A stretch of DNA of 64,000 bases, taken from the NCBI GenBank assembly GCA_036399915.1, contig DASWME010000013.1, forward strand, positions 1,724 to 65,723, in the 5' to 3' direction. Shown one piece after another: positions 1 to 64,000 of this stretch (positions are counted from its first letter, which is position 1; the number at the start of each line of letters is the position of its first letter). The DNA comes from Thermoanaerobaculia bacterium (lineage in GTDB: Bacteria; Acidobacteriota; Thermoanaerobaculia; Multivoradales; UBA5704). The translations under genes were made by a program, and so were the position numbers. The notes under the pieces are model-generated. The model was given only the letters and a program-made list of their open reading frames with translations, had not been told where the DNA came from and searched no databases.

Positions 1-189
1 GCCCGTGCGCAGGAGCGTCCCGCCGAGCGCGTAGGCGCACAGCGGGAGCATGAGCACCAGGTGGGGAAGGATGGTGTCGCCGCTCAGGTCGGTAGGGGAC
101 GGGACCCCCCAGGCAACGCCGAGCAGCGCGACCAGCAGCTTGGCGCCGACGAGCGCGAGGAGCAGCCGTTCCCAGAGATCGCTCTTCAC
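1..189 (-). CDS. Membrane protein, N-terminal part only (runs off window edge)
   Basis: Own translation from GTG at 189 (GAGGT upstream): VKSDLWERLLLALVGAKLLVALLGVAWG...HLVLMLPLCAYALGGTLL; two hydrophobic segments; not in ORF track. Confidence 0.5.
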   Translation of the reverse strand, partial: MKSDLWERLLLALVGAKLLVALLGVAWGVPSPTDLSGDTILPHLVLMLPLCAYALGGTLLRTG

Positions 190-238
190 GAAATCGCTGA
201 CCTCACGGGCTCAGCCGGACGCTCAAGCCGCCCGCTGG

Positions 239-556
239 CTACGGACAGTGGGGGCAATCCGAATCGGCCTCTACCAACCCGCACACCTCGTGACAGTCAT
301 CTTCGCCGAGGAGAGGCTTCTGCTGCTTTTCCTCAGCGAGCCGCCTACCGATCTCCTCGATCCGTGCCTTGATCTTTGCGCCGGCGTCCTCCTCCCAGAT
401 CTCCTGCGGAGTGGTGGGGACGCCTTCCTTCTTCTCAATGATCCAATCGAAATAGCGCTTGTGGAGGGCGGATTCCAACTCGGGCGTCAACGGCATGCCC
501 ATCCCTTGGCTGACCAGCTCAACGATCTCCTTCATGATCTCGTCTTGGCTTGGCAT
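239..556 (-). CDS. Small hypothetical helical protein with Cys-rich C-terminus (CxxxC...CPHCP)
   Basis: 105-aa ORF with protein-like composition; overlapping + ORFs look like shadows. Confidence 0.7.
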   Translation of the reverse strand: MPSQDEIMKEIVELVSQGMGMPLTPELESALHKRYFDWIIEKKEGVPTTPQEIWEEDAGAKIKARIEEIGRRLAEEKQQKPLLGEDDCHEVCGLVEADSDCPHCP

Positions 557-779
557 TGAGACCTCCCATCATAAGAGCGCAGGTTGAGATTTACCAGCCC
601 GCAACACTTCGGCTGGTGGCGTGCGCGTCTGGCGCTGGGCTCTAAAGGCAACGAGCGAAGGCAATATTTTCTTCGGTTGCCTACGAATTTTAGATCAGGA
701 AGACGGGACCGGTCAACCAAGGCGGGGCGGCGGGAGGCGCCGCGAGGGCCGCCTCCCGCCGGGGACCGGTTGGTTCAAC

Positions 780-1382
780 TCAATACTTGACGCTGCAACC
801 GTACGGCTTGGTGGACGCCGGGTCGGGGTTCTTGCCCGCCTTCTCCGCGTCGAGGCCGCGGCCGACGTAGTTCGTGCGCTCCGCCTTCGCCTTGCGCCCC
901 GGCGGGTCGTCGTCGATGGCGCCGTTGTAGGCGATCTTGCCGTCCGTGCCGATGATGAACATGTGCGGCGTGGTGCGGGCGTCATAGGCGTGACCCACGG
1001 TGCCTGTCTCGTCGTAGAGCACGGGGTAGTTGACGCCATTCTTCTGGTTGTACGCCAGGTGCTCGGCCGGCTGCAGATAGTCGCGGTGGCTCGAGCTGGT
1101 GCTGTTGATCCCGAGCCAGACGACCTCGCCGTGCTGCTTCGCGAGCGCGGACATCGTCTTCTCTCGCGCGTGGCGGTCGGAGAAGGGGCAGTTCGGGTTC
1201 ACCCATTCGAGCACCACGACTTTGCCCTTGTAGTCGGCGAGCGAGTAGGTCTTGCCGTCCACGCCCTTGAGCTTGAAGCCGGTGGCCATCTCGCCCACCG
1301 CGCCGCCGGCCAGGGCGGGCACGGCGGCGAGCGACAGGATGGCGAGTCCGAGGAGCGTCGTACGGATCGTCTTGCTGCGCAT
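780..1382 (-). CDS. Exported redoxin (AhpC/TSA, thioredoxin-fold) family protein
   Basis: Signal peptide; GKVVVLEWVNPNCPF, ARTTPHMFII, YNGAIDD, C-terminal GCSVKY. Confidence 0.9.
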   Translation of the reverse strand: MRSKTIRTTLLGLAILSLAAVPALAGGAVGEMATGFKLKGVDGKTYSLADYKGKVVVLEWVNPNCPFSDRHAREKTMSALAKQHGEVVWLGINSTSSSHRDYLQPAEHLAYNQKNGVNYPVLYDETGTVGHAYDARTTPHMFIIGTDGKIAYNGAIDDDPPGRKAKAERTNYVGRGLDAEKAGKNPDPASTKPYGCSVKY

Positions 1383-1383
1383 G

Positions 1384-3231
1384 TCAACCTCCTGAAGTCT
1401 GGTTGGGGATCGGCGCCCGCAGGGTGCGGGGGAGCCTTTCGGAATTGGTTTCATGAGTCTTCGTAGCGGCGGACCTGGGCACCAGCCGGTTGCGGTCCGC
1501 GGACCAGAGCGCTCCGGCGGCGCAGGCCGCGAGCCCCAGCACAAGGGCGAGCCGCAGCGCCCGGCCGGCACCCTCCCGGGCCCGCAGCCAGGCGAGCAGC
1601 CCCATGCCCAGCAGCGCCAGCTCGATCCAGGCGAGCCCCTCCGGGCTCACTTGGCGGGAGAGCGCATAGAGCAGCCAGAGGGTGCTCGCCCCGGCGAGGA
1701 AGCCCAGCCCCTCGCGCAGCCGCGCCAGCCACGGCCCGGGAGCAGGCAGCCGGCGGACCGCCGCCGGCGCCAGGATGAGCACCAGGTAGGGCAGCGCCAG
1801 GCCGAAGCCGACGACGGCGTAGACGGCGCAGACCGCCGCCGGGCCGCGCCCGAAGGCGTAGCCCACCGGCTCCTGGACCAGCGGCACGGGCCAGGCCAGG
1901 GCCAGGGGCGCGGTGAACAGGCCGGCGAGCAGATGGCGCCCGGTGCCCGTCCGGGACGAACCGGCCGGGGCGAGGGGTGCTTCCAGCAGCCCCCACAGGT
2001 TCAAGGTGAGCACCGCCGCCGCCACCGCGAGCAGGGCTCCCAGGGTGGGCTCCTGGAGCGCCGCCCCCCAGCCGGCCGGCAGCCCTCTCCGATGGACGGC
2101 GAGGGCCAGCGCGGCGAGCCCCCAGCAGGCGCCCACGACGCCGGTGGCCGCGGCCGCGGCCCGCTCTCGCACGCCCGTCTCCGCGCCGCGCAGGGCGAAG
2201 GCCTCGCCGGTGAGGAGGGCCAGCACGGTGGGCGCCAGGTTGAGCAGCATGCCGCCGAGCAACGCCCAGAGCAGAAGCCGCGGGAGGGGGTCCGGCGCCA
2301 GGACGGGCGTCTTGACCGGCTTCTCCACCGGCGCGGTCCAGACCGGCACCTCCTGCCGCACCTCCAGGTCGAAGCCCTTGCCGTCCGTCGTCGCGAGGTT
2401 GGACACCGTCCAGGCGAGCGCGACCTTGGCCGGGAGCGCCTTGCCCGCCTCCCGGACTTTCAGCGGCACGTGTAGGTTCACGCGGTCGGGGAAGACCCGG
2501 ACCCGCGGCCGGCCCGCGTCGAGCGCCTCGTGGGGCTCCAGGAAGACGTCGGTCTTCCCCGCCTGTCCGGTGACGCCGCGGAGGCGGATCTCCAGCGCCG
2601 GCGGCTGCCCCGGACGGCTCGCGTCCAGCCCCGCGCCGACCTGGAGCCCCGGCACCTCCCGGGGCAGCCGCGGCAGACGGTCCAGCCAGGCTTTGAGGAG
2701 CGGCACGGTCTCGGGATCGTTCGCGGGTGGATCGCCCACCGGCTGGTCCACGCTCAGCGTGTAGTGGTACGGGATGCAGTCGACCTCGCAGACCAGGTAG
2801 TCGAGATCGGCGGTGATGGGGAGGGGCTCTCCGTCCTCCAGAGACGCTCCCGGCTTGATCGTCGCGCGGACGGGGTAGACCACCTCCTTCTCGTAGCCGA
2901 AGGCCACCAGGCCGCCCGGCAGGTCGAAACGGTGGGGCGTAGGCCAGAGGAGATCCGGCTTGCCCAGCACCTTGGCGGGCTGGAACGCCACCGACGGCGG
3001 GAACCCGGCATCGCCGCTGTTCTTCCAGTAGACGTGCCAGCCGGGAGCAAGACGGAAGTGCAGGCCGAGGAACAGCTCGCCGCTCCGGGGGGCCACCCGC
3101 CAGGGCGTGATCAGCCGCACGCTCGACTGCGGGTTCTTGGACCACTCGCCCGCGGCCCCTCGGGCGGGGGCCGGCGCCAGGAGGACGGTCGCAACGGCGG
3201 CTGAGAGGAGCGCGGTCTTCGGCGCGTTCAT
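1384..3231 (-). CDS. DsbD/ScsB-like protein (N-terminal DsbD domain + TM domain; no C-terminal Trx domain; TM cysteines absent)
   Basis: GWHVYWKNSGDAGFPP and VCEVDCIP N-domain motifs; multi-TM region with GGMLLNLAPTVL; stop abuts redoxin start. Confidence 0.85.
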   Translation of the reverse strand: MNAPKTALLSAAVATVLLAPAPARGAAGEWSKNPQSSVRLITPWRVAPRSGELFLGLHFRLAPGWHVYWKNSGDAGFPPSVAFQPAKVLGKPDLLWPTPHRFDLPGGLVAFGYEKEVVYPVRATIKPGASLEDGEPLPITADLDYLVCEVDCIPYHYTLSVDQPVGDPPANDPETVPLLKAWLDRLPRLPREVPGLQVGAGLDASRPGQPPALEIRLRGVTGQAGKTDVFLEPHEALDAGRPRVRVFPDRVNLHVPLKVREAGKALPAKVALAWTVSNLATTDGKGFDLEVRQEVPVWTAPVEKPVKTPVLAPDPLPRLLLWALLGGMLLNLAPTVLALLTGEAFALRGAETGVRERAAAAATGVVGACWGLAALALAVHRRGLPAGWGAALQEPTLGALLAVAAAVLTLNLWGLLEAPLAPAGSSRTGTGRHLLAGLFTAPLALAWPVPLVQEPVGYAFGRGPAAVCAVYAVVGFGLALPYLVLILAPAAVRRLPAPGPWLARLREGLGFLAGASTLWLLYALSRQVSPEGLAWIELALLGMGLLAWLRAREGAGRALRLALVLGLAACAAGALWSADRNRLVPRSAATKTHETNSERLPRTLRAPIPNQTSGG

Positions 3232-3325
3232 GACGGACTCCACGGGCAAGCCTAACCGACGGCTGTCCGGCTAGAATTTCCGGGGCCGGGAGTTTTACAG
3301 GGAATTTACCCGGCCTTCGCCGAAC

Positions 3326-4600
3326 ATGCGCGTCCACTTTACCAACCTCGGCTGCAAGTTGAACCAGGCGGAGATCGAGCGCCTGGCGCGGGAGTTCGCG
3401 GCCGCCGGCCACAAGGTGGTGGAGTCGCTCGCCGAGGCGGACCTCCACGTCGTCAACTCCTGCACGGTGACGGGCACCGCGGCCCGCGCCTCGCGCAAGG
3501 CGGCCGGCCGGGCGCGGCGGTCGGGCGGCCCGCGACGGACGCGCACCGTGCTGACCGGCTGCCACGTCTCTGAATCGCCCGCGGCGGCGGCGCGGCTCGC
3601 GGGGGTGGACCTCGTCGTGCCCAACGCCGAGAAGGACCGCCTCCTCGCCCGCGTCCACGAGGCCTTCCCCGATGCCATCCCCAGAGCGGACGCGGACCTG
3701 TCCGCGCCCTGCGCGCCCCTGCCGTCCGGCAACACCCGGGCCCTGGTCAAGGTGGAGGACGGCTGCAACATGCGTTGCTCCTTCTGCATCATTCCCTTCA
3801 CCCGGGGGGCGCAACGGAGCCGGCCGCTGCCTGAGGTCGTGACGGAGGTGCGGGACCTCGTCCGCCAGGGCCGCCGCGAGATCGTGATCACGGGCGTCCA
3901 GATCTCGGCCTACCGCTGGCAGGGCGTCCGCCTCGCCGGGCTGGTGCGGGCGCTCCTCGCGGCGACCGACATCCCCCGCCTGCGCCTCACCTCCATCGCA
4001 CCGTGGGACCTCGACGAGCGGCTCCTCGATCTGTGGGAAGACCGCCGCCTCTGCCGCCATCTCCACCTCTCGCTGCAGAGCGGCTCCACCGCCACCCTGC
4101 GCCGCATGCGCCGCCCCTACACGGCGGAGGGCTACCTCGACCTCCTCGGCCGCGTCCGCGCCGCCGTCCCGGGTGTCGCCGTCACCACGGACGTCATCGT
4201 GGGCTTCCCCGGCGAGACCGGGGCGGAGTTCGCCGAGAGCCTCGCCGCCGTCGCAACGGCCGGCTTCGCCAAGGTCCACGTCTTCCCCTACTCCCCGCGC
4301 CCCGGCACCGAGGCCGAGGGGATGCCGGGCCCGGTCCCTCCCGAGGAGAAGAAGGCCCGGGTCGAAGCCATGCTGGAGGTCGCCGCCCGCGCCGAGCGAA
4401 ACTTCCAGCGCGCCCACCTCGGCTCGCGCCAGACCGTCCTTTGGGAGAGGCCGAAGGACGGGATGGGTCACGGGCTGACCGACAATTACCTCCGCGTCCT
4501 CAGCCCGTCCGGGGCCGCCCTCTCGAACCGCTTCAGCGAAGTGGAGCTGGAGGAGATCGCCCAGGACGGAATCGTGGGCAGGATCGTCGCGCCGATGTGA
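3326..4600 (+). CDS. mtaB: tRNA t6A37 methylthiotransferase (radical SAM, MiaB-like family)
   Basis: TNLGCKLNQAE, VNSCTVT, KVEDGCNMRCSFC (CxxxCxxC), HLSLQSGS, DVIVGFPGET, HVFPYSPRPGT. Confidence 0.9.
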   Translation: MRVHFTNLGCKLNQAEIERLAREFAAAGHKVVESLAEADLHVVNSCTVTGTAARASRKAAGRARRSGGPRRTRTVLTGCHVSESPAAAARLAGVDLVVPNAEKDRLLARVHEAFPDAIPRADADLSAPCAPLPSGNTRALVKVEDGCNMRCSFCIIPFTRGAQRSRPLPEVVTEVRDLVRQGRREIVITGVQISAYRWQGVRLAGLVRALLAATDIPRLRLTSIAPWDLDERLLDLWEDRRLCRHLHLSLQSGSTATLRRMRRPYTAEGYLDLLGRVRAAVPGVAVTTDVIVGFPGETGAEFAESLAAVATAGFAKVHVFPYSPRPGTEAEGMPGPVPPEEKKARVEAMLEVAARAERNFQRAHLGSRQTVLWERPKDGMGHGLTDNYLRVLSPSGAALSNRFSEVELEEIAQDGIVGRIVAPM

Positions 4601-4630
4601 CAGAGAAAGGCCAGCGCGCGTAGACCAAGC

Positions 4631-4879
4631 GTGGACCTCTCCTCAGGCTCCCTCGGCTGCTTCGAATGGGTCGTCCGCGTTATCTTCTGGGTGCTTCTCT
4701 GGCTCGGGAGGGACGAACTGGGACCAGGGTGGTTCTGGGGGCTCGCAAGTTTCTGGCTGGCTGGCTGGTGGATCTCTACGCTGGTCCCGGGCGGCCCCTA
4801 CCTCTTCACGTCCCTGCTCGCCTTGATCGACATCGCCCTGGTCCTGGTGGTCCTCCAGGGGGATGTCCGGCTCACCTGA
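4631..4879 (+). CDS. Small integral membrane protein
   Basis: 82-aa Trp-rich hydrophobic ORF filling the mtaB-ubiG gap. Confidence 0.5.
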   Translation: MDLSSGSLGCFEWVVRVIFWVLLWLGRDELGPGWFWGLASFWLAGWWISTLVPGGPYLFTSLLALIDIALVLVVLQGDVRLT

Positions 4880-4914
4880 GATAGGCCATGAATGTTGCTT
4901 GCAGGAGGGCGGCG

Positions 4915-5688
4915 ATGCCGGTCGACAACCAGCTCTACGACGAGATGGCGGACTCGTGGTGGGACGAGGACGGGTTCCTGCACGTCCTGCAGGGGCTCAA
5001 CCCCGCCCGGTTCGGCTACATGCGGCGGGTGATCGTGGACGAGTTGGGAATCGACCCCCGCGGCAGGAAGACCCTCGACGTGGGCTGCGGCGGCGGTCTC
5101 CTCGCCGAGGAGTTCGCGCGGCTGGGCTGCGACGTGACCGGCATCGACCCCTCCGAGAGGTCCCTGGAGGCGGCCCGGGCCCACGCGCGGGAGGAGGGCC
5201 TCGCGATCGGTTACCGCCAAGCCACCGGCGAGCACCTGCCGTTCCCGGACGCGGCGTTCGACCTCGCCTACTGCTGCGACGTCCTGGAGCACGTCGAGGA
5301 TCTGGGGAAGGTCATCGCGGAGATCTCTCGGGTGCTCAAGCCCGGCGGGACCTTCCTTTACGACACGATCAACCGCACCCTACGGAGCAAGCTGGTGATG
5401 ATCAAGCTCCTCCAGGAGTGGAGCTGGACGAGCTTGATGCCCCCCGACCTCCACGACTGGGGGAAGTTCATCAAGCCGCGGGAGCTGGTCTCGCTGATGG
5501 CCGCGCACGGCCTGCGGAACCAGGACCTGACGGGGCTCAACCCCGCCAGCCTGCTCCGCGCCTTCCGAGCCCTCCGAGCCCGCAAGCGGGGCGAGATCAG
5601 CTACCTGGAAGCCGCCCGGCGGATCGGCCTTCGGGAGAGCCGGGACAAGAGCATCCTGTTCATAGGGTACGCGACCAGGACGGACTGA
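4915..5688 (+). CDS. ubiG: UbiG-like SAM-dependent O-methyltransferase
   Basis: WWDEDG..L..LNPAR, LDVGCGGGLLAE, CCDVLEHV, TINRT, HDWGKFIKP. Confidence 0.8.
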   Translation: MPVDNQLYDEMADSWWDEDGFLHVLQGLNPARFGYMRRVIVDELGIDPRGRKTLDVGCGGGLLAEEFARLGCDVTGIDPSERSLEAARAHAREEGLAIGYRQATGEHLPFPDAAFDLAYCCDVLEHVEDLGKVIAEISRVLKPGGTFLYDTINRTLRSKLVMIKLLQEWSWTSLMPPDLHDWGKFIKPRELVSLMAAHGLRNQDLTGLNPASLLRAFRALRARKRGEISYLEAARRIGLRESRDKSILFIGYATRTD

Positions 5689-5757
5689 AGCGGGCCTGGT
5701 CGTCAGCGGCCCGCCGGGCCGTGGCGCATCCCGACCGGCTGTGCTACAAGAGCCCCC

Positions 5758-6564
5758 ATGTTCCTCGCCGCCGCCGTCCAGCTCACCTCGACCTCCGACG
5801 AGGACGCCAACTGGAAGAGCGCCCGGTCGCTGATCGAGCGCGCCGCCTCCTCCGGCGCCCGGTTCGTGGCCACGCCGGAGAACACCAACTACCTCGGTCC
5901 CCACGAGGAGAAGGTGCGGCGCGCCGAGCCGCTCGACGGCCGGACCTGCACCCGCTTCTCCGAGCTCGCCCGGCGGCTCGGCATCCACCTCCTGCTCGGC
6001 TCCTTCAACGAACGCAGCGACGAGGCGTCGCGCTGCTACAACACCAGCGTCTTCTTCTCGCCCGCCGGAGAGGTCCTCGCCACCTACCGCAAGATCCACC
6101 TGTTCGACGTGGACGTGCCCGGCGGGGTGCGCTTCGCCGAGTCGGCGACCTGCAAGCCGGGGGAGGGGACGGCCGTGGTGGAGACCCCCCTCGGCCGTTT
6201 CGGCCTGACGATCTGCTATGACCTGCGCTTCGCGGAGCTGTACCGGCGGCTGACAGACGAGGGGGCGGAGATCCTGATGATCCCCTCCGCCTTCACCCTC
6301 GCCACCGGCAAGGACCACTGGGAGCCGCTGCTGCGCGCCCGCGCCATCGAGACCCAGTGCTGGGTCATCGCCCCGGCCCAGCACGGCCGCCACGACGACC
6401 AGGGTCTCTCCCACACCTGGGGTCACGCCATGATCGTCGATCCCTGGGGGATTCCGGTCGCGACCGCCGCGGACGGCCCCGGCCTCGCCCTCGCCGAGAT
6501 CGACCTCGACCGCGTGGCGCGGGTGCGGCAGGCCATCCCGGTGGCCCGGCACCGGCGGCTGTAG
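5758..6564 (+). CDS. Carbon-nitrogen hydrolase (Nit1/deaminated glutathione amidase-like)
   Basis: E-K-C triad motifs TPE, YRKIHLFD, ICYDLRF; RARAIETQ. Confidence 0.9.
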   Translation: MFLAAAVQLTSTSDEDANWKSARSLIERAASSGARFVATPENTNYLGPHEEKVRRAEPLDGRTCTRFSELARRLGIHLLLGSFNERSDEASRCYNTSVFFSPAGEVLATYRKIHLFDVDVPGGVRFAESATCKPGEGTAVVETPLGRFGLTICYDLRFAELYRRLTDEGAEILMIPSAFTLATGKDHWEPLLRARAIETQCWVIAPAQHGRHDDQGLSHTWGHAMIVDPWGIPVATAADGPGLALAEIDLDRVARVRQAIPVARHRRL

Positions 6565-6590
6565 ATCGTCTGATAGGCTCCTGCCACCCC

Positions 6591-6887
6591 ATGCGCTCCG
6601 GCTATCAACTCTTCAAGCTCTGGCTGCTCGCCGCGCTGCCGCTGACCAAGGACGCGATCCACGTCTACATCGGGTTCCTCTGCCTGCTCGTCGCCCTGAT
6701 CGTCTTCCGCCGCAAGCTGACGTCCTACCAGGCGCTGGTGCCAGGGCTGCTCGTGTCGATCACGATGGAGGTCTTCGACCTGCGGGACGGCTACGGCTGG
6801 ACGGCGAGCGTCCACGACCTTGTCAACACCAACCTGATGCCGTTCGTGCTGGTCACCCTCGCCCGGCTGCAGTCCTTCAACGTCTAG
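6591..6887 (+). CDS. Small membrane protein
   Basis: MRSGYQLFKLWLL...KDAIHVYIG; three hydrophobic segments, 98 aa. Confidence 0.6.
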   Translation: MRSGYQLFKLWLLAALPLTKDAIHVYIGFLCLLVALIVFRRKLTSYQALVPGLLVSITMEVFDLRDGYGWTASVHDLVNTNLMPFVLVTLARLQSFNV

Positions 6888-8479
6888 CAGAAGGCCCCGG
6901 CGGTCTGCCGCGCCTCTCCGCGGTGGCGGACCTCGTTGAGGAGCTGCAAGAGCACGGTGGGATCGACCGGCTTGACCAGGTAGCGGTCGAAGCCGGCCTG
7001 GAGGGCCCGCCGGCGGTCCTCGGGCTGGCCGTAGCCAGTCATGGCGATCAGGGAGATCTCGTCGCCTCCCAGGACCGAGCGGATGCGGCGGGCCACCTCG
7101 TTGCCGTCGAGCCCCGGCAGGCCGATGTCGATCAGGGCCACGTGGGGCCGGCCGGAGAAGGCCCTCTCGATCCCCTCCGGACCGGTGCCCGCCACGGAGA
7201 CCTCGTGCCCCCAGATCTCCAACAGCTCGCGCAGCGACTCGCGGCCGTCCTCGTTGTCTTCCACGATCAGCACGTGGAGCCCGCCTTCGGGCTCGGCGGA
7301 GCGGGCGGCGCGCGAGGGCGCCGGCGGCCTGCGGAACACCGCGGCGTTCTCCTCGGCCAGCAGCGGCAGGCGGACGGTGAACTCGCTCCCCCGGCCAGGG
7401 CCGCCGCTCGCCGCCTCCACCCGGCCGCCGTGCAGCTCGGCGAGGCTCTTGACGAGCGGCAGGCCGAGCCCCAGCCCGCCTTCGGAGCGCTGGCGCGAGC
7501 TCTCCACCTGCGCGAAGGGCGCGAAGATCGTCTGCAGCATCTCCGGCGAGAGGCCGATGCCCGTGTCGCGCACCCGCAGGACGGCCTGCCCGTCCTCGGC
7601 ATCCACGGAGACCCGCAGCCGGCCCCCCCGCGGCGTGTACTTGACGGCGTTCTGGAGCAGGTTGCAGAGCACCTGCTCGAGCCGCACGGGGTCCCCCTGC
7701 ACCAGGGCCGGCCGCGTCTCCACCTCGACCTCCAGGCCGTTGCTCCTGGCGAGGGCCGCCATGCCCAGCTCGGAGAGGCACCGCTCGACGACCTCCTGGA
7801 GGTCGACCTGCCGCTGCTTGAGGATGATCTTGCCGCGGGTGACGCGCGAGACGTCCAGCAGATCGTCCACCATGCGCACGAGGTGGCGGGTCTGGCGCAT
7901 GATGACGTCGCGCTGGCGGACGGCCCGCTCCTCCTTCGACCCCGCCTGATCGAGCACCCACAGGGAGTTGCGGATGGCGGACAGGGGGTTGCGCAGCTCG
8001 TGGCCGAGCATGGCGAGGAACTCGTCCTTCCGGCGGTCGGCCTCGGCTTGGCGGTCGAGCAGGTCGCGCACCTCGTACTGGCGGCGGCGGGCGCGCAGGG
8101 CCGCCTTGACGGCGCTGAGCAGGGTGGTCAAGCGCACGGGCCGCTCGAGGATGGTGGCGTTGCCCAGGGGGGCGACCGTCTCGAGCACCCGCTCGCTGGT
8201 CTCGCCGCCGCGGGTGAAGACGATCAGCGGCAGGTCCGACCAGGGAGGCTGGCGCTCCAGCCCCTCCAGCAGGCCGGCGAGGACCTCCGGGTCGAGCGCC
8301 TCGTCAGCGAGGATCACGGCGCCCGCTCCAGCCTCGATCTCCCGGAGCAGCTCGGCCGAGTCGGCGCAGGCCCGGCTCGGCACCTCCATCGAGGCGAGGA
8401 GCTGGCAGGCGAGGGTGGCGTCGCGGCCGGTGGGCGTCATCACCAGCACGCGCTCTTCGAGCGGACCCGTCTCAAGCAA
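6884..8479 (-). CDS. Hybrid sensor histidine kinase/response regulator (REC-like + HisKA + HATPase_c + REC)
   Basis: FLAMLGHELRNPL, NLLQNAVKYT, DTGIG, GLGLGL, LIVEDN, DIGLPGLDG, LVKP; TTG start. Confidence 0.95.
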   Translation of the reverse strand: MLETGPLEERVLVMTPTGRDATLACQLLASMEVPSRACADSAELLREIEAGAGAVILADEALDPEVLAGLLEGLERQPPWSDLPLIVFTRGGETSERVLETVAPLGNATILERPVRLTTLLSAVKAALRARRRQYEVRDLLDRQAEADRRKDEFLAMLGHELRNPLSAIRNSLWVLDQAGSKEERAVRQRDVIMRQTRHLVRMVDDLLDVSRVTRGKIILKQRQVDLQEVVERCLSELGMAALARSNGLEVEVETRPALVQGDPVRLEQVLCNLLQNAVKYTPRGGRLRVSVDAEDGQAVLRVRDTGIGLSPEMLQTIFAPFAQVESSRQRSEGGLGLGLPLVKSLAELHGGRVEAASGGPGRGSEFTVRLPLLAEENAAVFRRPPAPSRAARSAEPEGGLHVLIVEDNEDGRESLRELLEIWGHEVSVAGTGPEGIERAFSGRPHVALIDIGLPGLDGNEVARRIRSVLGGDEISLIAMTGYGQPEDRRRALQAGFDRYLVKPVDPTVLLQLLNEVRHRGEARQTAGAFC

Positions 8480-8640
8480 CTTCCGTCTCTCCTTCGGCTC
8501 CTTGACTGGTGCGCATCAGAGGCTCGGCGTCACCGGTGCGCTCGCGAGCAGGATTTGCAACGCGCGGAGCCGACATGCAGTTACACCTCGGGCGGCGAGG
8601 CGCTTGCCGCCCGAGGTTCTGCAATTCGGGTGCCGTCGGT

Positions 8641-9462
8641 CTAATGCTCGGGGTCTTCTGTCTTGGGGACGTCGCTGCCGGCCAGCGGGCCGTAGCCGTC
8701 CTTCCCGGGGCGGTCCGGGATGGTGATCAGCGCCTGGCCCACGTTGTTGAAGTAGTTCGATTCCTGCAGGGCGTGGCACATCCCGTTCGGGTCGAGGAAC
8801 CGGCACGGGTTGTCTTTGGTCGCCTTGTAGGGCGGGTTGGCGGTGATGCGGATGATGTAGTCGCCAGGGGGCACGACCGGCTGGCCGTCGCCGCCATCGA
8901 GGACGAAGTACTGGCCGCCGAGGAAGAAACGGTAGGTGTCCGTCCAGCCGTGGCTGATGCCCTGGTTGCCCGACACGCTCAGGGTGCCGCACGAGTGGTA
9001 GACCGGATTCTTCGGCACCTCGCCCAGATAGGCCGGGTTCGGGTCGGTGTCGAGCATGCAGAAGCCGCGCTTGGCCGCCTTCCAGACCTTGCCCGTCCGC
9101 GGGTCGATCAGCTCGTAGGTCGCGTAGTTGCGGAAGTGGAAGTGATCGTGGCAGGTGCTTAGCTCGAACAGCCCGTCGTTGGCCGAGTAGTGCGCCAGCG
9201 GGTCGCCGATGTTGATGTCGGCGGTGCCCATGTTGGCTGTCATGACGGTGAACCGCACCAGCCGGCGCAGGCCCGGGGTGACCTCGCCCTCGATGACGCT
9301 GCAGAAGCTGGCGTCCAGCTTCTCGTCGCGCACCACCCACTGGCGCTCCAGGATGTCCGTGCGCACCACCAGGTCCGGCAGGCCCTGGGCCCTGGCCGGA
9401 GCGCCCACACACAACGCGCCGAGAGCCAGACAGGTCGACGCAAGCAATCTCCTTGTCCTCAC
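8641..9462 (-). CDS. Secreted lysyl oxidase-like copper enzyme
   Basis: Signal peptide; LPDLVV, CHDHFH (Cu site), KRGFCMLD, QGISHGWTDTY match LOX catalytic-domain motifs; GTG start with GGAGG. Confidence 0.85.
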   Translation of the reverse strand: MRTRRLLASTCLALGALCVGAPARAQGLPDLVVRTDILERQWVVRDEKLDASFCSVIEGEVTPGLRRLVRFTVMTANMGTADINIGDPLAHYSANDGLFELSTCHDHFHFRNYATYELIDPRTGKVWKAAKRGFCMLDTDPNPAYLGEVPKNPVYHSCGTLSVSGNQGISHGWTDTYRFFLGGQYFVLDGGDGQPVVPPGDYIIRITANPPYKATKDNPCRFLDPNGMCHALQESNYFNNVGQALITIPDRPGKDGYGPLAGSDVPKTEDPEH

Positions 9463-9608
9463 GATGGATGTCCTCCAGAAGAGCTCTGCGCCCGGGCTTG
9501 GGCGAGAGACGGCCACGCCTCGCGATCCGAGGGGTTTCAACCCATAGAGTGCCACAAAAGGGGGAATCCGGGTCAACCCGGCCCCTCACCTCCCCGCCCT
9601 CCCCTGGG

Positions 9609-11306
9609 CTATTTCCTCTTCGCCTCCATCACCCGTCCGCCCTGGTGCAGCTTCAGCCCGGTCACCTGGCCGCCCTCCCCGCGCACGAACTCCAACTGCG
9701 CGTCCACCTCCTTGAGGAAGAACCGCGTCTCCGACTCGGGGAAGATCTCCAGCTTCGGCTGCCCCGTGGCCTGGGCGAAGATCTTGTCGCCTTCGCGGGT
9801 GATGGTGAGGACGAAGCCGGGACGCAGCTCGTACTCGCCGGCCAAGGCGTCGTAGAGGGCGGGGTCGAGCCGGATCGCCTTGCGCTCCTGGGGAAGGGGA
9901 TCGGTCGTCTTCGTGCCGGACTCCTCCGGGCCGCTGCGGGGCGTAAAGTCCGCGCCCGTGACCCTCCCCTGAGCGTCGCGCCGGAAGTGGAGGCGGGCGT
10001 CGCCGTCCTTGAAGAAGAACTCGTCGCGGGCCGTGGCGAGGATCTCCTGCCTGCTGCCGCCGCTCCTCTGGGAAAACAGCTTCGGTCCCTCGCGGGTGAT
10101 GGTGCGGGTCGTCTGCTCGTCGAAGCGGTAGACGCCCACGTACTCGTCCAGCTTCTTGTCGTCGAGCGTCACCGGCGTCCGCTCCTCGAGCGGCTTGCCC
10201 AGGGCCTTGGCCGCGATGCGCAGGGCCAGGGAGTCCGGCGACGTCTCCGGGCTGTCGCTGTTGGACAGGATGGCCACGAACAGCCCCTCCTCCGGCACGC
10301 GCAGCAGGAAAGACGTGTAGCCGAAGATGCCTCCCCCGTGCTCCAGCACCCGCCGCCCTTCGAGCTCGTAGACCCCGAGGCCATAGCCATAGCGGGTGGA
10401 CCGCCCCGAGCTCAGCCGGGCAGGCGTGAACATCCGTTCCAGGGAAGCCTTCTTGAGCAGCGTCTCGCCCGCCAGGGCCCGGTCCCAGATCGCGAGGTCG
10501 TCCACCGTGGACATCAGCGACCCGGCGGAGTAAGGCTGGGTCATGCTCACGTAGTTGGCATGGCGGAAGCCGTTTTCGTCCCGGGTGTAGCCGGCGGCCC
10601 GGCGGGGGATGACCTCCTCGTGGTGGCCGTACCGGGAGTGGGTCATGCCGAGCTTCTGGAAGATCTCCTCCTCCACGAACCGCTCATAGCTCTTGCCCGA
10701 CGCCTTCTCGATGACGGCCCCGAGGAGGATGTAGGCCGAGTTGTTGTACCGCCACTGCTCGCCCGGCTTGAACTCCAGGGGCTTGTCCTTGAACAGGGCA
10801 ATCACGTCCTCCACCTTCAGGTCCTCCCGGATGCGGGAGAACCACTCCGGCAGGCCCGTGTAGCTCGGGATGCCCGACGTGTGGGTGAGCAGGTGCTCGA
10901 TCGTGATCTTCTCGCCGTGGGTGGGATAGTCCGGGAGGTACTTCGTGACCTCGTCCGCCAGCCGGAGCTTCCCCTGCTCCTCAAGCATCAGGATGGCCGC
11001 CGCCGTGAACTGCTTGGTGACGGACCCGATCTCGAACACCATGTCGGGCGACACCGGCACCCCGAGCTCCAGGTTGGCCATGCCATACCCCTTACGGAGC
11101 ACCACCTGGCCGTCCTTCATCACGAGCACCGCCGCCCCCGGCTGGTCCGCCGGATACGCGGCAGCGAGGAGCCGGTCCGCATAGGCCGCGAGGTCCGCCG
11201 GCGCCGTGGCCGCCCGGGCGGGGGCCAGAGAGAGGGCGAGAACCAGAAGGAAAGCGAACACCACCCGGAAGCGGGCGGGAAACGACTGCGAAGCCTGTAC
11301 GTTCAT
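9609..11306 (-). CDS. Serine hydrolase (beta-lactamase family) with two C-terminal DUF3471-like domains
   Basis: GSVTK (SxxK), YNN, LLTHTSG, HGGG; repeated C-terminal Y.G.Y...ITREG.KL..Q..G. Confidence 0.9.
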   Translation of the reverse strand: MNVQASQSFPARFRVVFAFLLVLALSLAPARAATAPADLAAYADRLLAAAYPADQPGAAVLVMKDGQVVLRKGYGMANLELGVPVSPDMVFEIGSVTKQFTAAAILMLEEQGKLRLADEVTKYLPDYPTHGEKITIEHLLTHTSGIPSYTGLPEWFSRIREDLKVEDVIALFKDKPLEFKPGEQWRYNNSAYILLGAVIEKASGKSYERFVEEEIFQKLGMTHSRYGHHEEVIPRRAAGYTRDENGFRHANYVSMTQPYSAGSLMSTVDDLAIWDRALAGETLLKKASLERMFTPARLSSGRSTRYGYGLGVYELEGRRVLEHGGGIFGYTSFLLRVPEEGLFVAILSNSDSPETSPDSLALRIAAKALGKPLEERTPVTLDDKKLDEYVGVYRFDEQTTRTITREGPKLFSQRSGGSRQEILATARDEFFFKDGDARLHFRRDAQGRVTGADFTPRSGPEESGTKTTDPLPQERKAIRLDPALYDALAGEYELRPGFVLTITREGDKIFAQATGQPKLEIFPESETRFFLKEVDAQLEFVRGEGGQVTGLKLHQGGRVMEAKRK

Positions 11307-11376
11307 GAACTGGAACTCCTTGTCTCTCACAATCCTACGCTGATGAGGTGGGGAAGTTTACAGCGGCCAGGAAGGG

Positions 11377-11407
11377 GCCAGGGGGCAGCCGGCCACTGCC
11401 CCCTGGC
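11377..11407. terminator. 12-bp GC stem-loop
   Basis: GCCAGGGGGCAG-ccggcca-CTGCCCCCTGGC; no clear U-tract. Confidence 0.35.
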
Positions 11408-11463
11408 ATTGCATAGGCGGGGACCGGGGAGGCGGTCGCCAGCCGCTCCCCGGCAGGATTCAG

Positions 11464-11475
11464 TTGTCAAAGAGC
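11464..11475 (-). promoter_or_regulatory. boxA-like element GCTCTTTGACAA
   Basis: Close to the Nus-factor boxA consensus (TGCTCTTTAACA); lies 20 nt after a stop and upstream of a strong hairpin. Confidence 0.35.
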
Positions 11476-11495
11476 TCCGTGCCGCCTCTCTTGCC

Positions 11496-11852
11496 TCAGG
11501 GCTTCACAACCTCAGCCCGTCGGCGCGCACGGCGACCACGCTTGCGGATGGGTCTGATGCCATAGAGCAGGAGCTTCTCCGTCCAAATCCCCAGCATGCC
11601 CTTGATGTAGCTGCGCAGACGGATGGAGGCGTCCTTCCCCTCGGCGACCGCCTCGTGGTACCGCTGGGTCGCATCCTGGGCGGAGGTGTACAGCGTGTCC
11701 CGCAGGCTGCTGAAGGCTTCCGTCCTGGCGTAGGCCTTTTCCAAAGCCTCCCGCAGCGGTGCGACGCCCGCTAGCTCGGACTCGTTCTCACGCACCGCCT
11801 GCAGCAGGCCGTACCACTCGTTGAGGAAGGGGTTCTTCGAAGATCTCGGCAT
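11496..11852 (-). CDS. Hypothetical helical protein with basic tail (paralog of 11934-12347)
   Basis: MPRSSKN...EKLLLYGIRPIRKRGRRARRR; AGGAG RBS. Confidence 0.75.
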   Translation of the reverse strand: MPRSSKNPFLNEWYGLLQAVRENESELAGVAPLREALEKAYARTEAFSSLRDTLYTSAQDATQRYHEAVAEGKDASIRLRSYIKGMLGIWTEKLLLYGIRPIRKRGRRARRRAEVVKP

Positions 11853-11892
11853 GATATTCTCCTTGTGTCGATCCGGTTCCGGAATCGGTAAA

Positions 11893-11919
11893 GGGGGGCG
11901 TGCTCTGAACACGCCCCCC
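11893..11919 (-). terminator. Putative intrinsic terminator/hairpin between the two paralogs
   Basis: GGGGGGCGTG-7nt-CACGCCCCCC stem, followed by TTTA on the - strand. Confidence 0.45.
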
Positions 11920-11933
11920 GGGGGTTCAAGGGA

Positions 11934-12347
11934 CTAGGCGACAGGCTTGACGGACGGGGAGGCCATGGCGCCGGAATCGGTTCCAGGGTTCTCCCCGTTC
12001 GGCTTCTTTTCCTCCTTCTTCTTGCGCGGACGCTTGCGCAGGGGCGAGACGTTGAAGTGCACGAGGAGCTCGCTCCTCGGCCCGATCTTGCCTCTCACCA
12101 CCGAGCGGATCCGGATCGCCGTCTCCTTCGCCCGGTTGACGGCGTCCTTGAGCCGCTGCGTGGCTTCCTGGCGCAGCGCGGTCAGCTCCTCCTGGCGGGC
12201 CTTGAGGCCCTGGATCTCGGCGAGCGACCCGGCCAGGGCCTGACGCTCCGTCTCCAGGATCGGCTGCACCTCGGGGTTCCTGTCGGTGGCGTCGAGCAGC
12301 CCCTTCAGGTCCTTGGTGACCACGGCGTACGAGTTGATGCTGGCCAT
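11934..12347 (-). CDS. Hypothetical helical protein with basic tail (paralog of 11496-11852)
   Basis: ...IRIRSVVRGKIGPRSELLVHFNVSPLRKRPRKKK; AAGGAG RBS. Confidence 0.8.
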   Translation of the reverse strand: MASINSYAVVTKDLKGLLDATDRNPEVQPILETERQALAGSLAEIQGLKARQEELTALRQEATQRLKDAVNRAKETAIRIRSVVRGKIGPRSELLVHFNVSPLRKRPRKKKEEKKPNGENPGTDSGAMASPSVKPVA

Positions 12348-12369
12348 GACTGTTCTCCTTTCTTCCCGC

Positions 12370-12597
12370 TCAGGCCGCCGGGGCGGCCGTCGCCGGATGT
12401 CCGTGAAGGGTGATGGCGACCTTGGACTCGGCCAGGTCGATCGTCACCGGTTGCGAGGTGTTGACCACCAGCTCGACGAAGGCGGCCGCCCCGGCGTCGC
12501 CCTGCGTCTCCTCGACCCGCTCCGGCTTGAGCGGGATCCGGATGATTACGGTGATCATGGACTCCTGCTGCGTCGAAACAACCTGCTGCTCTTCCAT
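12370..12597 (-). CDS. Small hypothetical protein
   Basis: MEEQQVV...75 aa; AAGGAG RBS; first gene behind the promoter at 12707-12735. Confidence 0.55.
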   Translation of the reverse strand: MEEQQVVSTQQESMITVIIRIPLKPERVEETQGDAGAAAFVELVVNTSQPVTIDLAESKVAITLHGHPATAAPAA

Positions 12598-12706
12598 ACA
12601 ACCACTCCTTTCAAAAAACCGGCAGCCTTGATTGGCCTCCGGCTGAAACGCCAATGAGCAGTATCACTGTGATGAACTTCGTGTCAGAGCTGCTTGTTGA
12701 GGCGCA

Positions 12707-12735
12707 ACGGTACGCGAAGATTCTGGGGCTGTCAA
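12707..12735 (-). promoter_or_regulatory. Sigma70-type promoter
   Basis: TTGACA-17 nt-TACCGT on the - strand in an AT-rich intergenic region. Confidence 0.55.
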
Positions 12736-12948
12736 GAGGCAAAACGAGTCAAATTGATATTTCTTTGTGGAGATCTTGTTGTTCGCGTCAAGGCGCTACG
12801 AAAACGAGGCGCCTTTTCCTTTCGGACGCAAGCCGCGCCGAAGCAGGGAGAAAGCAGAAGGGGTAAGAGGCGGAAAAAAAGGGGGGCACCTAGGCCCCAC
12901 CCCATCCAATGCGACGGCAGTCCCGGCCTGAGACTGCCCTGGGAGGGC

Positions 12949-13362
12949 TCAGCGGCGGCGCAGGGTCTCCTCCAGCGCCTCGCGCAGCCAGCCGTGCATC
13001 TCCAGCCGGGCCACCAGGAGCTGGGTGTCGAGGAACTCCTCGAACCTCAGGCTGAGGGCCGACGCCTGCTCCTCCGGCGTGGCCTGCTCCTCGACCAGCG
13101 GCTTGAGCGGCGGGACCGGCTCGCCGCGCGCCTGGTAGAGCGCCTGGTGGAGGTCCAGGATGTCCATCTCCAGCGCTGTGAGGATGCGCTGCAGGTTCTC
13201 CATGGTCGGGTCATGGACCCCCCTCTCGTACAGGCTGATGACCTGCGGCGTCGTCCCCGCCCGCTCGGCCAGCTCCCTCTGCGACAGGTTCGCCCGCCGC
13301 CGCAGCAGCTTCAGCGCCAGAGGCAGCCCCTGGAAGATCCTCCGCTTCTTCGCCTTGCTCAT
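12949..13362 (-). CDS. XRE-family HTH transcriptional regulator
   Basis: LKLLRRRANLSQRELAERAGTTPQVISLYERGVHDPT; ATGA overlap with the upstream gene. Confidence 0.9.
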   Translation of the reverse strand: MSKAKKRRIFQGLPLALKLLRRRANLSQRELAERAGTTPQVISLYERGVHDPTMENLQRILTALEMDILDLHQALYQARGEPVPPLKPLVEEQATPEEQASALSLRFEEFLDTQLLVARLEMHGWLREALEETLRRR

Positions 13363-13604
13363 CGCCGCTCCGCGCCCGGCCCCAGCGCCGCCGCGGCCGA
13401 GCGCAGGTCGTCGATCGCCGGCGTCACCGAGTCCACCACCACGCAGCGGAGCCGGTCGCGCAGCGCTACCGCGTCGTCCTCCGGCCCGTCCTCCCAGAGC
13501 TCGGGCAGGCCCGCGGCCGCGGCTTCCAGCCGCTCGCGGATCCCTTCCAGCTCGCGGGCCAGCTCCGTCAGCAACGCCTTGGCGGAAGCCTGGGCTTCAT
13601 TCAT
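13359..13604 (-). CDS. Small helical 'PAIDDL' protein (paralog of 44988-45218)
   Basis: LEGIRERL...LRCVVVDSVTPAIDDLRSAA; translationally coupled on both sides. Confidence 0.7.
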   Translation of the reverse strand: MNEAQASAKALLTELARELEGIRERLEAAAAGLPELWEDGPEDDAVALRDRLRCVVVDSVTPAIDDLRSAAAALGPGAERR

Positions 13605-13846
13605 CAACGGCATCCCTCCATCTCGACGGCGCCGGGGTCCCCGGGAGCCCGATCCTCCCCGGGTCCCCCGAGCGCCTCGTCCCCGAGCGCCCACAGCCTT
13701 CGTGTCATCCGCACGCATTGCGCGCAGCCGGTCAGCAGGTGGCGCACGATGACCCGCGCCTCCAGCCGGCTCGATGCGCCGCGCAGGAAGCGCGCCAGCG
13801 CCTGCGGGTCGGGATGGGCCGGCCAAGGCTCGTCGAACGCCCTCAT
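13604..13846 (-). CDS. Small zf-HC2-like (anti-sigma-type zinc finger) protein (paralog of 45215-45631)
   Basis: HPDPQALARFLRG...EARVIVRHLLTGCAQC. Confidence 0.7.
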   Translation of the reverse strand: MRAFDEPWPAHPDPQALARFLRGASSRLEARVIVRHLLTGCAQCVRMTRRLWALGDEALGGPGEDRAPGDPGAVEMEGCR

Positions 13847-14037
13847 CGGACCCGAGCCTACGAGCGGTTCTCCCTTGCCGCGATCCGCGAGCCCGCAAAT
13901 CCCCATGAGGTATGCGTCCAAGGGGATGTTTTTCCGCCCGCCGGCAACTTTCCTGTCTGCTCGCAGCGGTGTCTCAGTCACGCAACCGGTGCGCCGGGCG
14001 CTCCACTTCGATTAGACTGCGCGCAAGGAGGCGCGGC

Positions 14038-15534
14038 ATGCCCAAGTCGAGGAAGCTCTCCGCCGAAGCCCTGGCGCTCCTCTACCTGCGCTCCGAGCGC
14101 GGCTGGTCGAAAAAGGAGCTCGCCTCGCACCATGGCTATGCGGACGACAAGCAGATCTCGCGCTATGAGACCGGCGAGAAGACCCTCCACCGCGACCACC
14201 TCGAAGCCCTCGCCGCCCCTCTCGGCCACCCGCCCGAAGCCCTCGACGCCCTGGTCTTCATCCACCGCCTCATCGCGCCCGAGGACCCGCAGGAGCCCGC
14301 CTCCCCCGTTGTCGTCACCCCCGCCGAGCGCCGCCGCATCGACCGCGCCGCCCTCGCCGCCGGCTGGGCCATGGCCGACGCCGTGCGCGACGAGCTGCGC
14401 CGCCGCAAGCGCGCCGAAAAGGCCGCGGCCGACCGCCGCGAGGCCCAGGAGCTGTGGGAGCGCATGAGATCCGCCACCCGCCAGGAGCGCCGCGACCTCG
14501 TCGCCGTCTTCCCGGAGTTCCGGAGCTGGGCCCTGGCGGAGAAGGTCTGCCATGAGAGCGAGCGGGCAGCGGCCCATAGAGCCGAGGACGCCCTGGACCT
14601 GGCGGATCTCGCCCTCTTCATCGCCCGGCGGATGCCGGGGGAGGAGAGCTGGCGCTCCCGCCTGGAGGGCTACTGCTGGGCCTACACCGCCAACGCCCGC
14701 CGGGTGGCCAACGACTTCGCCAAGGCGGACAAGGCCTTCGCCCGGGCCTGGGAGTTCTGGCGGGCCGGAGCCTCCACCACTCCCGAACTGCTCGCGGAGT
14801 GGCGGCTGCTCGACCTCGAAGCCTCACTGCGGCGTGCGCAGCACCGCTTTTCCGAAGCCCTGGAATTGCTCGACCGCGCCAGAGCCGCCAGCGAAGGAGA
14901 TCCCATGGCCGCCGCGCGCATCCTGCTGAAGAAGGAGCAGGTCTTCGAGCAGATGGGGGATATTCAGGGTGCCCTAGAGGCTCTGGCGGAGTCGGCCCCA
15001 TTCATAGAGGGGTCTGGGGATAGCCGTTTACTTTTCGCTTTCCACTTTAAAACTACGAATCATCTCTGGCATCTCGAGCGCTACAAGGAGGCGGCGGACC
15101 AGCTGCCGCACGTGCGCGAGCTGGCGGAACGGCAGGGCGCCGAACTGGACCTCCTGCGGGTGGTCTGGCTGGAGGCGAAGGTGGCGGCCGGCCAGGGCCG
15201 CAAGAAGGAAGCTCTCGTGGGCCTGGAGCTGGTGCGCAGCGAGTTCACGGCCCGTGCTCTCCCCTATGACGCCGCGCTCGCCGCCCTGGATCTGGCGGTG
15301 CTCTGGCTGGAGGAGGGGCGTGCGGCGGAGGTGCGAGAGCTGGCCCTCGCCATGGCGTGGATCTTCCAGGCCCAGGGGATCGCCCGTGAGGCCCTGGCGG
15401 CGCTCGCATTGTTCCGCGACGCAGCCCTGGGGGAGACGGCCACCGTGGAGCTGGTGCGGCGAACGATCGCCGAGCTAGAGAGGGCGAGGCGCTCCGCCCC
15501 TCCCCCTCGGGACGGGCGGAGGGGCCGAGAATGA
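14038..15534 (+). CDS. XRE-HTH + TPR regulator (RRNPP-like architecture), copy 1A
   Basis: N-terminal LRSERGWSKKELA..YADDKQISRYETG; helical TPR-like body (WALAEKVC, ANARRV, LLDLEASL, LALAALDLA); AAGGAGG RBS. Confidence 0.9.
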   Translation: MPKSRKLSAEALALLYLRSERGWSKKELASHHGYADDKQISRYETGEKTLHRDHLEALAAPLGHPPEALDALVFIHRLIAPEDPQEPASPVVVTPAERRRIDRAALAAGWAMADAVRDELRRRKRAEKAAADRREAQELWERMRSATRQERRDLVAVFPEFRSWALAEKVCHESERAAAHRAEDALDLADLALFIARRMPGEESWRSRLEGYCWAYTANARRVANDFAKADKAFARAWEFWRAGASTTPELLAEWRLLDLEASLRRAQHRFSEALELLDRARAASEGDPMAAARILLKKEQVFEQMGDIQGALEALAESAPFIEGSGDSRLLFAFHFKTTNHLWHLERYKEAADQLPHVRELAERQGAELDLLRVVWLEAKVAAGQGRKKEALVGLELVRSEFTARALPYDAALAALDLAVLWLEEGRAAEVRELALAMAWIFQAQGIAREALAALALFRDAALGETATVELVRRTIAELERARRSAPPPRDGRRGRE

Positions 15535-15538
15535 AAGC

Positions 15539-15850
15539 TCACGAGCCACAGTGGGGCCTGCCGCTCGGGTCGATTTGGCAGCCTTCCTTCGCTTGGTTCG
15601 TTGACGGCGGCTGCGGGGTTGGGCTGCTGATGCAGTGGCCACTCGGGTCGATGCGGCATCCTTCCTTGGTCCAGGCGTTTGTGAGGAAGTTCCAGGCGCG
15701 GCTGAAGAGGTCCAGGGAGAGCGGCCAGGAGAGTTGGGCCGGACAGGGGTTTGCGGGCCCGGGCCGCGCGGCGGCGAAGGCCCCGGAGGCGGCGAGCAGG
15801 CCGGCGAGCAGGAGGACCACGGTGGCGCGGCGGAGCGAAGGGGTGGGCAT
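15539..15850 (-). CDS. Secreted peptide precursor with two GCxIDPSG cores (peptide P1)
   Basis: Signal peptide MPTPSLRRATVVLLLAGLLAASGAFA; cores KEGCRIDPSGHC and KEGCQIDPSGRPHC; GGGAG RBS. Confidence 0.8.
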   Translation of the reverse strand: MPTPSLRRATVVLLLAGLLAASGAFAAARPGPANPCPAQLSWPLSLDLFSRAWNFLTNAWTKEGCRIDPSGHCISSPTPQPPSTNQAKEGCQIDPSGRPHCGS

Positions 15851-15958
15851 GACGGAGCTCCCTGGAGAGCGCTCCGGCGCTGGCCCCCCATGGACCGGGC
15901 GGGCGGCTCTCCGGAAAAGGTGTACCAAACGACCATACCCTATGCGTGTTCCGGGAGG

Positions 15959-16960
15959 ATGGCGAGCATGGCCAAGAAGGGGGACCCCAACGTCCTTCGC
16001 CTCGTGGTGTCGTTCCTGCGCTCCTACACGAGGATGACGCAGACGGCATTCGCCGATGCGGCCGGGGTGGCCCAGTCCGACATCTCGCGCTACCAGGCCG
16101 GCCGGCAGACGCCGCCGGAGGAGGCGCTTCGCCGCATGGCCGCGGTGGCGGGCGTGCCCTGGCCGGTGGTGATCCACGTGCGCCGCTTCTATGCCGCGGT
16201 GCTCTCCGTGGTGGCCCGCTGGAGCGCGGTCCAGCCCGGCGGCCCTCCTCTCGACGCCGCCTCCGTGGAGCGTGCCCTGCTGGCCGTGACCCCCTATCTG
16301 CTCGCGGACGCGGCGGCGGAGCCGGAGCGACCGACGCCGGAGGCGGAGTGCCGCGAGGCCGCAGAGATCTGGGCGGACTTGGAGCGCTTCCCCCTGCCGC
16401 AGCGCCGGCGGCTGATCGAGCTATCCCTTCACGCCTCGCGGAGCTGGGCCCTGGCGGAGAGGATCTGCCATGGCAGCGAGGAGGCGGCGGCCCGTAACGC
16501 GGCAGAGGCTCTGGAGCTGGCGGACCTGGCGCTGTCCATCGCCTGGCGCGTCCCGGGGGAGGAGAGCTGGCGCTCCCGGATGGAGGGTTACTGCTGGGCC
16601 TACGTGGCCAACGCCCGCCGGGCGGACAACGACCTCGCGGGAGCGGACGAGGCGTTCGCCCGCGCCTGGGACCTCTGGCGGCGGGGAGCCGAAGCCGATC
16701 CGGGGCTGCCTCCGGAGTGGCGGCTGCTCAACCTGGAAGCCTCCCTGCGGCAGGCGCAGCACCGGTTCCCCGAAGCCCTGGAATTGCTCGACCGGGCCAA
16801 GGCGGCCAGCGAAGACGATCCGGTGGCCGCGGCGCGCATCCTGCTGAAGAAGGAGCACGTCTTCGAGTAGATGGGGAGACACCCAGAGCGCGCTCGCGGC
16901 CCTGGGAGAAGCCGGCCCCGCTCGTGGAAGCCTCAGGGGATTCCCCACCTGCCGTCACTC
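15959..16960 (+). pseudogene. XRE-HTH + TPR regulator copy 1B, truncated
   Basis: Colinear with 1A at offset 1918; CAG->TAG at 16868-16870; homology continues out of frame (APLVEASGDS) to about 16950, then is replaced by lower-GC DNA. Confidence 0.8.
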
Positions 16961-17173
16961 TGCGGATCTTGCGTAGCACAACGTTCTCTGATATCCTTCA
17001 ATAAATTCTCTGTTAGTGCTAGGAACCCACGATCCGCCTCAGCAGCAATCCAGGTATCAGGCCAAGATTCTGACTCACGGTTGTATCGTAGGATCCTCAT
17101 CTTCAGCCCAGAAGAAAGAGAAAGAAGTATGGTTGTGAGAACCCCGTTTCAATTTGCACAGCACATCGCGCCG

Positions 17174-19177
17174 ATGTTCAGCCGGCTTGCGGCGGCCACA
17201 GTCTTGATCCTCCTCGTCGCTTCGGCCCCTGCTCTCGCTCAGGAGAAGGGGAGGGGACCTCGCCCCTTGCCGCCCGAGCAGCTCCATGCCGACGCAAGCG
17301 CGCTCGGCTTGACTCCCGAGGTCGCGGCTCTCATCGCCGACACGCCGTTGATGCGGGACCTCCCCGGCCCTGAGGACACCGCCGAGGTCATCCGCCGCTA
17401 TCTGCGCAAGGGCAATTACGAAAAGTTGTCGCCTGAGCGGTACACCGCGCTGATGGAGGACACCGTGCGCCGCTGGCCCGAAAGCCGCCTCGCGCACGAG
17501 GGGCTGGCCCAAGCCCTCCTTGGCGGCCATGGCGACCCATCGCCGGAGGCGCTGCAGCGCGCCGCCAAGGAGTACCTGGCCGCGGCGGAGATCGGGTTCA
17601 GCCACGGCGAGGTGCACTACGAGATGGTGATCGCGGATGTCCTGGGGAGGACCGGAGACAAAGCTGCCCTCGACGACTACTTCGCCAAGGTCTTCTCCTT
17701 GATCGGCGACGAGAAGGAACGTTACGGTGCGTATCTCTCTTATGCCCAAGCCCTCTCAAGGCTCGGCGACCGCCGCGCCGAGGAGTACTTCCTCAAGGCG
17801 ATCGACGTGAGCCCCGGAGGATTGGATCCTTACGAGCTGTATGCAGTTTATCTGCTCGAAACCGGCCAGCCGCGGAAGGTGTTGGATCTGTTGAGCCCTC
17901 AGGTTCTCGAGTCGGCCGTCTCCACCCGCGATTTCTTCCGCGGCCTGCGCTGCCGCGCGTTAAAGCAGCTGGGCCATGACCCAAAGCAGGAGGCTGACTG
18001 CCAGGTCACGTCACGGCCTGTCCCGCCGTCGGTGGGAGGTGCCGGCTCGGTCCCTTTTGTCTTTGAAGCCGCTGAGGGTCAGAAAGGGGACGGATCCCTT
18101 GAGAGTATCTTCGGCAAGGCACACATCAACAATGCGGATGACTGCCGGTATAACACCAGCCCTGGCTGCGCCTACCACCCGGCTGATCCGAACTTCTACA
18201 AGATCTGTTACAATTTTCTTACCTGGAACCTTGCTGAGATAATCGAGAACGAGGCCTTTACCGAGGCACCAGGATCCCGCGTCGCGGTGGCTTGGACGGT
18301 GCGCGATCGCGTACTCCGTAGCAAGAATCCGGGTGGCAGTCTACCCGCCTGCGGGGGCTTCCCGGGAGGCGGCGGCACCTGCACCTCGGCATGCCCGGCT
18401 CCCAACCTGCCGGAAACCTGTGACATCCAGAAGCGCTACTGCTGCGTTATCCATTCTGGAAGCTTCGTGGACACCCACCGGTCTGTCACCTTTCAGAACA
18501 TCGACTTTGCCTACAGGGTCATTGAGGGCGGGCTCCCGGACCCGGTCTCGGGTTACCTTCCGCAAGGCGCCGGCTGTTCTCTCAACAGTTGCGACGGGAC
18601 CGTCTACTGCAATACCTGGGGCGGTGAGTTGGACTTTGCGCCTGAAGGCCCCATTTTCTTTTACGGCAACCGAGCCACCAGCTACCGCTGCCTGGGATAC
18701 CAGCCCCTCGTCTCCACCGCCTGCAGCATCGTCGCCGGCGAAACCTGCGGCGACTCGGCCGATGGCTCGGGGAGCGACAACTGCTACGGCCGTGCTACGA
18801 GACAGCGGCCCTGGGACGGCACCCAGCTTGCGTGCGGTGCAGGTTGCACGAGCAATGGCTCGATCAAGCGCCTGATCAGTGGTGCAAACCTTTTCAAGAC
18901 ACCAACTGAGACTCCGAAATTCAAGGACCCGGGAGGGAAAGCCTTCCTCCTCGAAGCTGCGCTCGAAAGCGGAACGGGAGCTTCCGTCCGCGTGCAGCTT
19001 CTCAACTCTGCCGGAGCGCTGCTCCATGATTTCGGCACCCTGACCGTCGGCTCGACCACCTACACGAGCTACGAATTCAAGTCCTCAATCGTGATCCTGG
19101 GACCAGGGAGCACGGTGAAGGTCATCAACAACGGACCTTCCGTCATCCTGGTCCGAAAAGTCACGGCCCACGACTAG
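17174..19177 (+). CDS. Secreted TPR + SleB/Hydrolase_2-like Cys-rich protein
   Basis: Signal peptide MFSRLAAATVLILLVASAPALA; TPR-like helices; LAEIIENEAF..RVAVAWTVRDRV resembles the Hydrolase_2 motif; alternative start 17129. Confidence 0.75.
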   Translation: MFSRLAAATVLILLVASAPALAQEKGRGPRPLPPEQLHADASALGLTPEVAALIADTPLMRDLPGPEDTAEVIRRYLRKGNYEKLSPERYTALMEDTVRRWPESRLAHEGLAQALLGGHGDPSPEALQRAAKEYLAAAEIGFSHGEVHYEMVIADVLGRTGDKAALDDYFAKVFSLIGDEKERYGAYLSYAQALSRLGDRRAEEYFLKAIDVSPGGLDPYELYAVYLLETGQPRKVLDLLSPQVLESAVSTRDFFRGLRCRALKQLGHDPKQEADCQVTSRPVPPSVGGAGSVPFVFEAAEGQKGDGSLESIFGKAHINNADDCRYNTSPGCAYHPADPNFYKICYNFLTWNLAEIIENEAFTEAPGSRVAVAWTVRDRVLRSKNPGGSLPACGGFPGGGGTCTSACPAPNLPETCDIQKRYCCVIHSGSFVDTHRSVTFQNIDFAYRVIEGGLPDPVSGYLPQGAGCSLNSCDGTVYCNTWGGELDFAPEGPIFFYGNRATSYRCLGYQPLVSTACSIVAGETCGDSADGSGSDNCYGRATRQRPWDGTQLACGAGCTSNGSIKRLISGANLFKTPTETPKFKDPGGKAFLLEAALESGTGASVRVQLLNSAGALLHDFGTLTVGSTTYTSYEFKSSIVILGPGSTVKVINNGPSVILVRKVTAHD

Positions 19178-19315
19178 AGCCGTTGTTCCGGGCACCGGTG
19201 TCCCGACGCTGGTGCCCCGGTGGCCCGCAGGGCCGGCAGCAACCCTTATTTCTCACAGCGGTACTCCTTTGGTGAAAATTGGCTGGGAAACCTCAGGCAG
19301 GGAGCTAGCAGAAGC

Positions 19316-20049
19316 CTACGAGTTTCTCCAAACCATGGTGATGCCTTCGCAAAGAGAACTGGGCAGGAACCGGTAGGCAGCGTTCTTCAGAGACCCCAGG
19401 ATCACCTGTCGTCCTACGGTCTCACCGGATTCCCCATGCGCGAATCTTGCGTCGAAGTAAAATGACATCGTGCATTCCTCGATCCGAAATCCTACCTCTG
19501 AAGCTAACTCGAGGAGCTCTTTTCGCGTGTACTCCCGGAATGGCCAGGGTTCTGCCGATCCACCCGGATCATCTCGAACGGGTTCCGTCCGAGAAGCAGC
19601 TTCAATCTTTTGGGCAAGGAGGCGGCGTTGGGAATTTGTAGGACAATACACCCATCGTCAACCAACAACGCTCGAACGAAACTTAGCGCAAACTGAGGCG
19701 CCGTGTAAAGATGGTCGAGAACTTCGGCCATCACCACAAAGTCATATCTGGGGAGATCCCGGCGCCAGGTCTCCGTCCGCTGGGTGAGGTTCAGGTCAAA
19801 CCCGAAGTGCCTGCCTTCGGGCGTCACTCGATCCTCTCCGAATCCCAGCGAATCGACTGCGATGCCAAACCGCTCGTGGATCAGCGCCGTCAACCGTGAC
19901 GGACCGATATCCAAGAGCGTCGAACCGGGTCCAACACCGTACCTGTCCAGGATCTCCAGCAGGTACGCGTAGCGGGGCGCGTGATAGGCGACGTAACCTT
20001 GATCCTCGCCATGGATGGCGGCCGCTGAGGGACCTCGCGCCTTTCGCAT
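19316..20049 (-). pseudogene. Class I SAM methyltransferase split by a 1-bp frameshift
   Basis: LLDIGP, DFVVMAEVLDHL, IPNAAS..NPGH in one frame, FREYTRKELL in another; CAT-TTC lost one T near 19540. Confidence 0.75.
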
Positions 20050-20261
20050 CTTTGGAGATCCTACCCCACCCTGCCTCCCCTGGCGGGTTGGCGGCCGTGG
20101 GTCTGGGCACTCACCCATCCCGAGCGCCTCCTAGAGAGGATGCAGAGCGCCGCGAACGGAAAAGGTGGTCCGGCGGACCATAGCCTATGCGCCTTGGCGG
20201 GAGGGAGTCTCCAGCCCGCCCGCTCCATGCGACAGTACGGCCGCACTCCAGGAGGAATTCG

Positions 20262-21425
20262 ATGACCGAGAGCGACCGCGTCACAGGGGACGAGGAGGTG
20301 CCTTTTCAGGCCCGCTGGCTGGCGCGCCTGTCTGTTCGCGAGCGCGGCCGCTACCGGCGGGCGCGGGCGCTGCTCGGCGCCGGCGGCGGCGCGCGGTCCC
20401 TTATCGCTGGGGATTTGGCCCTGGCCGGGCGCGGCGTCTACGAGGCGCTGCTCGCTCGGAGCTGGGCCGTGCGGTTCGACGATCCCGAGGAGATGGTCCA
20501 TCTGGCCGAGACCGCGCTGGAGGTGGCCCGGGGGTTCGCGGTCCGCCGGCGCGGAGTGCGGCGCGTCGCCGACCTCAACGCGCGCGCCTGGGGCGAGCTG
20601 GCCAACGCTTGGCGCGTGGCGGACCGGCTGGGCCCGGCGCAAAAGGCGTTCGGCGAGGCCTTCGCCCTGCTCCAGAGGGGCACGGGCGATCCGTACCTCA
20701 AGGCGCGGCTGTTCGACCTCGAAGCCTCCCTGCTGGGGACGCTGGGGGAGCACCGGCTCGCCCTGCGCCGGCTCGCATACCTTGCCGAGCTGTACCAGGA
20801 GTTGGGCGAGCCCCACCTCGCCGGCCGGGCCCTGGTGGGCCAGGCGCTGTACACGTTCTACGGCGGGCAGGCCGAGGAGGCGGTCAAGCTCAACGCCGAA
20901 GGGCTGGCGCGGCTCGACCGGCGGCGGGACCCGGCCCTGTTCGGGCTGGCGCTGGTCAACCACCTGCTCTTCCTGGTGGACCTCGGGCAGTACCCGCAAG
21001 CGAAGCGGACGCTGTTCGAGCACCGCCGGCACCTGGCGGGCCGCGACCGGGCCACCTCGCTCCGGCTGCGCTGGATCGAGGGACGGATCAGCTACGGCCT
21101 GGGCGAGCTGGGGAGCGCCGAGGCCGCGTTCCGCGAGATAAAGCAGGGGTTCCTGGAGGCCGGCCAGGCGTTCGCGGCGGCGGTGGGCTGCCTGGACCTG
21201 GCCATGGTGCTGGTGCGCCGGGGCAGGCTGGAGGAGGCCGGGAGGATGGTGGGCCTCGCCCGGGCGCACCTGCTGGCGCTGGAGAGCTGCCGCGAGTTCC
21301 TGGGGGTGGTGGTGTATCTCGAGGAGTCGCTCCGGCGGCGCGAGGCCACGGCGGAGCTAGTCGGGGAGACCGTCGCCTTCCTCTGGCGCCGGGAGCTGCA
21401 GGTCGGCTCCCGGCCTCTGCGCTGA
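20262..21425 (+). CDS. TPR-like protein related to the regulator TPR body but lacking an HTH
   Basis: ARAWGELANAWRVAD, LFDLEASL, LRLRWIEGRI, LDLAMV motifs shared with the HTH-TPR copies; GGAGG RBS. Confidence 0.85.
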   Translation: MTESDRVTGDEEVPFQARWLARLSVRERGRYRRARALLGAGGGARSLIAGDLALAGRGVYEALLARSWAVRFDDPEEMVHLAETALEVARGFAVRRRGVRRVADLNARAWGELANAWRVADRLGPAQKAFGEAFALLQRGTGDPYLKARLFDLEASLLGTLGEHRLALRRLAYLAELYQELGEPHLAGRALVGQALYTFYGGQAEEAVKLNAEGLARLDRRRDPALFGLALVNHLLFLVDLGQYPQAKRTLFEHRRHLAGRDRATSLRLRWIEGRISYGLGELGSAEAAFREIKQGFLEAGQAFAAAVGCLDLAMVLVRRGRLEEAGRMVGLARAHLLALESCREFLGVVVYLEESLRRREATAELVGETVAFLWRRELQVGSRPLR

Positions 21426-21447
21426 GCGGCCTTTGGCATGCGTGGCC

Positions 21448-21676
21448 TGACCTGCAGGGCAAGCCGCGTGCCCTTCAGGTCAAAGAGCCTGCCCTTCGGG
21501 TCAAGCGGCGTGCCCTTCAGGTCAAGGCCCTGACCTGCAGGTCAAGCCGCCTGCCCTTCAGGTCAAAGGGCCTGCCCTTCAGGTCAAGCGGCGCGCCCTT
21601 CAGGTCACGCCCATGACCTGCGGGTCAAGCCGCGTGACCTTCAGGTCAAAAGGCCTGACCTTCAGGTCAAGAGGCC
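21448..21676. repeat. Tandem array of 11 units (21 bp; units 4 and 8 are 20 bp) with TG(A/C)CC-N4-GGTCA core
   Basis: Units read directly, e.g. TGACCTGCAGGTCAAGCCGCC; 83-bp higher-order period. Confidence 0.95.
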
Positions 21677-21810
21677 TAGGGTCTGAAGAAGATTTGAGCC
21701 TGCCAGGGCCTGCAATGGCTCTTTGCGGAGAAGGATGGGCATTCCCCTTTCTCTATTCACAATGCACCCCTCTCTGGCTATACTTTCGGGCCAGATCGGC
21801 AGCGCTTGCG

Positions 21811-25461
<3,651 letters not shown>

Positions 25462-25465
25462 CGTG

Positions 25466-25684
25466 TCAGACCTGCCGCGGCGGCTCTTTGGGGTCCGGAT
25501 CGCGGCGGGCCGGCTCGTCCTGGGTGGGAGAGTCGTCCGGCTCGTCGACCGGCGGCTCCTCGAGGGGGGACTCGTCCGGATTGTCCAGGGGCTCGTCGCG
25601 CTTCGGGTGGTCGATCGGCTCGCGGGGGTCGCGGTCGCGGCGGGGGTCGTGGGGGTCCCAGGCGTCGGTTCGGGGAACTCGCAA
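25466..25684 (-). CDS. Small Pro/Asp/Glu-rich disordered protein
   Basis: TTG start after GAGGAGG; MRVPRTDAWDPHDPRRD...EPPRQV, 72 aa. Confidence 0.45.
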   Translation of the reverse strand: MRVPRTDAWDPHDPRRDRDPREPIDHPKRDEPLDNPDESPLEEPPVDEPDDSPTQDEPARRDPDPKEPPRQV

Positions 25685-25765
25685 GGCGTCTCCTCCTCGC
25701 TCCCGGAGCCGCAGCAAGGATCGGGCCGCGCCGGACGGCCCCTTTCTTGCACGGCCCCGTCCGCC

Positions 25766-26185
25766 ATGAATCCGCCCGACAGCTCCCAGTGGCTCCTCCA
25801 GATCGTCTGGCTCCTGCTCCTCGCGGTCCCCATCGCCTGCGTGGCGTGGACGGTGACGCACGAGGAGGTCTTCCGCGAGCCGCGCGAGTACTGCGAGGAG
25901 AGGTCGAAGAGCGCCCGCAACCCCCTGGTGCGGAAGTTCTTCTATCTCTTCACCTGCGAGTACTGCTTCAGCCACTACGTGACGATCTTCTTCCTGATCG
26001 TCACCCGCTACCGGCTGCTGCTCGACGACTGGCGGGGGTACCTCATCGCCTTCTTCGCCCTGGTGGCGGTGGCCAACGTTTACATGAGCTCCTTCAGCCG
26101 GCTGCGCCAGGAGGTGAAGACGGAGAAGCTGAACGCGAAGAAGAAGGAGATCGAGCTGGAGGAGGCGACGAACGGCTCGGCGTAG
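25766..26185 (+). CDS. Small membrane protein with CEYC motif (DUF1360-like)
   Basis: Hydrophobic segments; EEVFREPR, FTCEYCFSHY. Confidence 0.7.
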   Translation: MNPPDSSQWLLQIVWLLLLAVPIACVAWTVTHEEVFREPREYCEERSKSARNPLVRKFFYLFTCEYCFSHYVTIFFLIVTRYRLLLDDWRGYLIAFFALVAVANVYMSSFSRLRQEVKTEKLNAKKKEIELEEATNGSA

Positions 26186-26193
26186 GGGCGCCC

Positions 26194-26727
26194 CTACGGC
26201 TCCGAGGCCTCGTCCAGCTCTTCGACCTCGGCCAGGACCTCCAGGGCGCGCTCGGCGTCCCCGGGGTGGACCTCGACGCGGCTCAGGGCCACGGGTTGGC
26301 CGGTCAGGAGGCTCACCGCCGGCAGGCGCTCCTCCAGGACGCAGGCGTCGATCCCCTCGGACTCGAGCAGGGTCCGCGCGAGGTGGGCTTCCCACGGGGT
26401 GGAGAACCGGCCGACCGTGACCAGGGCCTCGGGCTCCTCAAACTCCTCGGCGGCGCCGGCCCGGGCGTCGTCCTCGGTGACCAGATAGAGGATGGGCCGG
26501 CGGTTGCGTAGCAGCTCGGCCGCCTTCTCCCTGTCCCCGGGGCGGACCTGGAGCCGCACGCCGGCGAGCGAGGAGAGGGGATTGTAGAGGCGGAAGAAGT
26601 GCTCGTCCGCGACCACGGCGTGGATCCCCTCGGCTTCCAGGCAGGCGCGGGCGAGCTGCGCCTCCCAGGGGGAGGAGAAGGTCTCCAGGGTGACCAGCTT
26701 CTCGAGGTCGTATTCCGGATCGGACAT
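26194..26727 (-). CDS. Tandem DUF2007-like domain protein
   Basis: Two copies of LVT..FS.PWEA.LAR..LE.EGI.A.V. Confidence 0.8.
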   Translation of the reverse strand: MSDPEYDLEKLVTLETFSSPWEAQLARACLEAEGIHAVVADEHFFRLYNPLSSLAGVRLQVRPGDREKAAELLRNRRPILYLVTEDDARAGAAEEFEEPEALVTVGRFSTPWEAHLARTLLESEGIDACVLEERLPAVSLLTGQPVALSRVEVHPGDAERALEVLAEVEELDEASEP

Positions 26728-26766
26728 TGACAATCCCGTTAGCAAATCCCAGGCCGTGCGCCCGCT

Positions 26767-26970
26767 TTAGAGGGCGCCGCCGCTCCGCAGCAGGGCCCAG
26801 AGGCCCGCGAGCAGGGCGGCGAAGAACAGCGCCGTGAGCAGCCCGGCCCAGACCCCCGCCGCCCGGCCCCGCCAGTGCGCGGCCGCCAAGGAGGCGCCCA
26901 CCACGCTGAGCAACGCGAAAACCAGAAACAACGCCAGAGGCATCCACATTTCGGACGACGGGGGCGTCAT
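26767..26970 (-). CDS. Small two-TM membrane protein
   Basis: 67-aa hydrophobic ORF, co-oriented with neighbours. Confidence 0.5.
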   Translation of the reverse strand: MTPPSSEMWMPLALFLVFALLSVVGASLAAAHWRGRAAGVWAGLLTALFFAALLAGLWALLRSGGAL

Positions 26971-27027
26971 GGCTTGTCGCGGAAGGGCCGCGGCTCCATG
27001 GTACCTCGGATCGGGTCCGATCCGCGG

Positions 27028-29211
27028 TCATTCCTTGTAGAACCGCGCCCCCCGCGCCGCCATCTCCCGCAGCAGCGCCGCCGGCCGCAGCCGCTCGCCG
27101 TGCTTTGCGGCGTAGCCGTCCAGCCGGTCCACCACCCAGGCGAGGCCGTGGCGGTCCGCCTCGCGCAGCAGGCCGCCGCGGAAGGGCGGGAACCCGAAGC
27201 CGAAGATCACGCCGATGTCCACGTCCGCCGGGTTGGTGAGGATCCCCTCCTCCATGCAGCGGGCGGTCTCGTTGAGCATCTGGAGCCAGCAGCGCTCGAC
27301 GATCTCCTGATCGTCGAGCGGCTTCTCCCGCCAGCCGAGCAGGCGGTAGACCGCCTCGTCCACGCGCTTCTCCCCCTTCCCCCCTTCCTTCTCTTCATAG
27401 AGGTAGAAGCCGCGCCTGGACTTCCGGCCGAGCCGCTGGTCCGCGACCATCCGCTCGAGGACGGGCGGCGGCGCGACGCGGTCGCCCAGGGCCTCGCGGA
27501 CGACGCCGCCGGCGTGACGGGCCACGTCGAGCCCGACCTCGTCGAGCAGGGCGAAGGGGCCCACCGGCCAGCCCCAGCGGGTCATGGCGCGGTCCACCTG
27601 CTCGATGTCGGCTCCCTCGGCGAGCATCCAGGCGGCCTCGTTGAGCATGGTCCCCAGCACGCGCGAGGTGAAGAAGCCGGGGCCGTCCCCCACCACGATG
27701 ACGGTCTTGCCCATCGTCCGCCCCACCTCCACCGTGGTGGCCAGCGTCTCCTCCGACGTGCCGGGGTGGCGGATCACCTCCAGCAGCGGCATCTTGTGGA
27801 CCGGGCTGAAGAAGTGCATGCCCACCACCCTCTCCGGCCGGCGGCTGGCCGCGGCCAGGCGAGCGATGGGGATGGCCGAGGTGTTGGAGGCGAAGATCAA
27901 CCCCTCCGGGGCCACCGCCTCGGTCTCGCGGATCACGGCGCGCTTGACTTCGAGATCCTCGAACACCGCCTCGATCACGAAATCGGCGCGCCGCAGCGCG
28001 TCATAGTCGACCGTCGGCAGGATGCGCCCCATGGCGTTCTTCGCCTCGGCCTCGGTGAGGCGGCGGCGCTTGACCAGCTCGCGGAACTGCTGCGAGCAGA
28101 AACCGTAGCCCCGGCCGACGGCGGCGAGGTCCTTGTCCTTGAGGACGACGGGCACCCCCTGGTTGGCGAGCACCTGGACGATCCCCGAGCCCATGAAGCC
28201 GGCGCCGAGGACGCCCACGGCGCCGACCGGCCGGGCCGCGCGGGCGATCTTCGCCGCCCGGGCTTCCACCTCGTTCTTGGCGAAGAAGAGGGAGATCAGG
28301 CTCTTGGCCGTGTCGGAGACGACCAGCTCGGAGAAGGCGCCGGCCTCGAGGTCCAAGGCGCGGGAGAGCGGCAGCTTCAGCCCCTCGCGGACCACGTCGA
28401 GGGCCACCAGCGGCGCCGGGTAGTGGCCGCCGGTCTTCTCCATCACGCCGACGCGGGCCTTCTCCCACACCAGCCGGCCGCCCAGGGGGGTGCGGGCCAG
28501 CAGGTCTCCGGCGCGGGAGGCGAGGGGTTTCTTTCTCCCCTTCTCCTTCCCTTCGCCGCCGCGCAGCGCGCGCTCGGCCGCCGCGCGCAGGTCGGCCGGG
28601 TGGCAGGTGTCGTCCACCAGCCCCAGGCGTTTCGCCTTGCGGGCGTCCACCTGCTTGCCGGTGAGGATCAGGTCGAGGGCGTCGGGCACGCCGATCAGGC
28701 GCGGCAGGCGCTGGGTGCCGCCGAGGCCGGGGATGAGCCCGAGCTGCACCTCGGGGAATCCCAGCCTGGTCTTGGGATGCTCCGTCGCGACGCGGCGGCG
28801 GCAGGCCAGGGCCAGCTCCAGGCCGCCGCCCAGGCAGGCGCCGTGGATGGCCGCGACCGTGGGGAACGGCAGGCCGGCCAGCCTCTCCATCAGCTCGTGG
28901 CCGCGCTGCAGCATGGCGATCACCGATTCCTTGTCAGAAAGCCGCAGCAGCTCCTCGAGGTCGGCGCCGGCCACGAAGCCGTCCGGCTTGCCGGAGTAGA
29001 CGACGAGTCCCTCCGGCCGCTCCCGCTCCAGAGGGGCGATCCGCTCTTCGAACCAGCCGAGGAGGCGGGTCGAGAGGGTGTTGACCTTCTTGCCGGGATC
29101 GTCCAGGCGCAGCCAGGCGATCCCGTCTTCGTAGGTCAGAGCGCCGGGGGCCGCGCCGGCCGGGGCTTTATTCACATGGGGTTCGGCTTCGATGACGGTC
29201 ATGGCGGGCAT
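27028..29211 (-). CDS. fadJ: Fatty-acid oxidation complex alpha subunit (enoyl-CoA hydratase/3-hydroxyacyl-CoA dehydrogenase)
   Basis: [59 protein letters not shown]. Confidence 0.9.
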
Positions 29212-29215
29212 CCTA

Positions 29216-30199
29216 CTAGCCCAGCTTTCCCAGCGCCTCCTTCGCCTCCTTGAGGCTGGGATCGAGCTTCAGGGCCGTCTGGTATTCGGCGCGGGCCGCG
29301 GCCTTGTTCCCCTTCTTCTCGTAGACCATGCCGAGCCGGAAGTGGGCGTTCGCCAGGGGAGCGCTGTCCGGTCCGGGGGTGTGCCCCAGATAGCGCTTGA
29401 GGCACTCCTCGGCACGGTCGAGACGGCGGCCGGAGAGCGCGCCGGTCCTACCGATCTGATAGAGGGCGTCCCAGTCGTCGGGTTTCGCCTTGAGCAGGCC
29501 CTCGAAGGTCTCGAAGGCGGCGTCCCACTTCTCCTGGCTCTGGTAGAGGGCGCCGAGGGTCAGGCGCGGGCGCGGATCGGCCGGCGCCTTCTGGACCGCC
29601 TCCTTGAGCTCCCGCTCCGCGCCGGCAGCGTCCTTCTGATCCAGGGCGATGGTGGCGTAGGCGACGGCGCCGCGCACGGCGTCGCGCTTCTTGATCTCGG
29701 CGGCCTGCTCGCGCGCCTTCTCCACGCTGCCGCCCATGAACCCCGGCGCCTGCAGGTAGTACTGGATCAGGTCCGAGCGGGCGTCGAGGTTGTTGGGATC
29801 GGCGGCCAGGGCCTTGTCCCAGGCCGCCTTGGCCTTCTTCGCCAGCCCGGGCTGCTTGAAGAGGCTCGCCTGCTGGGCGGCCCGCCCGTAGGCGCGCGCC
29901 AGCCAGAGGTGGTGCTCCGAGCGGCCGGGCGCCAGGGCCGCCGCCTTCTCCAGCCACTCGGCCGCCCGCTCGTACTGCCGCAGGAAGAACCAGGTCTTCC
30001 CCAGGTAGTAGGCGGCCTCGGCGTCCCTCGGGTTGCGGGCGGCGTAGGGCTCGAAAAACTTCCGCGCCTCCTCGTAGCGGCGGCTCTCGAAGAGGTGGAC
30101 CCCGGGAGCCAGCACGTCGTTGGCGGCGCCGGCCGCGGCGGGCCCCAGCAGGGAGAGCATCAAGATCCCCAGCACCAACCAGCTTTTCTCTCTTCTCAT
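29216..30199 (-). CDS. Exported TPR-repeat protein
   Basis: Signal peptide followed by canonical TPR repeats. Confidence 0.85.
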   Translation of the reverse strand: MRREKSWLVLGILMLSLLGPAAAGAANDVLAPGVHLFESRRYEEARKFFEPYAARNPRDAEAAYYLGKTWFFLRQYERAAEWLEKAAALAPGRSEHHLWLARAYGRAAQQASLFKQPGLAKKAKAAWDKALAADPNNLDARSDLIQYYLQAPGFMGGSVEKAREQAAEIKKRDAVRGAVAYATIALDQKDAAGAERELKEAVQKAPADPRPRLTLGALYQSQEKWDAAFETFEGLLKAKPDDWDALYQIGRTGALSGRRLDRAEECLKRYLGHTPGPDSAPLANAHFRLGMVYEKKGNKAAARAEYQTALKLDPSLKEAKEALGKLG

Positions 30200-30205
30200 C
30201 GTCGA

Positions 30206-31261
30206 CTACTTGGGGTAGGCCTCGATATGGACGTCCTCGAAGCGCCAGTCGTAGGAGGGGACCTCGTCCTTGACCTTGCCTTCGGGAAAGGCCATGTCGA
30301 TGATGAACCGGTCGCCTGGTCTGGTCGTCAACTGGCGGACGTTGGCGAACCCGCGGAGCAGGACCGCCTCGCCCGTGGCGGTGTCGGTGACGGTCACCTC
30401 GATCAGGCCGCGGACCATGTCGAGGTCGTTCTCGCAGTGGTAGGTGCGGCCCGGAACCGCCTGGAACGGCTTGACCAGCTTCTTCTTCTTCGGGTGGGTC
30501 AGGCCGATGCCGTAGCGGGACAGAGCGGTGTAGGCGTTGGGGCCCCGGAAGTACAGCATGCCCAACATGTCGAGGTTCCGGTTGAGCACGAACCAGTAGA
30601 CGAGGTGCTTGCCGTCTGGATCGGGGGCATACCAGGGGCCGACGGTGACGTCGAGCGACATCCTGACCCGGCCGTAGGTCCCCGGCGGGACGGCGAAGGC
30701 TACGCGCCCGACCGGCTTGGCCTTCGTCGGCTGGTGCACGAGGCCGTCGGCGTCGAAGCAGACCGCCCCCCCGCACGACGTCACGCTGGCGCTCGCCGAC
30801 AGAGCCGAGGGATCGACCACGATCACGTCACCCGTCTCCCGGTCGGAGATCAGGGCGAAGGCATAGAACTCCCGGGTGCAGCTCACGGCCGCCCGTGCCC
30901 CGGTGACGCTCGTGGCGTCCGCCAGACCCTCGAAGACTTCGGCGAGATGGCGGTGAGAGCGCGGCGCGAGGGAAACCGTGGCGACCTCGCCGAGAGCGGC
31001 GCCACCGGCGCTCGTCAGGCTCACGGTGCATTGCGCGGCGGCCCCGGAAAGGTTGACGAGCTCCAGGCCGGTGGTGCGCGTGCCGATAGCGACGAGATCT
31101 TCCAGGACCACCGTCTGGCCGGGCCTGGCCAGGGCGTCCGCGGCGATCACCGGCATGTCGGCGCTGGTTTCCCCGCCGGGCGGGGACAGGCGGGCCGTGC
31201 CCGCGTAGGCGGCCGTGGCCAGACCGGCGGCGAGGACACAGGCGAGGACAGATCGATTCAT
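30206..31261 (-). CDS. Secreted hypothetical beta-rich protein
   Basis: Signal peptide; 351-aa ORF with good RBS; no family recognised with confidence. Confidence 0.75.
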   Translation of the reverse strand: MNRSVLACVLAAGLATAAYAGTARLSPPGGETSADMPVIAADALARPGQTVVLEDLVAIGTRTTGLELVNLSGAAAQCTVSLTSAGGAALGEVATVSLAPRSHRHLAEVFEGLADATSVTGARAAVSCTREFYAFALISDRETGDVIVVDPSALSASASVTSCGGAVCFDADGLVHQPTKAKPVGRVAFAVPPGTYGRVRMSLDVTVGPWYAPDPDGKHLVYWFVLNRNLDMLGMLYFRGPNAYTALSRYGIGLTHPKKKKLVKPFQAVPGRTYHCENDLDMVRGLIEVTVTDTATGEAVLLRGFANVRQLTTRPGDRFIIDMAFPEGKVKDEVPSYDWRFEDVHIEAYPK

Positions 31262-31351
31262 GCTCAGCCTCCTGAAGGGCGGTCGAGGTCGTAGAGAGAA
31301 GTCTGGTATGGGGACCGTTCTTCGTGAGCGGTGATTATAGACGAGCGCGCC

Positions 31352-31606
31352 TCAGCTCTGCTCCCCTTCCGGCTCCTCGAGACTCTGCACGATCTGGGTG
31401 ACCTCGACCTCAGCCTTGCGGATCTTGCCGCGGCAGAGGTCGAGGAGCTGGGCGGCGCGGCGCAACTCCTCGGCGAGGCGGTCGATGTCGATCTCCTCGC
31501 CCTCGATGCGCTCGAGGATCCCCTCCAGCTCGTCCATGGCCTCGCGGAAGCTCAGAGGGGCTTCCGCGGTCACTGCCGTCGCTGTATTGTCTCGCGGTTC
31601 GCTCAT
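31352..31606 (-). CDS. xseB: Exodeoxyribonuclease VII small subunit
   Basis: SFREAMDELEGILERIE...L..C...I..AE.EV; follows xseA. Confidence 0.9.
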   Translation of the reverse strand: MSEPRDNTATAVTAEAPLSFREAMDELEGILERIEGEEIDIDRLAEELRRAAQLLDLCRGKIRKAEVEVTQIVQSLEEPEGEQS

Positions 31607-32973
31607 GACTCCTCCACTCGGCTCCTGAAGTCCCCCCCGGCGACGCGGGTGGTGACGAGGTCTCCCGGCCGCACCTGGTCCGGTCGGCGGACGACGCGGC
31701 CCGCCTCGTCGCGCGTCAGGCTGAAGCCGCGCTCCAGGGTGCGCTCCGGGGCGAGCTGCAGGCAGAGGCGCTCCAGGCCCTGCAGGGTGGCCGCCGCCTC
31801 GCGCACCCGGCCGCGGGCGGTCCCCGCGATCCGCTCGCCGGCGCGGACGCGCTCGCGCTCGCGCTCGCCCAGCCGGCGCGGCGCCAACTCGGCGAGCCGG
31901 CCGCGCAGGGCGCCCTGCCGGCGCTCGGCCTCGCGCAGGGCGCTCCGTCCCAGGCGGGCCAGGGCGCGGGCGTGCTCCTCGATCCGCCCGCCGGCGGCGG
32001 CGAGACGCATGCGGGCGAGGCTCACCCCCCGCTCGGCGCGGCCCAGCGCCTCGCGGCCGGCGCGCAGCGGCTCCAGGGCGCCCCGCGCCAGGGCCCGCCG
32101 CAGCTCCTCTACGGACTGGTCAGCGCGGGCCATCCGTTCGATCAGGAACTCGGCCACCTTGGTGGGCGTCTTGAAGGCGGTGTGGGAGACCATGTCGGCG
32201 ATGGCGCGGTCGATCTCATGCCCGAGGCCGGTCAGCACCGGGAACGGCGCGCGGGCGATGGCCTCGGCGATCGAGCGGCTGTCGAACGCCGCGAGGTCGG
32301 TGCGCGAGCCGCCGCCGCGGATCAGCACCGCGCAGTCCACCGGCAGGCCCGCCAGGGCGGCGAGCGCGGAGACCACGTCGCGCTCGGCCTCCCGCCCCTG
32401 CACCGAGGCGTGCACGAAGAGGACGCGGAAGCCGTAGCCGCTCTCGGCGAGGCCGGAGAGGAAGTCGTGGTAGGCGGCGCTGCCGTGCGAGGTGATGAGG
32501 GCGATCGCGAGCGGCAGGTCCGGCAGCGGCAGGCCGCGGTTGCGCTCCAGGAGGCCGGCGGCGGCCAGCGCCGCCAGCGTCTCCCGGCGGCGCCGCTCCA
32601 GCAGGCCGAGGGTGAAGGCCGGGTCCACCTCGCGCACGCAGAGCTGCAGGCGCCCGCCCGGCGCGTAGAAGTCGAGGCTCCCCCGGCAGCGCACCTGCAC
32701 GCCGTCGGTGAGCCGCTGCTCCGAGGCCGCGAGCAGGCGCTGGATCTTGAGGAAGTCCCCCCTCCAGATCACCGCGTCCAGCTTGCCGACGATCTCGTCG
32801 CGCTCGCCCTTCTCGACCAGCTCGAAGTAGACGTGCCCGCGGGCGCTGGGCCGCACCCGCTGCGCCTCCCCCACCACCCAGACCGAGGGGAAGGCCTCGC
32901 CGAGGAAGTCGCGCACCTCTCCACAGAGCTGCGAGACGCTGTAGGTCGGCTCGAACAGGGGGAGGACGGTCAG
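31603..32973 (-). CDS. xseA: Exodeoxyribonuclease VII large subunit (start probably upstream of GTG 32916)
   Basis: VWVVGE, GHVYF, LIRGGGS..DL..F, GLGHEID, TPTKVAE, LERGFS; YSVSQL lies upstream of the first GTG. Confidence 0.9.
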   Translation of the reverse strand: MTVLPLFEPTYSVSQLCGEVRDFLGEAFPSVWVVGEAQRVRPSARGHVYFELVEKGERDEIVGKLDAVIWRGDFLKIQRLLAASEQRLTDGVQVRCRGSLDFYAPGGRLQLCVREVDPAFTLGLLERRRRETLAALAAAGLLERNRGLPLPDLPLAIALITSHGSAAYHDFLSGLAESGYGFRVLFVHASVQGREAERDVVSALAALAGLPVDCAVLIRGGGSRTDLAAFDSRSIAEAIARAPFPVLTGLGHEIDRAIADMVSHTAFKTPTKVAEFLIERMARADQSVEELRRALARGALEPLRAGREALGRAERGVSLARMRLAAAGGRIEEHARALARLGRSALREAERRQGALRGRLAELAPRRLGERERERVRAGERIAGTARGRVREAAATLQGLERLCLQLAPERTLERGFSLTRDEAGRVVRRPDQVRPGDLVTTRVAGGDFRSRVEES

Positions 32974-33021
32974 GCTTACGCTCCCGGAGCGGCCGGCCGG
33001 CGGATCAGCCGGCCCGGCGGC

Positions 33022-33570
33022 TCAATGATACGACTTCAGCTCCTTGCTCGACGAAAGCGGGATCGACTCCGCCCACTCCACGGCCTTCTTCTCCCCAGCC
33101 GTCAGCTTGCCGAGGAAGTCCACCGCCTCGTCGCGCTCGCGGAACAGGCGCCAGATGAAGGTGTGGCCGGCGGGCGCCGTGAAGTAGGTGTAGTGCCTGG
33201 CCCCGTTCGAGAGGTCGAAGCCGAGGTTGGTCTCGCCGTTGACCCCTACGCAGGCCACCGCGATGGCCCGGTAGGCGAGGGCGAGCGCCTTGACGGCGTC
33301 CTCGTAGTCCCCCAGCTCCTCGCGCGAGAGCGGCGAGTGGTAGACGGCGATCCTGGCGCCGTCCTCCTCGGCCAGCAGGTTGTAGGGAATGTCGTGGCGG
33401 TCCATCGCGTCCCTGGTCTCGCTGGTGGTGACGAAGACGTCCTCCGTCCCCGCGACCTTGTAGGTGATCGCGTAGACCTCCCTGTCCAACTGGGCGAACG
33501 TCTCGGCGAGGATGCTCTCGTCCTCGATCGTGAAGTAGTAGAGGCGGTTCATCATGCGTCGTGCTGCCAT
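33022..33570 (-). CDS. Hypothetical protein
   Basis: 182-aa globular-looking ORF with GGAGG upstream. Confidence 0.75.
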   Translation of the reverse strand: MAARRMMNRLYYFTIEDESILAETFAQLDREVYAITYKVAGTEDVFVTTSETRDAMDRHDIPYNLLAEEDGARIAVYHSPLSREELGDYEDAVKALALAYRAIAVACVGVNGETNLGFDLSNGARHYTYFTAPAGHTFIWRLFRERDEAVDFLGKLTAGEKKAVEWAESIPLSSSKELKSYH

Positions 33571-33735
33571 CTTCAGTGAATCCTCCAGAGTGATCTCTCC
33601 GTTGCCGGTCTGTACGGCTGCCGCGGGGCGGACCCGGGAACCCGGTCAAAAAGCCTGTACGGGTGGAACGGGGTGGCGGGCGAGGTCTTTTCTGCGCCCC
33701 GGCGCCTGATTGTATCAAACCGTCACACCCACCCG

Positions 33736-34335
33736 TCATAATTCCGCCACCGGACGGTAGTGGGGCGGCTCCGGCAGGAGGAGACCGAGCAGGAAACCGG
33801 CCGCGCAGCCGCCAAGGTGGGCGGCGTTGTCGATGCCCGGCGTCGAGAAGCCGAGGAAGACGTTGACGCCGGCCCAGAAGAGGAGCTGCAGGAGGAGCGA
33901 CCTGGCCTGAGGGGTGAGGACGTCCCGCCGCTTCAGGAGGAAGGCGATGAGGGCGCCCATCAGCCCGAAGATGGCCCCGGAGGCGCCGGCGGAGAGGTCC
34001 GCCCGGCTGAACATCACGCTGGTGATGGAGCCGGCGATCCCGCTGATGAAGTAGACCAGGAGCAGCCACCCGGACCCCAGCAGGATCTCGAACAGGGCGC
34101 CGAGCTGGTAGAGCGCCCAGCCGTTCACCAGCAGGTGGAAGAAACCGATGTGGAGGAACATGCTGGCCACCAGCCGCCAGTACTGGCCCCCCCGGACCAG
34201 AGATGGGACGTTGGCCCCCAGGGTCACCAGCGCCCGCTCATCGGTCGAGCCGCCCAGGAGCGTCTCGGTCAGGAACAGGATTCCGATCATGACGAGGAGA
34301 AAGGTCGTGACGGGAGTCCGCCGGCCGAGGAGCAT
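33736..34335 (-). CDS. Rhomboid family intramembrane serine protease
   Basis: YWRL..SMFLH...H...N, GASGAIFG, NAAHLGG. Confidence 0.9.
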   Translation of the reverse strand: MLLGRRTPVTTFLLVMIGILFLTETLLGGSTDERALVTLGANVPSLVRGGQYWRLVASMFLHIGFFHLLVNGWALYQLGALFEILLGSGWLLLVYFISGIAGSITSVMFSRADLSAGASGAIFGLMGALIAFLLKRRDVLTPQARSLLLQLLFWAGVNVFLGFSTPGIDNAAHLGGCAAGFLLGLLLPEPPHYRPVAEL

Positions 34336-34368
34336 GGGGGCGATGGTATCGCGTTTTGCGCGAGATCT

Positions 34369-36957
34369 TTACGGATAGATCCCCCGCGACACCCGCGCCT
34401 TGAGCCCCCGCTTCACCCGCACCTCGACCGGCCGGAACCCATTGGGGTCCGCCGGTCGGTCGGAGCTGTAGGCCAGGAAATAGCGGCTGCGCAGCTCCTC
34501 GCTGATGCGGCCGTAGACGCCCGCCAGCTCCTCGGCGCGGTCGATGAAGAAGGCCCGGCCGCCGGTCGCCTCCGCCAGCTCGGCGAGCTTGCTCCTGGCA
34601 CCGAGCTTCAGCTCGGAGAGGCCGAGCCCGATCGTATAGATGGCGACGCCGCTCCGGCGGGCGTAGGAGAGCGCGTCCTCCCAGGAGGTGCTGCTGAAGG
34701 TGTCGTCGCCGTCGGTCAGCAGCACCAGGGCGCGCTGCCCCCGCTCGGCGCGGAAGTAGTAGAGGGCGGTGATGACGGCGTCGTAGAGCGCCGTGCGGCC
34801 GAACGCCCGCAGGCCCTCCAGCGACAGGCTCACCGCCTCGGCGTCGTCCACCGGCGGTATCAGGAGCACAGGGCGGGAGGAGAAGCCGAGAGTGAAGCAG
34901 CGGTCCTTCGGGGTGAGCAGGTTGTGCACGAAGCCGGCGGCGGCCCGCTCGGCCTCGGCCAGCGAAGATGCCATCGAGAAGGAGGTGTCGATGGCGATCC
35001 CCAGCGACAGCGGCAGGTCCACCTGCTCGAAGCGGACGATCTTCTGCGGCCTGCCGGCCTCGAGCACCTCGAAGTCCGACGCCGGGAGTCCCCGCACCGG
35101 GTGGCCGGAGGAGTCGAGGACCGTGGCGAAGAGCTCCACCAGGTCCACCTCGACCTCGCCCAGGTTGGCCGGCGCGCGCAGGAAGCGCACGTCCTCGGCC
35201 TGGCTGCCGTCGTCGAGCCGCGCCATGACGGTGAGATAGGCGAGGTCCCCTGCGGACGGCACCTCGATCTCCCGCTGCCAGGGGGGGTCGGCGAGGGTGG
35301 CGACCGTGCGGTCGTTGACGCGGAACTCGACGCTCTCGACCCGCCGCTCCTCGGGCACCACCACCTCGGCCCGCGCCAGGACCTTGCCCGCCGCGCGGCG
35401 GCCCCGCGGCGGATCGGTGATCAGCACCCGCAGCCGGCCGCGCGCCTGGTTGAGCACCACCTGGTCCCAGGCCACCAGGCCGCCTTCGGCGTCGTAGCCC
35501 TCGACGCGCACCACCTGCTCGTGGGGGACCTCGGCCAGCCGCAGCTCGGCCGAGTAGGGCGGCCGGGTGCGCGAAAGCTGGGGCTGGCCGTCCACCAGGA
35601 AGGCCACTCTGGCGATGCGGCGGCCCGAGACCACCGCCTCGGCCCGCCAGACGCCGAGCACCACTTCGGAGGGGGGCGGTACCAGCAGCAGCGTGTCGGG
35701 CCCGGTGACGCCGCCCGGCCGCACCGTCTCGCCGCCCAGGGCCCTGGCCGTCAGCTCGGGGGAGATGTGCCGCTCCGGCCGCTCCGGGACACGGAAGCCG
35801 CGGACGACGGCGGTCTCGGCGCCGCTGGTCTCGTCCCTGACCCGCAGCCGCAGCACGAAGCTCTGTCCCGGGCGGAGCGCCCGCTCCAGCAGCAGGGCGG
35901 CGGGCGCGCCAGGCGCTGGCGGCGGCACCTGGTAGCGCACCCGGAAGTCTTCGAAGACGGCGTCTCCACGCTCGACGACGCCGTCGACGGTGAGGCGCAC
36001 CCGCTGCCGGCCGCCCCCGGTGTCCGCGGCCGCCATGCCGGCGGCGGACGGCAGGCTCAACAGCGCGCGGGCGAGGAGGCGCTGGCCCTGGCGGGAGGGG
36101 AAGTCGAGGTCCAGCCCGCCCAGCTCCAGGGGCTCCGGCGCGGGCGGCAGCGGCGTCGCCGCCGCCTCGCGGGCCCAGGCGGCGAGGCCGGGGGGACCCC
36201 ACAGCAGCGCGATCCGGTTCTCCGGACGCACCCAGCGGAAGTCGCGGGCCGCCTCCGCCGGGCGGTCGCTGGCGCCGTAGGTGGCGGCGCTCAAGTCCTG
36301 CGTCGTGCCGTCTCCCAGTCCGTCGATCCCGGTGACGCGGTCCACCCGCTTGGAATCGGGGCAGAAGAAGCGGTCGAGGCGCTTGCCGGGCAGGCGCGCC
36401 AGGTCCGCCTGGAGGAGCCAGAACTCCATCTCGCTGGTGTAGAGGGCGCGCTTCGAGTCGATGGGCAGCCAGAGCCGGAACGGCTCGTCCGAGGAAGGGC
36501 GGTAGAGGATCAGCTCCTTCGCGGCGCCGTCCACGGTTGGATAGGACCAGATCTCCAGCGGCTTGAAGGCGGCGGCGCAGTCCACCACCCGCCGCTCCGC
36601 CGGCCGGCCGCGCAGGAAGACGAGCTGGGCCCGCGCGTCGCGCGGCGAGGGGAACTCGCCGGCCACGAGGCGCCGGCGGCGCTCGATCCCCTGGCGCAGC
36701 TCGTTGCCGGGCGTTTCGGGGATTGGATCCCGGTCGAGGAATTCGCGGATGAACCGCTCGCGCCCGGCTTCGTCCAGGGCCGCCAGCGCCTGGCGCTGCT
36801 CGGGCGGGAGCAGCAGCCCCGGACCGTCCTGGAAGAACGCCCGCTGCGGCTCGGGCCAGAGGGTGGGGTCGGAGGGAGAGGGCGATTGGGCGAGGGCGGG
36901 GAGGGCGAGGAGGAGAAGGGAGAGGCCGATCCGGCCGGGGGAGTGAGGGCCCCTCAC
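34369..36957 (-). CDS. Exported VWA-domain protein (GWxTD-like N-domain, Ig-like modules), paralog 1
   Basis: RDP.PETPGNE..R, LEIWSY; MIDAS DTSFSM / T / LLTDGDD. Confidence 0.85.
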   Translation of the reverse strand: MRGPHSPGRIGLSLLLLALPALAQSPSPSDPTLWPEPQRAFFQDGPGLLLPPEQRQALAALDEAGRERFIREFLDRDPIPETPGNELRQGIERRRRLVAGEFPSPRDARAQLVFLRGRPAERRVVDCAAAFKPLEIWSYPTVDGAAKELILYRPSSDEPFRLWLPIDSKRALYTSEMEFWLLQADLARLPGKRLDRFFCPDSKRVDRVTGIDGLGDGTTQDLSAATYGASDRPAEAARDFRWVRPENRIALLWGPPGLAAWAREAAATPLPPAPEPLELGGLDLDFPSRQGQRLLARALLSLPSAAGMAAADTGGGRQRVRLTVDGVVERGDAVFEDFRVRYQVPPPAPGAPAALLLERALRPGQSFVLRLRVRDETSGAETAVVRGFRVPERPERHISPELTARALGGETVRPGGVTGPDTLLLVPPPSEVVLGVWRAEAVVSGRRIARVAFLVDGQPQLSRTRPPYSAELRLAEVPHEQVVRVEGYDAEGGLVAWDQVVLNQARGRLRVLITDPPRGRRAAGKVLARAEVVVPEERRVESVEFRVNDRTVATLADPPWQREIEVPSAGDLAYLTVMARLDDGSQAEDVRFLRAPANLGEVEVDLVELFATVLDSSGHPVRGLPASDFEVLEAGRPQKIVRFEQVDLPLSLGIAIDTSFSMASSLAEAERAAAGFVHNLLTPKDRCFTLGFSSRPVLLIPPVDDAEAVSLSLEGLRAFGRTALYDAVITALYYFRAERGQRALVLLTDGDDTFSSTSWEDALSYARRSGVAIYTIGLGLSELKLGARSKLAELAEATGGRAFFIDRAEELAGVYGRISEELRSRYFLAYSSDRPADPNGFRPVEVRVKRGLKARVSRGIYP

Positions 36958-39506
36958 GGGTAATACCCCCGCGCCGTCCGCGCCTTGAGGCCTCCCTTCT
37001 TGAGCTTGACGTCTACCGTACGGAACCCGCCCTGGCCGCCGATCTCGGTGGAGTTGTAGGCCACCAGGTAGCGGCTGCGCAGCTCGTTCTCGATCTGCTT
37101 ATAGATGCCCGGCAGCTCCTCGGCGTTGTGGGTGAAGAAGACCCGGCCGCCGGTAGCCTTGGCGAACTCCTCGAGCTTGGCGTGGACCGCGGCCTCGAAC
37201 GGCGGCAGGTTGAGACCGATGGCGTAGATGGCGACCCCGCTCCTGCGAGCGTACTCCAGGGCGTCCTTGTAGTTGATGTTGCTCGCGTTGTCGTCGCCGT
37301 CCGAGAGCAGCACCAGGGCCCGTTGACCCTGGACGCCGCGGAAGTAGTAGAGGCTGTGCACCAGGGCGTCATGCAGCGCCGTATCGCCCACGGCCTGGAG
37401 CCCTTCGATGGCCTGCACCACGGCGCCCACGTCGTCCGTGGGCGGCATCTCCAGCCGCGGCCGGCGGGCGAAGCTCACGGCGAAGGCCTTGTCGCGCGGC
37501 GTCAGGACGCCCTCCAGGAACCCGGCGGCGGCCTTCTGCGTGTCCACCATGGAGCCGGCCATGGACCCCGAGGTGTCGATCAGCACGCCGACGACCAGCG
37601 GCAGGTTCTGCACCAGCTCGAACTTGGCGATCTCCTGCGGCTTGCCCGACTCGTAGACCTCGAAGTCCTCCTGCTTCAAGTCGCGCACGAGGTTGCCGGA
37701 GCGGTCCGTCACCGCCACGTACAGCTCCACCAGGTTGACGTCCACCTCCGACACGTACTGCGGCGACTTCAGGTAGCGCACGGCCTCGGCCCGGGTGCCG
37801 TCGTCCAGGGTGGCCAGCACCGTGAGGTAGACGAGGTCGGCGTCGGCCGGCACGGAGACCTCGGCCTGCCACGGCGGCTTGGTGAGGGAAGCCACCGCAC
37901 GGTCGTTGACGCGGAACTCCAACGACTGGATGCGCCGGCCGTCGGGCACCACCACCTCGGCGCGGGCCAGGGTGCGCCCCTGGACCTTGACGCCCTTGCC
38001 CGGCGAGACGATGCGCACGTTGAAGGCGCCGCGCGGCTGGTTGAGGATCACCTCGTCGGCGGCCACCAGCTTGCCCTCGGCGTCGTACCCCTGGGCACGG
38101 ACGGTCTGCTCGGTGGGGAAGCGCTCCAGCCGCACCTCGACCGCGAAGGGGCGCCTGGCGACGGTGAGCTGGGGCTTGCCGTCCACCAGGAACGTCACCT
38201 TCTGAATGCGCTCGCCGGTCACGATCGCCTCGGTACGCCAGAGCCCCACCAGGATGTCCTCGGCCGGCGGCAGCAGGATCAGGCTGTCCGGGCCGGCCAC
38301 GGTTGAGACCGGCACCAGCTCGCCCGAGGCGGCGTTGGCGGGCCTGGGCTCGGGCGTCGGCTCCGACGGCACCCGGAAGCCCCGCGAGATCCTCGCTTCG
38401 CCGCCGCCCACCTCGTCATGGACCTTGAGCCGCATCACGTAGTTCGACTTCGGGCGCAACGGCCGGTCGATGGCCAGCACGACCGGCTCCCCCGGCTTCG
38501 GGACGGGGTGCTGGAAGCGCATCCTGAAGTCTTCGAGCGGCTGGCCTTCCTGCTCCACCAGCCCCTCGACGATCAGGCGGATCCCCGGCTTGCCCTCCTG
38601 GACTGTCTTGAACCCGGCATCCGCCGGCAGGGTGACCAGGGCGCGGGTCACCAGGCGCTGGCCCTCGCGGTCGGGGAAGCGGAGCTCCGCCGAGGCGACC
38701 TTGAGGTCCGGCGACGGCGAGGGCAGCTCGGTGGCCGCGGCTTCGCGCGCCCAGCGGGCGAGGTCGGCCGGCGGCGCCAGCAACGGGGAAGCGTCCTTCG
38801 GCCGGACCCGCACGCCTCTGCCCGCGTGGGCCCCGGTCAGTCCGGGAACGCCGGTGGCCTGGTCGACGGTCTTCGCCTCCTTGCAGTTCTGGAGGTCGAA
38901 GCGCACGGCGCGGAACGTCTTGCCATGCTGCTCCTCCCACTGCTCGAGCCAGTACTCCATGAGCGGCGTGTAGAGCGCCCGCTTCGAGTCGCTGGGCAGC
39001 CAGAGGCGGTAGGGCTCCCCCTTGCCGGGCGTGTAGACCACGGCCTGCCGCTGCAGCGGCTTGCCGTCCGGGCCGATCCCGCCGCCGCGGTAGGTCCAGA
39101 CCTCCAGCGGCTTGAAGACCGCGCCGCAGTCCACCACCCGCCGGTCCTCGGGCATCCCGTTCAGGAACAGGAGCTGGGCCCGCACGTCCCGCGGCGAGAG
39201 GAACTGGTCCTCGGCCAGCCGCTGGCGGCGCGCGACGCCTTCGCGCAGCTCGTTGGCCTTGGTCTCGGGGACCGGGTCGCGGTCCAGGAACTCCCGGATC
39301 CAGCGGGCCCGCGCCTCGGGGTTGAAGCTGCGCAGGTCGGTGCGCTGCTCCGGCGTGAGGAGCAATCCGGGGCCGTCCTGGAGGAAGGCCCGCTCCGGCT
39401 CGGGCCAGAGGGTCGGATCGTTCTCCTGCAGGCCCTCGGCCCCCAGGGGCGCGAACGGGAGAAGGATGAAAAGGAGGAGGAAGAACAGCGGGATCCGGTA
39501 TCTCAC
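36954..39506 (-). CDS. Exported VWA-domain protein (GWxTD-like N-domain, Ig-like modules), paralog 2
   Basis: Colinear with paralog 1; DTSGSM, TALHD, LLSDGDD. Confidence 0.85.
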   Translation of the reverse strand: MRYRIPLFFLLLFILLPFAPLGAEGLQENDPTLWPEPERAFLQDGPGLLLTPEQRTDLRSFNPEARARWIREFLDRDPVPETKANELREGVARRQRLAEDQFLSPRDVRAQLLFLNGMPEDRRVVDCGAVFKPLEVWTYRGGGIGPDGKPLQRQAVVYTPGKGEPYRLWLPSDSKRALYTPLMEYWLEQWEEQHGKTFRAVRFDLQNCKEAKTVDQATGVPGLTGAHAGRGVRVRPKDASPLLAPPADLARWAREAAATELPSPSPDLKVASAELRFPDREGQRLVTRALVTLPADAGFKTVQEGKPGIRLIVEGLVEQEGQPLEDFRMRFQHPVPKPGEPVVLAIDRPLRPKSNYVMRLKVHDEVGGGEARISRGFRVPSEPTPEPRPANAASGELVPVSTVAGPDSLILLPPAEDILVGLWRTEAIVTGERIQKVTFLVDGKPQLTVARRPFAVEVRLERFPTEQTVRAQGYDAEGKLVAADEVILNQPRGAFNVRIVSPGKGVKVQGRTLARAEVVVPDGRRIQSLEFRVNDRAVASLTKPPWQAEVSVPADADLVYLTVLATLDDGTRAEAVRYLKSPQYVSEVDVNLVELYVAVTDRSGNLVRDLKQEDFEVYESGKPQEIAKFELVQNLPLVVGVLIDTSGSMAGSMVDTQKAAAGFLEGVLTPRDKAFAVSFARRPRLEMPPTDDVGAVVQAIEGLQAVGDTALHDALVHSLYYFRGVQGQRALVLLSDGDDNASNINYKDALEYARRSGVAIYAIGLNLPPFEAAVHAKLEEFAKATGGRVFFTHNAEELPGIYKQIENELRSRYLVAYNSTEIGGQGGFRTVDVKLKKGGLKARTARGYYP

Positions 39507-39603
39507 GCGCGGCCTCGATGCACGCCCGGTGCCACTCCATCACCCCATCCGAACGACCGGGTTGGCACGGTTTCGCGGAAAGACTACTATGGGCGGGTTC
39601 GCC

Positions 39604-40743
39604 ATGCCGAAGATCCTGCGCAACCAACCGATCCGCACCTGGGAAGCCGGGGACAGTGTCCAGGGCTTCGCGCTCCTCACCAAGAAGGAGATGCGCCAGG
39701 ACCGCAACGGCAAGAGCTTTCTGGACCTGGAGATCACGGACGCGAGCGGCTCCATGGTGGCCAAGGTGTGGTCCGACAGCCCGGCCCTCAGCGGCAGCTT
39801 CGAGCCCCACCAGTTCGTCGCCTTCCGCGGCTCGGTGAAGAACTACCGCGACCAGCTCCAGCTCACCATCGACGACTGCCGCCAAGCCACCGAGGGGGAC
39901 CGGCACTACGGCTTCGACGAGTCGAAGCTCATCCCGTCCACGCGCGAGGACATCGATGATCTCTGGATGCGACTCCAGCGCACCTACGCGGAGGGCGTGG
40001 ACCGGCCGGTGCTGCGCCGCCTGGCCACGGAGACGCTGGCGGTCCACGGCCCGGCCCTGCGCGAGCATCCGGCGGCCAAGTCGATGCACCACGCCTACCG
40101 CGGCGGCCTGCTCGAGCATGTGGTCTCCATGGCGGAGCTGGCCCTGCTCGTCTGCGGCCACTACCGGGACCTCGACCGCGACCTCCTGCTGCTCGGCGTG
40201 CTCTTCCACGACCTCGGCAAGCTGCGCGAGCTGGGGGCCATGCCGGTCAACGACTACACCCTCGAAGGCCGGCTCGTCGGGCACGTCGTCATCGGCCGCG
40301 ACCTGCTGATCGAGCGTTGCGCCGCCATCGCGGGCTTCCCCGAGGACCTGCGGCTGCTGCTCGAGCACCTGGTCCTCTCCCACCAGGGCAGGAAGGAGTT
40401 CGCCTCGCCGGTGGAGCCGATGACCCCCGAGGCCCTGGCCCTCCACTTCATCGACGACCTCGACTCCAAGATCAACCAGCTCCGCGCCTCCCGCGAGGCC
40501 GCGACCGGTATGCAGTACCACCGCGGCCTCGGCCGCTACGTGTATCTGCCGGCGCCGCCCTCCCCCGAGGAGCGCCAGGAGATGGCCGAGCAGGCCGAGA
40601 TCGCGGCGATCGCCGCCGAGCCCCACGCCCTCGAGGTCGCGGAGATGGAGATGCCGCCCGAGCTGGACCCCCTGGCCGAGGCCGAGCCCGCCGCCGAGGA
40701 GGAGGCGGAGGAGGTCCAGGCGCCACTGTTTCGTGCGGAGTAG
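39604..40743 (+). CDS. OB-fold + HD-domain 3'-5' exoribonuclease (YhaM/Cbf1 family)
   Basis: L.DASG...AKVW, PAAKSMHHAYRGGLLEH, HDLGK, SHQG, P.TPEA..LH.IDDLD. Confidence 0.85.
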   Translation: MPKILRNQPIRTWEAGDSVQGFALLTKKEMRQDRNGKSFLDLEITDASGSMVAKVWSDSPALSGSFEPHQFVAFRGSVKNYRDQLQLTIDDCRQATEGDRHYGFDESKLIPSTREDIDDLWMRLQRTYAEGVDRPVLRRLATETLAVHGPALREHPAAKSMHHAYRGGLLEHVVSMAELALLVCGHYRDLDRDLLLLGVLFHDLGKLRELGAMPVNDYTLEGRLVGHVVIGRDLLIERCAAIAGFPEDLRLLLEHLVLSHQGRKEFASPVEPMTPEALALHFIDDLDSKINQLRASREAATGMQYHRGLGRYVYLPAPPSPEERQEMAEQAEIAAIAAEPHALEVAEMEMPPELDPLAEAEPAAEEEAEEVQAPLFRAE

Positions 40744-40760
40744 CTGCCGCCGAAAACGAA

Positions 40761-40784
40761 GAGCGCCGCCCCCAGGCGGCGCTC
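40761..40784. terminator. Intrinsic terminator between convergent genes
   Basis: GAGCGCCGCC-ccca-GGCGGCGCTC stem; TTCGTTTT follows on the - strand. Confidence 0.6.
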
Positions 40785-40807
40785 CCTTCAGGTCACGTTT
40801 TCGCTCT

Positions 40808-41512
40808 TCAGGGATCGAGACGGATGCGGAAATCGGCCTGGTTGCCCCAGGTAGGCGCGGCCGTGCAACTGAACACCGGCCAGCCCCAGGAGAGGATGGC
40901 CCGAGCCTTGAGCGTCCGGCCATTGTTGGGCAGCGACAGCAGGCGCCAGTCGGACTGCACCACGGCGGCGAAGTACCAGTTCGGGTTCACGCCGAAGGCT
41001 TCGTCGTGGATGTGGAACCCGTTGATGTTCACCGGCACCAGGCCCGCGCCGTAATCGACACAGAAGAGGACGAACTCGTGGCTCCCCGGAGCCGCGCAGA
41101 TCTGGCCACCGAAGCCGAAGCGCTGCCGGATCTCGATGGTGCAGGCCAGTTCCTCGCGCTGCGGGTGATAGCCGCAAGACTTGATCGCCTCATAGAAGGT
41201 GCTGCCCGTGTTGGTGATGATCTGGGTCGATGGAGACGTCGGGCCCGGAGCCACAGCCGCCGCGGCGGCGGATTCGCCCGTCGCCTCGCTCGACGCCGCG
41301 GCGGTCGTCGTCCCCGCGGCCTGAACCGAATCGTCCGCCGTGCACCCGCTGTACTTGGCGCTGACCTCCTCGGGCGACAGGCCGGCGTTGAGGTCGGACT
41401 GCACCTGCTGACGGGTAATCACACAGTTCTGCGCGAAGCTGCTGGACAGCCCCCCCAGCAGCAGCAGAACAGCCAGAATCGCGATCCGCAAGAATCCAGG
41501 TTGACGCAGCAT
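40808..41512 (-). CDS. Secreted Cys-containing hypothetical protein
   Basis: Signal peptide; Ala/Thr linker; compact C-terminal domain ending ARAILSW...P.WGN. Confidence 0.75.
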   Translation of the reverse strand: MLRQPGFLRIAILAVLLLLGGLSSSFAQNCVITRQQVQSDLNAGLSPEEVSAKYSGCTADDSVQAAGTTTAAASSEATGESAAAAAVAPGPTSPSTQIITNTGSTFYEAIKSCGYHPQREELACTIEIRQRFGFGGQICAAPGSHEFVLFCVDYGAGLVPVNINGFHIHDEAFGVNPNWYFAAVVQSDWRLLSLPNNGRTLKARAILSWGWPVFSCTAAPTWGNQADFRIRLDP

Positions 41513-41698
41513 GGATCTCTCCTTTCAAGGTCCGGAGACCTCGTCCAAGTTCTGAGATGAATGCCGCGGGGCCCCATCGGCCCGGGGAAGCTAACAGATG
41601 TTAAGAATATTTGCAAGTGGCGATCACGCGCCGAATCAGCGACGACCGGCGCTCCCGGCTCCGGCGAGCTAGGATAGGGTAAGGGGGGAGGGGAACGC

Positions 41699-43270
<1,572 letters not shown>

Positions 43271-43275
43271 AGCGT

Positions 43276-43830
43276 CCGCCGGCGCAACGACAAGGCCTGC
43301 CCGCGCAGTCGGTGGATCCGCCGGCGCGGCGAGGACGTCCGCCGGCGCCGCGACACCTCCCGCCTGCAGCTCGACGAGGCCCGCCCGCGTAGCTGGTTCA
43401 TCCGCCTGCGCAGTTGGTCGAACCGCCCGCGTCTCGACAAATCCCGCCTGCAGCTCGACAAGGCCCGCCGGCGCGGCGAGAGCGTCCGCCCGCGTCTCGA
43501 CAAGGCCCGCCTGCCTGGCCGGTTGATCCGCCCGCAGCTCGACGAGGCCCGCCTGCGCAGTTGGTTGACCCGCCGCTGCAGGCGGGAGGACAAATTGCTC
43601 AGGCGGTAGGCCCGCCTGCTCAGGCGGCTGAGCAAATGACCCAGGCGGAAGGCCCGCTTGCCCAGGCGGGAGGACAAATTACTCAGGCGGCTGAGCAAGT
43701 TACGCAGGCGGGAGGACAAACTGCGCAGGCGGGAGAACAAATTGCGCCGGCGGTTGGCCAAATTCCTCGGGCGGACGAGCCAGCTGCGCAGGCGGGAGAA
43801 GAAATTGCGCCGGCGGTAGGCCCGCCGGCG
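43276..43830. repeat. Bipartite 21-bp array: 15 CCGCCNG-core units then 12 inverted CNGGCGG-core units
   Basis: Cores fall exactly every 21 nt (43276...43570; 43579...43810); the two cores are reverse complements. Confidence 0.92.
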
Positions 43831-43881
43831 CCGGCACGAGAAAGGAATGACAAGCGCGCCTTCGAAGGCCTGGCCCCCGGC

Positions 43882-44991
43882 TCAGGCGAAAGGCACCGGG
43901 CTCACGCGGACGCCCTGCAGCCGGAACGCCCGCCGCAGTTCCGGGGCCAGGAAGCTCCACTGACGGCGGTCCAGCCGCCCGGCCGCGGCGTCCTCCGCAT
44001 AGATCGCCAACGCGCCCAGCGCCAGGTCGAGGCCCGGCCGGCCCGCGAAGCGCGTGGCCAACTCCTCCACAGGGGCGCTCAACTCCCCGCCTCTCCCCAG
44101 CTCCCTCAGCACGAGCCCCAGATCGATCGTCGCCAGAGTGGTTTCGGGAAGCAGGCGCCGCGCGATCAGCTTGCGCCGCACCGCCTCCAGCAGGGGCTCG
44201 GCCGCCGCGACCTCGCCCGCGCCTGCAGCCACCCGGCCCTCCATCCAATACAGGGCGAACAGCGCCTTCTCATGGCGCACCCCTCCGTAGAGCCTCCAAG
44301 CGCTCTCGCGGGCCTGCCTCGCCTTCGCGGCCTCGCCGGCTGCCGCGAAGCAGAGCGCCAGGCCCAGGCCGCTGCGCACGGCCAGCCAGGCCTCCCCCGC
44401 GCGCTCCAGCGCCCGCCAGGCCCGCCGCAGCAGCGGCGCCGCCCACCCCGTCTCGCCCTCCTCCACATACAGCAGGCCGAGCAGCGCCCGGCACGCCTCC
44501 TCCTCCTTGCCATTCTGCGCCTGGCCAAAGAGCTGCAAGCCGTGGTGCAGCAGCGCGGCGGCTTCCGCGGTGCGCCCCTGGTCCCAGCGCAGCAGGCCCA
44601 GGGCGCGGCAGAACCGCCCGCGGCCCGCGGCTTCGAGCGTAAGGTACTGCGCCCGCTCCAGAAGGGCTTCCGCGGTTTCGACGTGGCCCATCAGCCGGCG
44701 CGCCGTGGCCGTCAGGCACAAAGCGCGCGCCAGGCCCTCGCTCTTGGCCGCGGGCGCGAGCCTGCCGCGTGTGCCCAGCCGCACGCAGAGCTCCGCCCCC
44801 AGGGTCGCCAGCTCGTTGGCCCGCCGCGGCGCGAACGGCAGCGCGGCCTGCGCTTCCTCCAGCACCAGCTCGTAGAGCTCCAGGCTGTGAAAGCGCTCCT
44901 CCTTTACGCGCTCCATCCGCTCCTCCCCGGCACCCGCCATGAGCTCGCCGAGCAGGCGCACCGTCTGTGGCTTCGATTTGGGAGGGCTCAT
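43882..44991 (-). CDS. TPR-like protein without HTH (related to 20262-21425)
   Basis: LTATARRLMG, LGLLRWDQG, LYWMEGRVAA, LATIDLGL; ATGA-coupled to the upstream gene. Confidence 0.8.
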   Translation of the reverse strand: MSPPKSKPQTVRLLGELMAGAGEERMERVKEERFHSLELYELVLEEAQAALPFAPRRANELATLGAELCVRLGTRGRLAPAAKSEGLARALCLTATARRLMGHVETAEALLERAQYLTLEAAGRGRFCRALGLLRWDQGRTAEAAALLHHGLQLFGQAQNGKEEEACRALLGLLYVEEGETGWAAPLLRRAWRALERAGEAWLAVRSGLGLALCFAAAGEAAKARQARESAWRLYGGVRHEKALFALYWMEGRVAAGAGEVAAAEPLLEAVRRKLIARRLLPETTLATIDLGLVLRELGRGGELSAPVEELATRFAGRPGLDLALGALAIYAEDAAAGRLDRRQWSFLAPELRRAFRLQGVRVSPVPFA

Positions 44992-45218
44992 TCTTCGTCC
45001 TCAGAGGCGGCCGCGCTGAGGTCGTCGATGGCAGGCACGACCAGATCGATGAGCACGCAGCCGATCACGTCGCGCAGCTCCGGCTCCACGTCCCCCAGGC
45101 GCACCCCGTGCTCGGGTTGCGGCGGCAGGGCTGCGGAGATGCGCTTCAACCGGTCGCGGATCGCATACAGGTCCTGCACCACCTCGCGGAGTTGCTCCCG
45201 CGCCTCGGCCTCGGTCAT
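44988..45218 (-). CDS. Small helical 'PAIDDL' protein (paralog of 13359-13604)
   Basis: LYAIRDRL...LRDVIGCVLIDLVVPAIDDLSAAA. Confidence 0.7.
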   Translation of the reverse strand: MTEAEAREQLREVVQDLYAIRDRLKRISAALPPQPEHGVRLGDVEPELRDVIGCVLIDLVVPAIDDLSAAASEDEE

Positions 45219-45631
45219 CTGGCTTTCCTGTGGAAGGGGAGGACGGCCCGCGGCCGCCGCAGACCCTTGGGCCCGGCCGGCACCGGCTCGGGCTCTTCGC
45301 CGTGGAGAAGGCGCAGCACCGCTTCGATGTTCGCTTGCGCGCTCTGCAGCTCCGCGATGATCTCCCTCGCCAGCTCCTCCGGAGTCTCTTCGCCGAGGTC
45401 CTCCTCCGGGGCGGGCCGCACGAACTGGTGGATCTCCGCCAGCGCGCCGGCCGCGCCCAGACCCCACAACCGACGCGTCACCCGCAGGCACCGCGGGCAG
45501 CCGCTCAGTAGGTGGCGCACCACGGCGCGCGCCTCGGGACCAGGCAGGCTGGCGCGCATGAAAAGCTCCAGGTCCCTCTCCTCAGGATGGCGGGTTGGCG
45601 CGGATCGGAGGCTCTCGCCCGGGATGATCAT
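45215..45631 (-). CDS. zf-HC2-like zinc finger protein (paralog of 13604-13846)
   Basis: HPEERDLELFMRA...EARAVVRHLLSGCPRC..TRRLW.LG. Confidence 0.7.
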   Translation of the reverse strand: MIIPGESLRSAPTRHPEERDLELFMRASLPGPEARAVVRHLLSGCPRCLRVTRRLWGLGAAGALAEIHQFVRPAPEEDLGEETPEELAREIIAELQSAQANIEAVLRLLHGEEPEPVPAGPKGLRRPRAVLPFHRKAR

Positions 45632-45806
45632 GTTCCGCGCGATTGTGGCGGCTCGGCGGGACCGTCAAGACATCACTTAGGAGATTGGCGAACCTTTGAA
45701 TACAATACGCGGGTAGCGCCCGGGAGTGTCGCCTCCGCCGTGTCACGTCCCACACGCCGGAGGCACCGAGGTACTGTGGAGCCCTTCCTTCCATGGAGAT
45801 CGTTGC

Positions 45807-47279
45807 ATGCCGCGCAAGCTCACGTTCCGGCAGCTTCTCCTGTCCATCCTGGCGCTCTGGCACGACGTCAGCCAGAAGGAGATGGCCGCCGCCGCCGGCA
45901 TGTCCCAGAGCCGCGTCTCCCAGCATCTGAGCCGCGAGCGCGGCGGCGAGATCAAGGACGAGGACTTCGAGCGCCTGCTGGCGGCCCTGAAAGCCAAGCC
46001 CGCGGAGGTGCGGCTGGTGACGGCCTGCCTCGAAGGCCTCGACGCCCTGGAGGCGTCCGAGGACCTCACTGAGGAGGAGCGGGCCGAGATCGAGGAGGCG
46101 GCGCTCGCCGCCGCGCGCTTCGCCCGCGAAGGCCTCACCGAGGCCGTCCGCCGCTCCCGGACGGTGCCGGTCGAGGCCTACCCCGAGCCCCAGCAGGTCA
46201 AAGTGGCCCGCCGCCGGGCCGAGGAGCAGTGGCGGCTGTTGGCGGACCTTCCGTCCGAGGCCAGGCTGGCCGTGGTAAGCGTGGCCGCGGAGTTCCAGAA
46301 CTGGGCGCTCTGCGAAAGAATCTGCGCCGAATCCACGCAGCGAGCGTCGCGCAGCGTCGAGGAGGCGGCAGACCTGGCGCGGCTCGCCGAGGCCATCGCG
46401 GAGCAGGTCCGCGGACCCGAGGGCTGGCGCCTGCGGGTCCAGAGCTACGCCAGCGCGCACGGGGCGAACGCCCTCCGCGTCGCCGGCGAGCTGAGGGCGG
46501 CAGAGGCTGGCCTCGAGAGGGCCAGGCGGCTCTGGCACGCGGGCTCAGATCCCCATGGGCTGCTCGATCCCGGCCGGCTGCTCGACCTGGAGGCGTCCCT
46601 GCGCCGGGATCAACGCCATTTCGCCGAGGCCCTGGCCCTCCTCGACCAAGCCGCGGCCGTGGGCCGCTCCCCCGGGCGCGTCCTGATCAAGAAGGGGTTC
46701 ACGCTGGAGGTCCTGGGCGAGTACGAGCGCGCCATCGAGGCCCTCCTCAGGGCGGCACCCCTGGTGGAGCGCCAGGGCGATTCGCGGCTGCTCTACATGC
46801 AGCGCTTCAACCTGGCCGTCCTCTGCTGCCATCTGGGCCGCTTCTCCGAGGCCACCGAGCTGCTGGACCAGGTGCGGGACCTGGTTACGGAAAGAGGCGA
46901 CGCCATCGAGCTCAACCGCGTGACCTGGCTGGAGGGCCGCATCGCCGCCGGGCTGGGCCGGCCGCACGAGGCTCTCCGGCTCCTGAGGCAGGCCCGGGAG
47001 AGGTTCGCCGCGGAGAGGATGTCGTACGACGTGGCCCTGGCGCTGCTCGAAGAGGCGGTGCTCCTCCTGGACCAGGGCCGTGCTGCCGAGGTCAAGGTCC
47101 TGGCCCAGGAGCTGACCGAGGTGTTCCAGTCGAAAGGAGTGCACCGCGAGGCCCTGGCCGCCCTGCGGCTCTTCAAGGATGCGGCGGACCAGGAAACCGC
47201 CACGGCCGCGCTGGCCCGCCGGGTCCTCGCCTACCTCTTCCGGGCTCGCCACGACCACGGCCTGCGGTTCGAGTCATGA
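45807..47279 (+). CDS. XRE-HTH + TPR regulator, copy 2A
   Basis: VSQKEMAAAAGMSQSRVSQHL HTH; TPR body with WALCERIC, ANALRV, LLDLEASL. Confidence 0.9.
   Translation: MPRKLTFRQLLLSILALWHDVSQKEMAAAAGMSQSRVSQHLSRERGGEIKDEDFERLLAALKAKPAEVRLVTACLEGLDALEASEDLTEEERAEIEEAALAAARFAREGLTEAVRRSRTVPVEAYPEPQQVKVARRRAEEQWRLLADLPSEARLAVVSVAAEFQNWALCERICAESTQRASRSVEEAADLARLAEAIAEQVRGPEGWRLRVQSYASAHGANALRVAGELRAAEAGLERARRLWHAGSDPHGLLDPGRLLDLEASLRRDQRHFAEALALLDQAAAVGRSPGRVLIKKGFTLEVLGEYERAIEALLRAAPLVERQGDSRLLYMQRFNLAVLCCHLGRFSEATELLDQVRDLVTERGDAIELNRVTWLEGRIAAGLGRPHEALRLLRQARERFAAERMSYDVALALLEEAVLLLDQGRAAEVKVLAQELTEVFQSKGVHREALAALRLFKDAADQETATAALARRVLAYLFRARHDHGLRFES
46210..47279 (+). repeat. About 1.07-kb direct repeat of 47982-49051 (shared TPR-coding region)
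   Basis: Gapless at offset 1772, roughly 90% identical by eye; 5' HTH regions unrelated. Confidence 0.9.
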
Positions 47280-47507
47280 GCAGGGTCGGCCGTCGGGGTC
47301 CATGCCGCAGCCTGCCTCAATCTCGGGCCCAGGCTGGGGAGCGGTGTTGCAGTGGCCGCTGGGGTCCATCCCGCAGCCTTCCTTGGTGGACGATCCGCTG
47401 CCAAGCAAGGACAGAAACGTCCGGAACGGGCCGAGGAGGTCGGGCCGGGGGCCCGGCGAGGTGAGGAGGGAGGAGGCAAGGGCCAGGGCGACGAGGATGC
47501 GTTGCAT
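47274..47507 (-). CDS. Secreted peptide precursor with two GCGMDPxG cores (peptide P2)
   Basis: MQRILVALALASSLL...; cores KEGCGMDPSGHC and EAGCGMDPDGRPC; shares the TCATGA stop palindrome with 2A. Confidence 0.8.
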   Translation of the reverse strand: MQRILVALALASSLLTSPGPRPDLLGPFRTFLSLLGSGSSTKEGCGMDPSGHCNTAPQPGPEIEAGCGMDPDGRPCS

Positions 47508-47623
47508 GGGATCATCTCCTGCGCGGCGCCCGGCCGCGGCCGCCATGGCTCGCGCGGGCCGCGCCCGTAATCTTAGGTGTGGGGCCGGCGAAAATTCGCC
47601 AATTTCCTAAGTGGGGGGATCGG

Positions 47624-49051
47624 ATGAGACGAGAGCATCTGCTGGCCCGCCTGCTGCGGGCGGTCTCCGGCAAGACCCAGGAGCAGTTCGGCGAGGAAAC
47701 CGGCGTGCACCCCTCCCTCATCGCCTTGATCGAGCTGGGGAAGGCCACGCCCGGCCGCGACCTTCTGGAGCGAATGGCGCGCTGCGCCTCGATCTCCCTG
47801 CCGGACGCCGACGAGGTCCTCGGCTCGTACGAGACGCTCCGCAGGACGCCCCAAAGGCAGGGCGGTGGTGTGGAGGACCTCTTCCGCGAGATCACGGAGA
47901 GGTTCGATACCTGGGCCAGGGCTGCCTACGGCCGTCTCCTGCGCCTCCCCCTGCCGGACCAGTCGCCGCGGGAGGAGGATCGCCGCCGGGCCGAGGAGCA
48001 GTGGCGGTTGTTGGCGGATCTCCCATCAGAGTCCAGGCTGGCGGTGGTGCGCGTGGCCGCGGAGTACCAGAACTGGGCGCTCTGCGAAAGGGTTTGCGCC
48101 GAATCGACGCAGCGAGCATCGAGCAACGTGGAGGAAGCGACGGCCCTGGCACGCCTCGCCGAGGAGATCGCGGAGCGGGTCCGCGGCCCCGAGGCCTGGC
48201 GCCTGCGGGTCCAGGGCTATGCCAGCGCGCACGGGGCGAACGCGCTGCGCGTCGCCGGCGAGCTGAGAGCGGCGGAGGCTGGCCTCGAGAAGGCCAGGCG
48301 GCTCTGGCACGCGGGCTCGGACCCCGAGGGATTGCTCGATCCCGGCCGTCTGCTCGACCTGGAGGCGTCCTTGCGCAGAGATCAACGCCGCTTTGCCGAG
48401 GCCCTGGCCCTGCTCGACGAAGCCGCGGCCGTGGGCCGCTCCCCCGGGCGCGTCCTGATCAAGAAGGGATTCACGCTGGAGGTCATGGGCGAGTACGAGC
48501 ACGCCATCGAGACCCTCCTTCAGGCGGCGCACGTGGTGGAGCGCCAGGGCGATGCGCGGCTTCTCTACATGCAGCGCTTCAACCTGGCCGTCCTCTGCTG
48601 CCATGTGGGCCGCTTCTCCGAGGCCACCGAATTGCTGGACCAGGTGCGGGACCTGGTTACGAAAAGGGGCGACGCCATCGAGCTCAACCGCGTGACCTGG
48701 CTGGAAGGCCGCATCGCGGCGGGCCTGGGCCGGCCGCACGAGGCCCTACGGCTCCTGAAGCAGGCGCGGGAGAGGTTCGCCGCGGAGAGGATGTCGTACG
48801 ACGTGGCCCTGGCGCTGCTGGAGGAGGCGGTGCTGCTCCTGGACCAGGGCCGCGCTGCCGAGGTCAAGGTCCTGGCCCGGGAGCTGACCAGGGTGTTCAA
48901 GTCGAAGGGAGTGCACCGCGAGGCCCTGGCCGCCCTGCGGTTGTTCAAGGATGCGGCGGACCAGGAAACCGCCACGGCCAGGCTGGCCCGCCGGGTGCTC
49001 GCCTACCTCTTCCGGACCCGCCACGACCCCGGCCTGCGGTTCGAGTCATAA
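47624..49051 (+). CDS. XRE-HTH + TPR regulator, copy 2B
   Basis: KTQEQFGEETGVHPSLIALIELG HTH; TPR body near-identical to 2A. Confidence 0.9.
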   Translation: MRREHLLARLLRAVSGKTQEQFGEETGVHPSLIALIELGKATPGRDLLERMARCASISLPDADEVLGSYETLRRTPQRQGGGVEDLFREITERFDTWARAAYGRLLRLPLPDQSPREEDRRRAEEQWRLLADLPSESRLAVVRVAAEYQNWALCERVCAESTQRASSNVEEATALARLAEEIAERVRGPEAWRLRVQGYASAHGANALRVAGELRAAEAGLEKARRLWHAGSDPEGLLDPGRLLDLEASLRRDQRRFAEALALLDEAAAVGRSPGRVLIKKGFTLEVMGEYEHAIETLLQAAHVVERQGDARLLYMQRFNLAVLCCHVGRFSEATELLDQVRDLVTKRGDAIELNRVTWLEGRIAAGLGRPHEALRLLKQARERFAAERMSYDVALALLEEAVLLLDQGRAAEVKVLARELTRVFKSKGVHREALAALRLFKDAADQETATARLARRVLAYLFRTRHDPGLRFES

Positions 49052-50977
49052 ACCGGGGTTGCACCGGCCGTTGACACCACCTACATCTACGACGACCCCG
49101 CGGTGCCGTTGTCCAAAGGCCGCCTGACGAAGATCGCCAGAAGCGGCTCCGAGGTCGCCTACGCCTACGACCGCTTCGGAAGGGTCACCCAGGATGGCGA
49201 GCTGACCTATCGATACGACCAGAACGGCAACCGCGCCGAGATCGGCTATCCTGGAGGGGTGACCGCGCGCTTGACGCACAACTTCGCCGACCGGGACGCC
49301 TCGCTGGAGGTGCAGGCGGGGAGCGCGGCCCCGCAGGCGATCGTTTCCGGCGCCCGCTACAAGCCCTTCGGCCCGCTCGCCGGCTTCACCTTCGGTAACG
49401 GCCTGGCCGAGATCCGGAGCTTCGATCCGCGCTACTTCCCCAGCCGCATCGAAGTGCCGGGGCGGTTGGACCAGCTCTACTCGACCGACAGGGTCGGCAA
49501 CGTTCTCAGCCTCAACCGGGCGGTGGGAGCGGACCGCTTCTTCTCGACCTTTGTCTATCAAGATCCACAGTACTTCTTGACCGAAGGCAACGGCCCCTGG
49601 GGACGGCGGGCCTGGAGCTACGACCGCATCGGCAACCGACTGAGCGAGATCCCCCCGGTCGACCTCGATCCGCCGGTGGAGATCTTCACCTACTCCTACC
49701 CCTCCAACCAGGCGGGCGGCCATAACCCCAAGCTGTCACGTATTGAACCGGCGCCGGGAGGAGAGCCGGGGAGCCATTTAGATTACGGCTACGATGCGTC
49801 CGGCAACGAGACCACGGTAGCCGCAGTCACCGGCGAAGAATCGGGCCGGACGAGCTTCCTTACGTACAGCGCCGAGAGCCGCCTCTCCCGGCTCTCGACG
49901 AGCGATGGGACGGCTTCGACCGAGCTGCTCTACGATGGCCGCGGGTTCCTGCGGCGCTCCCGGCTGACCTTCTCGAACTCCACTGACTTCGAGCAAACCG
50001 AGCCCACCTACAGCTCTGAAGGGCTGCTGTTAGCTCGCAAGATCCACCAGCAGAACACCCGCGGCGGGCGAGGAGATACGGGAGCCCCACCCTCGAGCCG
50101 AGTCGTCATGGAGACGGCCTACCTCTTCTACTTCGCGGGCCGGCCGGTGGCGCAGTTGACGCGACCGCAGGCGGGAGGGGGAGCGGATACGCTCCTCTAC
50201 CTCACGACCGATCATTTAGGCACGCCTATCCAGGCCACGGACGTGGCGGGCATGCTCGTGTGGGAGGGAGGACTCGATCCGTTCGGCACGCCGTTCGTTT
50301 TCCCTGCCCCCCGGCCTCCAGGGGAGGGTGAAGACCCGCAGGAGCCGCCCGAAGGTGAAGATCAGAGCGCCGCAGCCACGGCAACGATGGAGAGCGCAGG
50401 GATTTTCCTACGCTTCCCCGGCCAGTGGGATGACTCGAGTTTCCGCTCGCATGGTTTGCGGGGAGGGTTGTATTACAACGTGCACCGTTACTACGACGTG
50501 AGCACAGGCCGGTACACGAGGCCGGATCCGATTGGGCTGGCCGGCGGCGAAAACCTATATGTGTACGTCGGCGGAAACCCGATCACGTCCGTAGATCCAA
50601 CGGGCTTAATCGACGAGACTCGCTTCCCCACGCCCGACGAGATCGCCGAACTAACGCAGCGTCACTGTGCTCGCCAGGCCATTCTGCGGAACTACGGCGA
50701 CATGCGAGAGGCAAACTGGAGGCGCTCTGACAAGTACTTCCACTGCAAAGCAACCTGCGAGGCAGCAAGGTGTGGCACATTCGGCTTCAAGGAGGCTTGT
50801 GGGCTCGGCGACTTGCGCGAGTTCTTCGACCGACTGTTGGGAGATCCGATCAGCGCCTCGCAGGCGGATCAAGCGGCTAACCGTTTTGGCCGTGAGGAAG
50901 CGGGCAGGAAACCGAACTTGACTTGCCAGATTATCTGTTCGCAATATCGGCCGGCAGGCTTGCCGGAGAGGTACTGA
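49052..50977 (+). CDS. N-terminally truncated (orphan) RHS/YD-repeat protein with serum amyloid A-like C-terminal tip
   Basis: YD repeats (YAYDRFGR, YRYDQNGNR, WSYDRIGNR), DHLGTP, LRFPGQ, YYNVHRYYD, PDPIG...NP...DPTG core end; first possible start GTG 49103. Confidence 0.9.
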   Translation, partial: TGVAPAVDTTYIYDDPAVPLSKGRLTKIARSGSEVAYAYDRFGRVTQDGELTYRYDQNGNRAEIGYPGGVTARLTHNFADRDASLEVQAGSAAPQAIVSGARYKPFGPLAGFTFGNGLAEIRSFDPRYFPSRIEVPGRLDQLYSTDRVGNVLSLNRAVGADRFFSTFVYQDPQYFLTEGNGPWGRRAWSYDRIGNRLSEIPPVDLDPPVEIFTYSYPSNQAGGHNPKLSRIEPAPGGEPGSHLDYGYDASGNETTVAAVTGEESGRTSFLTYSAESRLSRLSTSDGTASTELLYDGRGFLRRSRLTFSNSTDFEQTEPTYSSEGLLLARKIHQQNTRGGRGDTGAPPSSRVVMETAYLFYFAGRPVAQLTRPQAGGGADTLLYLTTDHLGTPIQATDVAGMLVWEGGLDPFGTPFVFPAPRPPGEGEDPQEPPEGEDQSAAATATMESAGIFLRFPGQWDDSSFRSHGLRGGLYYNVHRYYDVSTGRYTRPDPIGLAGGENLYVYVGGNPITSVDPTGLIDETRFPTPDEIAELTQRHCARQAILRNYGDMREANWRRSDKYFHCKATCEAARCGTFGFKEACGLGDLREFFDRLLGDPISASQADQAANRFGREEAGRKPNLTCQIICSQYRPAGLPERY

Positions 50978-50986
50978 GGGTTGGCG

Positions 50987-51142
50987 ATGTCGAAATCACC
51001 GCGTGTCCTTTCGTTGGCCATTCTCGCGGCGTTGGTGGTCGCGGCGGTCATCTTTACGTGGCTTTGGCGGCAGCTTCAGATCGATAGGTGTCTTGACCGC
51101 GGAGGCAGTTGGGATTACTCCGCGGGTGCGTGCAAGCAGTAG
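50987..51142 (+). CDS. Candidate immunity protein, 51 aa, single TM + Cys pair (below ORF-track cutoff)
   Basis: Own translation MSKSPRVLSLAILAALVVAAVIFTWLWRQLQIDRCLDRGGSWDYSAGACKQ; GAGG upstream; 9 nt after the RHS stop. Confidence 0.7.
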   Translation: MSKSPRVLSLAILAALVVAAVIFTWLWRQLQIDRCLDRGGSWDYSAGACKQ

Positions 51143-51216
51143 CAATTGCGGCTTCTGCGGTAGGATGGGGCAAGACACCCATGGGACCGCTACCTTGATC
51201 AGGCACGCTGGGACTG

Positions 51217-51312
51217 ATGGCCGCTGTAGCCAGCGGCGAGGGCTCAGGGCGGACGAGTTTCCTCGACTACAGCGCCGAAAGCCGCCTCTCCCGGCTCTCG
51301 ACGAGCGATGGA
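51217..51312 (+). pseudogene. Relic fragment of a second RHS core
   Basis: Encodes SGRTSFLDYSAESRLSRLSTSDG vs SGRTSFLTYSAESRLSRLSTSDG at 49817-49909. Confidence 0.8.
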
Positions 51313-51420
51313 ATTTGCGGTTCTTACCCGCGTTCGACACCTGGAAGTTGTAGGTAAGAGGGGTGGCTCGCGCGCCCCACACAGGACCGCCCCTACAGTC
51401 AGATCCGTTGTGATACCCCA

Positions 51421-51786
51421 CTAGCCGCGCCGCCCGGTCTTCTTCGGCTGCTGCTTCAGGGCGGCGCGGATCCTCTCGTCGATGACATGGGCGACATAGT
51501 CGTCGAGGCTGCGCCAGTCCGGCTCCTGGGTTCGGGCAGGGCCGGCGCCGTCCTGGCCCGATCTGTCCTCGAAGAAGTAGGTGAGGGGCACGCCGAGCTG
51601 CTCGGCCAGCCGGCAGAGCAGGTTCACCGACAGGCGCTTGCCGCCCTTGCGGCGGAACAGGTCGCTGACCTGGCCGGGCGTATACCCCTGAGCTTCCTCA
51701 AAGGGCCTCACCCCGCCGCGCTCGCGGAGGAGACCCTTCAGCCGGTCGAGGGTCCTCTGCTCCGCGGGATGCCGGGGGACGGCCAT
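51421..51786 (-). CDS. XRE-like HTH regulator (cI-like position)
   Basis: FEEAQGYTPGQVSDLFRR...LSVNLLCRLAEQLGVPLTYFF. Confidence 0.75.
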   Translation of the reverse strand: MAVPRHPAEQRTLDRLKGLLRERGGVRPFEEAQGYTPGQVSDLFRRKGGKRLSVNLLCRLAEQLGVPLTYFFEDRSGQDGAGPARTQEPDWRSLDDYVAHVIDERIRAALKQQPKKTGRRG

Positions 51787-51819
51787 TTCAAAAAAAGGAT
51801 CGCCTGAACCGGCTCGCGG

Positions 51820-51888
51820 TGTCAAGCGAGAGAGATGGCGGCATTTCCGAAACAATCCATTGACAGTTCGGAAGGGTGGTCATAGTCT
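51820..51888. promoter_or_regulatory. Back-to-back sigma70 promoters with operator-like inverted repeat
   Basis: TTGACA on - (51825-51820) and on + (51860-51865); + -10 TAGTCT at 17-nt spacing; TTCCGAA-N15-TTCGGAA. Confidence 0.7.
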
Positions 51889-51894
51889 TCGTCC

Positions 51895-52185
51895 ATGCAA
51901 CCAAACCATCCGCGTCGCGTTCGCAAGGGCGCCCGGCTGAAGGCTGGCCGGGCCGTGGCGAGCAGCCCGATCCAGGCCCGCCGCCTCGAGCTCAATCTCA
52001 CGCAGGACGATGTCGGCCAGATGGTAGGGGTGACGGGCCGGCACATCGCGAACATCGAAGCCGGCCGGGTCGCTCAGCCTCCGGAGTGGCTGTTCCTGCT
52101 GGCCGATGCGCTGAAGGTGGATCCGATGGTGCTGTTCCAGTGGTTCAAGGCGGCGCAGCGGAGCCTCGCCGGGGTGCGGACGTGA
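51895..52185 (+). CDS. XRE-family HTH regulator (cro-like position, probably leaderless)
   Basis: IQARRLELNLTQDDVGQMVGVTGRHIANIEAGR; ATG 6 nt after the -10 box. Confidence 0.85.
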   Translation: MQPNHPRRVRKGARLKAGRAVASSPIQARRLELNLTQDDVGQMVGVTGRHIANIEAGRVAQPPEWLFLLADALKVDPMVLFQWFKAAQRSLAGVRT

Positions 52186-52210
52186 GGGGCTCGCGGACGC
52201 TGGCGGCACC

Positions 52211-52333
52211 GGCCCGACCGCGGCCGCCTGCGCCAGGCCGCGGAGATCCCGGACGATCTGGGGCTCAGCCCGACGTTCGTGCCGTTCCTGACGATCGAGG
52301 CGTACGGGTACCTGGATTAGAATGTCCGCCGGC
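52211..52333 (+). repeat. Right copy (attR-like): orphan 3' end of malate synthase
   Basis: Encodes [34 protein letters not shown] vs ace[35 protein letters not shown]. Confidence 0.9.
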
Positions 52334-52398
52334 AGAAAACAGGCGTCAGACGCGGAAAAGAGGGTAAGATAGGCCATCTTCGGAAATAGGAGGCGGGC

Positions 52399-52746
52399 AT
52401 GCATGGCAAGAAGACCCCGGCAGTCCTCTGGTTGACGGTTGCACTCCTGGGGCTGGTGGCCACGGGCTGCGGCAAGGGATACAAGCAGATCGTGGTCATC
52501 GACAGCGGGGCGGCGGAGTGGGTGACCCTCGGGAGGGGTCCCAGGAAGCCACAGGAGGAGAAGATCTGGGTCCCCGGCAGAACCCTGGTCTTCCGCACGG
52601 ACTCGACGGTTCCGGGCGCCCCGACCAGCGCCAAAGGCAAGGCCGGGCACGTCTACCGGCTCAACGACCAGTTGGAGATGGAGGAGATCGGCGAGTTTCC
52701 GCTCACCATGCCCAACGACACGCTGGCGTACCAGTACGGGACTTGA
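52399..52746 (+). CDS. Putative lipoprotein
   Basis: Signal peptide with lipobox VATG-C; AGGAGG RBS. Confidence 0.7.
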   Translation: MHGKKTPAVLWLTVALLGLVATGCGKGYKQIVVIDSGAAEWVTLGRGPRKPQEEKIWVPGRTLVFRTDSTVPGAPTSAKGKAGHVYRLNDQLEMEEIGEFPLTMPNDTLAYQYGT

Positions 52747-52877
52747 GGGCGGCCGCGCTCTCCTCCCGGTCGTCGGACGGCGAGCCCTGCGCTGGCGGCC
52801 AGGTTCTCCTCGGCATAGACCTTGGTGGAGCGGCGCGCGGATGGAGCGCCTCCTCCGGGAGCGGTATACTGCGAGGC

Positions 52878-53108
52878 ATGTCACCCACGGCTGAAGAGGT
52901 GCTCAAGCAGGCGCTCACGCTTGATGAGAGCGATCGAGCCTCGGTCGCCGGAGCCTTGATCGAGAGCCTCCACGAGCAGGTGGATCCGGACGCCGAAGAG
53001 GCCTGGGACGCGGTAATCCGGCGACGGGTCGAGGAGTTGGAGTCGGGAGCCGTTGAGACGATTCCTTGGACCGAAGTGAGGAAGCGTCTGTTCCGTGGCT
53101 TCGAGTGA
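52878..53108 (+). CDS. Putative addiction module antitoxin (TIGR02574-like)
   Basis: AL.L...DRA..A..LIESL...AW...I.RR..EL.SG....IPW.EV. Confidence 0.85.
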   Translation: MSPTAEEVLKQALTLDESDRASVAGALIESLHEQVDPDAEEAWDAVIRRRVEELESGAVETIPWTEVRKRLFRGFE

Positions 53109-53391
53109 GCTACGTTGGCATCCCGCAGCGCTTACGGATGCAGAGGAGGCGAGGAGCTGGTACGCGGAGCGCAGTCCCTTGGCCGCCCGCGGGTTCCTCC
53201 TTGCTCTCGATCAGGGCATCAAAGCGATCCTGGAGGCGCCGGAACGCTGGCCCAAGCATCGCTACGGATGCCGGCGCTATGTCTTCCCGAATCAGTACCC
53301 GTACACGCTGATCTATCGGCTCACGCCAGGCGTTGAAATCGTCGCGGTGGCCCATCAGAAGCGGCGGCCTGGCTATTGGAGGCACCGTTGA
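53095..53391 (+). CDS. ParE/RelE-family toxin
   Basis: HPAA..D..EA..WY, PERWP, FPY.LIYR, IVAVAHQKRRPGYW; overlaps the antitoxin. Confidence 0.85.
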   Translation: MASSELRWHPAALTDAEEARSWYAERSPLAARGFLLALDQGIKAILEAPERWPKHRYGCRRYVFPNQYPYTLIYRLTPGVEIVAVAHQKRRPGYWRHR

Positions 53392-54426
53392 CTAGAACAT
53401 ATACGCCACAGCGAAGGCCACCTGCGCGCCCATCATCATCAGGTACATGTGCTTCCAGGAGGGGTGGTTCTCCGTCGCGGTGAGCGAGTCCGGATCGCGC
53501 AGCAGCAGGTAGACCGTGTAGACGCCCCAGACTGTGAACAGCACGCCGAAAGCGGTGAGGAGCCAGGGGTTGCCGGTGAGGATGGGGTGCGACGGGTTCT
53601 GGGGATCGGGGAGGAAGGCGCCCAGGGGCACGAAGAGCCAGGGGAGCACGAAGAACGGGGCGATGATCCAGGCGGCTTTCTTGACGCCGTAGAGGATCGG
53701 CAGCGTCTTGCAGCCGCCGGCGCGGTCCCCCTCGATGTCGGCGAAGTCCTTGGTGGACGAGGCGCCGATCAGGAACAGGCCGATGACGCCGCCGATGTAC
53801 CAGGGCTCCGTGTACCAGACGTGGGCCACCATGGCCCATCCCGCCACCTTGAGCAGGACGCCGCGGGGGATCGCGATGGTGAAGTTGGCGAGCATGCCGC
53901 GCGTCTTGGTCCGCCCCAGCTCCGGCGCCGAGTAGACGAAGGTGAAGAGCAGGCCCGCGAGATAGATGAAGAACGTCACGTGCTCGGCGAGGGGCGCCGT
54001 GAGCTTCTGCTCGAGGGTCACGTACGGATAGGGGACCACCAGCCAGGTGGGGATCAGCGCCAGGGCGTAGAAGAGCCAGGTGAAGCCCCAGGCTTCGCGC
54101 AGCGAGAGGGCGCCGGTGACCAGCGGCCGGTTGGGCTTGTTGAGCCGGTCGATCTCGAGGTCGTAGATCTGGTTGATGGCGTTCGAGGCCGCGTTCATGA
54201 AGCTCGCGCAGAGGGAGCCCAGGACGACCGTGAGCACCACCGAGGGGGTGAGGCTGCGGGAGGGGTCCGGGTTGTGCACCGAGCCGAAGGCGCAGATCGA
54301 GCCGGAGACGATGCCCAGCAGCGGCGGCAGCAGGGTGAACGGGCGCGCGAGCTGCGTATAGAGCTGGAGCTTGGACGCCCCCGGCTTGCCCGGGACGGAA
54401 GACGACGAAACGGCTGCGGACTTCAT
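53392..54426 (-). CDS. UbiA-family prenyltransferase (DGGGP-synthase/chlorophyll-synthase-like branch)
   Basis: NQIYDLEIDRLNKPNRPL, YSAP, KDFADIEGD..GCKTLP. Confidence 0.9.
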   Translation of the reverse strand: MKSAAVSSSSVPGKPGASKLQLYTQLARPFTLLPPLLGIVSGSICAFGSVHNPDPSRSLTPSVVLTVVLGSLCASFMNAASNAINQIYDLEIDRLNKPNRPLVTGALSLREAWGFTWLFYALALIPTWLVVPYPYVTLEQKLTAPLAEHVTFFIYLAGLLFTFVYSAPELGRTKTRGMLANFTIAIPRGVLLKVAGWAMVAHVWYTEPWYIGGVIGLFLIGASSTKDFADIEGDRAGGCKTLPILYGVKKAAWIIAPFFVLPWLFVPLGAFLPDPQNPSHPILTGNPWLLTAFGVLFTVWGVYTVYLLLRDPDSLTATENHPSWKHMYLMMMGAQVAFAVAYMF

Positions 54427-54435
54427 GCGCGGACC

Positions 54436-55776
54436 TCAGACGACCCAGGGCGCGAAGATCACGGCGACCAGGGCCCCCACCAGGGTGTTGAGAAAGTTCA
54501 GGGCTTCGTTGTCGAGCAACTGGCGCCGTTCGAGGGCCGCTCCCACGACGCTCTCGAAGGTGGTGCCGACGAAGGCGGCGAAGACCACGGGCAGCACGCC
54601 GTGCCAGGAGAACAGGCCGAGGGCGGCGCCGAGGACGGCGATCACCGCCGCGGCGAGGATGCCCGCGAGCGTGCCTTCGAGGGAGACGGCGCCCTCGGTG
54701 CCGCGGGGCACGGGGCGGAAGTTGGTGACGAGGAAGGTGCGGCGCCCGATGAGCTGGCCGATCTCGCTGGAGGAGGTGTCGGCGGCGGCGGTGGCGAAGG
54801 CCCCGGCGAAGGCCAGGGCGAAGAGCACGGGATGCGGGGTCAGCGCCGCGAACACCGCGCAGGCGGTGGCCACCCCGGCGTTGGCGAGGGCGTGGCGCGC
54901 CCCCCGCCGTCCCTTGTTCTCCTGGGCCAGCTTCGCCGCCTCCTTCTTGCGGTAGCCGAGCTTGGTGGCTGCGCTGCCGAGGACGAAGAAGGCCAGCAGG
55001 AGCAGGTAGCCGCGCCAGTCGAGGAAGGCGTAGATGACGAATCCCACGAGGAAGCCCACCACCACGCCCGAACGGTTCACGGTGCGGGCCGCGTAGGCCG
55101 CGACGGCGAGCGCCGCGTTGACGGCGACGGCGAGCAGCAGCCTGAGGGGGAGGCCGTCCTGGGCCAGGAACTCCCCCCAGCGGCCCTCGGTGAGCACGAG
55201 GCCGAGCAGGAAGAGCCCGGAGACGAGCGGCACGCCGATGTTGTCGTCGAGCCCCTGCGGCAGCGATTCGAGGGCAGCGGCGAAAAGGGCGGTCGCAAAG
55301 GCGACGGCGAGCGCGAAGGGCCGCTCGTAGCGGCCCGGCGCCGTCCACACCAGCAGGGCGAAGGCGGCGAAGCCGCCGAAGACGACGTAGGCGAGGCTTC
55401 CCACCCAGCTCTTCCGGGGGTTCCACGGCAGCTTGCGCCGGCCGAAGCTCATGCCGGCCACCGAGGCCATGCCGTCGCCGAAGGCGAGAATCCCCCACGT
55501 TGCCGCGGCGACCTCGAGGCGCTGGTAGAAGACCAGGATCAGCAGCAGGACGGCGAGCGGGTAGAGGATGATGCCGATCGAGGCGCCGGCCGCGTGCTCG
55601 GCCTCGCGCCAGAGCTTGCGGCCGCCGATCTTCGGGAGGAGGAAGAGGTTGAAAGCCAGGGCGCTCGCGGCACACACGGCCGACCAGAAGGGGCCCAGGT
55701 AACGTAGGGAGAAGGCGATCAGCCCCACGCCCATGTGGACGACCTTGCGCGCCAGCTCGCCGCGGGTCAGCGCCAC
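54436..55776 (-). CDS. Phytol/dolichol-kinase-like + DUF92 membrane fusion protein
   Basis: N-half ELARKVVH, GDGMAS..G...PWNPRKSWVGS; C-half VLANAG, AADTSSSEIG, GTEGAVSLEGT, NEALNFLNT. Confidence 0.8.
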   Translation of the reverse strand: MALTRGELARKVVHMGVGLIAFSLRYLGPFWSAVCAASALAFNLFLLPKIGGRKLWREAEHAAGASIGIILYPLAVLLLILVFYQRLEVAAATWGILAFGDGMASVAGMSFGRRKLPWNPRKSWVGSLAYVVFGGFAAFALLVWTAPGRYERPFALAVAFATALFAAALESLPQGLDDNIGVPLVSGLFLLGLVLTEGRWGEFLAQDGLPLRLLLAVAVNAALAVAAYAARTVNRSGVVVGFLVGFVIYAFLDWRGYLLLLAFFVLGSAATKLGYRKKEAAKLAQENKGRRGARHALANAGVATACAVFAALTPHPVLFALAFAGAFATAAADTSSSEIGQLIGRRTFLVTNFRPVPRGTEGAVSLEGTLAGILAAAVIAVLGAALGLFSWHGVLPVVFAAFVGTTFESVVGAALERRQLLDNEALNFLNTLVGALVAVIFAPWVV

Positions 55777-56756
55777 TGTCCGCTGTCTTTCAACCAGGCC
55801 ACCGTCGCGGCCAGCCCCTCGGTCAGCGGGCGCCAGCGGTAGCCCAGTTCGCGCTCGGCGCGCGCCGAGCTGTAGGCCCAGTCGTGCTTGTAGACCTCGA
55901 CGAGATCCGGGGTGAGCTGGGGCGTCGAGCCGCGCAGGCGGGCCCAGGCCTTCTGCGCCGCGCCCGCGGCCTTGGCGAGGGGGTCGGGGATGCGGAGCGT
56001 GGGGATCTTCGCTCCGGTCAGCCGCCCGACCAGGCCGTAGAACTCGGCGAGGGTGACGTTCTCCCCGCCCAGGACGTAGCGCCCGCCGGGGGACGGCTTC
56101 TCCAGGACGAGGGCGATGCCGCGGGCCACGTCGTCCACGTAAACGTAGTTCCAGCGCCGCTCGGGGCTGCCGATGAGACCCGGCAGGCGGCCGTGGACGA
56201 GGTCCAGGATGTGGCGCACCACGATGTTGCCTTCCGTCATCTCGCCGGGGCCGTAGGTCACGCCGGGGTAGACCACGTCGAGGGGGACGCCGGCGGCCAT
56301 GGCCCGGCGCGCCAGGCGGTCGGAAAAGGCCTTGGTGCGCTCGTAGTCGTTGATCCAGGCGCGGTCGCGCGGCTCGGCGGACTCGTCGAGCACCGTGCCG
56401 TCCGTCGGTCCCAGGGCGATGAAGCTGGAGACGTAGAGCAGCCGCCGCACGGTGCCCGCCTCCTCAGCCGCCGCCAGGATGTTCTCCAGGCCGCCGACGT
56501 TGATGCGGTCGAACTGCTCGCGCGGCGCCAGGATCTTGACCAGCGCCGCCGCGTGCACCACGGCGTCGCATCCCTCCAGGGCCCGGCCGAGGCTCGCGCG
56601 ATCCGTCACGTCCCCTTCGGCGAACTCGACGCCCGCCGCAAAGCGCTCGCGGGACGAGCCGCGGCGCACGAGCAGGCGCAGATCGTGCTGCGAGGCAAGC
56701 TCGGAGACGATGCGCCGGCCGAGGAAGCCGGTGCCGCCGGTGACGAGGATCTTCAT
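55767..56756 (-). CDS. NAD-dependent epimerase/dehydratase (HpnA/DFR-like SDR)
   Basis: TGGTGFLG, HAAA, INVGG..N, YERTK, VYPG..YGPG, GGRYVLGGEN. Confidence 0.88.
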   Translation of the reverse strand: MKILVTGGTGFLGRRIVSELASQHDLRLLVRRGSSRERFAAGVEFAEGDVTDRASLGRALEGCDAVVHAAALVKILAPREQFDRINVGGLENILAAAEEAGTVRRLLYVSSFIALGPTDGTVLDESAEPRDRAWINDYERTKAFSDRLARRAMAAGVPLDVVYPGVTYGPGEMTEGNIVVRHILDLVHGRLPGLIGSPERRWNYVYVDDVARGIALVLEKPSPGGRYVLGGENVTLAEFYGLVGRLTGAKIPTLRIPDPLAKAAGAAQKAWARLRGSTPQLTPDLVEVYKHDWAYSSARAERELGYRWRPLTEGLAATVAWLKDSGQWR

Positions 56757-56775
56757 GGCGATGCTACCAGGGATT

Positions 56776-57672
56776 CTACCTCACGGTGTCCCACAGATCT
56801 CTCAGGGCGTCGTCCAGGGTCCGCCGCGGCTCCCAGCCGAGGGCGCGCAGCCGGCTGGCGTCGCCGGCGAGGTAGGGGATGTCGTAGGGACGGGCGGGAT
56901 AGACCCCTTCCTTGACCTCGGCGTCGACGCCCGAGATCTCGCGCAGGCGGTTCAGGGCGTCGCGCATCTGGACGGCCCTGCCGGTGGCCAGGTTGTAGAC
57001 CGTCCCCCGCTCCCCCTTCTCCGCCAGGACCCGGTAGGCCTCGGCTCCGTCGTCGACGTGGACGAAGTCGCGCCATGTCGAGAGGTTGCCCGCCTCGAGG
57101 ACCGCTTGCCGTTCACCGCGCCGGATCTCGGCGAGCTTGGCAGCCCAGCCCGCGAGGGAGAACTTGGCGGCCTGCCCCGGCCCCAGCAGATTGAACGAAC
57201 GGGCGATCACGGCGTCGTGGGCCACGGCGAGCCGCTCGGATGCGGCCTTGGTCAAGGCGTAGGGAGTCTGGGGAGCGATGCGCCGGTGCTCGGAGATCGG
57301 CTGCTCCTCCCGTGGGACCATGCCGTAGACGTCGGCGCTCGACGCGATCACGACGCGCCGGCCCGCCGCTGCGACGAGCAGGTTCTCGGTGCCCACGACG
57401 TTGACCCAGTAATAGTCGGGGATCAGCTTCGAGTCCCAGGATTCGCCGACGTGGGCCAGGCCCGCGAGGTTGACGATCGCGTCGGGATCGGCCGCACGGA
57501 TCACCTCTTCCAGGGCCGCCGGGTCCAGCAGATCCGCCGCGTAGAGGTCCGCGCCCGCCACCGCCGGACGGGTGTTGATATAGGTCCCGCTCACGCGGTC
57601 CCCGCGTTCGAGGAGGTGCCGGGCGAGCCGGGACCCCACGAAGCCGCCGATGCCGGTGATCAGGACCCGCAT
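56776..57672 (-). CDS. GDP-sugar reductase/dehydratase (Rmd/Gmd-like SDR)
   Basis: TGIGGFVG, HLAG-like LAHVGESW, SSADVYG, PYALTK, RDFVHVDD. Confidence 0.85.
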   Translation of the reverse strand: MRVLITGIGGFVGSRLARHLLERGDRVSGTYINTRPAVAGADLYAADLLDPAALEEVIRAADPDAIVNLAGLAHVGESWDSKLIPDYYWVNVVGTENLLVAAAGRRVVIASSADVYGMVPREEQPISEHRRIAPQTPYALTKAASERLAVAHDAVIARSFNLLGPGQAAKFSLAGWAAKLAEIRRGERQAVLEAGNLSTWRDFVHVDDGAEAYRVLAEKGERGTVYNLATGRAVQMRDALNRLREISGVDAEVKEGVYPARPYDIPYLAGDASRLRALGWEPRRTLDDALRDLWDTVR

Positions 57673-57675
57673 GGC

Positions 57676-58662
57676 TCAGCAGTCCTGCAACCGCGCCTGG
57701 CGGGCCGCCAGTGTCCGCCGCCAGTAGTCGAGGAGGTCCTGGACCGTCTGCTCGAAGGGGATGCGCGGCTCCCAGCCGGTGTCGGCGCGGAACTTCGAGC
57801 TGTCGCCGATCAGGATCTCGACGTCGGACGGGCGCAGGCGGTCCGGATCGACCTCGACCCTGACCTCCACCCTGGAGAACGAGAGCACGAGGTCCAGCAT
57901 GTCGCGGATGCGGATGCCCTTGCCGCTGGCGATGTTGTAGACCTCGCCGGGCTTCGCCCGGGTGACGGCGAGCCAGTAGGCGCGGACCATGTCGCGCACG
58001 TCGGTGAAGTCGCGGATGGCCTCGATGTTGCCCACGCGGATGACCGGCTCCTGCAGGCCCAGCTCGATGGCGGCCACCTGGCTGCAGAAGTTGGAGGTGA
58101 CGAAGACGTGCCCCCGCCGCGGGCCGGTGTGGTTGAAGCCGCGGGTGCGGACGACCTTGAGGCCGTAGCTTTTGAAGTACTGGTAGCCAAGGTAGTCCTG
58201 CGCCACCTTGGAGACGGCGTAGGGGGAGAGCGGCCGCAGGGGGTTGGTCTCCTTGATCGGCACCTCGTCCGGGAGCACCAGGCCGTACTGCTCGCTCGAG
58301 CAGGCGATCTGCACCACCGGATCGAGCCGCAGGCCGCGGATGGCCTCGAACAGGTTCGTCTGCCCGGTGGCGTTGGTGACGATCGTGTCGTTGGGAGCGT
58401 TCCAGCTCGACGGCACGAAGCTCTGGGCCGCGAGGTGGAAGACGAGGTCCGGCCGCGAGACCTCGAGGGCGCGATGCATCGAGGTGTAGTCCCGCAGGTC
58501 GGCTTCGATCAGCTTGATCTTCCTGTCGAGGTGCTCCACGTTGTCCATCCGGCTGCGCCAGCGGAAGGTGCCGTAGACCTCGACACCTGGCTGCTCGGCC
58601 AGGATGTACTCCGCCAGGTGGGACCCGGCGAAGCCGGTGATGCCGGTGATCAAAGCCCTCAT
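57676..58662 (-). CDS. GDP-mannose 4,6-dehydratase family SDR
   Basis: TGITGFAGSHL, HLAAQSFV..SW, SSEQYG, SPYAVSK, FNHTGPRR, RDFTDVRD. Confidence 0.85.
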   Translation of the reverse strand: MRALITGITGFAGSHLAEYILAEQPGVEVYGTFRWRSRMDNVEHLDRKIKLIEADLRDYTSMHRALEVSRPDLVFHLAAQSFVPSSWNAPNDTIVTNATGQTNLFEAIRGLRLDPVVQIACSSEQYGLVLPDEVPIKETNPLRPLSPYAVSKVAQDYLGYQYFKSYGLKVVRTRGFNHTGPRRGHVFVTSNFCSQVAAIELGLQEPVIRVGNIEAIRDFTDVRDMVRAYWLAVTRAKPGEVYNIASGKGIRIRDMLDLVLSFSRVEVRVEVDPDRLRPSDVEILIGDSSKFRADTGWEPRIPFEQTVQDLLDYWRRTLAARQARLQDC

Positions 58663-59537
58663 TGACTCCTCCCTTCTCGCAGTTCCCGCAGCTGGGCCAG
58701 CGTCTCCTCCAGCCCCCCTCGCCAAGGCTCCACGCGCCGGCCGGCGATCTCTTCGAAGCGCGTCACGTCCAGCACCGAGTAGGCCGGACGGGGCGCGGGC
58801 CGGGGGAACTCGGCGGTCGTGACGGGCACGACTTCGATCCCGCCGGCGACCCCGCCGCGCCAGAGACGGGCGATCTCGACCGCGAAAGCGTACCAGGAGA
58901 CGGGCTCCCGGTTGCGGTAGTGGACGATCCCGGTGGCGCCCAGCCTGGCGAGATCGAGCAGCGCCGCGGCCAGAAAGCGCGAGTAGGTGGGGCACCCCTC
59001 CTGGTCGCGCACCACCCGCAGCGGCAGCTTTCCCGCCTCGATGAGGTCGACCATGGCGGCCACGAAGCTGGGCCCGCCGGGGCCGAACAACCAACTCGTC
59101 CGCACCACCAGCGAGCGGTCGCAGGCGAGCGCCCGCCGCTCCCCCTCGAGCTTGCTCCGCCCGTAGACCGACCGCGGCGCGGCCGGGGCGTCCTCGCGGT
59201 ACGGCTCGCGGGCCTCGCCGTCGAAGACGTAGTCGGTGGAGACGTGGACCAGCCGCGCCCCCGCGCTCTCCGCCGCGGCGGCGACGTGGGCCACCGCCTC
59301 GCCGTTGACCGCGAACGCCCGCTCCCTCTCCGTCTCGCAGTCGTCGACCCGGGTGAGGGCCGCGCAGTTGACGATCAGCCCGGGCCGGAACTCCCGCGCC
59401 CAGCTGAGCAGGCGGTCGCGGTCCGTGACGTCCGCCTGCTCGCGGGAGAGCCCGAGGGCGTCCCAGCCGTGGGACCGGGCTGCCGCGACCACCGCCTGGC
59501 CCAGCATGCCGGTCCCGCCGAAGACCAGACAGCGCAT
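58659..59537 (-). CDS. rfbD: dTDP-4-dehydrorhamnose reductase
   Basis: GGTGMLG, NCAALT.VD.CE, HVSTDYVFDG, YG.SKLEGE, DQ.G.PT, RPAYSVL. Confidence 0.92.
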   Translation of the reverse strand: MRCLVFGGTGMLGQAVVAAARSHGWDALGLSREQADVTDRDRLLSWAREFRPGLIVNCAALTRVDDCETERERAFAVNGEAVAHVAAAAESAGARLVHVSTDYVFDGEAREPYREDAPAAPRSVYGRSKLEGERRALACDRSLVVRTSWLFGPGGPSFVAAMVDLIEAGKLPLRVVRDQEGCPTYSRFLAAALLDLARLGATGIVHYRNREPVSWYAFAVEIARLWRGGVAGGIEVVPVTTAEFPRPAPRPAYSVLDVTRFEEIAGRRVEPWRGGLEETLAQLRELREGRSQ

Positions 59538-59542
59538 CGCCA

Positions 59543-60619
59543 CTAGGTGATCCCGACCTCCGAGTTGTCCCCCAGCATGAAGCGGTAGGCCTTGGGCTTG
59601 TAATCGGTCTTGACGATGCGCACGTTGCGGCCGATCAGCGAGCCGTCGATGCGCAGGGGGATGTCCCGGATCTCGCAGTCGGCGAGGACGATCGAGTTCT
59701 CCATCTCGCAACGGATGAGGGTGCAGCGCTCGCCGATCGAGGTGTAGGGGCCGATGAAGGCGTGCTCCAGCCGGGTGCCGTCGCCGATCACCACCGGTCC
59801 GCGCACCAGCGAGTCGATCAGCTCCACACCCTCGCCGATCTGCACCCGCCCCTCGATGCGGCTGCCGCTGCCGATCTCTCCGCGGTTGGCGCCGCGCCGC
59901 ACCTCCAGGGTCTCCAGGACGATGCGGTTGGCTTCCAGCATGTCCTCGAGCTTGCCGGTGTCCTTCCACCAGCCGCGGACGATGTGGGGGTGGACGTCGA
60001 GGCCGCGGTCGATCAGGTCCTGAATGGCGTCGGTGATCTCCAGCTCGCCGCGGGCCGAGGGCTTGATCCGCCGGACCGACTCGAAGATCGAGGAGTCGAA
60101 CATGTAGACCCCCACCAGCGCCAGGTTGCTCTTCGGCTCGCGGGGCTTCTCCGCCAGCCGCCAGACCTTGCCCGCAGACGTCAGCTCGGCCACCCCGAAC
60201 TGCTCCGGGTTGGGGACCTCGGCGAGCAGGATCTCGGAGTTGCAGCCGAGGGTGCGGAACTCCTCCACCAGGGCGGTGATGCCGCCGGCGATCAGGTTGT
60301 CTCCCAGGTACATCACGAAAGGGGCGTCGCCGAGGAACTCCTCGGCGACCTTCACGGCGTGGGCGAGGCCGAGCGGGGCTTCCTGGTCGATGTAGGTGAC
60401 GCGGGCACCGAACCGCGAGCCGTCGCCCACCGCCGCGCAGATCTCGCCACGGGTGTCGCCGACGATGATGCCGATCTCCGTGATGCCCGCCGCCACGATC
60501 GACTCGATGGCGTAGAAGAGCACCGGCTTGTTGGCGACCGGCACGAGCTGCTTGGCGGAGGTGTGGGTGAGGGGACGCAGGCGCGTCCCCTTGCCGCCCG
60601 AAAGGATCAAGCCCTTCAT
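59543..60619 (-). CDS. rfbA: Glucose-1-phosphate thymidylyltransferase (long form)
   Basis: LSGGKGTRLRPLT, KQLVPVANKP, GLAHAV, YLGDN, SARGELEITDA, WWKDTG; left-handed beta-helix tail. Confidence 0.92.
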   Translation of the reverse strand: MKGLILSGGKGTRLRPLTHTSAKQLVPVANKPVLFYAIESIVAAGITEIGIIVGDTRGEICAAVGDGSRFGARVTYIDQEAPLGLAHAVKVAEEFLGDAPFVMYLGDNLIAGGITALVEEFRTLGCNSEILLAEVPNPEQFGVAELTSAGKVWRLAEKPREPKSNLALVGVYMFDSSIFESVRRIKPSARGELEITDAIQDLIDRGLDVHPHIVRGWWKDTGKLEDMLEANRIVLETLEVRRGANRGEIGSGSRIEGRVQIGEGVELIDSLVRGPVVIGDGTRLEHAFIGPYTSIGERCTLIRCEMENSIVLADCEIRDIPLRIDGSLIGRNVRIVKTDYKPKAYRFMLGDNSEVGIT

Positions 60620-60621
60620 GT

Positions 60622-62958
60622 CTACGGTTCGATGGTCGAGCTGCGGCTGTTCAGGTCGAGGAACGTGCCGACGTTCTTCAGGGTGAGCGAGAAGCGGATG
60701 TCCTTGTCGCGCACGCGCGGTCCGCTCCCCGCCCGGAAGTCGCGCAGCTCGAGCCGCAGGCCATAGCACTGCGCGGCGTAGTTCATCACGATCTGCTGCT
60801 GCTGCAGGAGCTGCTGCTCGAAGTCGTAATTGAGCTGCCCTTCCAGCCGCAGCCGCCACGCGGGCAGCGCCAGGGCGCCGTTCAACCGCACCTGGTTGCT
60901 CAGGCTCCTGCCCGTCTCGGGGCGGGCGCGCGTGAACCAGGTCACGCCGAGGTAGTTGCCGGCGCCGAACCCGTAGTTGCCGGTCAGGCCGGTCGAGGAG
61001 ATGCCGCTGAACAGGGTGTCGTAGTCGGCTTCCAGCTTCAGGGTGACGCGGTCGGTCGGGTTGAAGCGCAGCAGCGCCTCGATGGGACCCGCGGTCGTGT
61101 TCACCGTGCGGTCGGCCGCGGAGACCTGGAGCGGCTGCGAGGGGTCGAAGCCGTAGTTGCGGGCGATCTCGAAGAACAATACCTCGCGGGCGATCCCGTT
61201 CTCCGTATCGGGCTTGCCCAGGATGCGCTGGTCGAGCGCGATGCGTCCGACGTTGGTCGAGATCGGCGTGTCCACCTCGTCGAAGAGCGGCACCCGCTGG
61301 GGGTCCTCGATGTCGCCCAGATAGGTGTAGGTCCAGCGCGGCTCGATGACGTGCTTGAAGCGGCCGAACCCGCCCATCTTGCGGGTGAAAATGCGGGAGA
61401 AGGAGGGGCCGACGATCTGGGCGCTGGCGACGGGGAACGTGCGCGTCAGGGTCTCGCCGGAGAAGTCGCGCAGCGTCGCGTCGAGGCTGTCGCCGTACCA
61501 GGTCACCCGCTCGCCGCCAGTGACCGAGAGCGACAGCCAGGGGAACGAGCGGATGGGCAGCGTGATCTGCGGCAGGGCGTCGAATCGCCCGTAGGCGCCG
61601 CTGTAGCTGGTGGGCCGGCCGATGTCGAGGTAGTCGAGCGAGCTGTCGATCTCGAGGTAGAACGGCGTCCGCCCGAGGCGGGTCGAGCGCAGCCGGTACT
61701 CGATCTCGGGAAGGCGCCGGTGCTCGAGCGTCTGGCCGGCGGTGACGAAGGTCTCCCGGCTGTTGAGCAGCAGGTTCAGGAGATGGGGCCCCCAGTTGCC
61801 GGTGACGAACGCGCGGCTGTCGATGAAGCGCAGGGTATTGCGCTCGAAGCTGCGCTCGAAGTCGCGGAAGAAGTTGAAGTCCGAGTAGTCCTGGAACTGT
61901 ACGACGCCGCGCATCCCCCAGGGAAGGTCGTCGGTGGTGTGGTTCCACTCCACCTTCCAGCGCCAGTCGTCGATCTCCGGGTCGCGCACGTAATAGCCCA
62001 GCAGGTCGCCCCGGGTGCCCGTGGTCGGCCGGTAGCGGAACTCGTTGCCGAAGCCGAGGAAGCTCGCCGAGAAGAGATCGAGGTGGATCGTCGTGTCGTA
62101 GCTGCGGCCCAGGGTCTGGAAGTAGGCGAGGCCGAGCGAGGCGCCGCGCCGGTCGGAGTAGCCGAAGTTGGGGATCAGGAAGCCGGAGCTGCGCTCGCTC
62201 TTGACCGGCCAGAGGATGTAGGGGGCGTAGAAGACGGGCACCTTTTTCGCGCGCATCGAGGCGGAGCGAACGTGGGCGTAGCCCTCCGCCTCGACCCGCG
62301 CCTGCCGGAGGCGGAAGCTCCAGTCCGGCACCTCCTGGTTGCAGGAGGTGAAGACGCCGTTCTGGATCTCGTAGGTGTCGTCCCCGGTCTTCTCGACCTC
62401 GGTGCCCTTGAAGTAGTAGTCCGGGGAGACCTGGCCGGAGGCGTTGGTGAGCGTGCCCGTCTTGGTGTCGAGGTCGAAGACGATGGTGTCGCCCGCCAGC
62501 CGGCGGGGGCCCTGGTCCAGGACCACGCTGCCGCGGGCGGTGACCACCTTGGTCTTGAGGTCGATCTCCGCCTGCTCGGCCTTGAGGTCGATGTCCTGGT
62601 AGCGGATCTGCACGCCGCCGGTCAGCACGGCGTAGTCCTCGCGCCTGTACTCGAGGTTGGCGGCGCTGCCGGCCGCGCTGCCGCCGCCCCGGTCGTCGGT
62701 GAACTTGAGCTGGAAGTCCAGGCGGTCCGGGCCCGCGCCGGGCGGGCCGGCCGGCGGCTGCGGAGCCGGTGCCGGCGTCGTCTGCGGCGCGCCGGAGGGC
62801 TGCCCTCCCGGCGGGGGCGGCGGGGCCACGGGCTCGATGGGACCCGTGGGCGGCGCCGCCGGCGGCGGCTGATCCTGCTGCGGTGTCTGCGCCGCGGCAG
62901 GCAGGCCGAGGCAGAGCAGCAGCAGGATGCCGGGCAGGATGGAAGGGCCTCTGCGCAT
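60622..62958 (-). CDS. lptD: LPS-assembly outer-membrane protein LptD
   Basis: Signal peptide, OstA-like N-domain, FTSC...PDW, SGFLIP, C-terminal barrel with QCY. Confidence 0.85.
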   Translation of the reverse strand: MRRGPSILPGILLLLCLGLPAAAQTPQQDQPPPAAPPTGPIEPVAPPPPPGGQPSGAPQTTPAPAPQPPAGPPGAGPDRLDFQLKFTDDRGGGSAAGSAANLEYRREDYAVLTGGVQIRYQDIDLKAEQAEIDLKTKVVTARGSVVLDQGPRRLAGDTIVFDLDTKTGTLTNASGQVSPDYYFKGTEVEKTGDDTYEIQNGVFTSCNQEVPDWSFRLRQARVEAEGYAHVRSASMRAKKVPVFYAPYILWPVKSERSSGFLIPNFGYSDRRGASLGLAYFQTLGRSYDTTIHLDLFSASFLGFGNEFRYRPTTGTRGDLLGYYVRDPEIDDWRWKVEWNHTTDDLPWGMRGVVQFQDYSDFNFFRDFERSFERNTLRFIDSRAFVTGNWGPHLLNLLLNSRETFVTAGQTLEHRRLPEIEYRLRSTRLGRTPFYLEIDSSLDYLDIGRPTSYSGAYGRFDALPQITLPIRSFPWLSLSVTGGERVTWYGDSLDATLRDFSGETLTRTFPVASAQIVGPSFSRIFTRKMGGFGRFKHVIEPRWTYTYLGDIEDPQRVPLFDEVDTPISTNVGRIALDQRILGKPDTENGIAREVLFFEIARNYGFDPSQPLQVSAADRTVNTTAGPIEALLRFNPTDRVTLKLEADYDTLFSGISSTGLTGNYGFGAGNYLGVTWFTRARPETGRSLSNQVRLNGALALPAWRLRLEGQLNYDFEQQLLQQQQIVMNYAAQCYGLRLELRDFRAGSGPRVRDKDIRFSLTLKNVGTFLDLNSRSSTIEP

Positions 62959-62967
62959 GAGCGACGG

Positions 62968-64000
62968 TTAGTCTATGCGCTCGACGATCATCGCGGTAGC
63001 CTCGCCGCCGCCGATGCAGATGGCGGCGCAGCCGAGGCGGCCGCCGCGCTCCCGCAGGGCGCTCAGCAGGGTGACCAGGATGCGGGCTCCGGACGCGCCG
63101 ATCGGGTGCCCCAGGGCGACCGCGCCGCCGCGGACGTTGATCCGGTCGGCCGGCAGCCCGAGGTCGCGCATGAAGGCGAGCGCCACTACCGCGAAGGCCT
63201 CGTTGACCTCCCACAAGTCGATATCGGCGGCCTTGAGGCCGGCCCGCTCGAGCACGGCGCGCACGGCCCCGGCCGGCGCCGTGGTGAACCACTCCGGCTT
63301 CTGCGCCAGTGAGGCGTGGGCGACGACGCGGGCGAGCGGCTTGACGCCCCGCCGGGCCGCCTCGGCGGCCGTCGAGAGCACCAGGGCGGCGGCGCCGTCG
63401 TTGATCTTGCTGGCGTTGCCGGCCGTCACGGTGCCGCCCTCCTGCTGGAAGGCGGGGCGCAGCGTGGGCATGCGCGCGAGGTCGGCCTTGAACGGCTCCT
63501 CGTCGCGATCGACGACGGCCGGGTCGCCCTTCTTGCGGGGGATCTGGACGGGCACGATCTCCTCGGCGGAGAGCCCCTTCTCCGTGGCCTCGCGGGCGCG
63601 GCGGTAGCTCTCGTGCGCGTAGGCGTCCTGCTCCTCGCGGCTGAACTTGTACTCGGCGGCGCAGGTCTCGGCGCAGCTGCCCATGTGCAGGTCGCCGTAG
63701 GGGTCCCACAGGCCGTCGTGGATCATCGAGTCGATCAGCTTGCCATGCCCCAGGCGCAGGCCGTCGCGGGTGCCCGCCGCGAGGTAGGGGGCCTGGCTCA
63801 TGCTCTCCATGCCGCCGGCGACAACGAACCCGAAGTCGCCGCACCGCAGGTCGTTGGCGGCGATCATGGCGGCCCGCATGCCGGAGCCGCAGACCTTGTT
63901 GAGGGTGAGGGCGCCGGTGGCCACGGGGCAGCCGGCGCCGATCGCCGCCTGGCGGGCCGGGGCCTGGCCCTGGCCGGCCGTCAGCACGCAGCCCATGTTG
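62968..64000 (-). CDS. Acetyl-CoA acetyltransferase (thiolase), 5' end outside window
   Basis: NKVCGSG, GGMESMS, TAGNASKINDGAAA, EVNEAF, GHPIGASG, CIGGG. Confidence 0.93.
   Translation of the reverse strand, partial: NMGCVLTAGQGQAPARQAAIGAGCPVATGALTLNKVCGSGMRAAMIAANDLRCGDFGFVVAGGMESMSQAPYLAAGTRDGLRLGHGKLIDSMIHDGLWDPYGDLHMGSCAETCAAEYKFSREEQDAYAHESYRRAREATEKGLSAEEIVPVQIPRKKGDPAVVDRDEEPFKADLARMPTLRPAFQQEGGTVTAGNASKINDGAAALVLSTAAEAARRGVKPLARVVAHASLAQKPEWFTTAPAGAVRAVLERAGLKAADIDLWEVNEAFAVVALAFMRDLGLPADRINVRGGAVALGHPIGASGARILVTLLSALRERGGRLGCAAICIGGGEATAMIVERID

Follow-up and report, generated by a model that had tools for sequence, protein, structure and literature searches.

The window, which is the whole 64,000-nt stretch of DNA analysed here, carries an intact six-gene cassette (gene calls; positions 43882-49051, Table 1) in which a small secreted peptide is paired with two cytoplasmic TPR transcription regulators. 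Cassettes of this kind are compact, and many copies of them occur among soil Acidobacteriota. We propose that they form a self-contained, autoregulated RRNPP-like peptide-sensing circuit in Gram-negative Acidobacteriota (class Thermoanaerobaculia, order Holophagales), a reading that we hold about equally likely to be right or wrong. If it is right, a type of peptide "quorum-sensing" circuit that has been described to date from Gram-positive Bacillota alone is at work in a Gram-negative phylum.

Table 1. Features of the cassette (locus 2), its diverged copy (locus 1) and the surrounding island, in window coordinates
Feature	Position	Strand	Remarks
Locus 1 zinc finger	13604-13981	-	
R1A	14032-15534	+	
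Locus 1 peptide	15539-15850	-	
R1B	from 15998	+	stops near residue 300, at the start of a low-GC insertion
Direct repeat, left copy	43163-43283	+	121 nt; functional aceB 3' end
21-nt tandem repeats	43255-43860	.	two blocks in opposite orientation; TRF; repeat families D1, D3, I2
Terminator-like hairpin	43807-43831	-	after the TPR-only gene; 10 G-C pairs, then T-rich tail
TPR-only paralogue	43882-44991	-	369 aa, HTH-less; ~28% identical to R2A/R2B TPR domain
sm76	44988-45218	-	76 aa; gene calls; 4-nt overlap with each neighbouring gene
Small zinc-finger protein	45215-45631	-	resembles anti-sigma (ZAS) domains; motif HP..L.RF..G....E.R.VVRHLL.GC..C..VTR.LW
19-nt box upstream of R2A	45674-45692	+	CACTTAGGAGATTGGCGAA; then -10-like TACAAT 45701-45706
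Conserved element, candidate R2A promoter/operator	45740-45767	+	GTGTCACG-N15-19-GCAC; in most of 75 RA upstream regions
R2A	45807-47279	+	490 aa; N-terminal sigma-70-region-4-like HTH, helical linker, TPR superhelix of ~8 repeats; Pfam, AF2, Foldseek
P2 peptide precursor	47274-47507	-	77 aa; convergent with R2A, 6-nt overlap
Peptide-gene leader	47515-47564	-	SD GGAGA 47515-47519; conserved GC-rich imperfect hairpin/dyad 47521-47564
Peptide/R2B shared control region	47570-47613	-	-10-like TAAGAT 47570-47575; AT-rich dyad GGCGAAAATTCGCC 47587-47600; second 19-nt box 47595-47613
R2B	47624-49051	+	475 aa; XRE-type HTH and TPR superhelix; Pfam, AF2, Foldseek
RHS fragment	49103-50977	+	624 aa, N-terminally truncated; RHS core and serum-amyloid-A-like C-terminal domain; context only
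ORF downstream of RHS fragment	50981-51142		53 aa
Direct repeat, right copy	52213-52333	+	displaced aceB 3' end, 84% identical; right edge of 9.05-kb insertion

Cassette organization and distribution

The cassette is a member of a large, unannotated family with at least 1,520 regulator homologues and at least 1,922 peptide-family representatives. The best 80 genomic loci all come from Acidobacteriota MAGs (80/80), often with several copies per genome, and no relatives were found among 2.9 million viral contigs or PLSDB plasmids. Gene order in related loci is almost invariant: the A-type regulator gene (RA) converges on the peptide gene, and the B-type gene (RB) comes next after the peptide gene and diverges from it. 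For 64 of 66 RA genes, a motif-bearing ORF on the opposite strand ends within 60 nt of the RA 3' end, and some loci contain repeated RA-peptide-RB-peptide units. Of all elements, the peptide gene has the most rigidly fixed position. Apart from the regulators, it travels only with the zinc-finger protein, sm76 and, in some cases, the TPR-only gene, all three of which are detected in only a subset of loci; no protease, exporter or oligopeptide permease accompanies the cassette.

A diverged, partly broken copy (locus 1) lies at 13.4-16.9 kb. The original prediction held that locus 2 repeats its gene order, with both regulators intact and a distinct peptide allele, and our comparison agrees on all three counts. 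The order is the same, locus 1 contains an sm76 paralogue, and the locus 2 interval holds two additional small genes. R2A and R2B are of normal length for the family, since homologues measure 486-492 aa (A type) and 478-481 aa (B type). Aligned in full, the two peptides share 47% identity (44% over a 57-aa tblastn segment), and their cores differ (GC[RQ]IDPSG in locus 1 versus GCGMDP[SD]G in locus 2). Genomes carry several diverged cassettes with different cores, which matches orthogonal pherotypes.

Regulators and accessory proteins

R2A matches Pfam families TPR_12 (E = 7e-12) and Sigma70_r4 (E = 0.002), and PF04545 is precomputed on several of its homologues. R2B matches HTH_31 (29.2 bits, cut-off 27), HTH_3 (26.2 bits, cut-off 23) and TPR_12 (E = 3e-10). 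The TPR domains of the two proteins are 91% identical; their DNA-binding heads differ. AF2 models of R2A and R2B (pLDDT 89.8 and 88.5, respectively) gave the peptide-binding TPR of eukaryotic LGN as the top-ranking Foldseek match (E ~3e-6). The closest bacterial matches were RRNPP receptors, with RapJ-PhrC (4gyo) at E = 1.7e-5, TM 0.64 and rmsd 5.5, and RapF, RapI, RapH and PlcR-PapR also among them. At the sequence level, the regulators show no significant homology to these receptors (PDB profile E-values: NprR 0.11, RapI 0.13). Judged from the predicted models, the structural likeness to RRNPP receptors is that of generic TPR superhelices. Asn residues of the A helices are kept, N221 being invariant and N335 nearly so.

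The zinc-finger protein has no Pfam match. Its best PDB profile match, which is not significant, is the anti-sigma factor RslA (3hug_B, E = 0.14), and among its 686 homologues, mostly 56-85 aa long, one is named anti-sigma factor RsiW by its source; the anti-sigma assignment of the protein is based on this match and this one annotation. In four loci (L003, L017, L021 and L022) sm76 and the zinc-finger domain form one fused protein. The TPR-only protein has homologues at the same position in L006, L007 and about eight other loci, and is without a match in Pfam, NCBIfam, PHROG and PADLOC.

Peptide precursor

Comparison across the family shows the 77-aa gene to encode a conserved, translated precursor with a predicted Sec-type signal peptide. 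In P2, a signal peptide is followed by an amphipathic pro-region and then by the cores GCGMDPSGHC and GCGMDPDGRPC (two G-C-G-M-D-P-x-G-x-C loops), which end one residue short of the stop. Family members carry 2-5 copies of the core C-x-[ILMV]-D-P-x-G-x-C, the last of them C-terminal, and Cys-less variants (G-x-G-x-DP-x-G) occur. A signal-like N-terminus is present in 160 of 165 precursors; past the last core, the chain runs on for a median of 4 residues. The pN/pS ratio of the family is 0.43, and the SD sequence GGAGA is conserved before the peptide start codon. Among RNA runs, none was found to contain the locus.

Control regions

Exactly two copies of the 19-nt box are present in the 64 kb of the window (0.00 expected), one at the R2A promoter and one at the peptide-gene promoter; within the window the box is confined to the cassette's own promoters. 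Sharing of a locus-specific box between the two control regions is enriched across 65 loci (P-value = 8e-5). As far as can be seen from these elements, the cassette appears to be a self-contained, autoregulated module. In the alignment of the leader hairpin, 86% of cells are paired versus 28-46% when the alignment is slid, and 11 pairs show compensatory changes (5.2 ± 1.5 after shuffling); in locus 1, compensation extends to the whole stem. The hairpin matches no Rfam family.

At the left island edge, the 21-nt repeat blocks fill the spacer from the aceB stop to the end of the TPR-only gene, and the predicted fold of this spacer has z = -5.0. Of 42 cases, 12 show similar arrays no more than 400 bp from a cassette edge, compared with 6.9% of sequence. 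It is uncertain whether the blocks are part of the cassette.

Co-variation of receptors and peptides

We found that RA and RB of the same locus share a median of 78% identity in their TPR domains (91% in the window), compared with ~60% for RB of other loci. Columns that vary between loci and agree within a locus concentrate in the groove-lining A helices (excess agreement 0.41 versus 0.27, P-value = 4.5e-6), which hold 19 of the top 30 such columns (P-value = 3e-6). Peptide-core distance correlates with TPR distance when the HTH is controlled for (partial r = 0.30, P-value = 0.0005), and in the reverse control no correlation was found between peptide-core and HTH distance (r = -0.11). Phylogeny, gene conversion between adjacent paralogues and unequal lengths of the compared domains are confounders of these tests.

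Proposed mechanism and alternatives

A parallel with Rap-Phr and arbitrium systems had been drawn beforehand, and it is supported by the HTH-TPR fold matches to Rap and PlcR, the signal-peptide precursor with its repeated cores and the peptide-TPR co-variation. In the circuit that we propose, the precursor would be exported and cut into short peptides, which would probably form disulfide loops in the periplasm, build up extracellularly and then re-enter the cell; re-import would have to cross two membranes, and the lack of a co-travelling protease, exporter or oligopeptide permease weighs against this scheme. The peptides would bind the concave groove of the TPR superhelix in both RA and RB and alter their action on the shared box. 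This would feed back on two sets of genes, those for the peptide and RB and those for RA, the zinc finger and sm76. The zinc-finger/sm76 protein would probably be an antagonist bound to the sigma-region-4-like RA head, and the TPR-only paralogue may serve as a decoy or Rap-like partner.

The peptide could also be an output and not a ligand, a possibility that we take seriously but consider on the unlikely side. RA and RB would then sense something else, such as a metabolite, a further protein or the zinc-finger/sm76 partner, and would switch on a secreted disulfide-loop effector, e.g. an antimicrobial, adhesive or metal/Ca-binding mini-protein. Protein binding is indeed common for TPR domains, and the core is highly conserved across loci, its DPxG unusually so for a pheromone that carries specificity, which counts against the pheromone reading. 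The secreted 731-aa protein P0257 has ~25 xDPNG repeats, so the motif is found in structural contexts too. The G-x-G-x-D part of the core presumably resembles the Ca-binding turns of RTX repeats, and this likewise favours an output. Yet the cassette is not accompanied by immunity, export or maturation genes, peptide cores track the TPR but show no co-variation with the HTH, and the within-locus receptor co-variation sits in groove-lining helices. Moreover, many precursors terminate exactly at ...DPNG, which fits release of short C-terminal units. An intracellular sigma/anti-sigma-type partner switch, in which the zinc-finger/sm76 protein sequesters RA via its sigma-4-like head, TPR domains bring RA, RB and the TPR-only protein into contact with one another, and the peptide gene is a co-regulated passenger, would leave the peptide-TPR co-variation unexplained. 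It would also have the most rigidly placed gene as its passenger, with its own components (zinc finger, sm76, TPR-only) in a subset of loci. The ZAS-like motif, the top PDB match to RslA bound to sigma-L region 4, the homologue called RsiW, the Sigma70_r4 match of the RA head, the zinc finger-sm76 fusions and the existence of HTH-less TPR paralogues all point toward such a switch, but the supporting similarities are all below significance, and we give it little credence.

The original prediction placed the cassette in a delimited island together with an RHS toxin/immunity pair and a cI/cro-like switch, and suggested density-dependent control of toxin or element activity; as a switch of the aceB island, the cassette would control the RHS pair, the cI/cro-like pair or excision and transfer of the element. 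The island itself is borne out: the cassette lies inside a 9.05-kb segment with the 121-nt direct repeat on both sides, the right copy still codes for a 35-residue protein stretch, and the right half has lower GC with toxin and HTH cargo. The sequence also contains the RHS fragment with a small ORF downstream of it, and two small, divergently oriented HTH genes; the RHS gene, however, is only a C-terminal piece. It begins 52 nt past R2B on the same strand, and an RHS toxin and ArdC lie near the L006 cassette, as do RadC, DUF6094 and Replic_Relax at L007. Control of toxin or island by the cassette is nevertheless unsupported, because the flanks are heterogeneous, RHS adjoins the cassette in only 2 of ~85 loci (the window and L006) and viral or plasmid relatives are lacking. 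Pfam sorts 148 flanking proteins of the ~85 related loci into 146 families, and the 25 most recurrent ones listed include no integrase, relaxase, phage or toxin family. Neither an integrase nor an excisionase was found between the direct repeats, and PHROG and PADLOC searches gave no signal. The truncated RHS gene has a GC3 below that of the cassette, whose GC is host-like, and a second RHS remnant of 114 nt lies nearby (51199-51312). Given all this, and with the 19-nt box at cassette promoters only, a switch of the aceB island seems improbable to us.

Comparison with known systems

The zinc-finger protein shares with ZAS factors (RslA-SigL, PDB 3HUG) an H-x4-C-x2-C motif after L..F..G....E...V (cf. 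the zf-HC2 N-terminus). As in ZAS/ECF pairs, its gene is divergently adjacent to that of its likely partner, RA, which has a sigma-70-region-4-like HTH. However, the spacing is H-x4-C and not H-x3-C, the protein has no transmembrane or sensor domain, and the similarity is not significant and comes without a Pfam match. Unlike ECF sigma factors, RA lacks region 2, is fused to a TPR and is not a sigma factor. LGN/Pins proteins share the eight-repeat superhelix and bind extended peptides in its inner groove, and the cassette regulators have conserved Asn in their A helices; the similarity is of fold only (13-16% identity), and LGN/Pins are eukaryotic scaffolds without an HTH. The aceB repeat around 9.05 kb, with its cargo-bearing right half of lower GC, recalls islands that insert at gene 3' ends with duplication, but differs from integrative islands in the missing integrase and excisionase and the host-like GC of the cassette.

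Among the closest known systems is also the RRNPP(A) set of Rap-Phr, NprR-NprX, PlcR-PapR, PrgX, Rgg-SHP and AimR-AimP. The literature describes RRNPP systems as a feature of Bacillota (PMC10075063, PMC11343458), and propeptides with multiple copies of the unit are known among them (PMC9765709, PMC11343458), as in the cassette. Also shared are a cytoplasmic TPR receptor (with an N-terminal HTH here, as in PlcR, NprR, Rgg and AimR), an adjoining small gene for a Sec-signal propeptide with the active unit at or near its C-terminus, several diverged cassettes per genome and a palindromic box in their own promoters. In contrast to RRNPP systems, the cassette has a Gram-negative phylum as its host (the window encodes LptD), its regulators have no significant sequence or profile similarity to RRNPP receptors, and it has no phage or plasmid association among the viral contigs and PLSDB. 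It also differs in its Cys-bracketed DPxG core, in its conserved accessory genes (zinc finger, sm76, TPR-only), in its fixed convergent/divergent geometry and in having two receptors with different DNA-binding heads for each peptide.

Gene content of the cassette and of its paralogue

The window is part of a metagenomic contig of 70% GC (ENA ERZ27253115 k141_281227; also JGI 3300034402). ORF listing, in-window tblastn and public gene calls agreed on the gene set of the cassette at 43882-49051 (locus 2), confirming the arrangement described in the original prediction. Locus 1 has the same order: sm76 (a 76-aa protein), zinc finger, regulator R1A, peptide, regulator R1B. R1A is 40% identical to R2A, and the two peptides are 47% identical with differing cores, so that locus 2 does carry a distinct peptide allele, as had been proposed. 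Locus 2 was also expected to be the intact copy, and this holds because R1B of locus 1 breaks off near residue 300, at the start of a low-GC segment.

That segment (58-63% GC) is an insertion that truncates R1B. Within it lie tRNA-Arg(CCT), a methyltransferase-like gene on the minus strand and an ORF of 768 aa that matches no Pfam family; it is probably a second island. The TPR-only gene at 20187-21425 was considered as the lost C-terminus of R1B and dropped, its identity to the regulator TPR domain being only 28%. Elsewhere in the window, a tandem pair of VWA-domain genes, paralogues of 862 and 850 aa, gives rise to repeat families D6-D8, D10 and D13.

Features of the cassette, its control regions and its surroundings in the window
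Feature	Position	Strand	Remarks
Locus 1	13.4-16.9 kb		paralogue of locus 2
Low-GC insertion	16871-20118		truncates R1B
tRNA-Arg(CCT)	19778-19851		within the insertion
TPR-only gene	20187-21425
21-nt-period array	21444-21677
VWA-domain gene pair	34369-39506		tandem paralogues
aceB 3' end	43163-43283		left direct repeat
21-nt-period array	43255-43860
TPR-only protein	43882-44991	-	369 aa
sm76	44988-45218	-	76 aa
Small zinc-finger protein	45215-45631	-
19-nt box, copy	45674-45692	+	8 nt before TACAAT, upstream of R2A
GTGTCACG-N15-19-GCAC(TCA)	45740-45767		40-70 nt before RA starts in most loci
R2A	45807-47279	+	490 aa; TPR_12 and weak Sigma70_r4
Peptide gene	47274-47507	-	77 aa
GC-rich imperfect hairpin/dyad	47521-47564	-	about 44 nt; between -10-like box and SD; homologous position in about 60 loci
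-10-like TAAGAT	47570-47575	peptide strand	after the AT-rich dyad
AT-rich dyad GGCGAAAATTCGCC	47587-47600	peptide strand	first element of the control region
19-nt box, copy	47595-47613	-	upstream of the peptide gene
R2B	47624-49051	+	475 aa; HTH_31, HTH_3, TPR_12
RHS gene	49103-50977		624 aa
Displaced aceB copy	52213-52333		right direct repeat
Lipoprotein and Unstab_antitox/ParE pair	52399-53300		just beyond the right repeat

Family size and synteny

The cassette is a large unannotated family. A word index queried with the peptide pair returned 22 proteins, and a full HMM scan extended the peptide family to 1,922 cluster representatives at E <= 1e-3 (853 at E <= 1e-10). R2A has at least 1,520 homologues, annotated just as TPR protein or hypothetical. 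Relatives are encoded in 222 stretches from GTDB species representatives; the best 80 of these 222 all belong to Acidobacteriota MAGs (Thermoanaerobaculia, Thermoanaerobaculaceae, Holophagales), and among these 80 loci a genome often has at least three copies. Among the papers covered by a literature search, none mentions RRNPP receptors (the Rap, NprR, PlcR, PrgX and Rgg type) together with Acidobacteria.

In the loci examined, the order A-type regulator (RA, +), peptide (-), B-type regulator (RB, +) is near-invariant, and 64/66 RA genes have a motif-bearing ORF on the opposite strand that ends within 60 nt of the RA stop. The peptide-RB unit is repeated in some of the related loci (L010, L034, L040 and L063). 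About half of the loci have the zinc-finger gene upstream of RA in divergent orientation, a count limited by the sensitivity of tblastn for short genes. In L003, L017, L021 and L022 the zinc-finger domain is fused to sm76. TPR-only genes are present in about 10 loci.

The peptide precursor

The locus 2 peptide, MQRILVALALASSLLTSPGPRPDLLGPFRTFLSLLGSGSSTKEGCGMDPSGHCNTAPQPGPEIEAGCGMDPDGRPCS, is basic at its N-terminus; next come a hydrophobic stretch, a pro-region and two DPxG cores, each bracketed by Cys. A single residue separates the second core from the stop codon. Among 165 family members, precursors hold two to five cores (three being commonest), 443/515 cores have the form C-x-[ILMV]-D-P-x-G-x-C, and a median of 4 residues follows the last motif; the N-terminus is signal-like in 160/165 by a hydropathy heuristic, and an L...W amphipathic element is found in 136/165. 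Cys-less core variants such as EGPGLDPSG, AGAGADPNG and EGFGWDPSG occur in genome-scan loci, many terminating exactly at ...DPNG or ...DPFG, which leaves G-x-G-x-DP-x-G as the invariant unit. A GGAGA Shine-Dalgarno sequence is conserved 6-10 nt upstream of the peptide ATG, and pN/pS of the family is 0.43 (15 pairs). Judged from sequence, these are the features of a translated, exported precursor whose putative functional units are the short C-terminal repeats. Multi-copy pheromone propeptides have been described for Rap, NprR, PlcR and AimR systems (PMC9765709, PMC11343458).

We dropped a RiPP or bacteriocin reading, as no recurrent modifying enzyme, exporter or immunity gene was found near the cassette. 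A secreted 731-aa protein with a signal peptide, P0257, has about 25 repeats of x-[ILM]-DP-N-G-[RK]; thus, the DPxG unit also occurs as a long repeat protein outside the cassette.

Domains and fold of the putative receptors

Both regulators match TPR_12 in Pfam (E = 7e-12 for R2A and 3e-10 for R2B). The R2B head scores above curated Pfam cut-offs for HTH_31 and HTH_3, whereas that of R2A gives only weak Sigma70_r4 and HTH_3 matches and is helical and HTH-like in the AF2 model. Several R2A homologues carry precomputed PF04545 matches, and one is named a sigma-70 family protein by NCBI. In the confident AF2 models (pLDDT 89.8 for R2A and 88.5 for R2B) a long linker helix joins the small head of helices to an all-alpha solenoid of about eight TPRs in both proteins. 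The top Foldseek match in PDB is the peptide-binding TPR domain of LGN/Pins (E about 3e-6), and the best bacterial matches are all RRNPP receptors: RapJ-PhrC, RapF, RapI, RapH and PlcR-PapR (R2B versus RapJ-PhrC 4gyo: E = 1.7e-5, TM 0.64, rmsd 5.5). In a PDB profile search, RRNPP members were non-significant (NprR 5dbk, E = 0.11; RapI 4i1a, E = 0.13) and generic TPR proteins scored better; no RRNPP-specific Pfam or NCBIfam match was found on the cassette proteins. The RRNPP fold and architecture fit, but RRNPP family membership by homology is not established.

Co-variation of regulators and peptides

Within a locus, the TPR domains of RA and RB are far closer to each other (median identity 78%; 91% in the window) than RA is to the RB of other loci (about 60%). 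Unlike the TPR domains, the regulator heads split into two orthologous types. We compared within-locus RA = RB agreement over the 120 columns that vary between loci, with the register of the A helices taken from the Pfam TPR_2 match and DSSP. In general TPR architecture, A helices line the concave groove. Agreement is higher in the 34 A-helix columns than in the rest (0.41 versus 0.27, p = 4.5e-6), and A helices hold 19/30 of the most specificity-like columns (p = 3e-6), alignment columns being non-independent in both tests. Specificity-like columns cluster at R2A residues 290-295, 329-341 and 368-376. Peptide-core distance correlates with TPR distance when the head is controlled for (partial r = 0.30, permutation p = 0.0005; the partial Mantel test is liberal under shared ancestry). 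No correlation was found with head distance when the TPR domain is controlled for (r = -0.11), the head being shorter and hence noisier in this comparison.

Zinc-finger and sm76 proteins

The zinc-finger domain follows the motif HP..L.RF..G....E.R.VVRHLL.GC..C and has 686 homologues, mostly of 56-85 aa. Its H-x4-C-x2-C signature is invariant in 21 sequences, whereas zinc-binding anti-sigma factors (ZAS, zf-HC2) have H-x3-C-x2-C. The zf-HC2 motif closes an N-terminal helical domain that binds the sigma factor. No Pfam match was found for the protein; in the PDB profile search it matched best, at a non-significant E = 0.14, RslA, a ZAS anti-sigma factor whose structure was determined in complex with region 4 of SigL (3hug_B), and one homologue is called RsiW by JGI. 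These two hits, together with the sigma-4-like RA head and the divergent genes, suggest, but do not show, that the zinc finger/sm76 antagonises RA.

Control regions

The peptide and RB genes share a 116-nt control region that is conserved even among loci with protein identities of only about 60%; read along the peptide strand, this region ends, after the hairpin, with the SD and the ATG. The promoter elements named here are putative, defined by cross-locus conservation only. In the hairpin, 86% of cells are paired versus 28-46% with partners slid, and 11 pairs show compensatory changes versus 5.2 +/- 1.5 in shuffles (0 of 500); the outer stem of the locus 1 hairpin is fully compensated. RNAalifold alone gives a weak leader consensus (-4 kcal/mol), the covariation becoming visible only with a hand-specified structure. 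No Rfam match was found anywhere in the window, leader hairpin included. The conserved hairpin may act either in RNA, as a new cis-regulatory leader, or in DNA, as an operator.

A 19-nt box, CACTTAGGARATTGGCGAA, has exactly two copies in the window (0.00 expected by chance), one in each control region. We scored 18-mers with mismatches allowed, replacing an exact longest-common-substring comparison that was too insensitive. Across 65 loci, the two control regions have an 18-mer in common at >= 14/18 in 28% of same-locus comparisons versus 6.5% across loci, and at >= 16/18 in 7.7% versus 0.1% (p = 8e-5). Such same-locus sharing points to a locus-specific operator that would couple the RA and peptide/RB promoters. 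Promoter coupling of this kind is typical of an autoregulated loop. The AT-rich dyad was dropped as a regulon marker, with one strong site only in the window; the 19-nt box is informative instead.

The conserved element GTGTCACG-N15-19-GCAC(TCA) upstream of RA does not match the sigma-70 consensus, and it may be an alternative-sigma promoter or a target of the sigma-4-like RA head. A sigma-70 consensus scan of 43.2-49.2 kb returned no matches. No RNA runs containing the locus were found, and DNA runs numbered only two (soil and biocrust metagenomes).

Tandem arrays of strict 21-nt period (also 42 or 63) with 5-15 copies occur at two places in the window, both directly after TPR-only genes, and at L030:7158-7421, L048:9713-10025, L073:11188-11439, L078:10016-10649, L082:10199-10692, L087:10690-10960 and others. 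The unit differs from array to array, often with a short palindrome within it. Acidobacteriota loci totalling about 1.25 Mb contain 42 such arrays; 12 of the 42 are found no more than 400 bp from the edge of a cassette, a zone that makes up 6.9% of sequence. The array at 43.3-43.9 kb consists of two inverted blocks (folding z = -5).

The aceB island and flanking genes

The cassette was predicted to lie inside a delimited island, and direct repeats of 121 nt (84% identity) do bracket 9.05 kb: the true aceB 3' end and a displaced copy that still encodes the C-terminal residues of aceB. Between them lie the cassette, an RHS fragment, a 53-aa ORF that comes after this fragment, a 114-nt RHS remnant and two divergent small HTH genes. 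Target-derived flanking repeats are as in integrative genomic islands; however, the integrase or recombinase gene at one end of such islands was not found, and no ORF between 43284 and 53300 has a recombinase domain. On the right, a lipoprotein (115 aa) and the antitoxin/ParE pair precede housekeeping genes (UbiA, DUF92, epimerases, LptD). No empty-site comparator was found, a metagenome scan with AceB giving relatives <= 70% identical. L094 alone retains the upstream aceB synteny; its downstream genes differ, and unfiltered tblastx gave high-GC noise only.

The RHS gene has lower GC and an RHS core (TIGR03696, E = 2e-18), with RHS repeats from residue 5; unlike RHS polymorphic toxins, in which a full-length shell comprises an N-terminal domain, the core and a C-terminal toxin and is accompanied by an immunity gene, it has no full-length shell, the N-terminal part being missing. 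The 53-aa ORF would be the candidate for the immunity role. Its C-terminal tip (residues 526-624) matches the serum amyloid A family (PF00277, E = 3e-23), unusual for the toxin position. The original prediction of cassette control over the RHS toxin or the island is unsupported: flanks of 37 loci are heterogeneous (148 proteins falling into 146 Pfam families) and RHS adjoins the cassette only in the window and L006. GNAT (5), HTH_3 (5) and protein kinase (3) recur most often in the flanks, and the 25 families listed as most recurrent include none of integrase, relaxase, phage or toxin type. We dropped a phage, plasmid or defence affiliation, as IMG/VR and PLSDB held no cassette relatives and the cassette gave no PHROG or PADLOC signal. 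Mobile-element-type neighbours in two loci are an exception: in L006 (1-4988 and 12908-16240) the neighbours are a full-length RHS/Tc toxin that ends in a Peptidase_M91 tip, ArdC-N and several XRE HTH genes, and L007 (214-6005 and 15784-16044) has RadC, DUF6094 and Replic_Relax beside the cassette.

Proposed mechanism and comparison with known systems

The comparative evidence supports the predicted analogy with peptide-controlled TPR regulators. In the RRNPP(A) scheme, the mature peptide is re-imported by an oligopeptide permease, binds its receptor and alters its activity; for the cassette, co-variation bears on this step only indirectly. The likeliest mechanism here is an RRNPP-like circuit, autoregulated, in which two receptors sense the peptide; we consider this reading evenly poised between right and wrong. 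The main rival has the peptide as a regulated secreted effector, not a ligand, and we regard it as unlikely. In a fuller version of the peptide-sensing circuit, Sec-exported precursors would release disulfide-looped C-x-[ILMV]-D-P-x-G-x-C nonapeptides; after their re-import, two paralogous TPR receptors in the cytoplasm would read them, one with a sigma-4-like and one with an XRE head, and the anti-sigma-like zinc-finger protein would gate one of the two receptors. Taken jointly, a phylum-wide, multi-copy peptide-pheromone system of Gram-negative Acidobacteriota, with looped peptides, two TPR receptors and a zinc-finger gate, is a tentative proposal to which we give somewhat less than an even chance. 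It is directly testable: the putative ligands are short and synthesisable, the receptors are soluble and confidently modelled, and there are defined candidates for the operator boxes.

Reading peptide signals with TPR receptors in the cytoplasm is regarded as a hallmark of Gram-positive Bacillota, together with their phages and plasmids, and Acidobacteriota are among the most abundant, and poorly cultured, soil phyla. A conserved multi-copy analogue there would show that diderm bacteria employ RRNPP-type logic, mean that quorum sensing by genetically encoded peptides and cytoplasmic receptors is not limited to Bacillota, and give a handle on social behaviour in Acidobacteriota as well as a new family of orthogonal peptide/receptor pairs. 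An N-terminal HTH is a feature of the PlcR, NprR, Rgg, PrgX and AimR receptor types. The cassette resembles RRNPP(A) systems in its TPR-type superhelical domain, its N-terminal HTH (clear in R2B, weak in R2A) and the small adjacent ORF encoding a putative secreted propeptide. However, neither sequence nor profile comparison detects homology to Rap, NprR, PlcR, PrgX, Rgg or AimR, and the cassette differs in its Acidobacteriota host (all of the best 80 of 222 loci), as opposed to Bacillota and their mobile elements. To our knowledge, neither a design with two receptors nor an accessory protein of anti-sigma-like kind has been described for RRNPP systems. The literature portrays RRNPP signalling as a trait of Bacillota (PMC10075063, PMC11343458). 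Overall, if our reading is true, the cassette would either have arrived at RRNPP logic independently or be very distantly related to these receptors.

Follow-up and report, generated by a model that had tools for sequence, protein, structure and literature searches.

A small putatively exported Cys-loop peptide encoded between two HTH–TPR regulators in a soil acidobacterium, and its family in the Acidobacteriota

Introduction

What is encoded by a 77-codon reading frame that sits between two regulator genes in the DNA of a Thermoanaerobaculia bacterium, and what would its product do there? The frame, here called P2, lies on the minus strand of the window (the whole stretch of 64,000 nucleotides analysed), carries two near-identical GCGMDPxG-type cores, and is placed tail-to-tail with one gene and head-to-head with another, which we refer to as the convergent and the divergent regulator. 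Both of these code for proteins with an XRE-type HTH domain and TPR repeats. An arrangement of this kind is known from the RRNPP(A) systems (PlcR–PapR, NprR–NprX, Rap–Phr, AimR–AimP), where a propeptide gene likewise lies beside the gene of a cytoplasmic receptor with an XRE HTH and TPR repeats. In the literature searched, RRNPPA systems are described only for Bacillota and their mobile elements, and peptide signalling by way of intracellular TPR receptors counts as a hallmark of Gram-positive Bacillota, their phages and their plasmids (PMC10075063, PMC12700828, PMC12998947).

A sequence-only reading of the locus had taken P2 for an allelic variant of a second peptide in the window, P1, with a plausible specificity code in the two residues that follow the first Cys. 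That interpretation is partly supported by the comparisons presented here, and the features on which they rest are collected in Table 1.

Table 1. Features of the P2 and P1 modules, with positions in the window.
Feature	Position	Strand	Description
P2 gene	47274..47507	-	77 codons (47277-47507) and TGA stop (47274-47276); ORF, translation
P2 signal-peptide-like N-terminus	47457..47507	-	MQRILVALALASSLLTS; basic residue, then hydrophobic stretch of 12-14 residues; predicted from sequence
P2 pre-core (pro) segment	47385..47456	-	PGPRPDLLGPFRTFLSLLGSGSST; from alignment; matches the amphipathic family segment L(L/F)DPLWxxLSSLW, degenerate in P2
P2 core 1	47349..47384	-	KEGCGMDPSGHC; Cys pair spaced C-x2-DPxG-x-C
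P2 core 2	47280..47318	-	EAGCGMDPDGRPC; followed by terminal Ser, whose codon TCA complements the regulator's TGA stop
Convergent (tail-to-tail) regulator	45807..47279	+	490 aa from MPRKLTF; XRE-type HTH and TPR; ORF open from 45726
Divergent (head-to-head) regulator	47624..49051	+	475 aa; XRE HTH at residues 1-73, linker, about 9 TPR-like helix pairs at residues 119-465
Direct repeat, copy 1	46209..47277	+	1,070 bp; TPR domain of convergent regulator
Direct repeat, copy 2	47981..49049	+	TPR domain of divergent regulator
Divergent control region	47508..47623		116 bp between P2 and divergent regulator; intergenic alignment; layout kept in about 50 loci
AT-centred palindrome	47587..47600		GGCGAAAATTCGCC; candidate operator; 24 nt before divergent regulator ATG; unique exact match in window
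17-nt motif	47595..47611	-	CTTAGGAAATTGGCGAA; overlaps right half of palindrome
17-nt motif, copy 2	45676..45692	+	CTTAGGAGATTGGCGAA; control region of gene A and convergent regulator
GC-rich inverted repeat	47521..47570	-	in the presumed P2 mRNA 5' leader; conserved columns; inner stem of GAGCC/GGCTC type, 5-nt loop
Gene A	45218..45631	-	138 aa; RHLLSGCPRC (HxxxCxxC) motif; divergent from convergent regulator
Gene B	44991..45218	-	76 aa; start overlaps gene A stop; relatives in 27 loci
Gene C	43885..44991	-	369 aa; HTH-less paralogue of the regulators' TPR domain
P1	15542..15850	-	paralogous 103-aa propeptide; cores KEGCRIDPSGHC and KEGCQIDPSGRPHC
P1 tail-to-tail HTH-TPR regulator	14038..15534	+	
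P1 head-to-head regulator	15959..16870	+	truncated at about residue 300 of family; ORF list

P2 is a conserved gene

Minus-strand translation gives a protein of 77 aa (MQRILVALALASSLLTSPGPRPDLLGPFRTFLSLLGSGSSTKEGCGMDPSGHCNTAPQPGPEIEAGCGMDPDGRPCS) in which both of the cores described by the sequence-only reading are found. The start is the ATG at 47505-47507, preceded by a Shine–Dalgarno sequence (AGGAG, 47516-47520) at a spacing of 8 nt. An in-frame ATG further upstream (47546, MAAAAGRRAGDDPM...) was considered as the start and rejected, because in relatives this codon varies between ATG, CTG, GTG and TTG while the Shine–Dalgarno sequence before the ATG at 47507 is conserved. The GC3 of the frame is 0.84, like that of the neighbouring genes. 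When the whole 64-kb window is translated in six frames, the pattern GC..DP.G falls within a stop-free frame two times in P1, two times in P2 and nowhere else; the single remaining match is broken by a stop.

Spurious long frames are frequent in the window (92 ORFs of at least 30 aa occur in 11 kb), and P2 could have been a chance frame in DNA of 70% GC, lying antisense to or between real genes. We give this practically no credence, and consider it already refuted because the family is conserved: the protein sequence is kept even between contigs with no more than 42-69% identity in their regulators, as are the Shine–Dalgarno sequence and the signal-peptide layout, and the GC3 and 1,809 profile matches likewise stand against it. 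Homologue searches recover the P2-like architecture on many unrelated contigs, and the observation is by far beyond chance. These sequence comparisons confirm P2 as a real gene of a soil acidobacterium, coding for a small, predicted exported Cys-loop peptide and lying between two HTH–TPR regulators. The locus is contained in only two soil or biocrust DNA metagenomes and in no RNA run.

The peptide family and its cores

A word search recovered 24 relatives, and a profile search 1,809 representatives (50% identity level). All 78 genome loci seeded from the regulators come from MAGs of Acidobacteriota (Thermoanaerobaculia, Thermoanaerobaculaceae, Holophagales), and the family is confined to this phylum. 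Neither P1 and P2 nor the neighbouring genes A, B and C matched a family in Pfam, NCBIfam, PADLOC or PHROGs.

The precursors have three parts. The N-terminus of P2 resembles a signal peptide, with a Kyte–Doolittle value of 1.6-2.5 over residues 1-17, and inspection of the sequences finds the basic N-terminus and the hydrophobic stretch in all relatives alike; AxA-like sites (e.g. AFA-AA, ASA-AP) occur in P1-type members. From this we infer that P2 is exported. The pre-core segment had been described as an amphipathic helix shared by P1 and P2. Such a segment does characterise the family, with a W-x-x-L-x-x-x-W signature in 65 of 87 relatives, although P2 itself lacks the signature. One to four cores of the pattern G-[C]-x-x-D-P-x-G-x-[C] follow. 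Fourteen precursors terminate exactly at ...DPxG. The core endings that had been thought conserved do not hold across the family: the first core ends in RC 33 times and in HC 4 times, and RP..C is merely one of several variants of the last core.

The two core Cys are strongly coupled: 159 cores have both, 40 have neither, and 7 are mixed (Fisher 2e-34). Cores without Cys, such as GAGWDPDGL and GPGMDPSG, show that the Cys are dispensable. The triplet that follows the core Gly is identical in 45% of pairs within a precursor, compared with 9% after shuffling, so that cores are homogenised within one precursor; 48 different triplets were recorded, and many precursors carry mixed cores (e.g. CGA with CGM).

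Two known classes of secreted protein invite comparison. P2-family cores share G-x-G-x-D with the calcium-binding repeats of RTX proteins, but the GGxGxDxUx nonapeptides that in an RTX beta-roll stand in direct succession are not found in P2-type cores, which are few per protein, have Pro-rich linkers of 5-15 residues between them and have no Pfam match. Class II bacteriocins have either a double-glycine leader or a Sec signal together with a linked immunity gene and ABC transporter; the peptides have no GG-leader, and neither an immunity gene nor a transporter gene recurs in the flanks.

P1 and P2 share the leader as well as the G-C-x-x-D-P-x-G cores, differ mainly in the two residues after the first Cys, and each adjoin TPR regulators, all as the sequence-only reading had stated. 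They are not alleles, since the same contig carries both of them, in paralogous modules at a distance of 32 kb; the peptides are 47% identical, and the TPR domains of the two modules only 45-46%. The head-to-head regulator of the P1 module, in which the match covers query residues 6-286 only, is probably a pseudogene, since a premature stop is followed by loss of the frame.

The flanking regulators and the layout of the module

The convergent regulator matches Pfam TPR_12 (6.9e-12) and, weakly, HTH_3/HTH_28, and its N-terminus is conserved in orthologues across loci. The divergent regulator matches HTH_31/HTH_3 and TPR_12, and its AlphaFold2 model (pLDDT 90.9) places the HTH in residues 1-73 and some 19 helices in residues 119-465. 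Neither a signal nor a transmembrane segment is visible in the regulator sequence, and the receptor family has more than 1,500 members.

When the regulator model was compared with known structures by Foldseek, the peptide-binding TPRs of LGN/Pins came first (E 2e-6, TM 0.54-0.66 normalised to target), and RapF, RapJ, RapI, RapH and PlcR appeared at ranks 12-42 (E 5e-5 to 4e-4). A profile search against the PDB gave weak matches to the PlcR HTH (6e-4), RapI (1e-3) and NprR (2e-3 to 5e-3), and a scan of PHROGs gave no arbitrium-type match. The TPR superhelix of LGN/Pins is of comparable size and its entries are complexes with partner proteins or fragments, but these proteins are eukaryotic, lack an HTH and have an unrelated function; the similarity indicates the fold class only.

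P2 overlaps the convergent regulator by 6 nt and is separated from the divergent regulator by 116 bp. A peptide gene tail-to-tail with one regulator (XRE HTH and about nine TPRs) and head-to-head with a second occurs in at least 71 of the 78 regulator-seeded loci (69 by a relaxed scan and two by a strict motif scan), and all nine contexts seeded from the peptide have an HTH–TPR gene of about 490 aa tail-to-tail with it. The bases 47274-47279 read TCATGA, in which TGA (47277-47279) is the stop of the plus-strand regulator and TCA (47274-47276) the reverse complement of the P2 stop. The shared TCATGA noted earlier is real, but it is no special palindrome: it follows from the way in which the two stop codons overlap tail-to-tail over 6 nt, a conserved arrangement that 38 of 71 modules share. 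Modules are often found near Rhs toxins and mobile-element genes.

When the ORFs flanking about 80 loci were clustered over 4-8 kb, the only recurrent neighbours were the regulators and small unknown proteins, with no recurrent maturase, exporter or immunity gene; the Pfam lists of the nine peptide-seeded contexts likewise contain no recurrent enzyme. This bears on the proposal that P2 is a multi-core RiPP precursor, whose cores would be modified (e.g. by a Cys-to-Asp thioether as in ranthipeptides, or by another cyclisation) by enzymes encoded elsewhere, with the pre-core helix as the leader recognition element. Like cyanobactin and ranthipeptide precursors, the P2 family has a conserved leader and short, repeated cores in which Cys or Asp is invariant, and both the helix directly before the first core and the homogenisation of cores would suit such a precursor. 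On the other hand, there is no linked modifying enzyme or transporter, no radical-SAM, cyclase, protease or ABC-transporter family recurring within 4-8 kb of the approximately 80 loci, a Sec-type signal peptide is unusual as a RiPP leader, and members without Cys exist. We consider a RiPP precursor very improbable.

Control regions and neighbouring genes

The region between P2 and the divergent regulator contains the candidate operator and the first copy of the 17-nt motif. Palindromes occupy the same position at other loci, and their half-sites co-vary (e.g. AGGTGAAAATTCACCT, CTGGGAAAAATCCCAG). The 17-nt motif occurs only twice in the window, with 0 occurrences expected by chance, and at least four other loci (L017, L060, L061, L063) likewise have a second copy, placed just upstream of the ORF of the convergent regulator. 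These alignments show conservation of what look like operator sites. The GC-rich element in the presumed P2 leader may work as RNA, in the form of a hairpin, or as a further palindromic operator: the hairpins predicted at individual loci are alike, with some compensatory changes, and their z-score is modest (mean -1.3), while the consensus RNA fold is weak on either strand and an Rfam scan of 45500-49200 gave no match. No sigma-70 promoter or intrinsic terminator was found by scans around P2; -35/-10 boxes read by eye had inconsistent spacings and are not claimed.

On the far side of the convergent regulator lie genes A, B and C. Relatives of gene A occupy the same position in 33 of 90 loci (tblastn). 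Gene C is 26-30% identical to the TPR domains of many loci and has orthologues in four of them (L010, with 53% identity, L023, L048 and L061).

Peptide cores and the TPR domains that flank them

The TPR domains of the two regulators form a direct repeat which begins at the HTH/TPR boundary and whose copies are 91.4% identical in nucleotide sequence. Codon differences between the copies are synonymous in 50 cases and nonsynonymous in 32, so that both copies are under purifying selection. At the protein level the TPR domains of the P2 module are 91% identical and the N-terminal domains 18%; within modules generally, TPR domains are 47-91% identical and HTH domains about 16%. The two partners are each other's closest TPR relatives in 11 of 25 modules, which shows that the flanking TPR domains frequently undergo concerted evolution. 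Concerted evolution of direct repeats 350 bp apart could also be neutral gene conversion.

Core divergence is correlated with TPR divergence (r = 0.41; partial r 0.38 when the leader is controlled for, p 5e-4), and the correlation of core with leader, controlling for TPR, is -0.06, in Mantel tests whose permutations ignore phylogenetic non-independence. Under the same limitation, core and the TPR domain of the convergent regulator have a partial correlation of 0.31 (p 5e-4) once the HTH of that protein is controlled for, and the reverse comparison gives 0.03; the corresponding value for the divergent regulator is not significant (0.12, p 0.12). Core divergence is shown in this way to track the TPR domain of the convergent regulator, and neither its HTH nor the peptide leader.

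The proposed specificity code gains from this in that covariation with the neighbouring TPR domain is indeed found. It is not a strict code, because many precursors mix cores, which weakens any rule of one peptide for one receptor. Different loci of one genome mostly differ in core, 7 of 64 module pairs sharing a triplet; avoidance of shared cores within a genome (11% vs 18%) is suggestive and not significant by itself.

What the peptide may do

The reading that we prefer, though we hold it to be about evenly balanced, is that P2 is the propeptide of an RRNPP-like cassette, an exported multi-copy pheromone which would be sensed by two cytoplasmic receptors. P2 would be translated from the ATG at 47507 and exported by its putative Sec-type signal sequence. 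Once in the periplasm, each core would form a loop of 9-10 residues around the D-P-x-G turn, closed by its two Cys, and proteases would cut the Pro-rich linkers or [K/D]-x-G boundaries to release two near-identical GCGMDPxG-type peptides. As the peptide builds up it would re-enter the cell and bind the TPR domains of both flanking regulators, and one signal would be read at two different promoter sets because the ligand-binding domains are near-identical and the HTH domains unrelated. The regulators may act on the AT-centred palindrome and the 17-nt motif in both control regions of the module (P2/divergent regulator and gene A/convergent regulator), and sites in both regions would give an autoregulatory loop. 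The tail-to-tail overlap of P2 and the convergent regulator, which has no terminator, probably adds mutual interference by convergent transcription. In favour of this reading we count the family and its synteny, the pairing of the Cys and the likeness of cores within a precursor, the HTH–TPR make-up of the regulators with structural matches to Rap proteins and PlcR–PapR, the differing cores of modules in one genome, the operator-like sites, the lack of a recurrent maturase, exporter or immunity gene in the flanks, and the precedent of multi-pheromone propeptides in Rap–Phr systems. For re-import and binding in the TPR groove, the covariation of core with TPR domain and the concerted evolution of the two TPR domains are indirect evidence.

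Several considerations count against a pheromone. A Sec-exported peptide of a diderm reaches the periplasm and not the medium, the cytoplasm would reduce a disulfide loop, and the RRNPP pheromones known to us are linear and unmodified. The mixing of cores in many precursors, the weak signal of the divergent regulators, the neutral gene conversion that could account for the likeness of the repeats, and the rank of generic TPR superhelices (LGN/Pins) above RRNPP receptors among the structural matches weigh on the same side.

The first of these is a point in favour of an envelope self-reporter, in which oxidation of the Cys or proteolysis in the periplasm would report redox or protease status, and re-imported fragments would be read by the TPR regulators of the same cell. 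Export by Sec ends in the periplasm because the host is a diderm, the paired Cys are strongly coupled, and the HxxxCxxC motif of gene A is of a kind known from zinc- and redox-sensing anti-sigma factors. Members without Cys are, however, equally embedded between regulators, gene A itself matches no family in Pfam or NCBIfam, and several distinct cores per genome are more typical of orthogonal signalling channels. A self-reporter seems to us improbable, if less so than a RiPP precursor.

It is also conceivable, though unlikely, that the peptide is the output of the module, a secreted Cys-loop effector (bacteriocin-like, anti-competitor, adhesive, or metal- or calcium-binding) controlled by flanking regulators that sense something else. 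Many secreted disulfide peptides have a signal sequence and paired Cys, the 48 core triplets would fit an arms race equally well, and the Rhs toxin and mobile-element genes near the modules agree with such a role. GxGxDPNG[RK]-like repeats moreover occur by the dozen in large secreted proteins (P0212, P0259), so that the motif can act as a structural or ion-binding turn without a receptor. Yet immunity, exporter and maturation genes do not recur in the flanks, the flanking TPR domains are kept alike, versions without Cys exist, and the cores co-vary with the adjacent TPR domain rather than with the HTH or the leader, for which a pure output gene offers no reason.

Comparison with known peptide signalling systems

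Beyond the pairing of propeptide and receptor genes, the putative pheromone module resembles RRNPP(A) systems in its predicted Sec-type signal and short C-terminal cores, in the presence of several modules per genome, frequently in variable or mobile regions, and in the size class of its regulators, whose approximately nine TPRs equal those of NprR and AimR. It differs from them in four respects: its host belongs to the Acidobacteriota, a diderm phylum, and not to the Bacillota; its peptide gene is flanked by two receptors with a common TPR domain and different HTH domains; its cores are multi-copy and bracketed by Cys around the DPxG turn; and similarity to RRNPP(A) receptors in sequence and structure is weak, no better than that to eukaryotic LGN/Pins. 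Neither the dual-receptor design, with one ligand domain and two DNA-binding domains, nor Cys-stapled cores in several copies have been described among RRNPP systems.

Individual features have closer counterparts. In plasmid pCF10 of Enterococcus faecalis, the transcripts of prgQ and prgX overlap each other, and antisense effects together with interference make the switch sharper. The receptor PrgX and the iCF10 precursor gene prgQ lie on opposite strands with colliding transcription, as the layout of P2 and the convergent regulator suggests, but in pCF10 it is the 5' ends that overlap, with divergent overlapping promoters, and in the P2 module the 3' ends. In the streptococcal Rgg–SHP and ComR–XIP systems the peptide gene may be divergent from or convergent to the gene of an HTH–TPR-like receptor, and a receptor-binding palindrome before the peptide gene leads to autoinduction, a role for which the palindrome of the P2 module is a candidate. 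SHP and XIP are, unlike P2, hydrophobic linear peptides exported by PptAB without a Sec signal, and their receptors have five TPR-like repeats. For multi-copy cores a parallel is phage Rap–Phr, with tandemly duplicated Phr propeptides that contain several copies of the putative pheromone, which proteolysis outside the cell sets free and which all bind one receptor (PMC11343458). Phr cores are Cys-free linear penta- or hexapeptides and the Rap receptor has no HTH, in both of which they differ from the P2 module.

Significance

Soil Acidobacteria are among the most abundant and least tractable of soil phyla, and in them a propeptide family and a receptor family are locked together. We propose tentatively, and with less confidence than the pheromone reading itself, that this is the first cytoplasmic-receptor (RRNPP-like) quorum sensing in a diderm phylum, with multi-copy, disulfide-stapled DPxG pheromones that are each read by two receptors whose TPR domain is kept the same by concerted evolution and whose DNA-binding domains differ, and with the channel set by the residues beside the first Cys together with the x in DPxG. 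If true, intracellular TPR-receptor peptide signalling would extend to diderm bacteria, and the receptors could provide the missing outgroup with which to root the RRNPPA family. With its 48 core triplets the family would form a natural library of orthogonal peptide–receptor pairs, such pairing being our proposal, and it would offer a handle on the social and regulatory behaviour of the uncultured Thermoanaerobaculia.

The P2 propeptide family

The 77-residue propeptide gene P2 has an AGGAG 8 nt ahead of its ATG at 47507 and a third-position GC of 0.84, and both of its cores lie in the translation exactly where the sequence-only reading had placed them (47280-47318 and 47349-47384). Across all six frames of the window, the only uninterrupted ORFs that contain GC..DP.G are P2 and P1, a second propeptide gene 32 kb away; neither is matched by Pfam or NCBIfam. 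The two had been described as allelic variants, but are instead paralogues, lying on one contig and 47% identical.

With the P1/P2 alignment as query, a word-seeded search returned 24 further proteins, every one labelled 'hypothetical', and an exhaustive profile search returned 1,809 cluster representatives at E ≤ 1e-3 (786 at E ≤ 1e-10). Members have a signal-peptide-like N-terminus, basic and then hydrophobic, followed by one to four cores, mostly two or three, of the form [K/D]-x-G-[C]-x-x-[D/E]-P-x-G-x-[C] with Pro-rich linkers between them. The amphipathic pre-core helix ascribed to both P1 and P2 is usual in the family, as L(L/F)DPLWxxLSSLW (65 of 87 relatives), but degenerate in P2 itself. 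An 'HC' ending of the first core, also thought to be shared, proved rare (HC 4, RC 33), and the RP..C ending of the last core does occur, merely as one among several variants.

Both core cysteines occur in 159 cores and neither in 40, with only seven mixed cases (Fisher 2e-34, phylogeny not factored in), counts from which we argue that they work as a pair; most simply, they would form a disulfide that closes a loop of 9-10 residues round the DPxG turn. Cys-less cores include GAGWDPDGL, GPGMDPSG and GGGADPNG, and 14 precursors have their C-terminus exactly at ...DPxG. The core triplet, the three residues after the core Gly, is identical in 45% of core pairs within a precursor against 9% when shuffled, and there are many cases of mixed cores within one precursor. 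Two large secreted proteins, P0212 (731 aa) and P0259 (783 aa), contain dozens of near-tandem G-x-G-[LIVM]-D-P-[ND]-G-[RK] units as well as C-terminal VDEWDGEVVKR repeats, so beyond the peptide-regulator setting the DPxG unit also exists as a structural repeat.

Features of the window discussed in the text
Feature	Position	Strand	Remark
P2, coding part	47277-47507	-	translation MQRILVALALASSLLTSPGPRPDLLGPFRTFLSLLGSGSSTKEGCGMDPSGHCNTAPQPGPEIEAGCGMDPDGRPCS
P1	15542-15850	-	cores KEGCRIDPSGHC and KEGCQIDPSGRPHC
Gene A		-	138 aa; HxxxCxxC motif, likened to zinc-binding anti-sigma factors
Gene B		-	76 aa; second gene of divergent operon
Gene C		-	369 aa; paralogous to the regulators' TPR domain, lacks an HTH
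AT-centred palindrome	47587-47600		GGCGAAAATTCGCC; unique in window; candidate operator
Second 17-nt motif copy	45676-45692		between gene A and tail-to-tail regulator
TPR-coding direct repeat	46209-47277; 47981-49049		1,070 bp, 91.4% identity
Inverted repeat	47521-47570		GC-rich; presumed peptide-mRNA leader
P1's head-to-head regulator	15959-16870	+	stops near family residue 300
Continuation ORF	16717-17004	+	
768-aa ORF	16871-19177	+	downstream of P1 module
Paralogous ~137-aa proteins	11496-11912; 11934-12347	-	basic ...PLRKRPRKKK C-terminal tail
Truncated Rhs protein	49103-50977	+	N-terminally truncated; 52-bp gap after head-to-head regulator, same strand
Small hydrophobic ORF	50981-51142	+	after Rhs gene
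Displaced copy of internal Rhs segment	51217-51357	+	GRTSFL.YSAESRLSRLSTSDG

The flanking regulators

P2 is flanked by a tail-to-tail and a head-to-head regulator, each consisting of an XRE-type HTH plus a TPR domain. In its AlphaFold2 model (pLDDT 90.9), the head-to-head regulator has an HTH (1-73) joined through a linker to about 19 helices (119-465), which make roughly nine TPR-like pairs. The top Foldseek matches in the PDB are LGN/Pins TPR superhelices (E 2e-6), with RapF, RapJ-PhrC, RapI, RapH and PlcR-PapR at ranks 12-42, and the regulator sequence profile matched PlcR, RapI and NprR weakly. From the HTH-TPR model together with these matches, we assign the predicted architecture to the receptor type of RRNPP systems (Bacillota peptide quorum sensing via cytoplasmic TPR receptors), an assignment by architecture rather than by homology. 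The regulator family has more than 1,500 members, with generic annotation throughout; some homologues of 770-817 aa (P0029, P0035, P0107, P0121 and P0129) exceed the others by about 300 aa and may be fusion proteins or contain additional domains.

Two orthologous types of N-terminal HTH domain can be told apart, 'conv' (M..KLTFRQ.LLSILALW) and 'div' (MRREHLLARLLRAVSGKTQEQ), which are about 16% identical within one module. The two TPR domains on either side of a peptide share 47-91% identity, and in 11 of 25 modules each is the other's closest relative; in the window their coding parts form a direct repeat that begins at the domain boundary. Such concerted evolution may reflect neutral gene conversion; the repeat copies differ at 50 synonymous and 32 nonsynonymous codons, so both are under purifying selection.

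P1's head-to-head regulator is continued briefly in another frame (...APLVEASGDSPP...) by an ORF that then runs into unrelated sequence, and looks like a pseudogene formed by stop, frameshift and deletion. The neighbouring 768-aa ORF, which is Cys-rich in its C-terminal half and includes a signal-like segment, has no Pfam or NCBIfam family, and GC around it is lower (0.60 at 18-20 kb).

Conservation of the module

An HTH-TPR gene of about 490 aa lies tail-to-tail with the peptide gene in all nine peptide-seeded contexts, where a second HTH(-TPR) gene is usually head-to-head with it. A reverse scan of the regulator alignment against 185,579 species-representative genomes gave 298 hits, of which 78 loci were kept, all in Acidobacteriota MAGs (Thermoanaerobaculia, Thermoanaerobaculaceae, Holophagales) and several per genome. 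A family peptide lies on the opposite strand beside the regulator in 69 of the 78, and a strict motif scan added two; loci without one are mostly degraded-looking or interrupted by contig ends.

The TCATGA shared by the two stops was confirmed at 47274-47279, the regulator's TGA (47277-47279, + strand) abutting the complement of that of P2 (47274-47276). The same 6-nt overlap, of the form NNA-TGA, recurs in 38 of 71 modules and a 4-nt overlap in five more. This geometry accounts for the terminal Ser of both P2 (...RPCS) and the regulator (...LRFES) and leaves no space for a terminator, none being found by a scan around P2; interference from their convergent transcription is probable.

No recurrent enzyme, transporter or immunity family was found in the module flanks, where only small unknown proteins and additional regulators recur; the reading of the peptide as a RiPP precursor, whose modifying enzymes would be unlinked, is less well supported. 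Genes A, B and C form an operon (43885-45631) divergent from the tail-to-tail regulator, with overlapping starts and stops, which is found in about one third of loci within 4-kb flanks (same-position relatives of gene A in 33, of gene B in 27); gene A matched no family.

Tandem arrays (regulator-peptide-regulator-peptide) occur at L012, L017, L021, L023, L057, L058, L078 and L089, the last with three consecutive peptide genes, and tandem neighbours have a common core triplet in 8 of 12 pairs. The truncated protein next to the P2 module has an RHS repeat-associated core, and its C-terminal domain matches serum amyloid A (PF00277, 3e-23); GC falls to 0.64 in this region. An Rhs toxin also adjoins the module at L009. 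By eye, the ~137-aa paralogues resemble a 131-aa protein recurring in nine other module-bearing loci.

Control regions

The 116 bp between P2 and the head-to-head regulator keep their layout in about 50 loci: peptide SD, GC-rich inverted repeat, TAGGTGC block, AT-centred palindrome, T-rich block and regulator SD. Elsewhere the palindrome takes forms such as AGGTGAAAATTCACCT, CTGGGAAAAATCCCAG and GGCGAAATTACGCC, variants from which it follows that its half-sites change together. It is overlapped by a 17-nt motif, CTTAGGAAATTGGCGAA, with exactly one other copy in the window (0 expected by chance); at least four more loci (L017, L060, L061, L063) likewise have a second copy just upstream of the tail-to-tail regulator ORF. 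Palindrome and motif are candidate operators, which the regulators may bind.

The inverted repeat, also conserved in about 50 loci, has an inner stem ...GAGCC-N5-GGCTC..., a loop with GGA/GGAGG on the peptide strand and some compensatory changes; it may act as an RNA hairpin, or else as a further palindromic operator serving the other HTH type. P1-type control regions (15851-15958 in the window, and L006) are without the AT-centred palindrome and carry a direct repeat of GGACCAAAGGACCA type, in the window GTACCAAACGACCA.

Covariation of cores and TPR domains

The sequence-only reading had staked its proposed specificity code on covariation between peptide and neighbouring receptor, and the core does track the neighbouring TPR domain. 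Distances between cores correlate with those between TPR domains (r 0.41), also with the leader of the same peptide gene controlled (partial r 0.38, p 5e-4) and inside the P2-type clade alone (0.26, p 0.002), and core against leader with TPR controlled gives -0.06. For tail-to-tail regulators the correlation with their own HTH controlled is 0.31 (p 5e-4) against 0.03 for the reverse, and head-to-head regulators give a weak signal (0.12, p 0.12). The covariation is support rather than proof, because the permutations ignore shared ancestry. Different-locus modules in one genome usually differ in their cores, the triplet being shared by 7 of 64 same-genome pairs against 18% between genomes; one Thermoanaerobaculum MAG carries CGM, xGW, CGA/GGW, CGL and CxI-H types.

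A putative peptide-sensing circuit

The best-supported reading of the P2 module is an RRNPP-like circuit. The propeptide would be exported by Sec with multiple copies of a short core per precursor, for which multi-pheromone Phr propeptides are a precedent (PMC11343458); two cytoplasmic regulators of different DNA-binding specificity would sense the core through their TPR domains, with autoregulation through operator-like sites common to both control regions. Its weak points are that a periplasmic peptide would need to leave and re-enter a diderm cell, and that so many precursors are mixed; moreover, known pheromones are linear, unlike the putative disulfide loop of the P2 family. That the peptide is a regulated secreted effector, or a self-reporter of envelope or redox state, is less well supported than the RRNPP-like circuit.

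Recent papers place the RRNPP family in Bacillota and their mobile elements, an outgroup being said to be missing, and full-text literature searches turned up no paper that connects RRNPP systems with Acidobacteria. On present evidence the P2 system, whether or not homologous to RRNPP, would work like it in a host outside its taxonomic range.

Follow-up and report, generated by a model that had tools for sequence, protein, structure and literature searches.

Within the window, the 64-kb stretch of a 72-kb contig that was analysed as a whole, an RHS fragment abuts the gene for an HTH-TPR regulator. The fragment, its C-terminal tip and the small gene that follows lie on the forward strand (Table 1), and the stop-to-stop frame of the fragment, which starts at 49052, is the frame of the regulator gene. 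This frame stays open for 641 codons, for which the chance is ~3e-6 at the local base composition, and the same ORF (49103-50977) was called by the gene caller in a public collection. Pfam searches detected RHS repeats (PF05593) and the RHS domain PF03527 (aa 366-395) in this ORF, and the NCBIfam profile Rhs_assc_core matched with 66.5 bits (cutoff 32.5), its end coinciding with the L of VDPTGL (nt 50606-50608), exactly at the tip boundary. BLASTP comparison of the frame with a 1613-aa relative (P0014) gave 44% identity (E=4e-161) between residues 7-641 of the query and 1003-1613 of the subject; RHS homology sets in at residue 7 of the stop-to-stop frame (nt 49070-49073), upstream of the first start codon. 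Full-length RHS-SAA relatives are 1410-1825 aa long and combine RHS repeats, DUF6531 and a C-terminal serum amyloid A (SAA) domain, and a complete RHS shell (~1400+ aa) with an N-terminal trafficking domain (PAAR, DUF6531 or VgrG-linked) is absent here, where 624 aa are present. Judged from these alignments, the gene retains the C-terminal ~38% of a full toxin, its last ~610 codons, and is devoid of its native start: the first ~1000 codons are gone, and with them the delivery domains and the greater part of the shell. Because the shell and the trafficking domain are missing, we classify the gene as an orphan fragment and not as a functional RHS toxin; truncated in this way, the cassette would by itself be unable to form an RHS shell or to be delivered. 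Expression from the internal GTG is nevertheless conceivable, since the ORF is fully open. The polymorphic toxin proposed in the initial annotation is thus recognizable in an SAA tip fused behind an RHS core within a toxin/immunity cassette, but the gene is 5'-truncated and not deliverable.

Table 1 Features of the RHS-SAA cassette and its borders, in positions of the window
Feature	Position	Strand	Basis or remarks
Breakpoint	49049..49072	+	TAA stop of the upstream HTH-TPR regulator (49049-49051) and 21 nt not derived from RHS, in the RHS frame
5'-truncated RHS shell and core	49073..50608	+	~residues 1003-1485 of a full-length RHS-SAA toxin; BLASTP, Pfam
624-aa ORF from GTG, the longest one with a possible start codon	49103..50977	+	no Shine-Dalgarno-like sequence upstream
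RHS-associated core domain (aa 433-502), ending in ...RYYDVSTGRYTRPDPIGLAGGENLYVYVGGNPITSVDPTGL, the autoproteolysis/tip-boundary motif	50399..50608	+	TIGR03696
Predicted toxin tip, prok-SAA (Lipocone superfamily), 122 aa	50609..50974	+	profile, phmmer, model, conservation
Predicted active-site His46	50741-50743	+	
Thr50 in place of a near-invariant Asn	50753-50755	+	
Predicted active-site Glu72	50819-50821	+	
Predicted active-site Asp88	50867-50869	+	
Predicted active-site Asn92-x-x-Gly95-Arg96	50879-50893	+	
Shine-Dalgarno-like GAGGG, 6 nt before the immunity ATG, overlapping the toxin stop codon	50976..50980	+	sequence reading
Predicted immunity gene of the Imm-SAA type, 51 aa (53 aa from TTG at 50981)	50987..51142	+	synteny, conservation, model
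84-bp remnant of another RHS copy	51228..51311	+	homologous to 49825-49908 (ORF aa 233-269)

An assembly chimera at the regulator/RHS junction was suspected because the 3' end of the regulator is a repeat, and was ruled out by an independent 192-bp Logan contig from soil run X1 that covers 48950-49141 with zero mismatches; in other Logan contigs of this run, the sequence before position 49073 is a different one and RHS-like (...TLIDYPDNTL). Positions 50328-51302 are matched perfectly by a separate Logan contig. The GC content is 0.59-0.61 across the tip versus ~0.70 in the flanks, and the GC3 of the cassette is 0.79 versus 0.87-0.96 in the neighbouring genes. The RHS remnant downstream of the immunity gene (84.5% identity over 84 nt in blastn, 76% over 38 aa in tblastn) is, by its sequence, a scar left by recombination where the cassette ends on its 3' side. 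Apart from this scar, neither further RHS sequence nor a full-length RHS gene was found in the 64 kb, and the ORFs scanned across the window contained no T6SS, PAAR or VgrG domains. Between 48900 and 51500, sigma-70 promoters were not detected and terminator-like sites occurred at chance level, both scans being uninformative for this organism.

The last 122 codons of the ORF matched the SAA profile PF00277 with E=1.6e-24 and 86.6 bits (gathering cutoff 30.8) over profile positions 13-102 of 102, and phmmer comparison of the tip with PDB sequences retrieved human SAA1 (4ip8, E=9.9e-16) and mouse SAA3 (4q5g, 1.1e-15). The HMMER alignment to 4ip8 holds 44 identities in 98 columns, of which 10 are gap columns that represent a bacterial Cys-containing insert (NLTCQIIC); 44 of the 88 aligned residues are identical. 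The likeness to SAA1 had been pointed out in the initial annotation from the peptide encoded at 50606-50977, which is identical to our translation and ends in ...YRPAGLPERY and a stop codon; the 29 identities counted there in the gapless DMREAN-ADQAAN block of 61 columns recur in our alignment, the shared C-terminal RPAGLPE.Y is real, and the family membership that it anticipated is confirmed by the Pfam score. Its count of seven Cys, unlike SAA1, was also exact: they occupy positions 21, 47, 51, 56, 65, 107 and 111, whereas animal SAAs have none. Four of them form a twin Cx3C motif present in ~90% of relatives, and sequence comparison identifies the seven-Cys set as a subfamily feature and not a peculiarity of this copy. 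We infer solely from co-occurrence that C47/C51 would be bonded to C107/C111, and C21 to C56.

The AlphaFold2 model of the tip (pLDDT 89, pTM 0.82) comprises helices at 10-36, 43-54, 58-78, 82-101 and 107-110, that is, a predicted four-helix cone with a short fifth helix, as required by the SAW clade. A Foldseek search of the PDB with this model returned SAA structures exclusively (target-normalised TM 0.87-0.91; next match E>2), the best being 6pxz_B and 4ip9_A with TM 0.90-0.91 and rmsd 1.8-1.9 A. On the strength of sequence and model, the tip is a genuine SAA-family domain (prok-SAA, Lipocone superfamily) behind an RHS core, with similarity far beyond chance. The window does derive from a soil metagenome assembly, but the probability that the likeness is an artefact, owing to mis-assembled animal DNA or to convergent low-complexity similarity, is practically negligible: the tip continues the reading frame of the RHS core at ~60% GC, carries the bacterial-specific Cys pattern and insert, lies within the mismatch-free Logan contig and has relatives in 45 bacterial genomes and 1435 representative clusters. 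Contamination with animal DNA is refuted by the RHS fusion, the Cys pattern, this contig and the bacterial relatives.

Such domains were defined as 'prok-SAA', a Lipocone-superfamily tip of polymorphic toxins that is paired with 'TM+Imm-SAA' immunity proteins and from which animal SAA was proposed to descend (Burroughs, Nicastro and Aravind, eLife 2025; PMC12419801). Acidobacteriota and other phyla were reported to have prok-SAA delivered by T6SS or MuF together with 'TM+[TM+TM+]Imm-SAA', and the upstream neighbours of Imm-SAA in the published network include Prok-SAA (75) and RHS (17) (PMC12419801); bacterial SAA also features in Zamocky and Ferianc 2023, as cited there. The present tip shares with prok-SAA (SAW clade) the domain itself, the predicted residues H2 His, H3 Glu, H4 Asp and sNxxGR, the short fifth helix, the C-terminal position in a polymorphic toxin and the TM-anchored immunity protein, and the prok-SAA table contains close relatives with the same seven Cys (MCB1054655.1 and RLE26703.1; PMC12419801). 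There is no difference in kind, the present copy being a 5'-truncated orphan with the substitution N50T.

The active site of Lipocone/SAW domains is defined by these His, Glu, Asp and sNxxGR positions (PMC12419801), which are matched in the tip by H46, E72, D88 and N92-x-x-G95-R96, the last site reading A91-N92-R-F-G95-R96; their enzymatic role is predicted. Among 161 family members, D42, F45, H46, E72, D88 and G95 are each conserved in 160, N92 in 159, R71 in 157 and R96 in 155. Position 50 departs from this pattern, with Thr here versus Asn in 159 of the 161 relatives, animal SAAs included. Given that this position is near-invariant and lies four residues, one helical turn, after the predicted catalytic His46, the present tip may be weakened or inactive through N50T.

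Animal SAAs (human SAA1, 4ip8/4ip9; mouse SAA3, 4q5g/6pxz) belong to PF00277 like the tip, have the helix bundle predicted for it in the model (rmsd ~1.9 A) and share with it the motifs D-K-Y-F-H, R-E, A-D-Q-x-A-N-x-x-G-R and R-P-x-G-L-P. They differ in being secreted, stand-alone proteins without Cys, the NLTCQIIC insert, an RHS carrier or an immunity partner, and they are known for binding HDL or retinol, for signalling in the acute phase and for forming amyloid. Like them, the tip could be imagined to act without catalysis and to kill by binding lipid or oligomerising at the membrane and so permeabilising it or sequestering its components, with the polar residues serving for binding: the sole solved relatives are lipid-binding proteins, mouse SAA3 was crystallised with the isoprenoid retinol (6py0), no member of the SAA family is known to have an enzyme activity, and the Lipocone paper itself terms catalysis by SAA a prediction (PMC12419801). 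We nevertheless consider this distinctly improbable, as the His/Glu/Asp/Asn-x-x-Gly-Arg set is present in 155-160 of the 161 sequences from bacteria and animals alike and maps onto the catalytic positions of the characterised Lipocone enzymes TelC and PTDSS1/2, and such residues are rarely fixed by mere amphipathic binding.

TelC of Streptococcus intermedius, a T7SS LXG toxin with lipid II phosphatase activity that is paired with TipC (Whitney et al. 2017, as cited in PMC12419801), is, in that account, the only Lipocone toxin to have been characterised by experiment. Its site of action lies outside the cytoplasm, as does the membrane-associated immunity protein that neutralises it, and we use TelC as the working model for the present tip, although it belongs to another Lipocone clade (ClaspCone-CapCone-TelC), is delivered by T7SS LXG and not by RHS, and has an immunity protein of unrelated fold. 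Motifs of PF00277 were noted in 2020 in Rhs proteins of E. coli O157:H7 (PMC7216683). In RhsD of this strain (z0651/EDL933_RS02870), an SAA-like tip lies behind DPLGL (...DQFFHCMAFC..., ...DLAVNDHG...) and is followed by a small TM protein; there, however, the gene is full-length and the tip far more divergent. RhsD, which has a PF00277 motif in common with other PAAR-Rhs proteins, was read by the authors as host-directed and not antibacterial (PMC7216683). The 86-aa protein downstream of RhsD was considered as a member of the present immunity family and rejected, lacking the D-x-C-L-D-x-G-G motif.

The intact gene that the initial annotation had placed downstream of the toxin does exist, and its product belongs to a conserved family of small, membrane-anchored TM proteins. 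It consists of a basic N-terminus and one TM helix followed by IDRCLDRGGSWDYSAGAC, in keeping with the family motif, one TM helix plus D-x-C-L-D-x-G-G-x-W-x6-C, and retains all the invariant residues (D35, C37, D39, G41, G42 and C51). Homologues lie directly 3' of the SAA tip in 23 of 45 genome loci, which belong to Acidobacteriota, Alpha-, Beta- and Gammaproteobacteria and Campylobacterota, as well as in all four metagenome loci with DNA and in Roseovarius; in six frames of 312 kb the motif occurs 27 times, 23 of them directly behind SAA tips. A single-sequence search with the 53-aa protein found no match, too few 5-mers being shared, but a profile built from 28 synteny-derived sequences collected 163 proteins. 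Pfam yielded only sub-threshold matches to the TM segment, and NCBIfam no match. The AF2 model (pLDDT 90.7) has a helix at 7-39 and a beta-hairpin at 43-45/50-52. Net charge is higher on the N-side than on the C-side of the helix in 26 of 28 family members, which fits a predicted N-in, C-out topology with the conserved disulfide domain facing the periplasm. Imm-SAA was described as one or more TM anchors with a helix, four strands and four conserved Cys (PMC12419801), whereas the present protein has one TM helix, one beta-hairpin and two invariant Cys; other members of the family match the published notation, P0256 and P0275 by three TM helices and P0183 by a tandem copy of the motif that brings the Cys to four. 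Compared by published description and notation, the present family is very likely Imm-SAA.

We read the locus, with a probability of roughly 0.8, as an orphan cassette of toxin and immunity gene that belongs to an RHS polymorphic toxin system; its host would be a diderm soil bacterium of high GC, probably an acidobacterium. For the toxin we infer the following mechanism. In a full-length toxin, the tip would be held inside the RHS shell, cut off after DPTGL and released into the periplasm of a neighbouring cell, where the twin-Cx3C disulfides would form. The pocket of His46, Glu72, Asp88 and Asn92 would then cleave a phosphate-linked head group off a lipid carrier in the membrane, for which TelC, as the analogue, points to lipid II or a different undecaprenyl-PP-linked precursor as the likeliest candidate. 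On the periplasmic side of the inner membrane the tip would be blocked by the immunity protein, whose N-terminus would lie in the cytoplasm and whose single TM helix would lead to a periplasmic hairpin stapled by a disulfide. Toxicity, substrate and compartment of prok-SAA are predictions, here as in PMC12419801. At the present locus the toxin part is most likely silent because of its truncation; the layout in other genomes suggests that it could act as a reserve, its tip being available for recombination onto a full-length rhs gene, and the immunity gene alone could protect against neighbours with the same toxin.

In enterobacteria, orphan rhs-CT/rhsI modules lie downstream of a main rhs gene and consist of a 5'-truncated fragment with homology to the core, a tip and an immunity gene, and their tips are thought to be swappable onto the main gene through homologous recombination. 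An equivalent RHS-SAA layout is found in Methylocaldum: in M. gracile genomes, a main RHS gene (1357 aa) is followed by an orphan RHS-SAA gene (418 aa) and a 49-aa immunity gene. The enterobacterial modules sit by the main rhs, however, and no such gene lies within the 64 kb here. It is worth considering, as a rather unlikely case, that the toxin half is a relic in decay and that selection acts only on the orphan immunity gene, as a guard against the RHS-SAA toxins of neighbours. The 5' truncation with neither native start nor Shine-Dalgarno sequence, N50T and the RHS scar downstream would agree with decay, as would an immunity gene that keeps its own Shine-Dalgarno sequence and every invariant residue, and Melittangium boletus has an Imm homologue without an adjacent SAA toxin. 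Yet the 641 codons of the toxin frame are still open and all its other conserved residues intact, and orphan RHS-SAA fragments of 377-418 aa have been retained in two complete Methylocaldum genomes. The orphan cassette is our preferred reading.

A genome-based description of this toxin/antidote family appeared in 2025 (PMC12419801), and the present locus is a further example. The envelope-directed action suggested in the initial annotation fits the membrane-anchored, predicted periplasm-facing immunity protein, but as an idea it is not new: the proposal that SAA had an ancestral activity against bacteria, directed at the envelope, has been set out at length (PMC12419801). What the locus adds is the 5' truncation with its orphan status, the immunity-gene family and N50T.

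What serum amyloid A, a major acute-phase protein of humans, primarily does in biochemical terms is still debated. In bacteria its relatives occur as toxin tips that are accompanied by dedicated, periplasm-facing immunity proteins, from which it is argued that the fold evolved against the bacterial envelope; this argument for an origin in envelope attack has been in print since 2025, and the locus leaves that picture unchanged. A bolder proposal, which we hold tentatively and at somewhat less than even odds, is that the SAA fold is an enzyme: the tip and the catalytically intact animal SAAs would cut phosphate-linked head groups of periplasmic undecaprenyl or other envelope lipid carriers, and the immunity protein would provide, in its 20-residue disulfide hairpin, a natural minimal inhibitor plugging the active-site cone. 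The enzyme reading has been published as a prediction and is favoured, at the level of sequence, by residue conservation and by the topology of the immunity protein. The locus offers usable details in this respect, namely a compact tip/immunity pair of 122 and 51 aa, a natural N50T beside the predicted catalytic His and a clear case of a truncated orphan, and, if the proposal is true, Cys-stapled tips with their mini-inhibitor would be a tractable system for assigning a biochemical activity to human SAA.

The HMM search that the initial annotation had proposed as a check on the likeness of the RHS tip to animal serum amyloid A (SAA) gave a significant match: the last ~100 residues of the RHS-SAA open reading frame (ORF), at whose C-terminal end translation places the peptide quoted in that annotation, scored 86.6 bits against Pfam SAA (PF00277; E=1.6e-24; gathering score, 30.8) over profile positions 13-102 of 102. 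Human SAA1 (4ip8, E=9.9e-16) and mouse SAA3 (4q5g) were the best matches among PDB sequences, and alignment to 4ip8 reproduced the quoted DMREAN..ADQAAN block exactly, with 29 identities in 61 columns without a gap; the tip also contains seven Cys, as originally counted. An AlphaFold2 model of the tip with 12 homologues as input (pLDDT 89, pTM 0.82) comprises helices 10-36, 43-54, 58-78, 82-101 and 107-110 (tip numbering), and a Foldseek search seeded with this model recovered only SAA structures from the PDB (target-normalised TM 0.87-0.91, rmsd 1.8-2.1 A), with no non-SAA structure below E=2. The proposed likeness is borne out in full by PF00277, PDB sequences and modelled fold, and the tip is a member of the SAA family, with the SAA fold at the level of the model. 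With the profile used, this family comprises 1435 representative clusters (E<=1e-3) among 1.84 billion proteins.

Residues D42, F45, H46, R71, E72, D88, N92, G95 and R96 are almost totally conserved across 161 sequences; the His, Glu, Asp and sNxxGR positions coincide with the active site as defined for the Lipocone superfamily (PMC12419801). The twin Cx3C motif (C47, C51 and C107, C111), which presumably links helix 2 with the short fifth helix, is kept in ~90% of these sequences, and C21 and C56, which co-occur in ~20% of members, probably pair with each other, so that C65 would be left free. Tip position 50 (50753-50755), one helical turn past the predicted catalytic His46, is Thr (ACC) here and Asn in 159 of the 161 relatives, animal SAAs included. 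This Thr is backed by an independent contig without mismatch; it may be due to selection having relaxed on a silent orphan, and could mark decay or represent a natural variant in activity.

Features of the locus and its surroundings
Feature	Position	Strand	Length	Remark
1336-aa ORF	21451-25461		1336 aa	GC3 0.88 (coding-like)
First HTH-TPR regulator	45726-47279		517 aa	
Second HTH-TPR regulator	47579-49051		490 aa	
RHS-SAA ORF	49103-50977	+	624 aa	GTG start
Putative immunity gene	50987-51142		51 aa	GAGGG 6 nt before start, overlapping toxin stop codon
RHS scar	51228-51311		84 bp	84.5% identical to 49825-49908
Lipobox-like ORF	52399-52746		115 aa	
Type II toxin-antitoxin pair	52863-53391			PF09720, PF05016
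UbiA prenyltransferase	53392-54426	-		

Upstream of the tip, RHS repeats and PF03527 are followed by the RHS-associated core (TIGR03696, ORF residues 433-502, 66.5 versus 32.5 bits), which stops precisely at VDPTGL, the motif that marks the tip boundary. The core region contains a low-complexity insert rich in Pro and Glu (PAPRPPGEGEDPQEPPEGEDQSAAATATMESAG; ~50330-50450, ORF residues ~410-450), where P0014, a 1613-aa full-length relative, has a shorter, unrelated stretch. Full-length relatives with a terminal SAA domain reach 1410-1825 aa, with DUF6531 and many RHS repeats; the window frame aligns to residues 1003-1613 of P0014 (44% identity, E=4e-161). The RHS homology begins before the first possible start codon, 21 nt past the TAA of an HTH-TPR regulator gene with which the RHS fragment shares its reading frame, and no Shine-Dalgarno-like sequence precedes the GTG of the ORF. 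Except for the scar, tblastn detected no further RHS sequence anywhere in the 64-kb window. A Pfam scan of 30 other ORFs found no T6SS; these ORFs include regulators, the ParE/antitoxin pair and housekeeping genes (LptD, malate synthase, XseA, thiolase, FadB-like). The GC content drops from ~0.70 to 0.59-0.61 across the tip and immunity gene, and GC3 is 0.79 in the RHS-SAA ORF versus 0.87-0.96 in neighbouring genes.

The window belongs to a 72-kb soil-metagenome contig. An assembly error at the regulator/RHS junction is ruled out because an independent Logan contig from a matching soil sequencing run (X1) spans 48950-49141 with zero mismatches; the junction is therefore real. Other contigs of this run are ~94% identical from 49073 onward and RHS-like upstream (…TLIDYPDNTL followed by DTTYIYDD…), so that the soil community contains a longer relative, possibly a full-length paralogue or strain variant. 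The two tandem regulator genes (XRE-type HTH plus TPR) are paralogous, their 3' ends are repeated (47228-47285 versus 49000-49057, 90% identity), and the second terminates at the RHS breakpoint. Truncation, junction and the GC and GC3 pattern together characterise the locus as an orphan rhs-CT/immunity cassette, a status that we consider likely. In complete genomes of Methylocaldum gracile, an RHS-SAA fragment (377-418 aa) and a 49-aa gene show the same layout as in the window but adjoin a main RHS gene (1357 aa).

The putative immunity protein runs from MSKSPR through a TM helix to IDRCLDRGGSWDYSAGACKQ, and its AF2 model (pLDDT 90.7) consists of one long helix (7-39) and a beta-hairpin, in which the two Cys are placed so that they could clamp the hairpin onto the end of the helix; D35, C37, D39, G41, G42 and C51 are invariant in the family. 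In 26 of 28 family members, the N-side carries more positive charge than the C-side, and the Cys-stapled hairpin is therefore predicted to face the periplasm. A homologous small ORF directly follows the SAA tip at all 4 metagenome loci with DNA, in a Roseovarius MAG and at 23 of 45 loci from GTDB species genomes, including Holophagales, Thermoanaerobaculia, Steroidobacteraceae, Rhodanobacter, Stenotrophomonas, Rhodospirillaceae and Campylobacteraceae. Across all six frames of these 45 loci (312 kb), the pattern C-[LFIMV]-[DENS]-x-G-G has 27 occurrences, 23 of them just after the tip. Loci whose tips have at least four Cys carry the immunity gene in 21 of 27 cases; Cys-poor SAA domains without an RHS core (Bacteroidota, Melainabacteria) mostly lack it. 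We regard the RHS core with its cleavage-boundary motif and the conserved gene pair as established.

A profile of the immunity family retrieved 163 proteins (46-110 aa), none of which has a name or a Pfam domain. Three TM helices are present in the homologues P0256, P0275 and P0224, and P0183 (81 aa, metagenome) carries a tandem mini-domain (IDSCLDAGGAWDYTKQAC…DSCFDAGGIWDEINNQC) with four Cys. Imm-SAA was described as a helix plus four strands with four Cys (PMC12419801); since the three-TM and tandem four-Cys versions match the notation and description of that paper, the family is very probably Imm-SAA. In the Roseovarius MAG (4582-5740), RHS core end and SAA tip lie in different frames (frameshift or pseudogene), and the Imm-type gene (5249-5443) is followed by a further RHS fragment (5560-5736), making this a second cassette flanked by RHS debris. 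In Melittangium boletus (5568-6165), a 54-aa homologue is preceded by a DUF4279 protein instead of an SAA tip and lies shortly before a large RHS gene; it could represent an orphan immunity gene, or else be paired with a different toxin. Downstream of P0006, an orphan 111-aa tip on JGI contigs within a toxin/immunity cassette array (Sel1, Tlde1, Ntox44), the small TM protein gives way to a 143-aa YbbD_head-domain protein, so that this tip may use alternative immunity.

The toxin-antitoxin pair (Unstab_antitox and ParE) sits on the margin of the same low-GC island, adjoining the UbiA gene. The N-terminus of the 115-aa ORF is lipobox-like (…LVATGC), and the ORF matched neither Pfam nor NCBIfam; a BamE-like lipoprotein is the other immunity type that the literature pairs with prok-SAA. 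No Pfam family matched the 1336-aa ORF at E<=1e-5.

Burroughs, Nicastro and Aravind (eLife 2025, PMC12419801) united SAA, Wnt, TelC, VanZ and PTDSS in the Lipocone superfamily, derived animal SAA from prok-SAA toxins and proposed that it cuts head groups of outer-membrane or isoprenoid carrier lipids; their network upstream of Imm-SAA lists Prok-SAA (75) and RHS (17), and they cite Zamocky and Ferianc 2023 for bacterial SAA. The seven Cys of the window tip recur in close relatives listed in their Prok-SAA table, MCB1054655.1 and RLE26703.1. In E. coli O157:H7, seven PAAR-Rhs proteins were reported in 2020 to contain PF00277 motifs (in-silico study, PMC7216683); EDL933 RhsD indeed has an SAA-like tip, albeit divergent, but the protein encoded downstream of it is not of the same family as the window's immunity protein. 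The initial reading of the tip was essentially correct, but this kind of system had already been described, and both the animal-SAA link and the predicted envelope target are published. The locus is a new, truncated member of that system, a classification to which we assign a probability of about 0.9.

In a full-length toxin, the tip would be freed after DPTGL and reach the periplasm of the target cell, where it would be oxidised; the oxidised tip might then act on a phosphate-linked lipid head group, by analogy with TelC on lipid II. We propose this lipid-carrier phosphoesterase mechanism tentatively. An immunity protein predicted to face the periplasm is in line with PMC12419801, which concluded that interception of Lipocone toxins takes place outside the cytoplasm. 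The tip/immunity pair of this locus is neat material for functional work.

Follow-up and report, generated by a model that had tools for sequence, protein, structure and literature searches.

Does the 51-codon frame that lies directly behind an SAA-like toxin tip encode a protein, and if so, what is that protein for? Within the window, the whole 64,000-nucleotide stretch of DNA analysed here, the frame runs from an ATG (50987-50989) to a TAG (51140-51142) on the forward strand and specifies the mini-protein MSKSPRVLSLAILAALVVAAVIFTWLWRQLQIDRCLDRGGSWDYSAGACKQ. The ATG is situated 9 nt past the TGA (50975-50977) that terminates the RHS open reading frame 49103-50977. Both codons were found where the preliminary description had placed a 51-residue frame, and the product contains exactly the segment DRCLDRGGSWDYSAGAC that was said to follow a single TM helix, the hydrophobic helix corresponding to residues 7-27. 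The reading that we favour, with a probability of roughly 0.8, is that the tip and the mini-protein are a toxin and its cognate immunity protein, that the tip is an exported Lipocone enzyme working on the outer side of the inner membrane, and that a small knob of the mini-protein would block the pocket of this enzyme. The features on which this reading is built are collected in Table 1. As a separate observation, the small ORF lies in the reading frame of the RHS tip (50975-50989), with just TGA and GGG TTG GCG between them; read-through of the TGA would join toxin and immunity protein as a single chain.

Table 1. Features of the RHS-tip/mini-protein locus, in coordinates of the window.
Feature	Position	Strand	Basis and remarks
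5'-truncated RHS gene, 624 aa: YD repeats, RHS core, SAA-like tip	49103..50977	+	Pfam RHS_repeat, RHS, SAA; tblastn
Toxin tip, prok-SAA / Lipocone family	50600..50977	+	PF00277, AF2, Foldseek, invariant columns
GAGGG, Shine-Dalgarno-like	50976..50980	+	6 nt 5' of ATG, overlaps RHS stop codon; read from sequence
Candidate immunity gene, 51-aa mini-protein	50987..51142, including stop codon	+	Family alignment, profile search, AF2
Hydrophobic anchor V7-W27, K/R-bearing N-terminus before it	51005..51067	+	Sequence; AF2; lipobox homologues
'Knob' D33-x-C35-L36-D37-x-G39-G40-x-W42-x6-C49	51083..51133	+	Invariant in 27 sequences; model
RHS relic, 89 nt, 83% identical to 49820-49908	51223..51311	+	Repeat search; second tblastn match

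The G+C content of the window is 70% and spurious long open reading frames abound, so that an open frame is by itself uninformative here and conservation must decide. A word-indexed homologue search with the single mini-protein sequence returned no matches; a profile of the family alignment, run against 1.84 billion cluster representatives, identified 2,747 clusters at E<=1e-3, 381 of them at E<=1e-10. In an alignment of 27 sequences, 26 of which are homologues from other genomes, eight residues are invariant (D33, C35, L36, D37, G39, G40, W42 and C49), and the membrane anchor is followed by the family motif [IV]DxCLDxGGxW-x6-C. Among the best 150 of the 2,747 matches, the median length is 60 aa; 139 possess one module and 10 possess two, the latter exemplified by P0003, P0005, P0008, P0011 and P0012 with tandem CLDxGGxW...C and 4 Cys. 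In three further proteins of 180-230 aa (P0066, P0082, P0116), the module is N-terminal and is followed by long C-terminal extensions. One match, P0004 (1,262 aa, 14 stretches), was discarded as a false positive, being a repetitive surface protein whose sole resemblance to the family is 'IDECLNQG'. The conservation of the family across phyla excludes a chance ORF, and sequence comparison thus identifies the 51-codon frame as a real gene, far beyond chance expectation.

The family has mostly remained uncalled or is named "hypothetical". No Pfam or NCBIfam model matches the mini-protein. An exact-sequence lookup in a collection of ~15 billion proteins did not return 7 of 10 sequences, the window copy included, which is consistent with the earlier remark that the gene is absent from the ORF track; two of the three sequences that were present carried names at source, namely 'hypothetical protein' and the IMG annotation 'YneF (UPF0154)'. 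For the window copy, promoter and terminator signals did not rise above shuffled expectation. A search of sequencing runs detected the stretch in soil-metagenome DNA runs only.

The RHS gene upstream is a fragment. Its open frame measures 641 aa in all and opens only 17 codons 5' of the GTG; adjoining it is an HTH-TPR gene whose end lies at 49051. By tblastn, the RHS ORF aligns with the last part (residues ~1103-1729) of a protein of 1729 aa encoded in a same-genus genome (G028), and this full-length homologue bears a Sec-type signal peptide at its N-terminus. Because the first ~1100 codons, signal peptide included, are missing, the RHS protein of the window cannot be delivered. Two full-length RHS paralogues with ~68% identity to the G028 protein are encoded on other contigs of the same genome (C148:1105-6282 and C344:45116-49750); their C-terminal tips are different ones, behind each of which lies a separate candidate immunity ORF, and they are possible recombination partners for the cassette. 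The RHS relic 3' of the cassette is debris of a displaced RHS copy. The G+C content of tip and small ORF is 0.59-0.60 relative to 0.70 for the whole window, and the GC3 is 0.71 in both relative to 0.83-0.96 in the other window genes measured. A low G+C content shared by tip and small ORF is as expected for one inherited cassette, and with equal GC3 in the adjacent tip, the low GC3 of the small ORF reflects foreign origin rather than non-coding status. Tip and small ORF are a foreign, orphan RHS-tip/immunity cassette. A search for homologues of the tip in the GenBank plasmid and phage collections returned none.

The C-terminal 100 residues of the RHS protein match the Pfam SAA family PF00277 with E=1.7e-24 (86.6 bits, cut-off 30.8). 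The AF2 model of the tip, at a pLDDT of 92, was queried against the PDB using Foldseek; human SAA1 and mouse SAA3 were the top matches (TM 0.86-0.92, identity 34-40%), and nothing else in the PDB came near. Invariant across 31 bacterial tips are, among others, H48, R73-E74, D77, D90 and A93-N94-x-x-G97-R98 (tip numbering), together with four cysteines arranged as CxxxC...CxxxC (C49, C53, C109 and C113). Animal SAA is not known to have these four cysteines. It is a secreted acute-phase apolipoprotein (PF00277; PDB 4IP8, 4Q5G) that resembles the tip in fold (TM ~0.9), in its 34-40% identity and in the H / RE / sNxxGR residues, and differs from it in having no RHS carrier and no known mini-protein-like partner. 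In the SAA-Wnt clade of the Lipocone superfamily, the H/E/sNxxGR set has been described as forming the active site (Burroughs, Nicastro & Aravind, eLife 2025, PMC12419801). The tip carries the H on H2, the E on H3 and sNxxGR on H4 within an SAA/Lipocone fold; it is a bona fide SAA fold in which the Lipocone active-site residues are kept.

Given this tip, we queried how regularly the mini-protein accompanies its relatives. An SAA match was present in 3 of 60 related genomes, and both of those with a full-length RHS gene carry a small ORF directly 3' of the tip that encodes a hydrophobic helix followed by D-x-CLD-x-GG-x-WDY-x4-C. A scan with the tip alignment, restricted to one genome per species, returned 38 loci from Acidobacteriota, Gamma- and Betaproteobacteria, Cyanobacteriota and Nitrospirota. 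The small ORF played no part in locating 34 SAA-like tips that are complete or nearly so and come from genomes of four phyla; the DNA that follows each tip was read in six frames, and a family member was detected 3' of the tip in 29, with a start codon -14 to +18 nt from the tip stop; several starts overlap the tip stop as TGATG or TAATG. The linked tips belong to Acidobacteriota, Pseudomonadota, Cyanobacteriota and one unclassified MAG (L025). As at RHS-immunity loci generally, a small gene follows the variable tip directly, on the same strand, and is inherited with it. At one locus (L039), tip and small ORF are both broken, indicating joint decay. Across 26 pairs, sequence identity of the tip correlates with that of the knob (Spearman 0.28, permutation p=0.002) and hardly with that of the membrane segment (0.10). 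The preliminary description had proposed a candidate immunity protein and had fixed beforehand that a failure to co-occur with SAA-like tips would count against it; the association at 29 of the 34 tips supports that proposal.

The remaining five tips comprise four with a different partner of ~150-195 aa and one without a partner. The alternative partner (L015:3375-3821, L017:2543-3127, L026:3006-3518 and L035:3277-3744) is a protein with a signal peptide or with a lipobox or TM segment; its members share the motif GW[IL]PxFLPxSAxxIxExHxLDTNE, a Pfam search with them gave no match, and they may correspond to the 'LP+Imm-BamE' of Burroughs et al. We considered whether the tips with the alternative partner constitute a separate subclass and dropped this division, as they are not one clade and the tip tree needs three changes; an extra 'RCG' cysteine was likewise dropped as a predictor of the partner. 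Since the four tips form no clade, the partner must have been switched more than once.

The AF2 model of the mini-protein, computed with the family alignment, has a pLDDT of 94 and comprises a helix (residues 5-37) and two short strands (41-43 and 48-50). In the model, the helix is continuous from the membrane outward and carries D33, C35 and D37, with the G39-G40 turn next; C35 and C49 would be placed for a disulfide that staples the hairpin to the end of the helix. A Foldseek search of the PDB with this model returned no match. Lysine and arginine residues flank the hydrophobic helix on both sides, and the topology of the TM form therefore rests on lipobox variants and cysteines. In three homologues (L018, L028 and L029), a lipoprotein signal replaces the TM helix (FLSGC, FLSAC, LSGC), and the knob of these proteins is consequently exported; the LPAM_1 match among the lipobox variants is weak (19.4 bits, cut-off 20). 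The window protein itself does not contain a lipobox, defined as [LVI][ASTVI][GAS]C closing the signal peptide; no cysteine precedes its C35. Two other homologues (L030 and L032) possess an additional hydrophobic segment. Judged from the lipobox variants, the Sec signal at the head of the full-length RHS protein and the invariant cysteines (two in the knob, four in the tip), the knob most likely faces the periplasm. The same four features lend support to the earlier suggestion that an exported disulfide domain implies action of the toxin from the periplasmic or membrane side.

While the tip nearly always has the mini-protein beside it, the converse holds only weakly. The motif [IV]D[SRG]CLDRGG, taken from a 7-sequence alignment, identified 80 loci in a scan of metagenomes, and an SAA tip was present, in any frame and within about 2.5 kb, at only 12 of these. 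The mini-protein could accordingly be mainly a stand-alone envelope protein, serving for instance in a lipid-linked precursor pathway, that was co-opted at SAA loci or merely adjoins them in a role in toxin export or maturation. The 68 loci without an SAA tip speak for such a role, as do the very large size of the family with its 2,747 clusters and the long extra domains that follow the module in P0066, P0082 and P0116; the neighbours at the other motif loci are unrelated housekeeping genes (RuvB, M42 peptidase and topoisomerase, for example), an assortment without a recurrent partner, and clustering and Pfam annotation of the neighbours likewise revealed no recurrent non-SAA toxin beside the orphan copies. 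The asymmetry itself, with a toxin that is nearly always paired and a mini-protein that is often alone, is nevertheless the classic signature of immunity genes, and orphan immunity genes show just this pattern, although it is also compatible with a function of the mini-protein on its own. The mini-protein is tied to the tip by start codons near or within the tip stop, by decay of the two together and by a common base composition. Orphans are also carried by two same-order genomes without an SAA match (L048 at G045:C6; L049, L050 and L052 in G047), and in one of the two, G047, RHS repeat debris and a second partial module lie near the orphan L052, a setting typical of immunity genes. One orphan copy among these four has GG changed to RG. 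On balance, we consider a mainly stand-alone role unlikely, if still the strongest of the alternatives.

The hydrophobic segment could alternatively be a cleaved Sec signal, in which case the product would be a free disulfide peptide of ~20 residues, periplasmic or secreted and akin to a signal or a bacteriocin. The N-terminus does resemble a signal peptide, with lysine and arginine preceding ~20 hydrophobic residues, and the lipobox variants demonstrate that the segment can serve as a cleaved signal; however, these variants stay tethered to the membrane through their lipid, an AxA-type site is absent from the window protein and from most homologues, and the modelled 21-residue hydrophobic stretch appears continuous with the helix that bears the invariant D33, C35 and D37. 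A free peptide is therefore very unlikely. Least credible is the view that the frame arose by chance in GC-rich DNA or is a relic from which this organism makes no product; in its favour one could cite the truncation of the RHS gene upstream, the promoter-like site that was not found in the window copy and a GC3 below that of the other measured genes. The frame is nonetheless intact, with its ATG, the GAGGG site and all eight family-invariant residues, and the GC3 is the same as that of the adjacent tip; the cross-phylum conservation disposes of the chance half of this explanation and does not bear on silence in this genome.

For the immunity protein that we favour, the following model emerges. 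The mini-protein would be a type II bitopic inner-membrane protein with a cytoplasmic N-terminus, and a lipoprotein in some relatives. Its helix would leave the membrane and end in a knob of ~17 residues, DxCLDxGGxW-x6-C, organized as a GG turn and a β-hairpin and secured by one disulfide. The knob would thereby be held against the inner membrane on its periplasmic side, the place where a Lipocone enzyme that attacks lipid head groups would be expected to dock. The tip, a predicted disulfide-bonded Lipocone enzyme, may target an undecaprenyl-pyrophosphate-linked precursor by analogy with TelC; the knob would bind the incoming tip and block its pocket. Speculatively, D33, D37 and W42 could take the place of an anionic lipid head group. 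Whether the knob is on this account a membrane-tethered mimic of such a head group, plugging the active-site cone of SAA-fold enzymes, seems doubtful to us; were it so, the knob would rank among the smallest natural toxin inhibitors, and toxin/knob pairs or knob peptides would furnish genetic or chemical probes of whether SAA enzymatically attacks bacterial lipid carriers, a use that follows from the retention of the pocket residues in animal SAA and from its 34-40% identity to the bacterial tips. An orphan immunity gene could still guard the cell against toxins of its neighbours, and the orphan cassette could recombine into either of the full-length RHS genes of the genome.

A family of this kind has been anticipated. 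In a genome-based prediction, Burroughs, Nicastro and Aravind (eLife 2025, PMC12419801) placed prok-SAA among the Lipocone toxin tips of polymorphic toxins, described 'TM+Imm-SAA' immunity proteins after RHS-, MuF- and PGBD-linked prok-SAA toxins, and predicted that the immunity proteins of prok-SAA act in the periplasm or membrane. Their network file records Imm-SAA with Prok-SAA, RHS and MuF upstream. The window gene and Imm-SAA are alike in lying directly downstream of a prok-SAA tip and in encoding an N-terminal TM anchor with an extracytoplasmic domain, the published architecture 'TM+[TM+TM+]Imm-SAA' allowing one or three TM segments. Both the RHS context and the PGBD-fused SAA context of Imm-SAA were reproduced for the mini-protein family, the latter by two IMG/VR viral contigs (L134:2180-3011 and L135:2144-2960) in which PG_binding_1+SAA is followed by TM+mini-protein; in a phage, such a pair could function in cell-wall penetration or lysis, with the mini-protein guarding the lysogen. 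Duplication of the module is another common trait, with Imm-SAA repeated within the protein in 6/85 cases in the published network and two modules in 10 of the best 150 matches of the mini-protein family.

The correspondence does not extend to the published fold. The text of PMC12419801 gives Imm-SAA an alpha-helix, four successive beta-strands and four cysteines conserved without exception, whereas the window protein and most of the family possess one helix, two short strands and two cysteines; in the mini-protein family, four cysteines occur only in two-module relatives such as P0003 and P0005. The published description applies either to the doubled form or to another domain. Compared by context and published description, the mini-protein is very probably Imm-SAA; we do not assert identity because the four-cysteine description mismatches the single-module form.

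A characterized counterpart is the pair formed by the LXG toxin TelC of Streptococcus intermedius and its immunity protein TipC (Whitney et al. 2017, as cited in PMC12419801). TelC is the only Lipocone toxin with biochemistry and acts on lipid II (PMC12419801). The likeness to the model proposed here lies in a Lipocone toxin whose extracytoplasmic target is a lipid-linked precursor of the cell wall and in a membrane-anchored immunity protein, likewise extracytoplasmic, that neutralises it. TipC differs from the mini-protein in its much larger folded domain and shows no sequence relation to it; TelC, for its part, falls into a different clade of the Lipocone superfamily and is delivered via the T7SS of Gram-positives, unlike the SAA-like tip, which is predicted here from sequence and model. 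Among periplasmic immunity proteins against Gram-negative envelope toxins, Cmi of colicin M and the Tsi/Tli proteins of the T6SS are TM- or lipid-anchored at the periplasmic face of the membrane, neutralise toxins directed against peptidoglycan, its lipid carrier or membrane lipids, and comprise full domains in proteins of ~100-300 aa. The exposed part of the mini-protein, by comparison, amounts to only ~17-24 residues.

Prok-SAA tips, membrane-anchored immunity proteins and their periplasmic action were already part of the computational prediction of 2025 (PMC12419801). The present analysis contributes confirmation, a more precise delineation of the module (the end of a helix, a GG turn, a hairpin and one disulfide, or a lipoprotein form in some homologues), and evidence that family members recovered by motif are for the most part orphans. 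A very large family of ~50-aa envelope proteins, unmodelled in Pfam and NCBIfam and usually missed by gene callers, is thereby brought into view. The SAA-like domain and its putative 51-aa antidote constitute a compact two-gene system that could be assayed in E. coli and would offer a handle on the SAA fold; as animal SAA has no agreed biochemical function, such an assay could reveal the substrate and the site of action of this fold.

The surroundings of the cassette are also of note. Within the ~9 kb enclosed by the two copies of a 121-nt direct repeat (43163-43283 and 52213-52333; 84% identity) lie the truncated RHS cassette, an XRE-like gene, two HTH-TPR genes and tandem arrays with a 21-nt unit. 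Of the two repeat copies, the left one forms the 3' end of ORF 41699-43270. The arrangement is reminiscent of an island whose target end has been duplicated. Two arrays of 21-nt repeats are arranged head-to-head at 43276-43858, between ORF 41699-43270 and a TPR gene on the minus strand.
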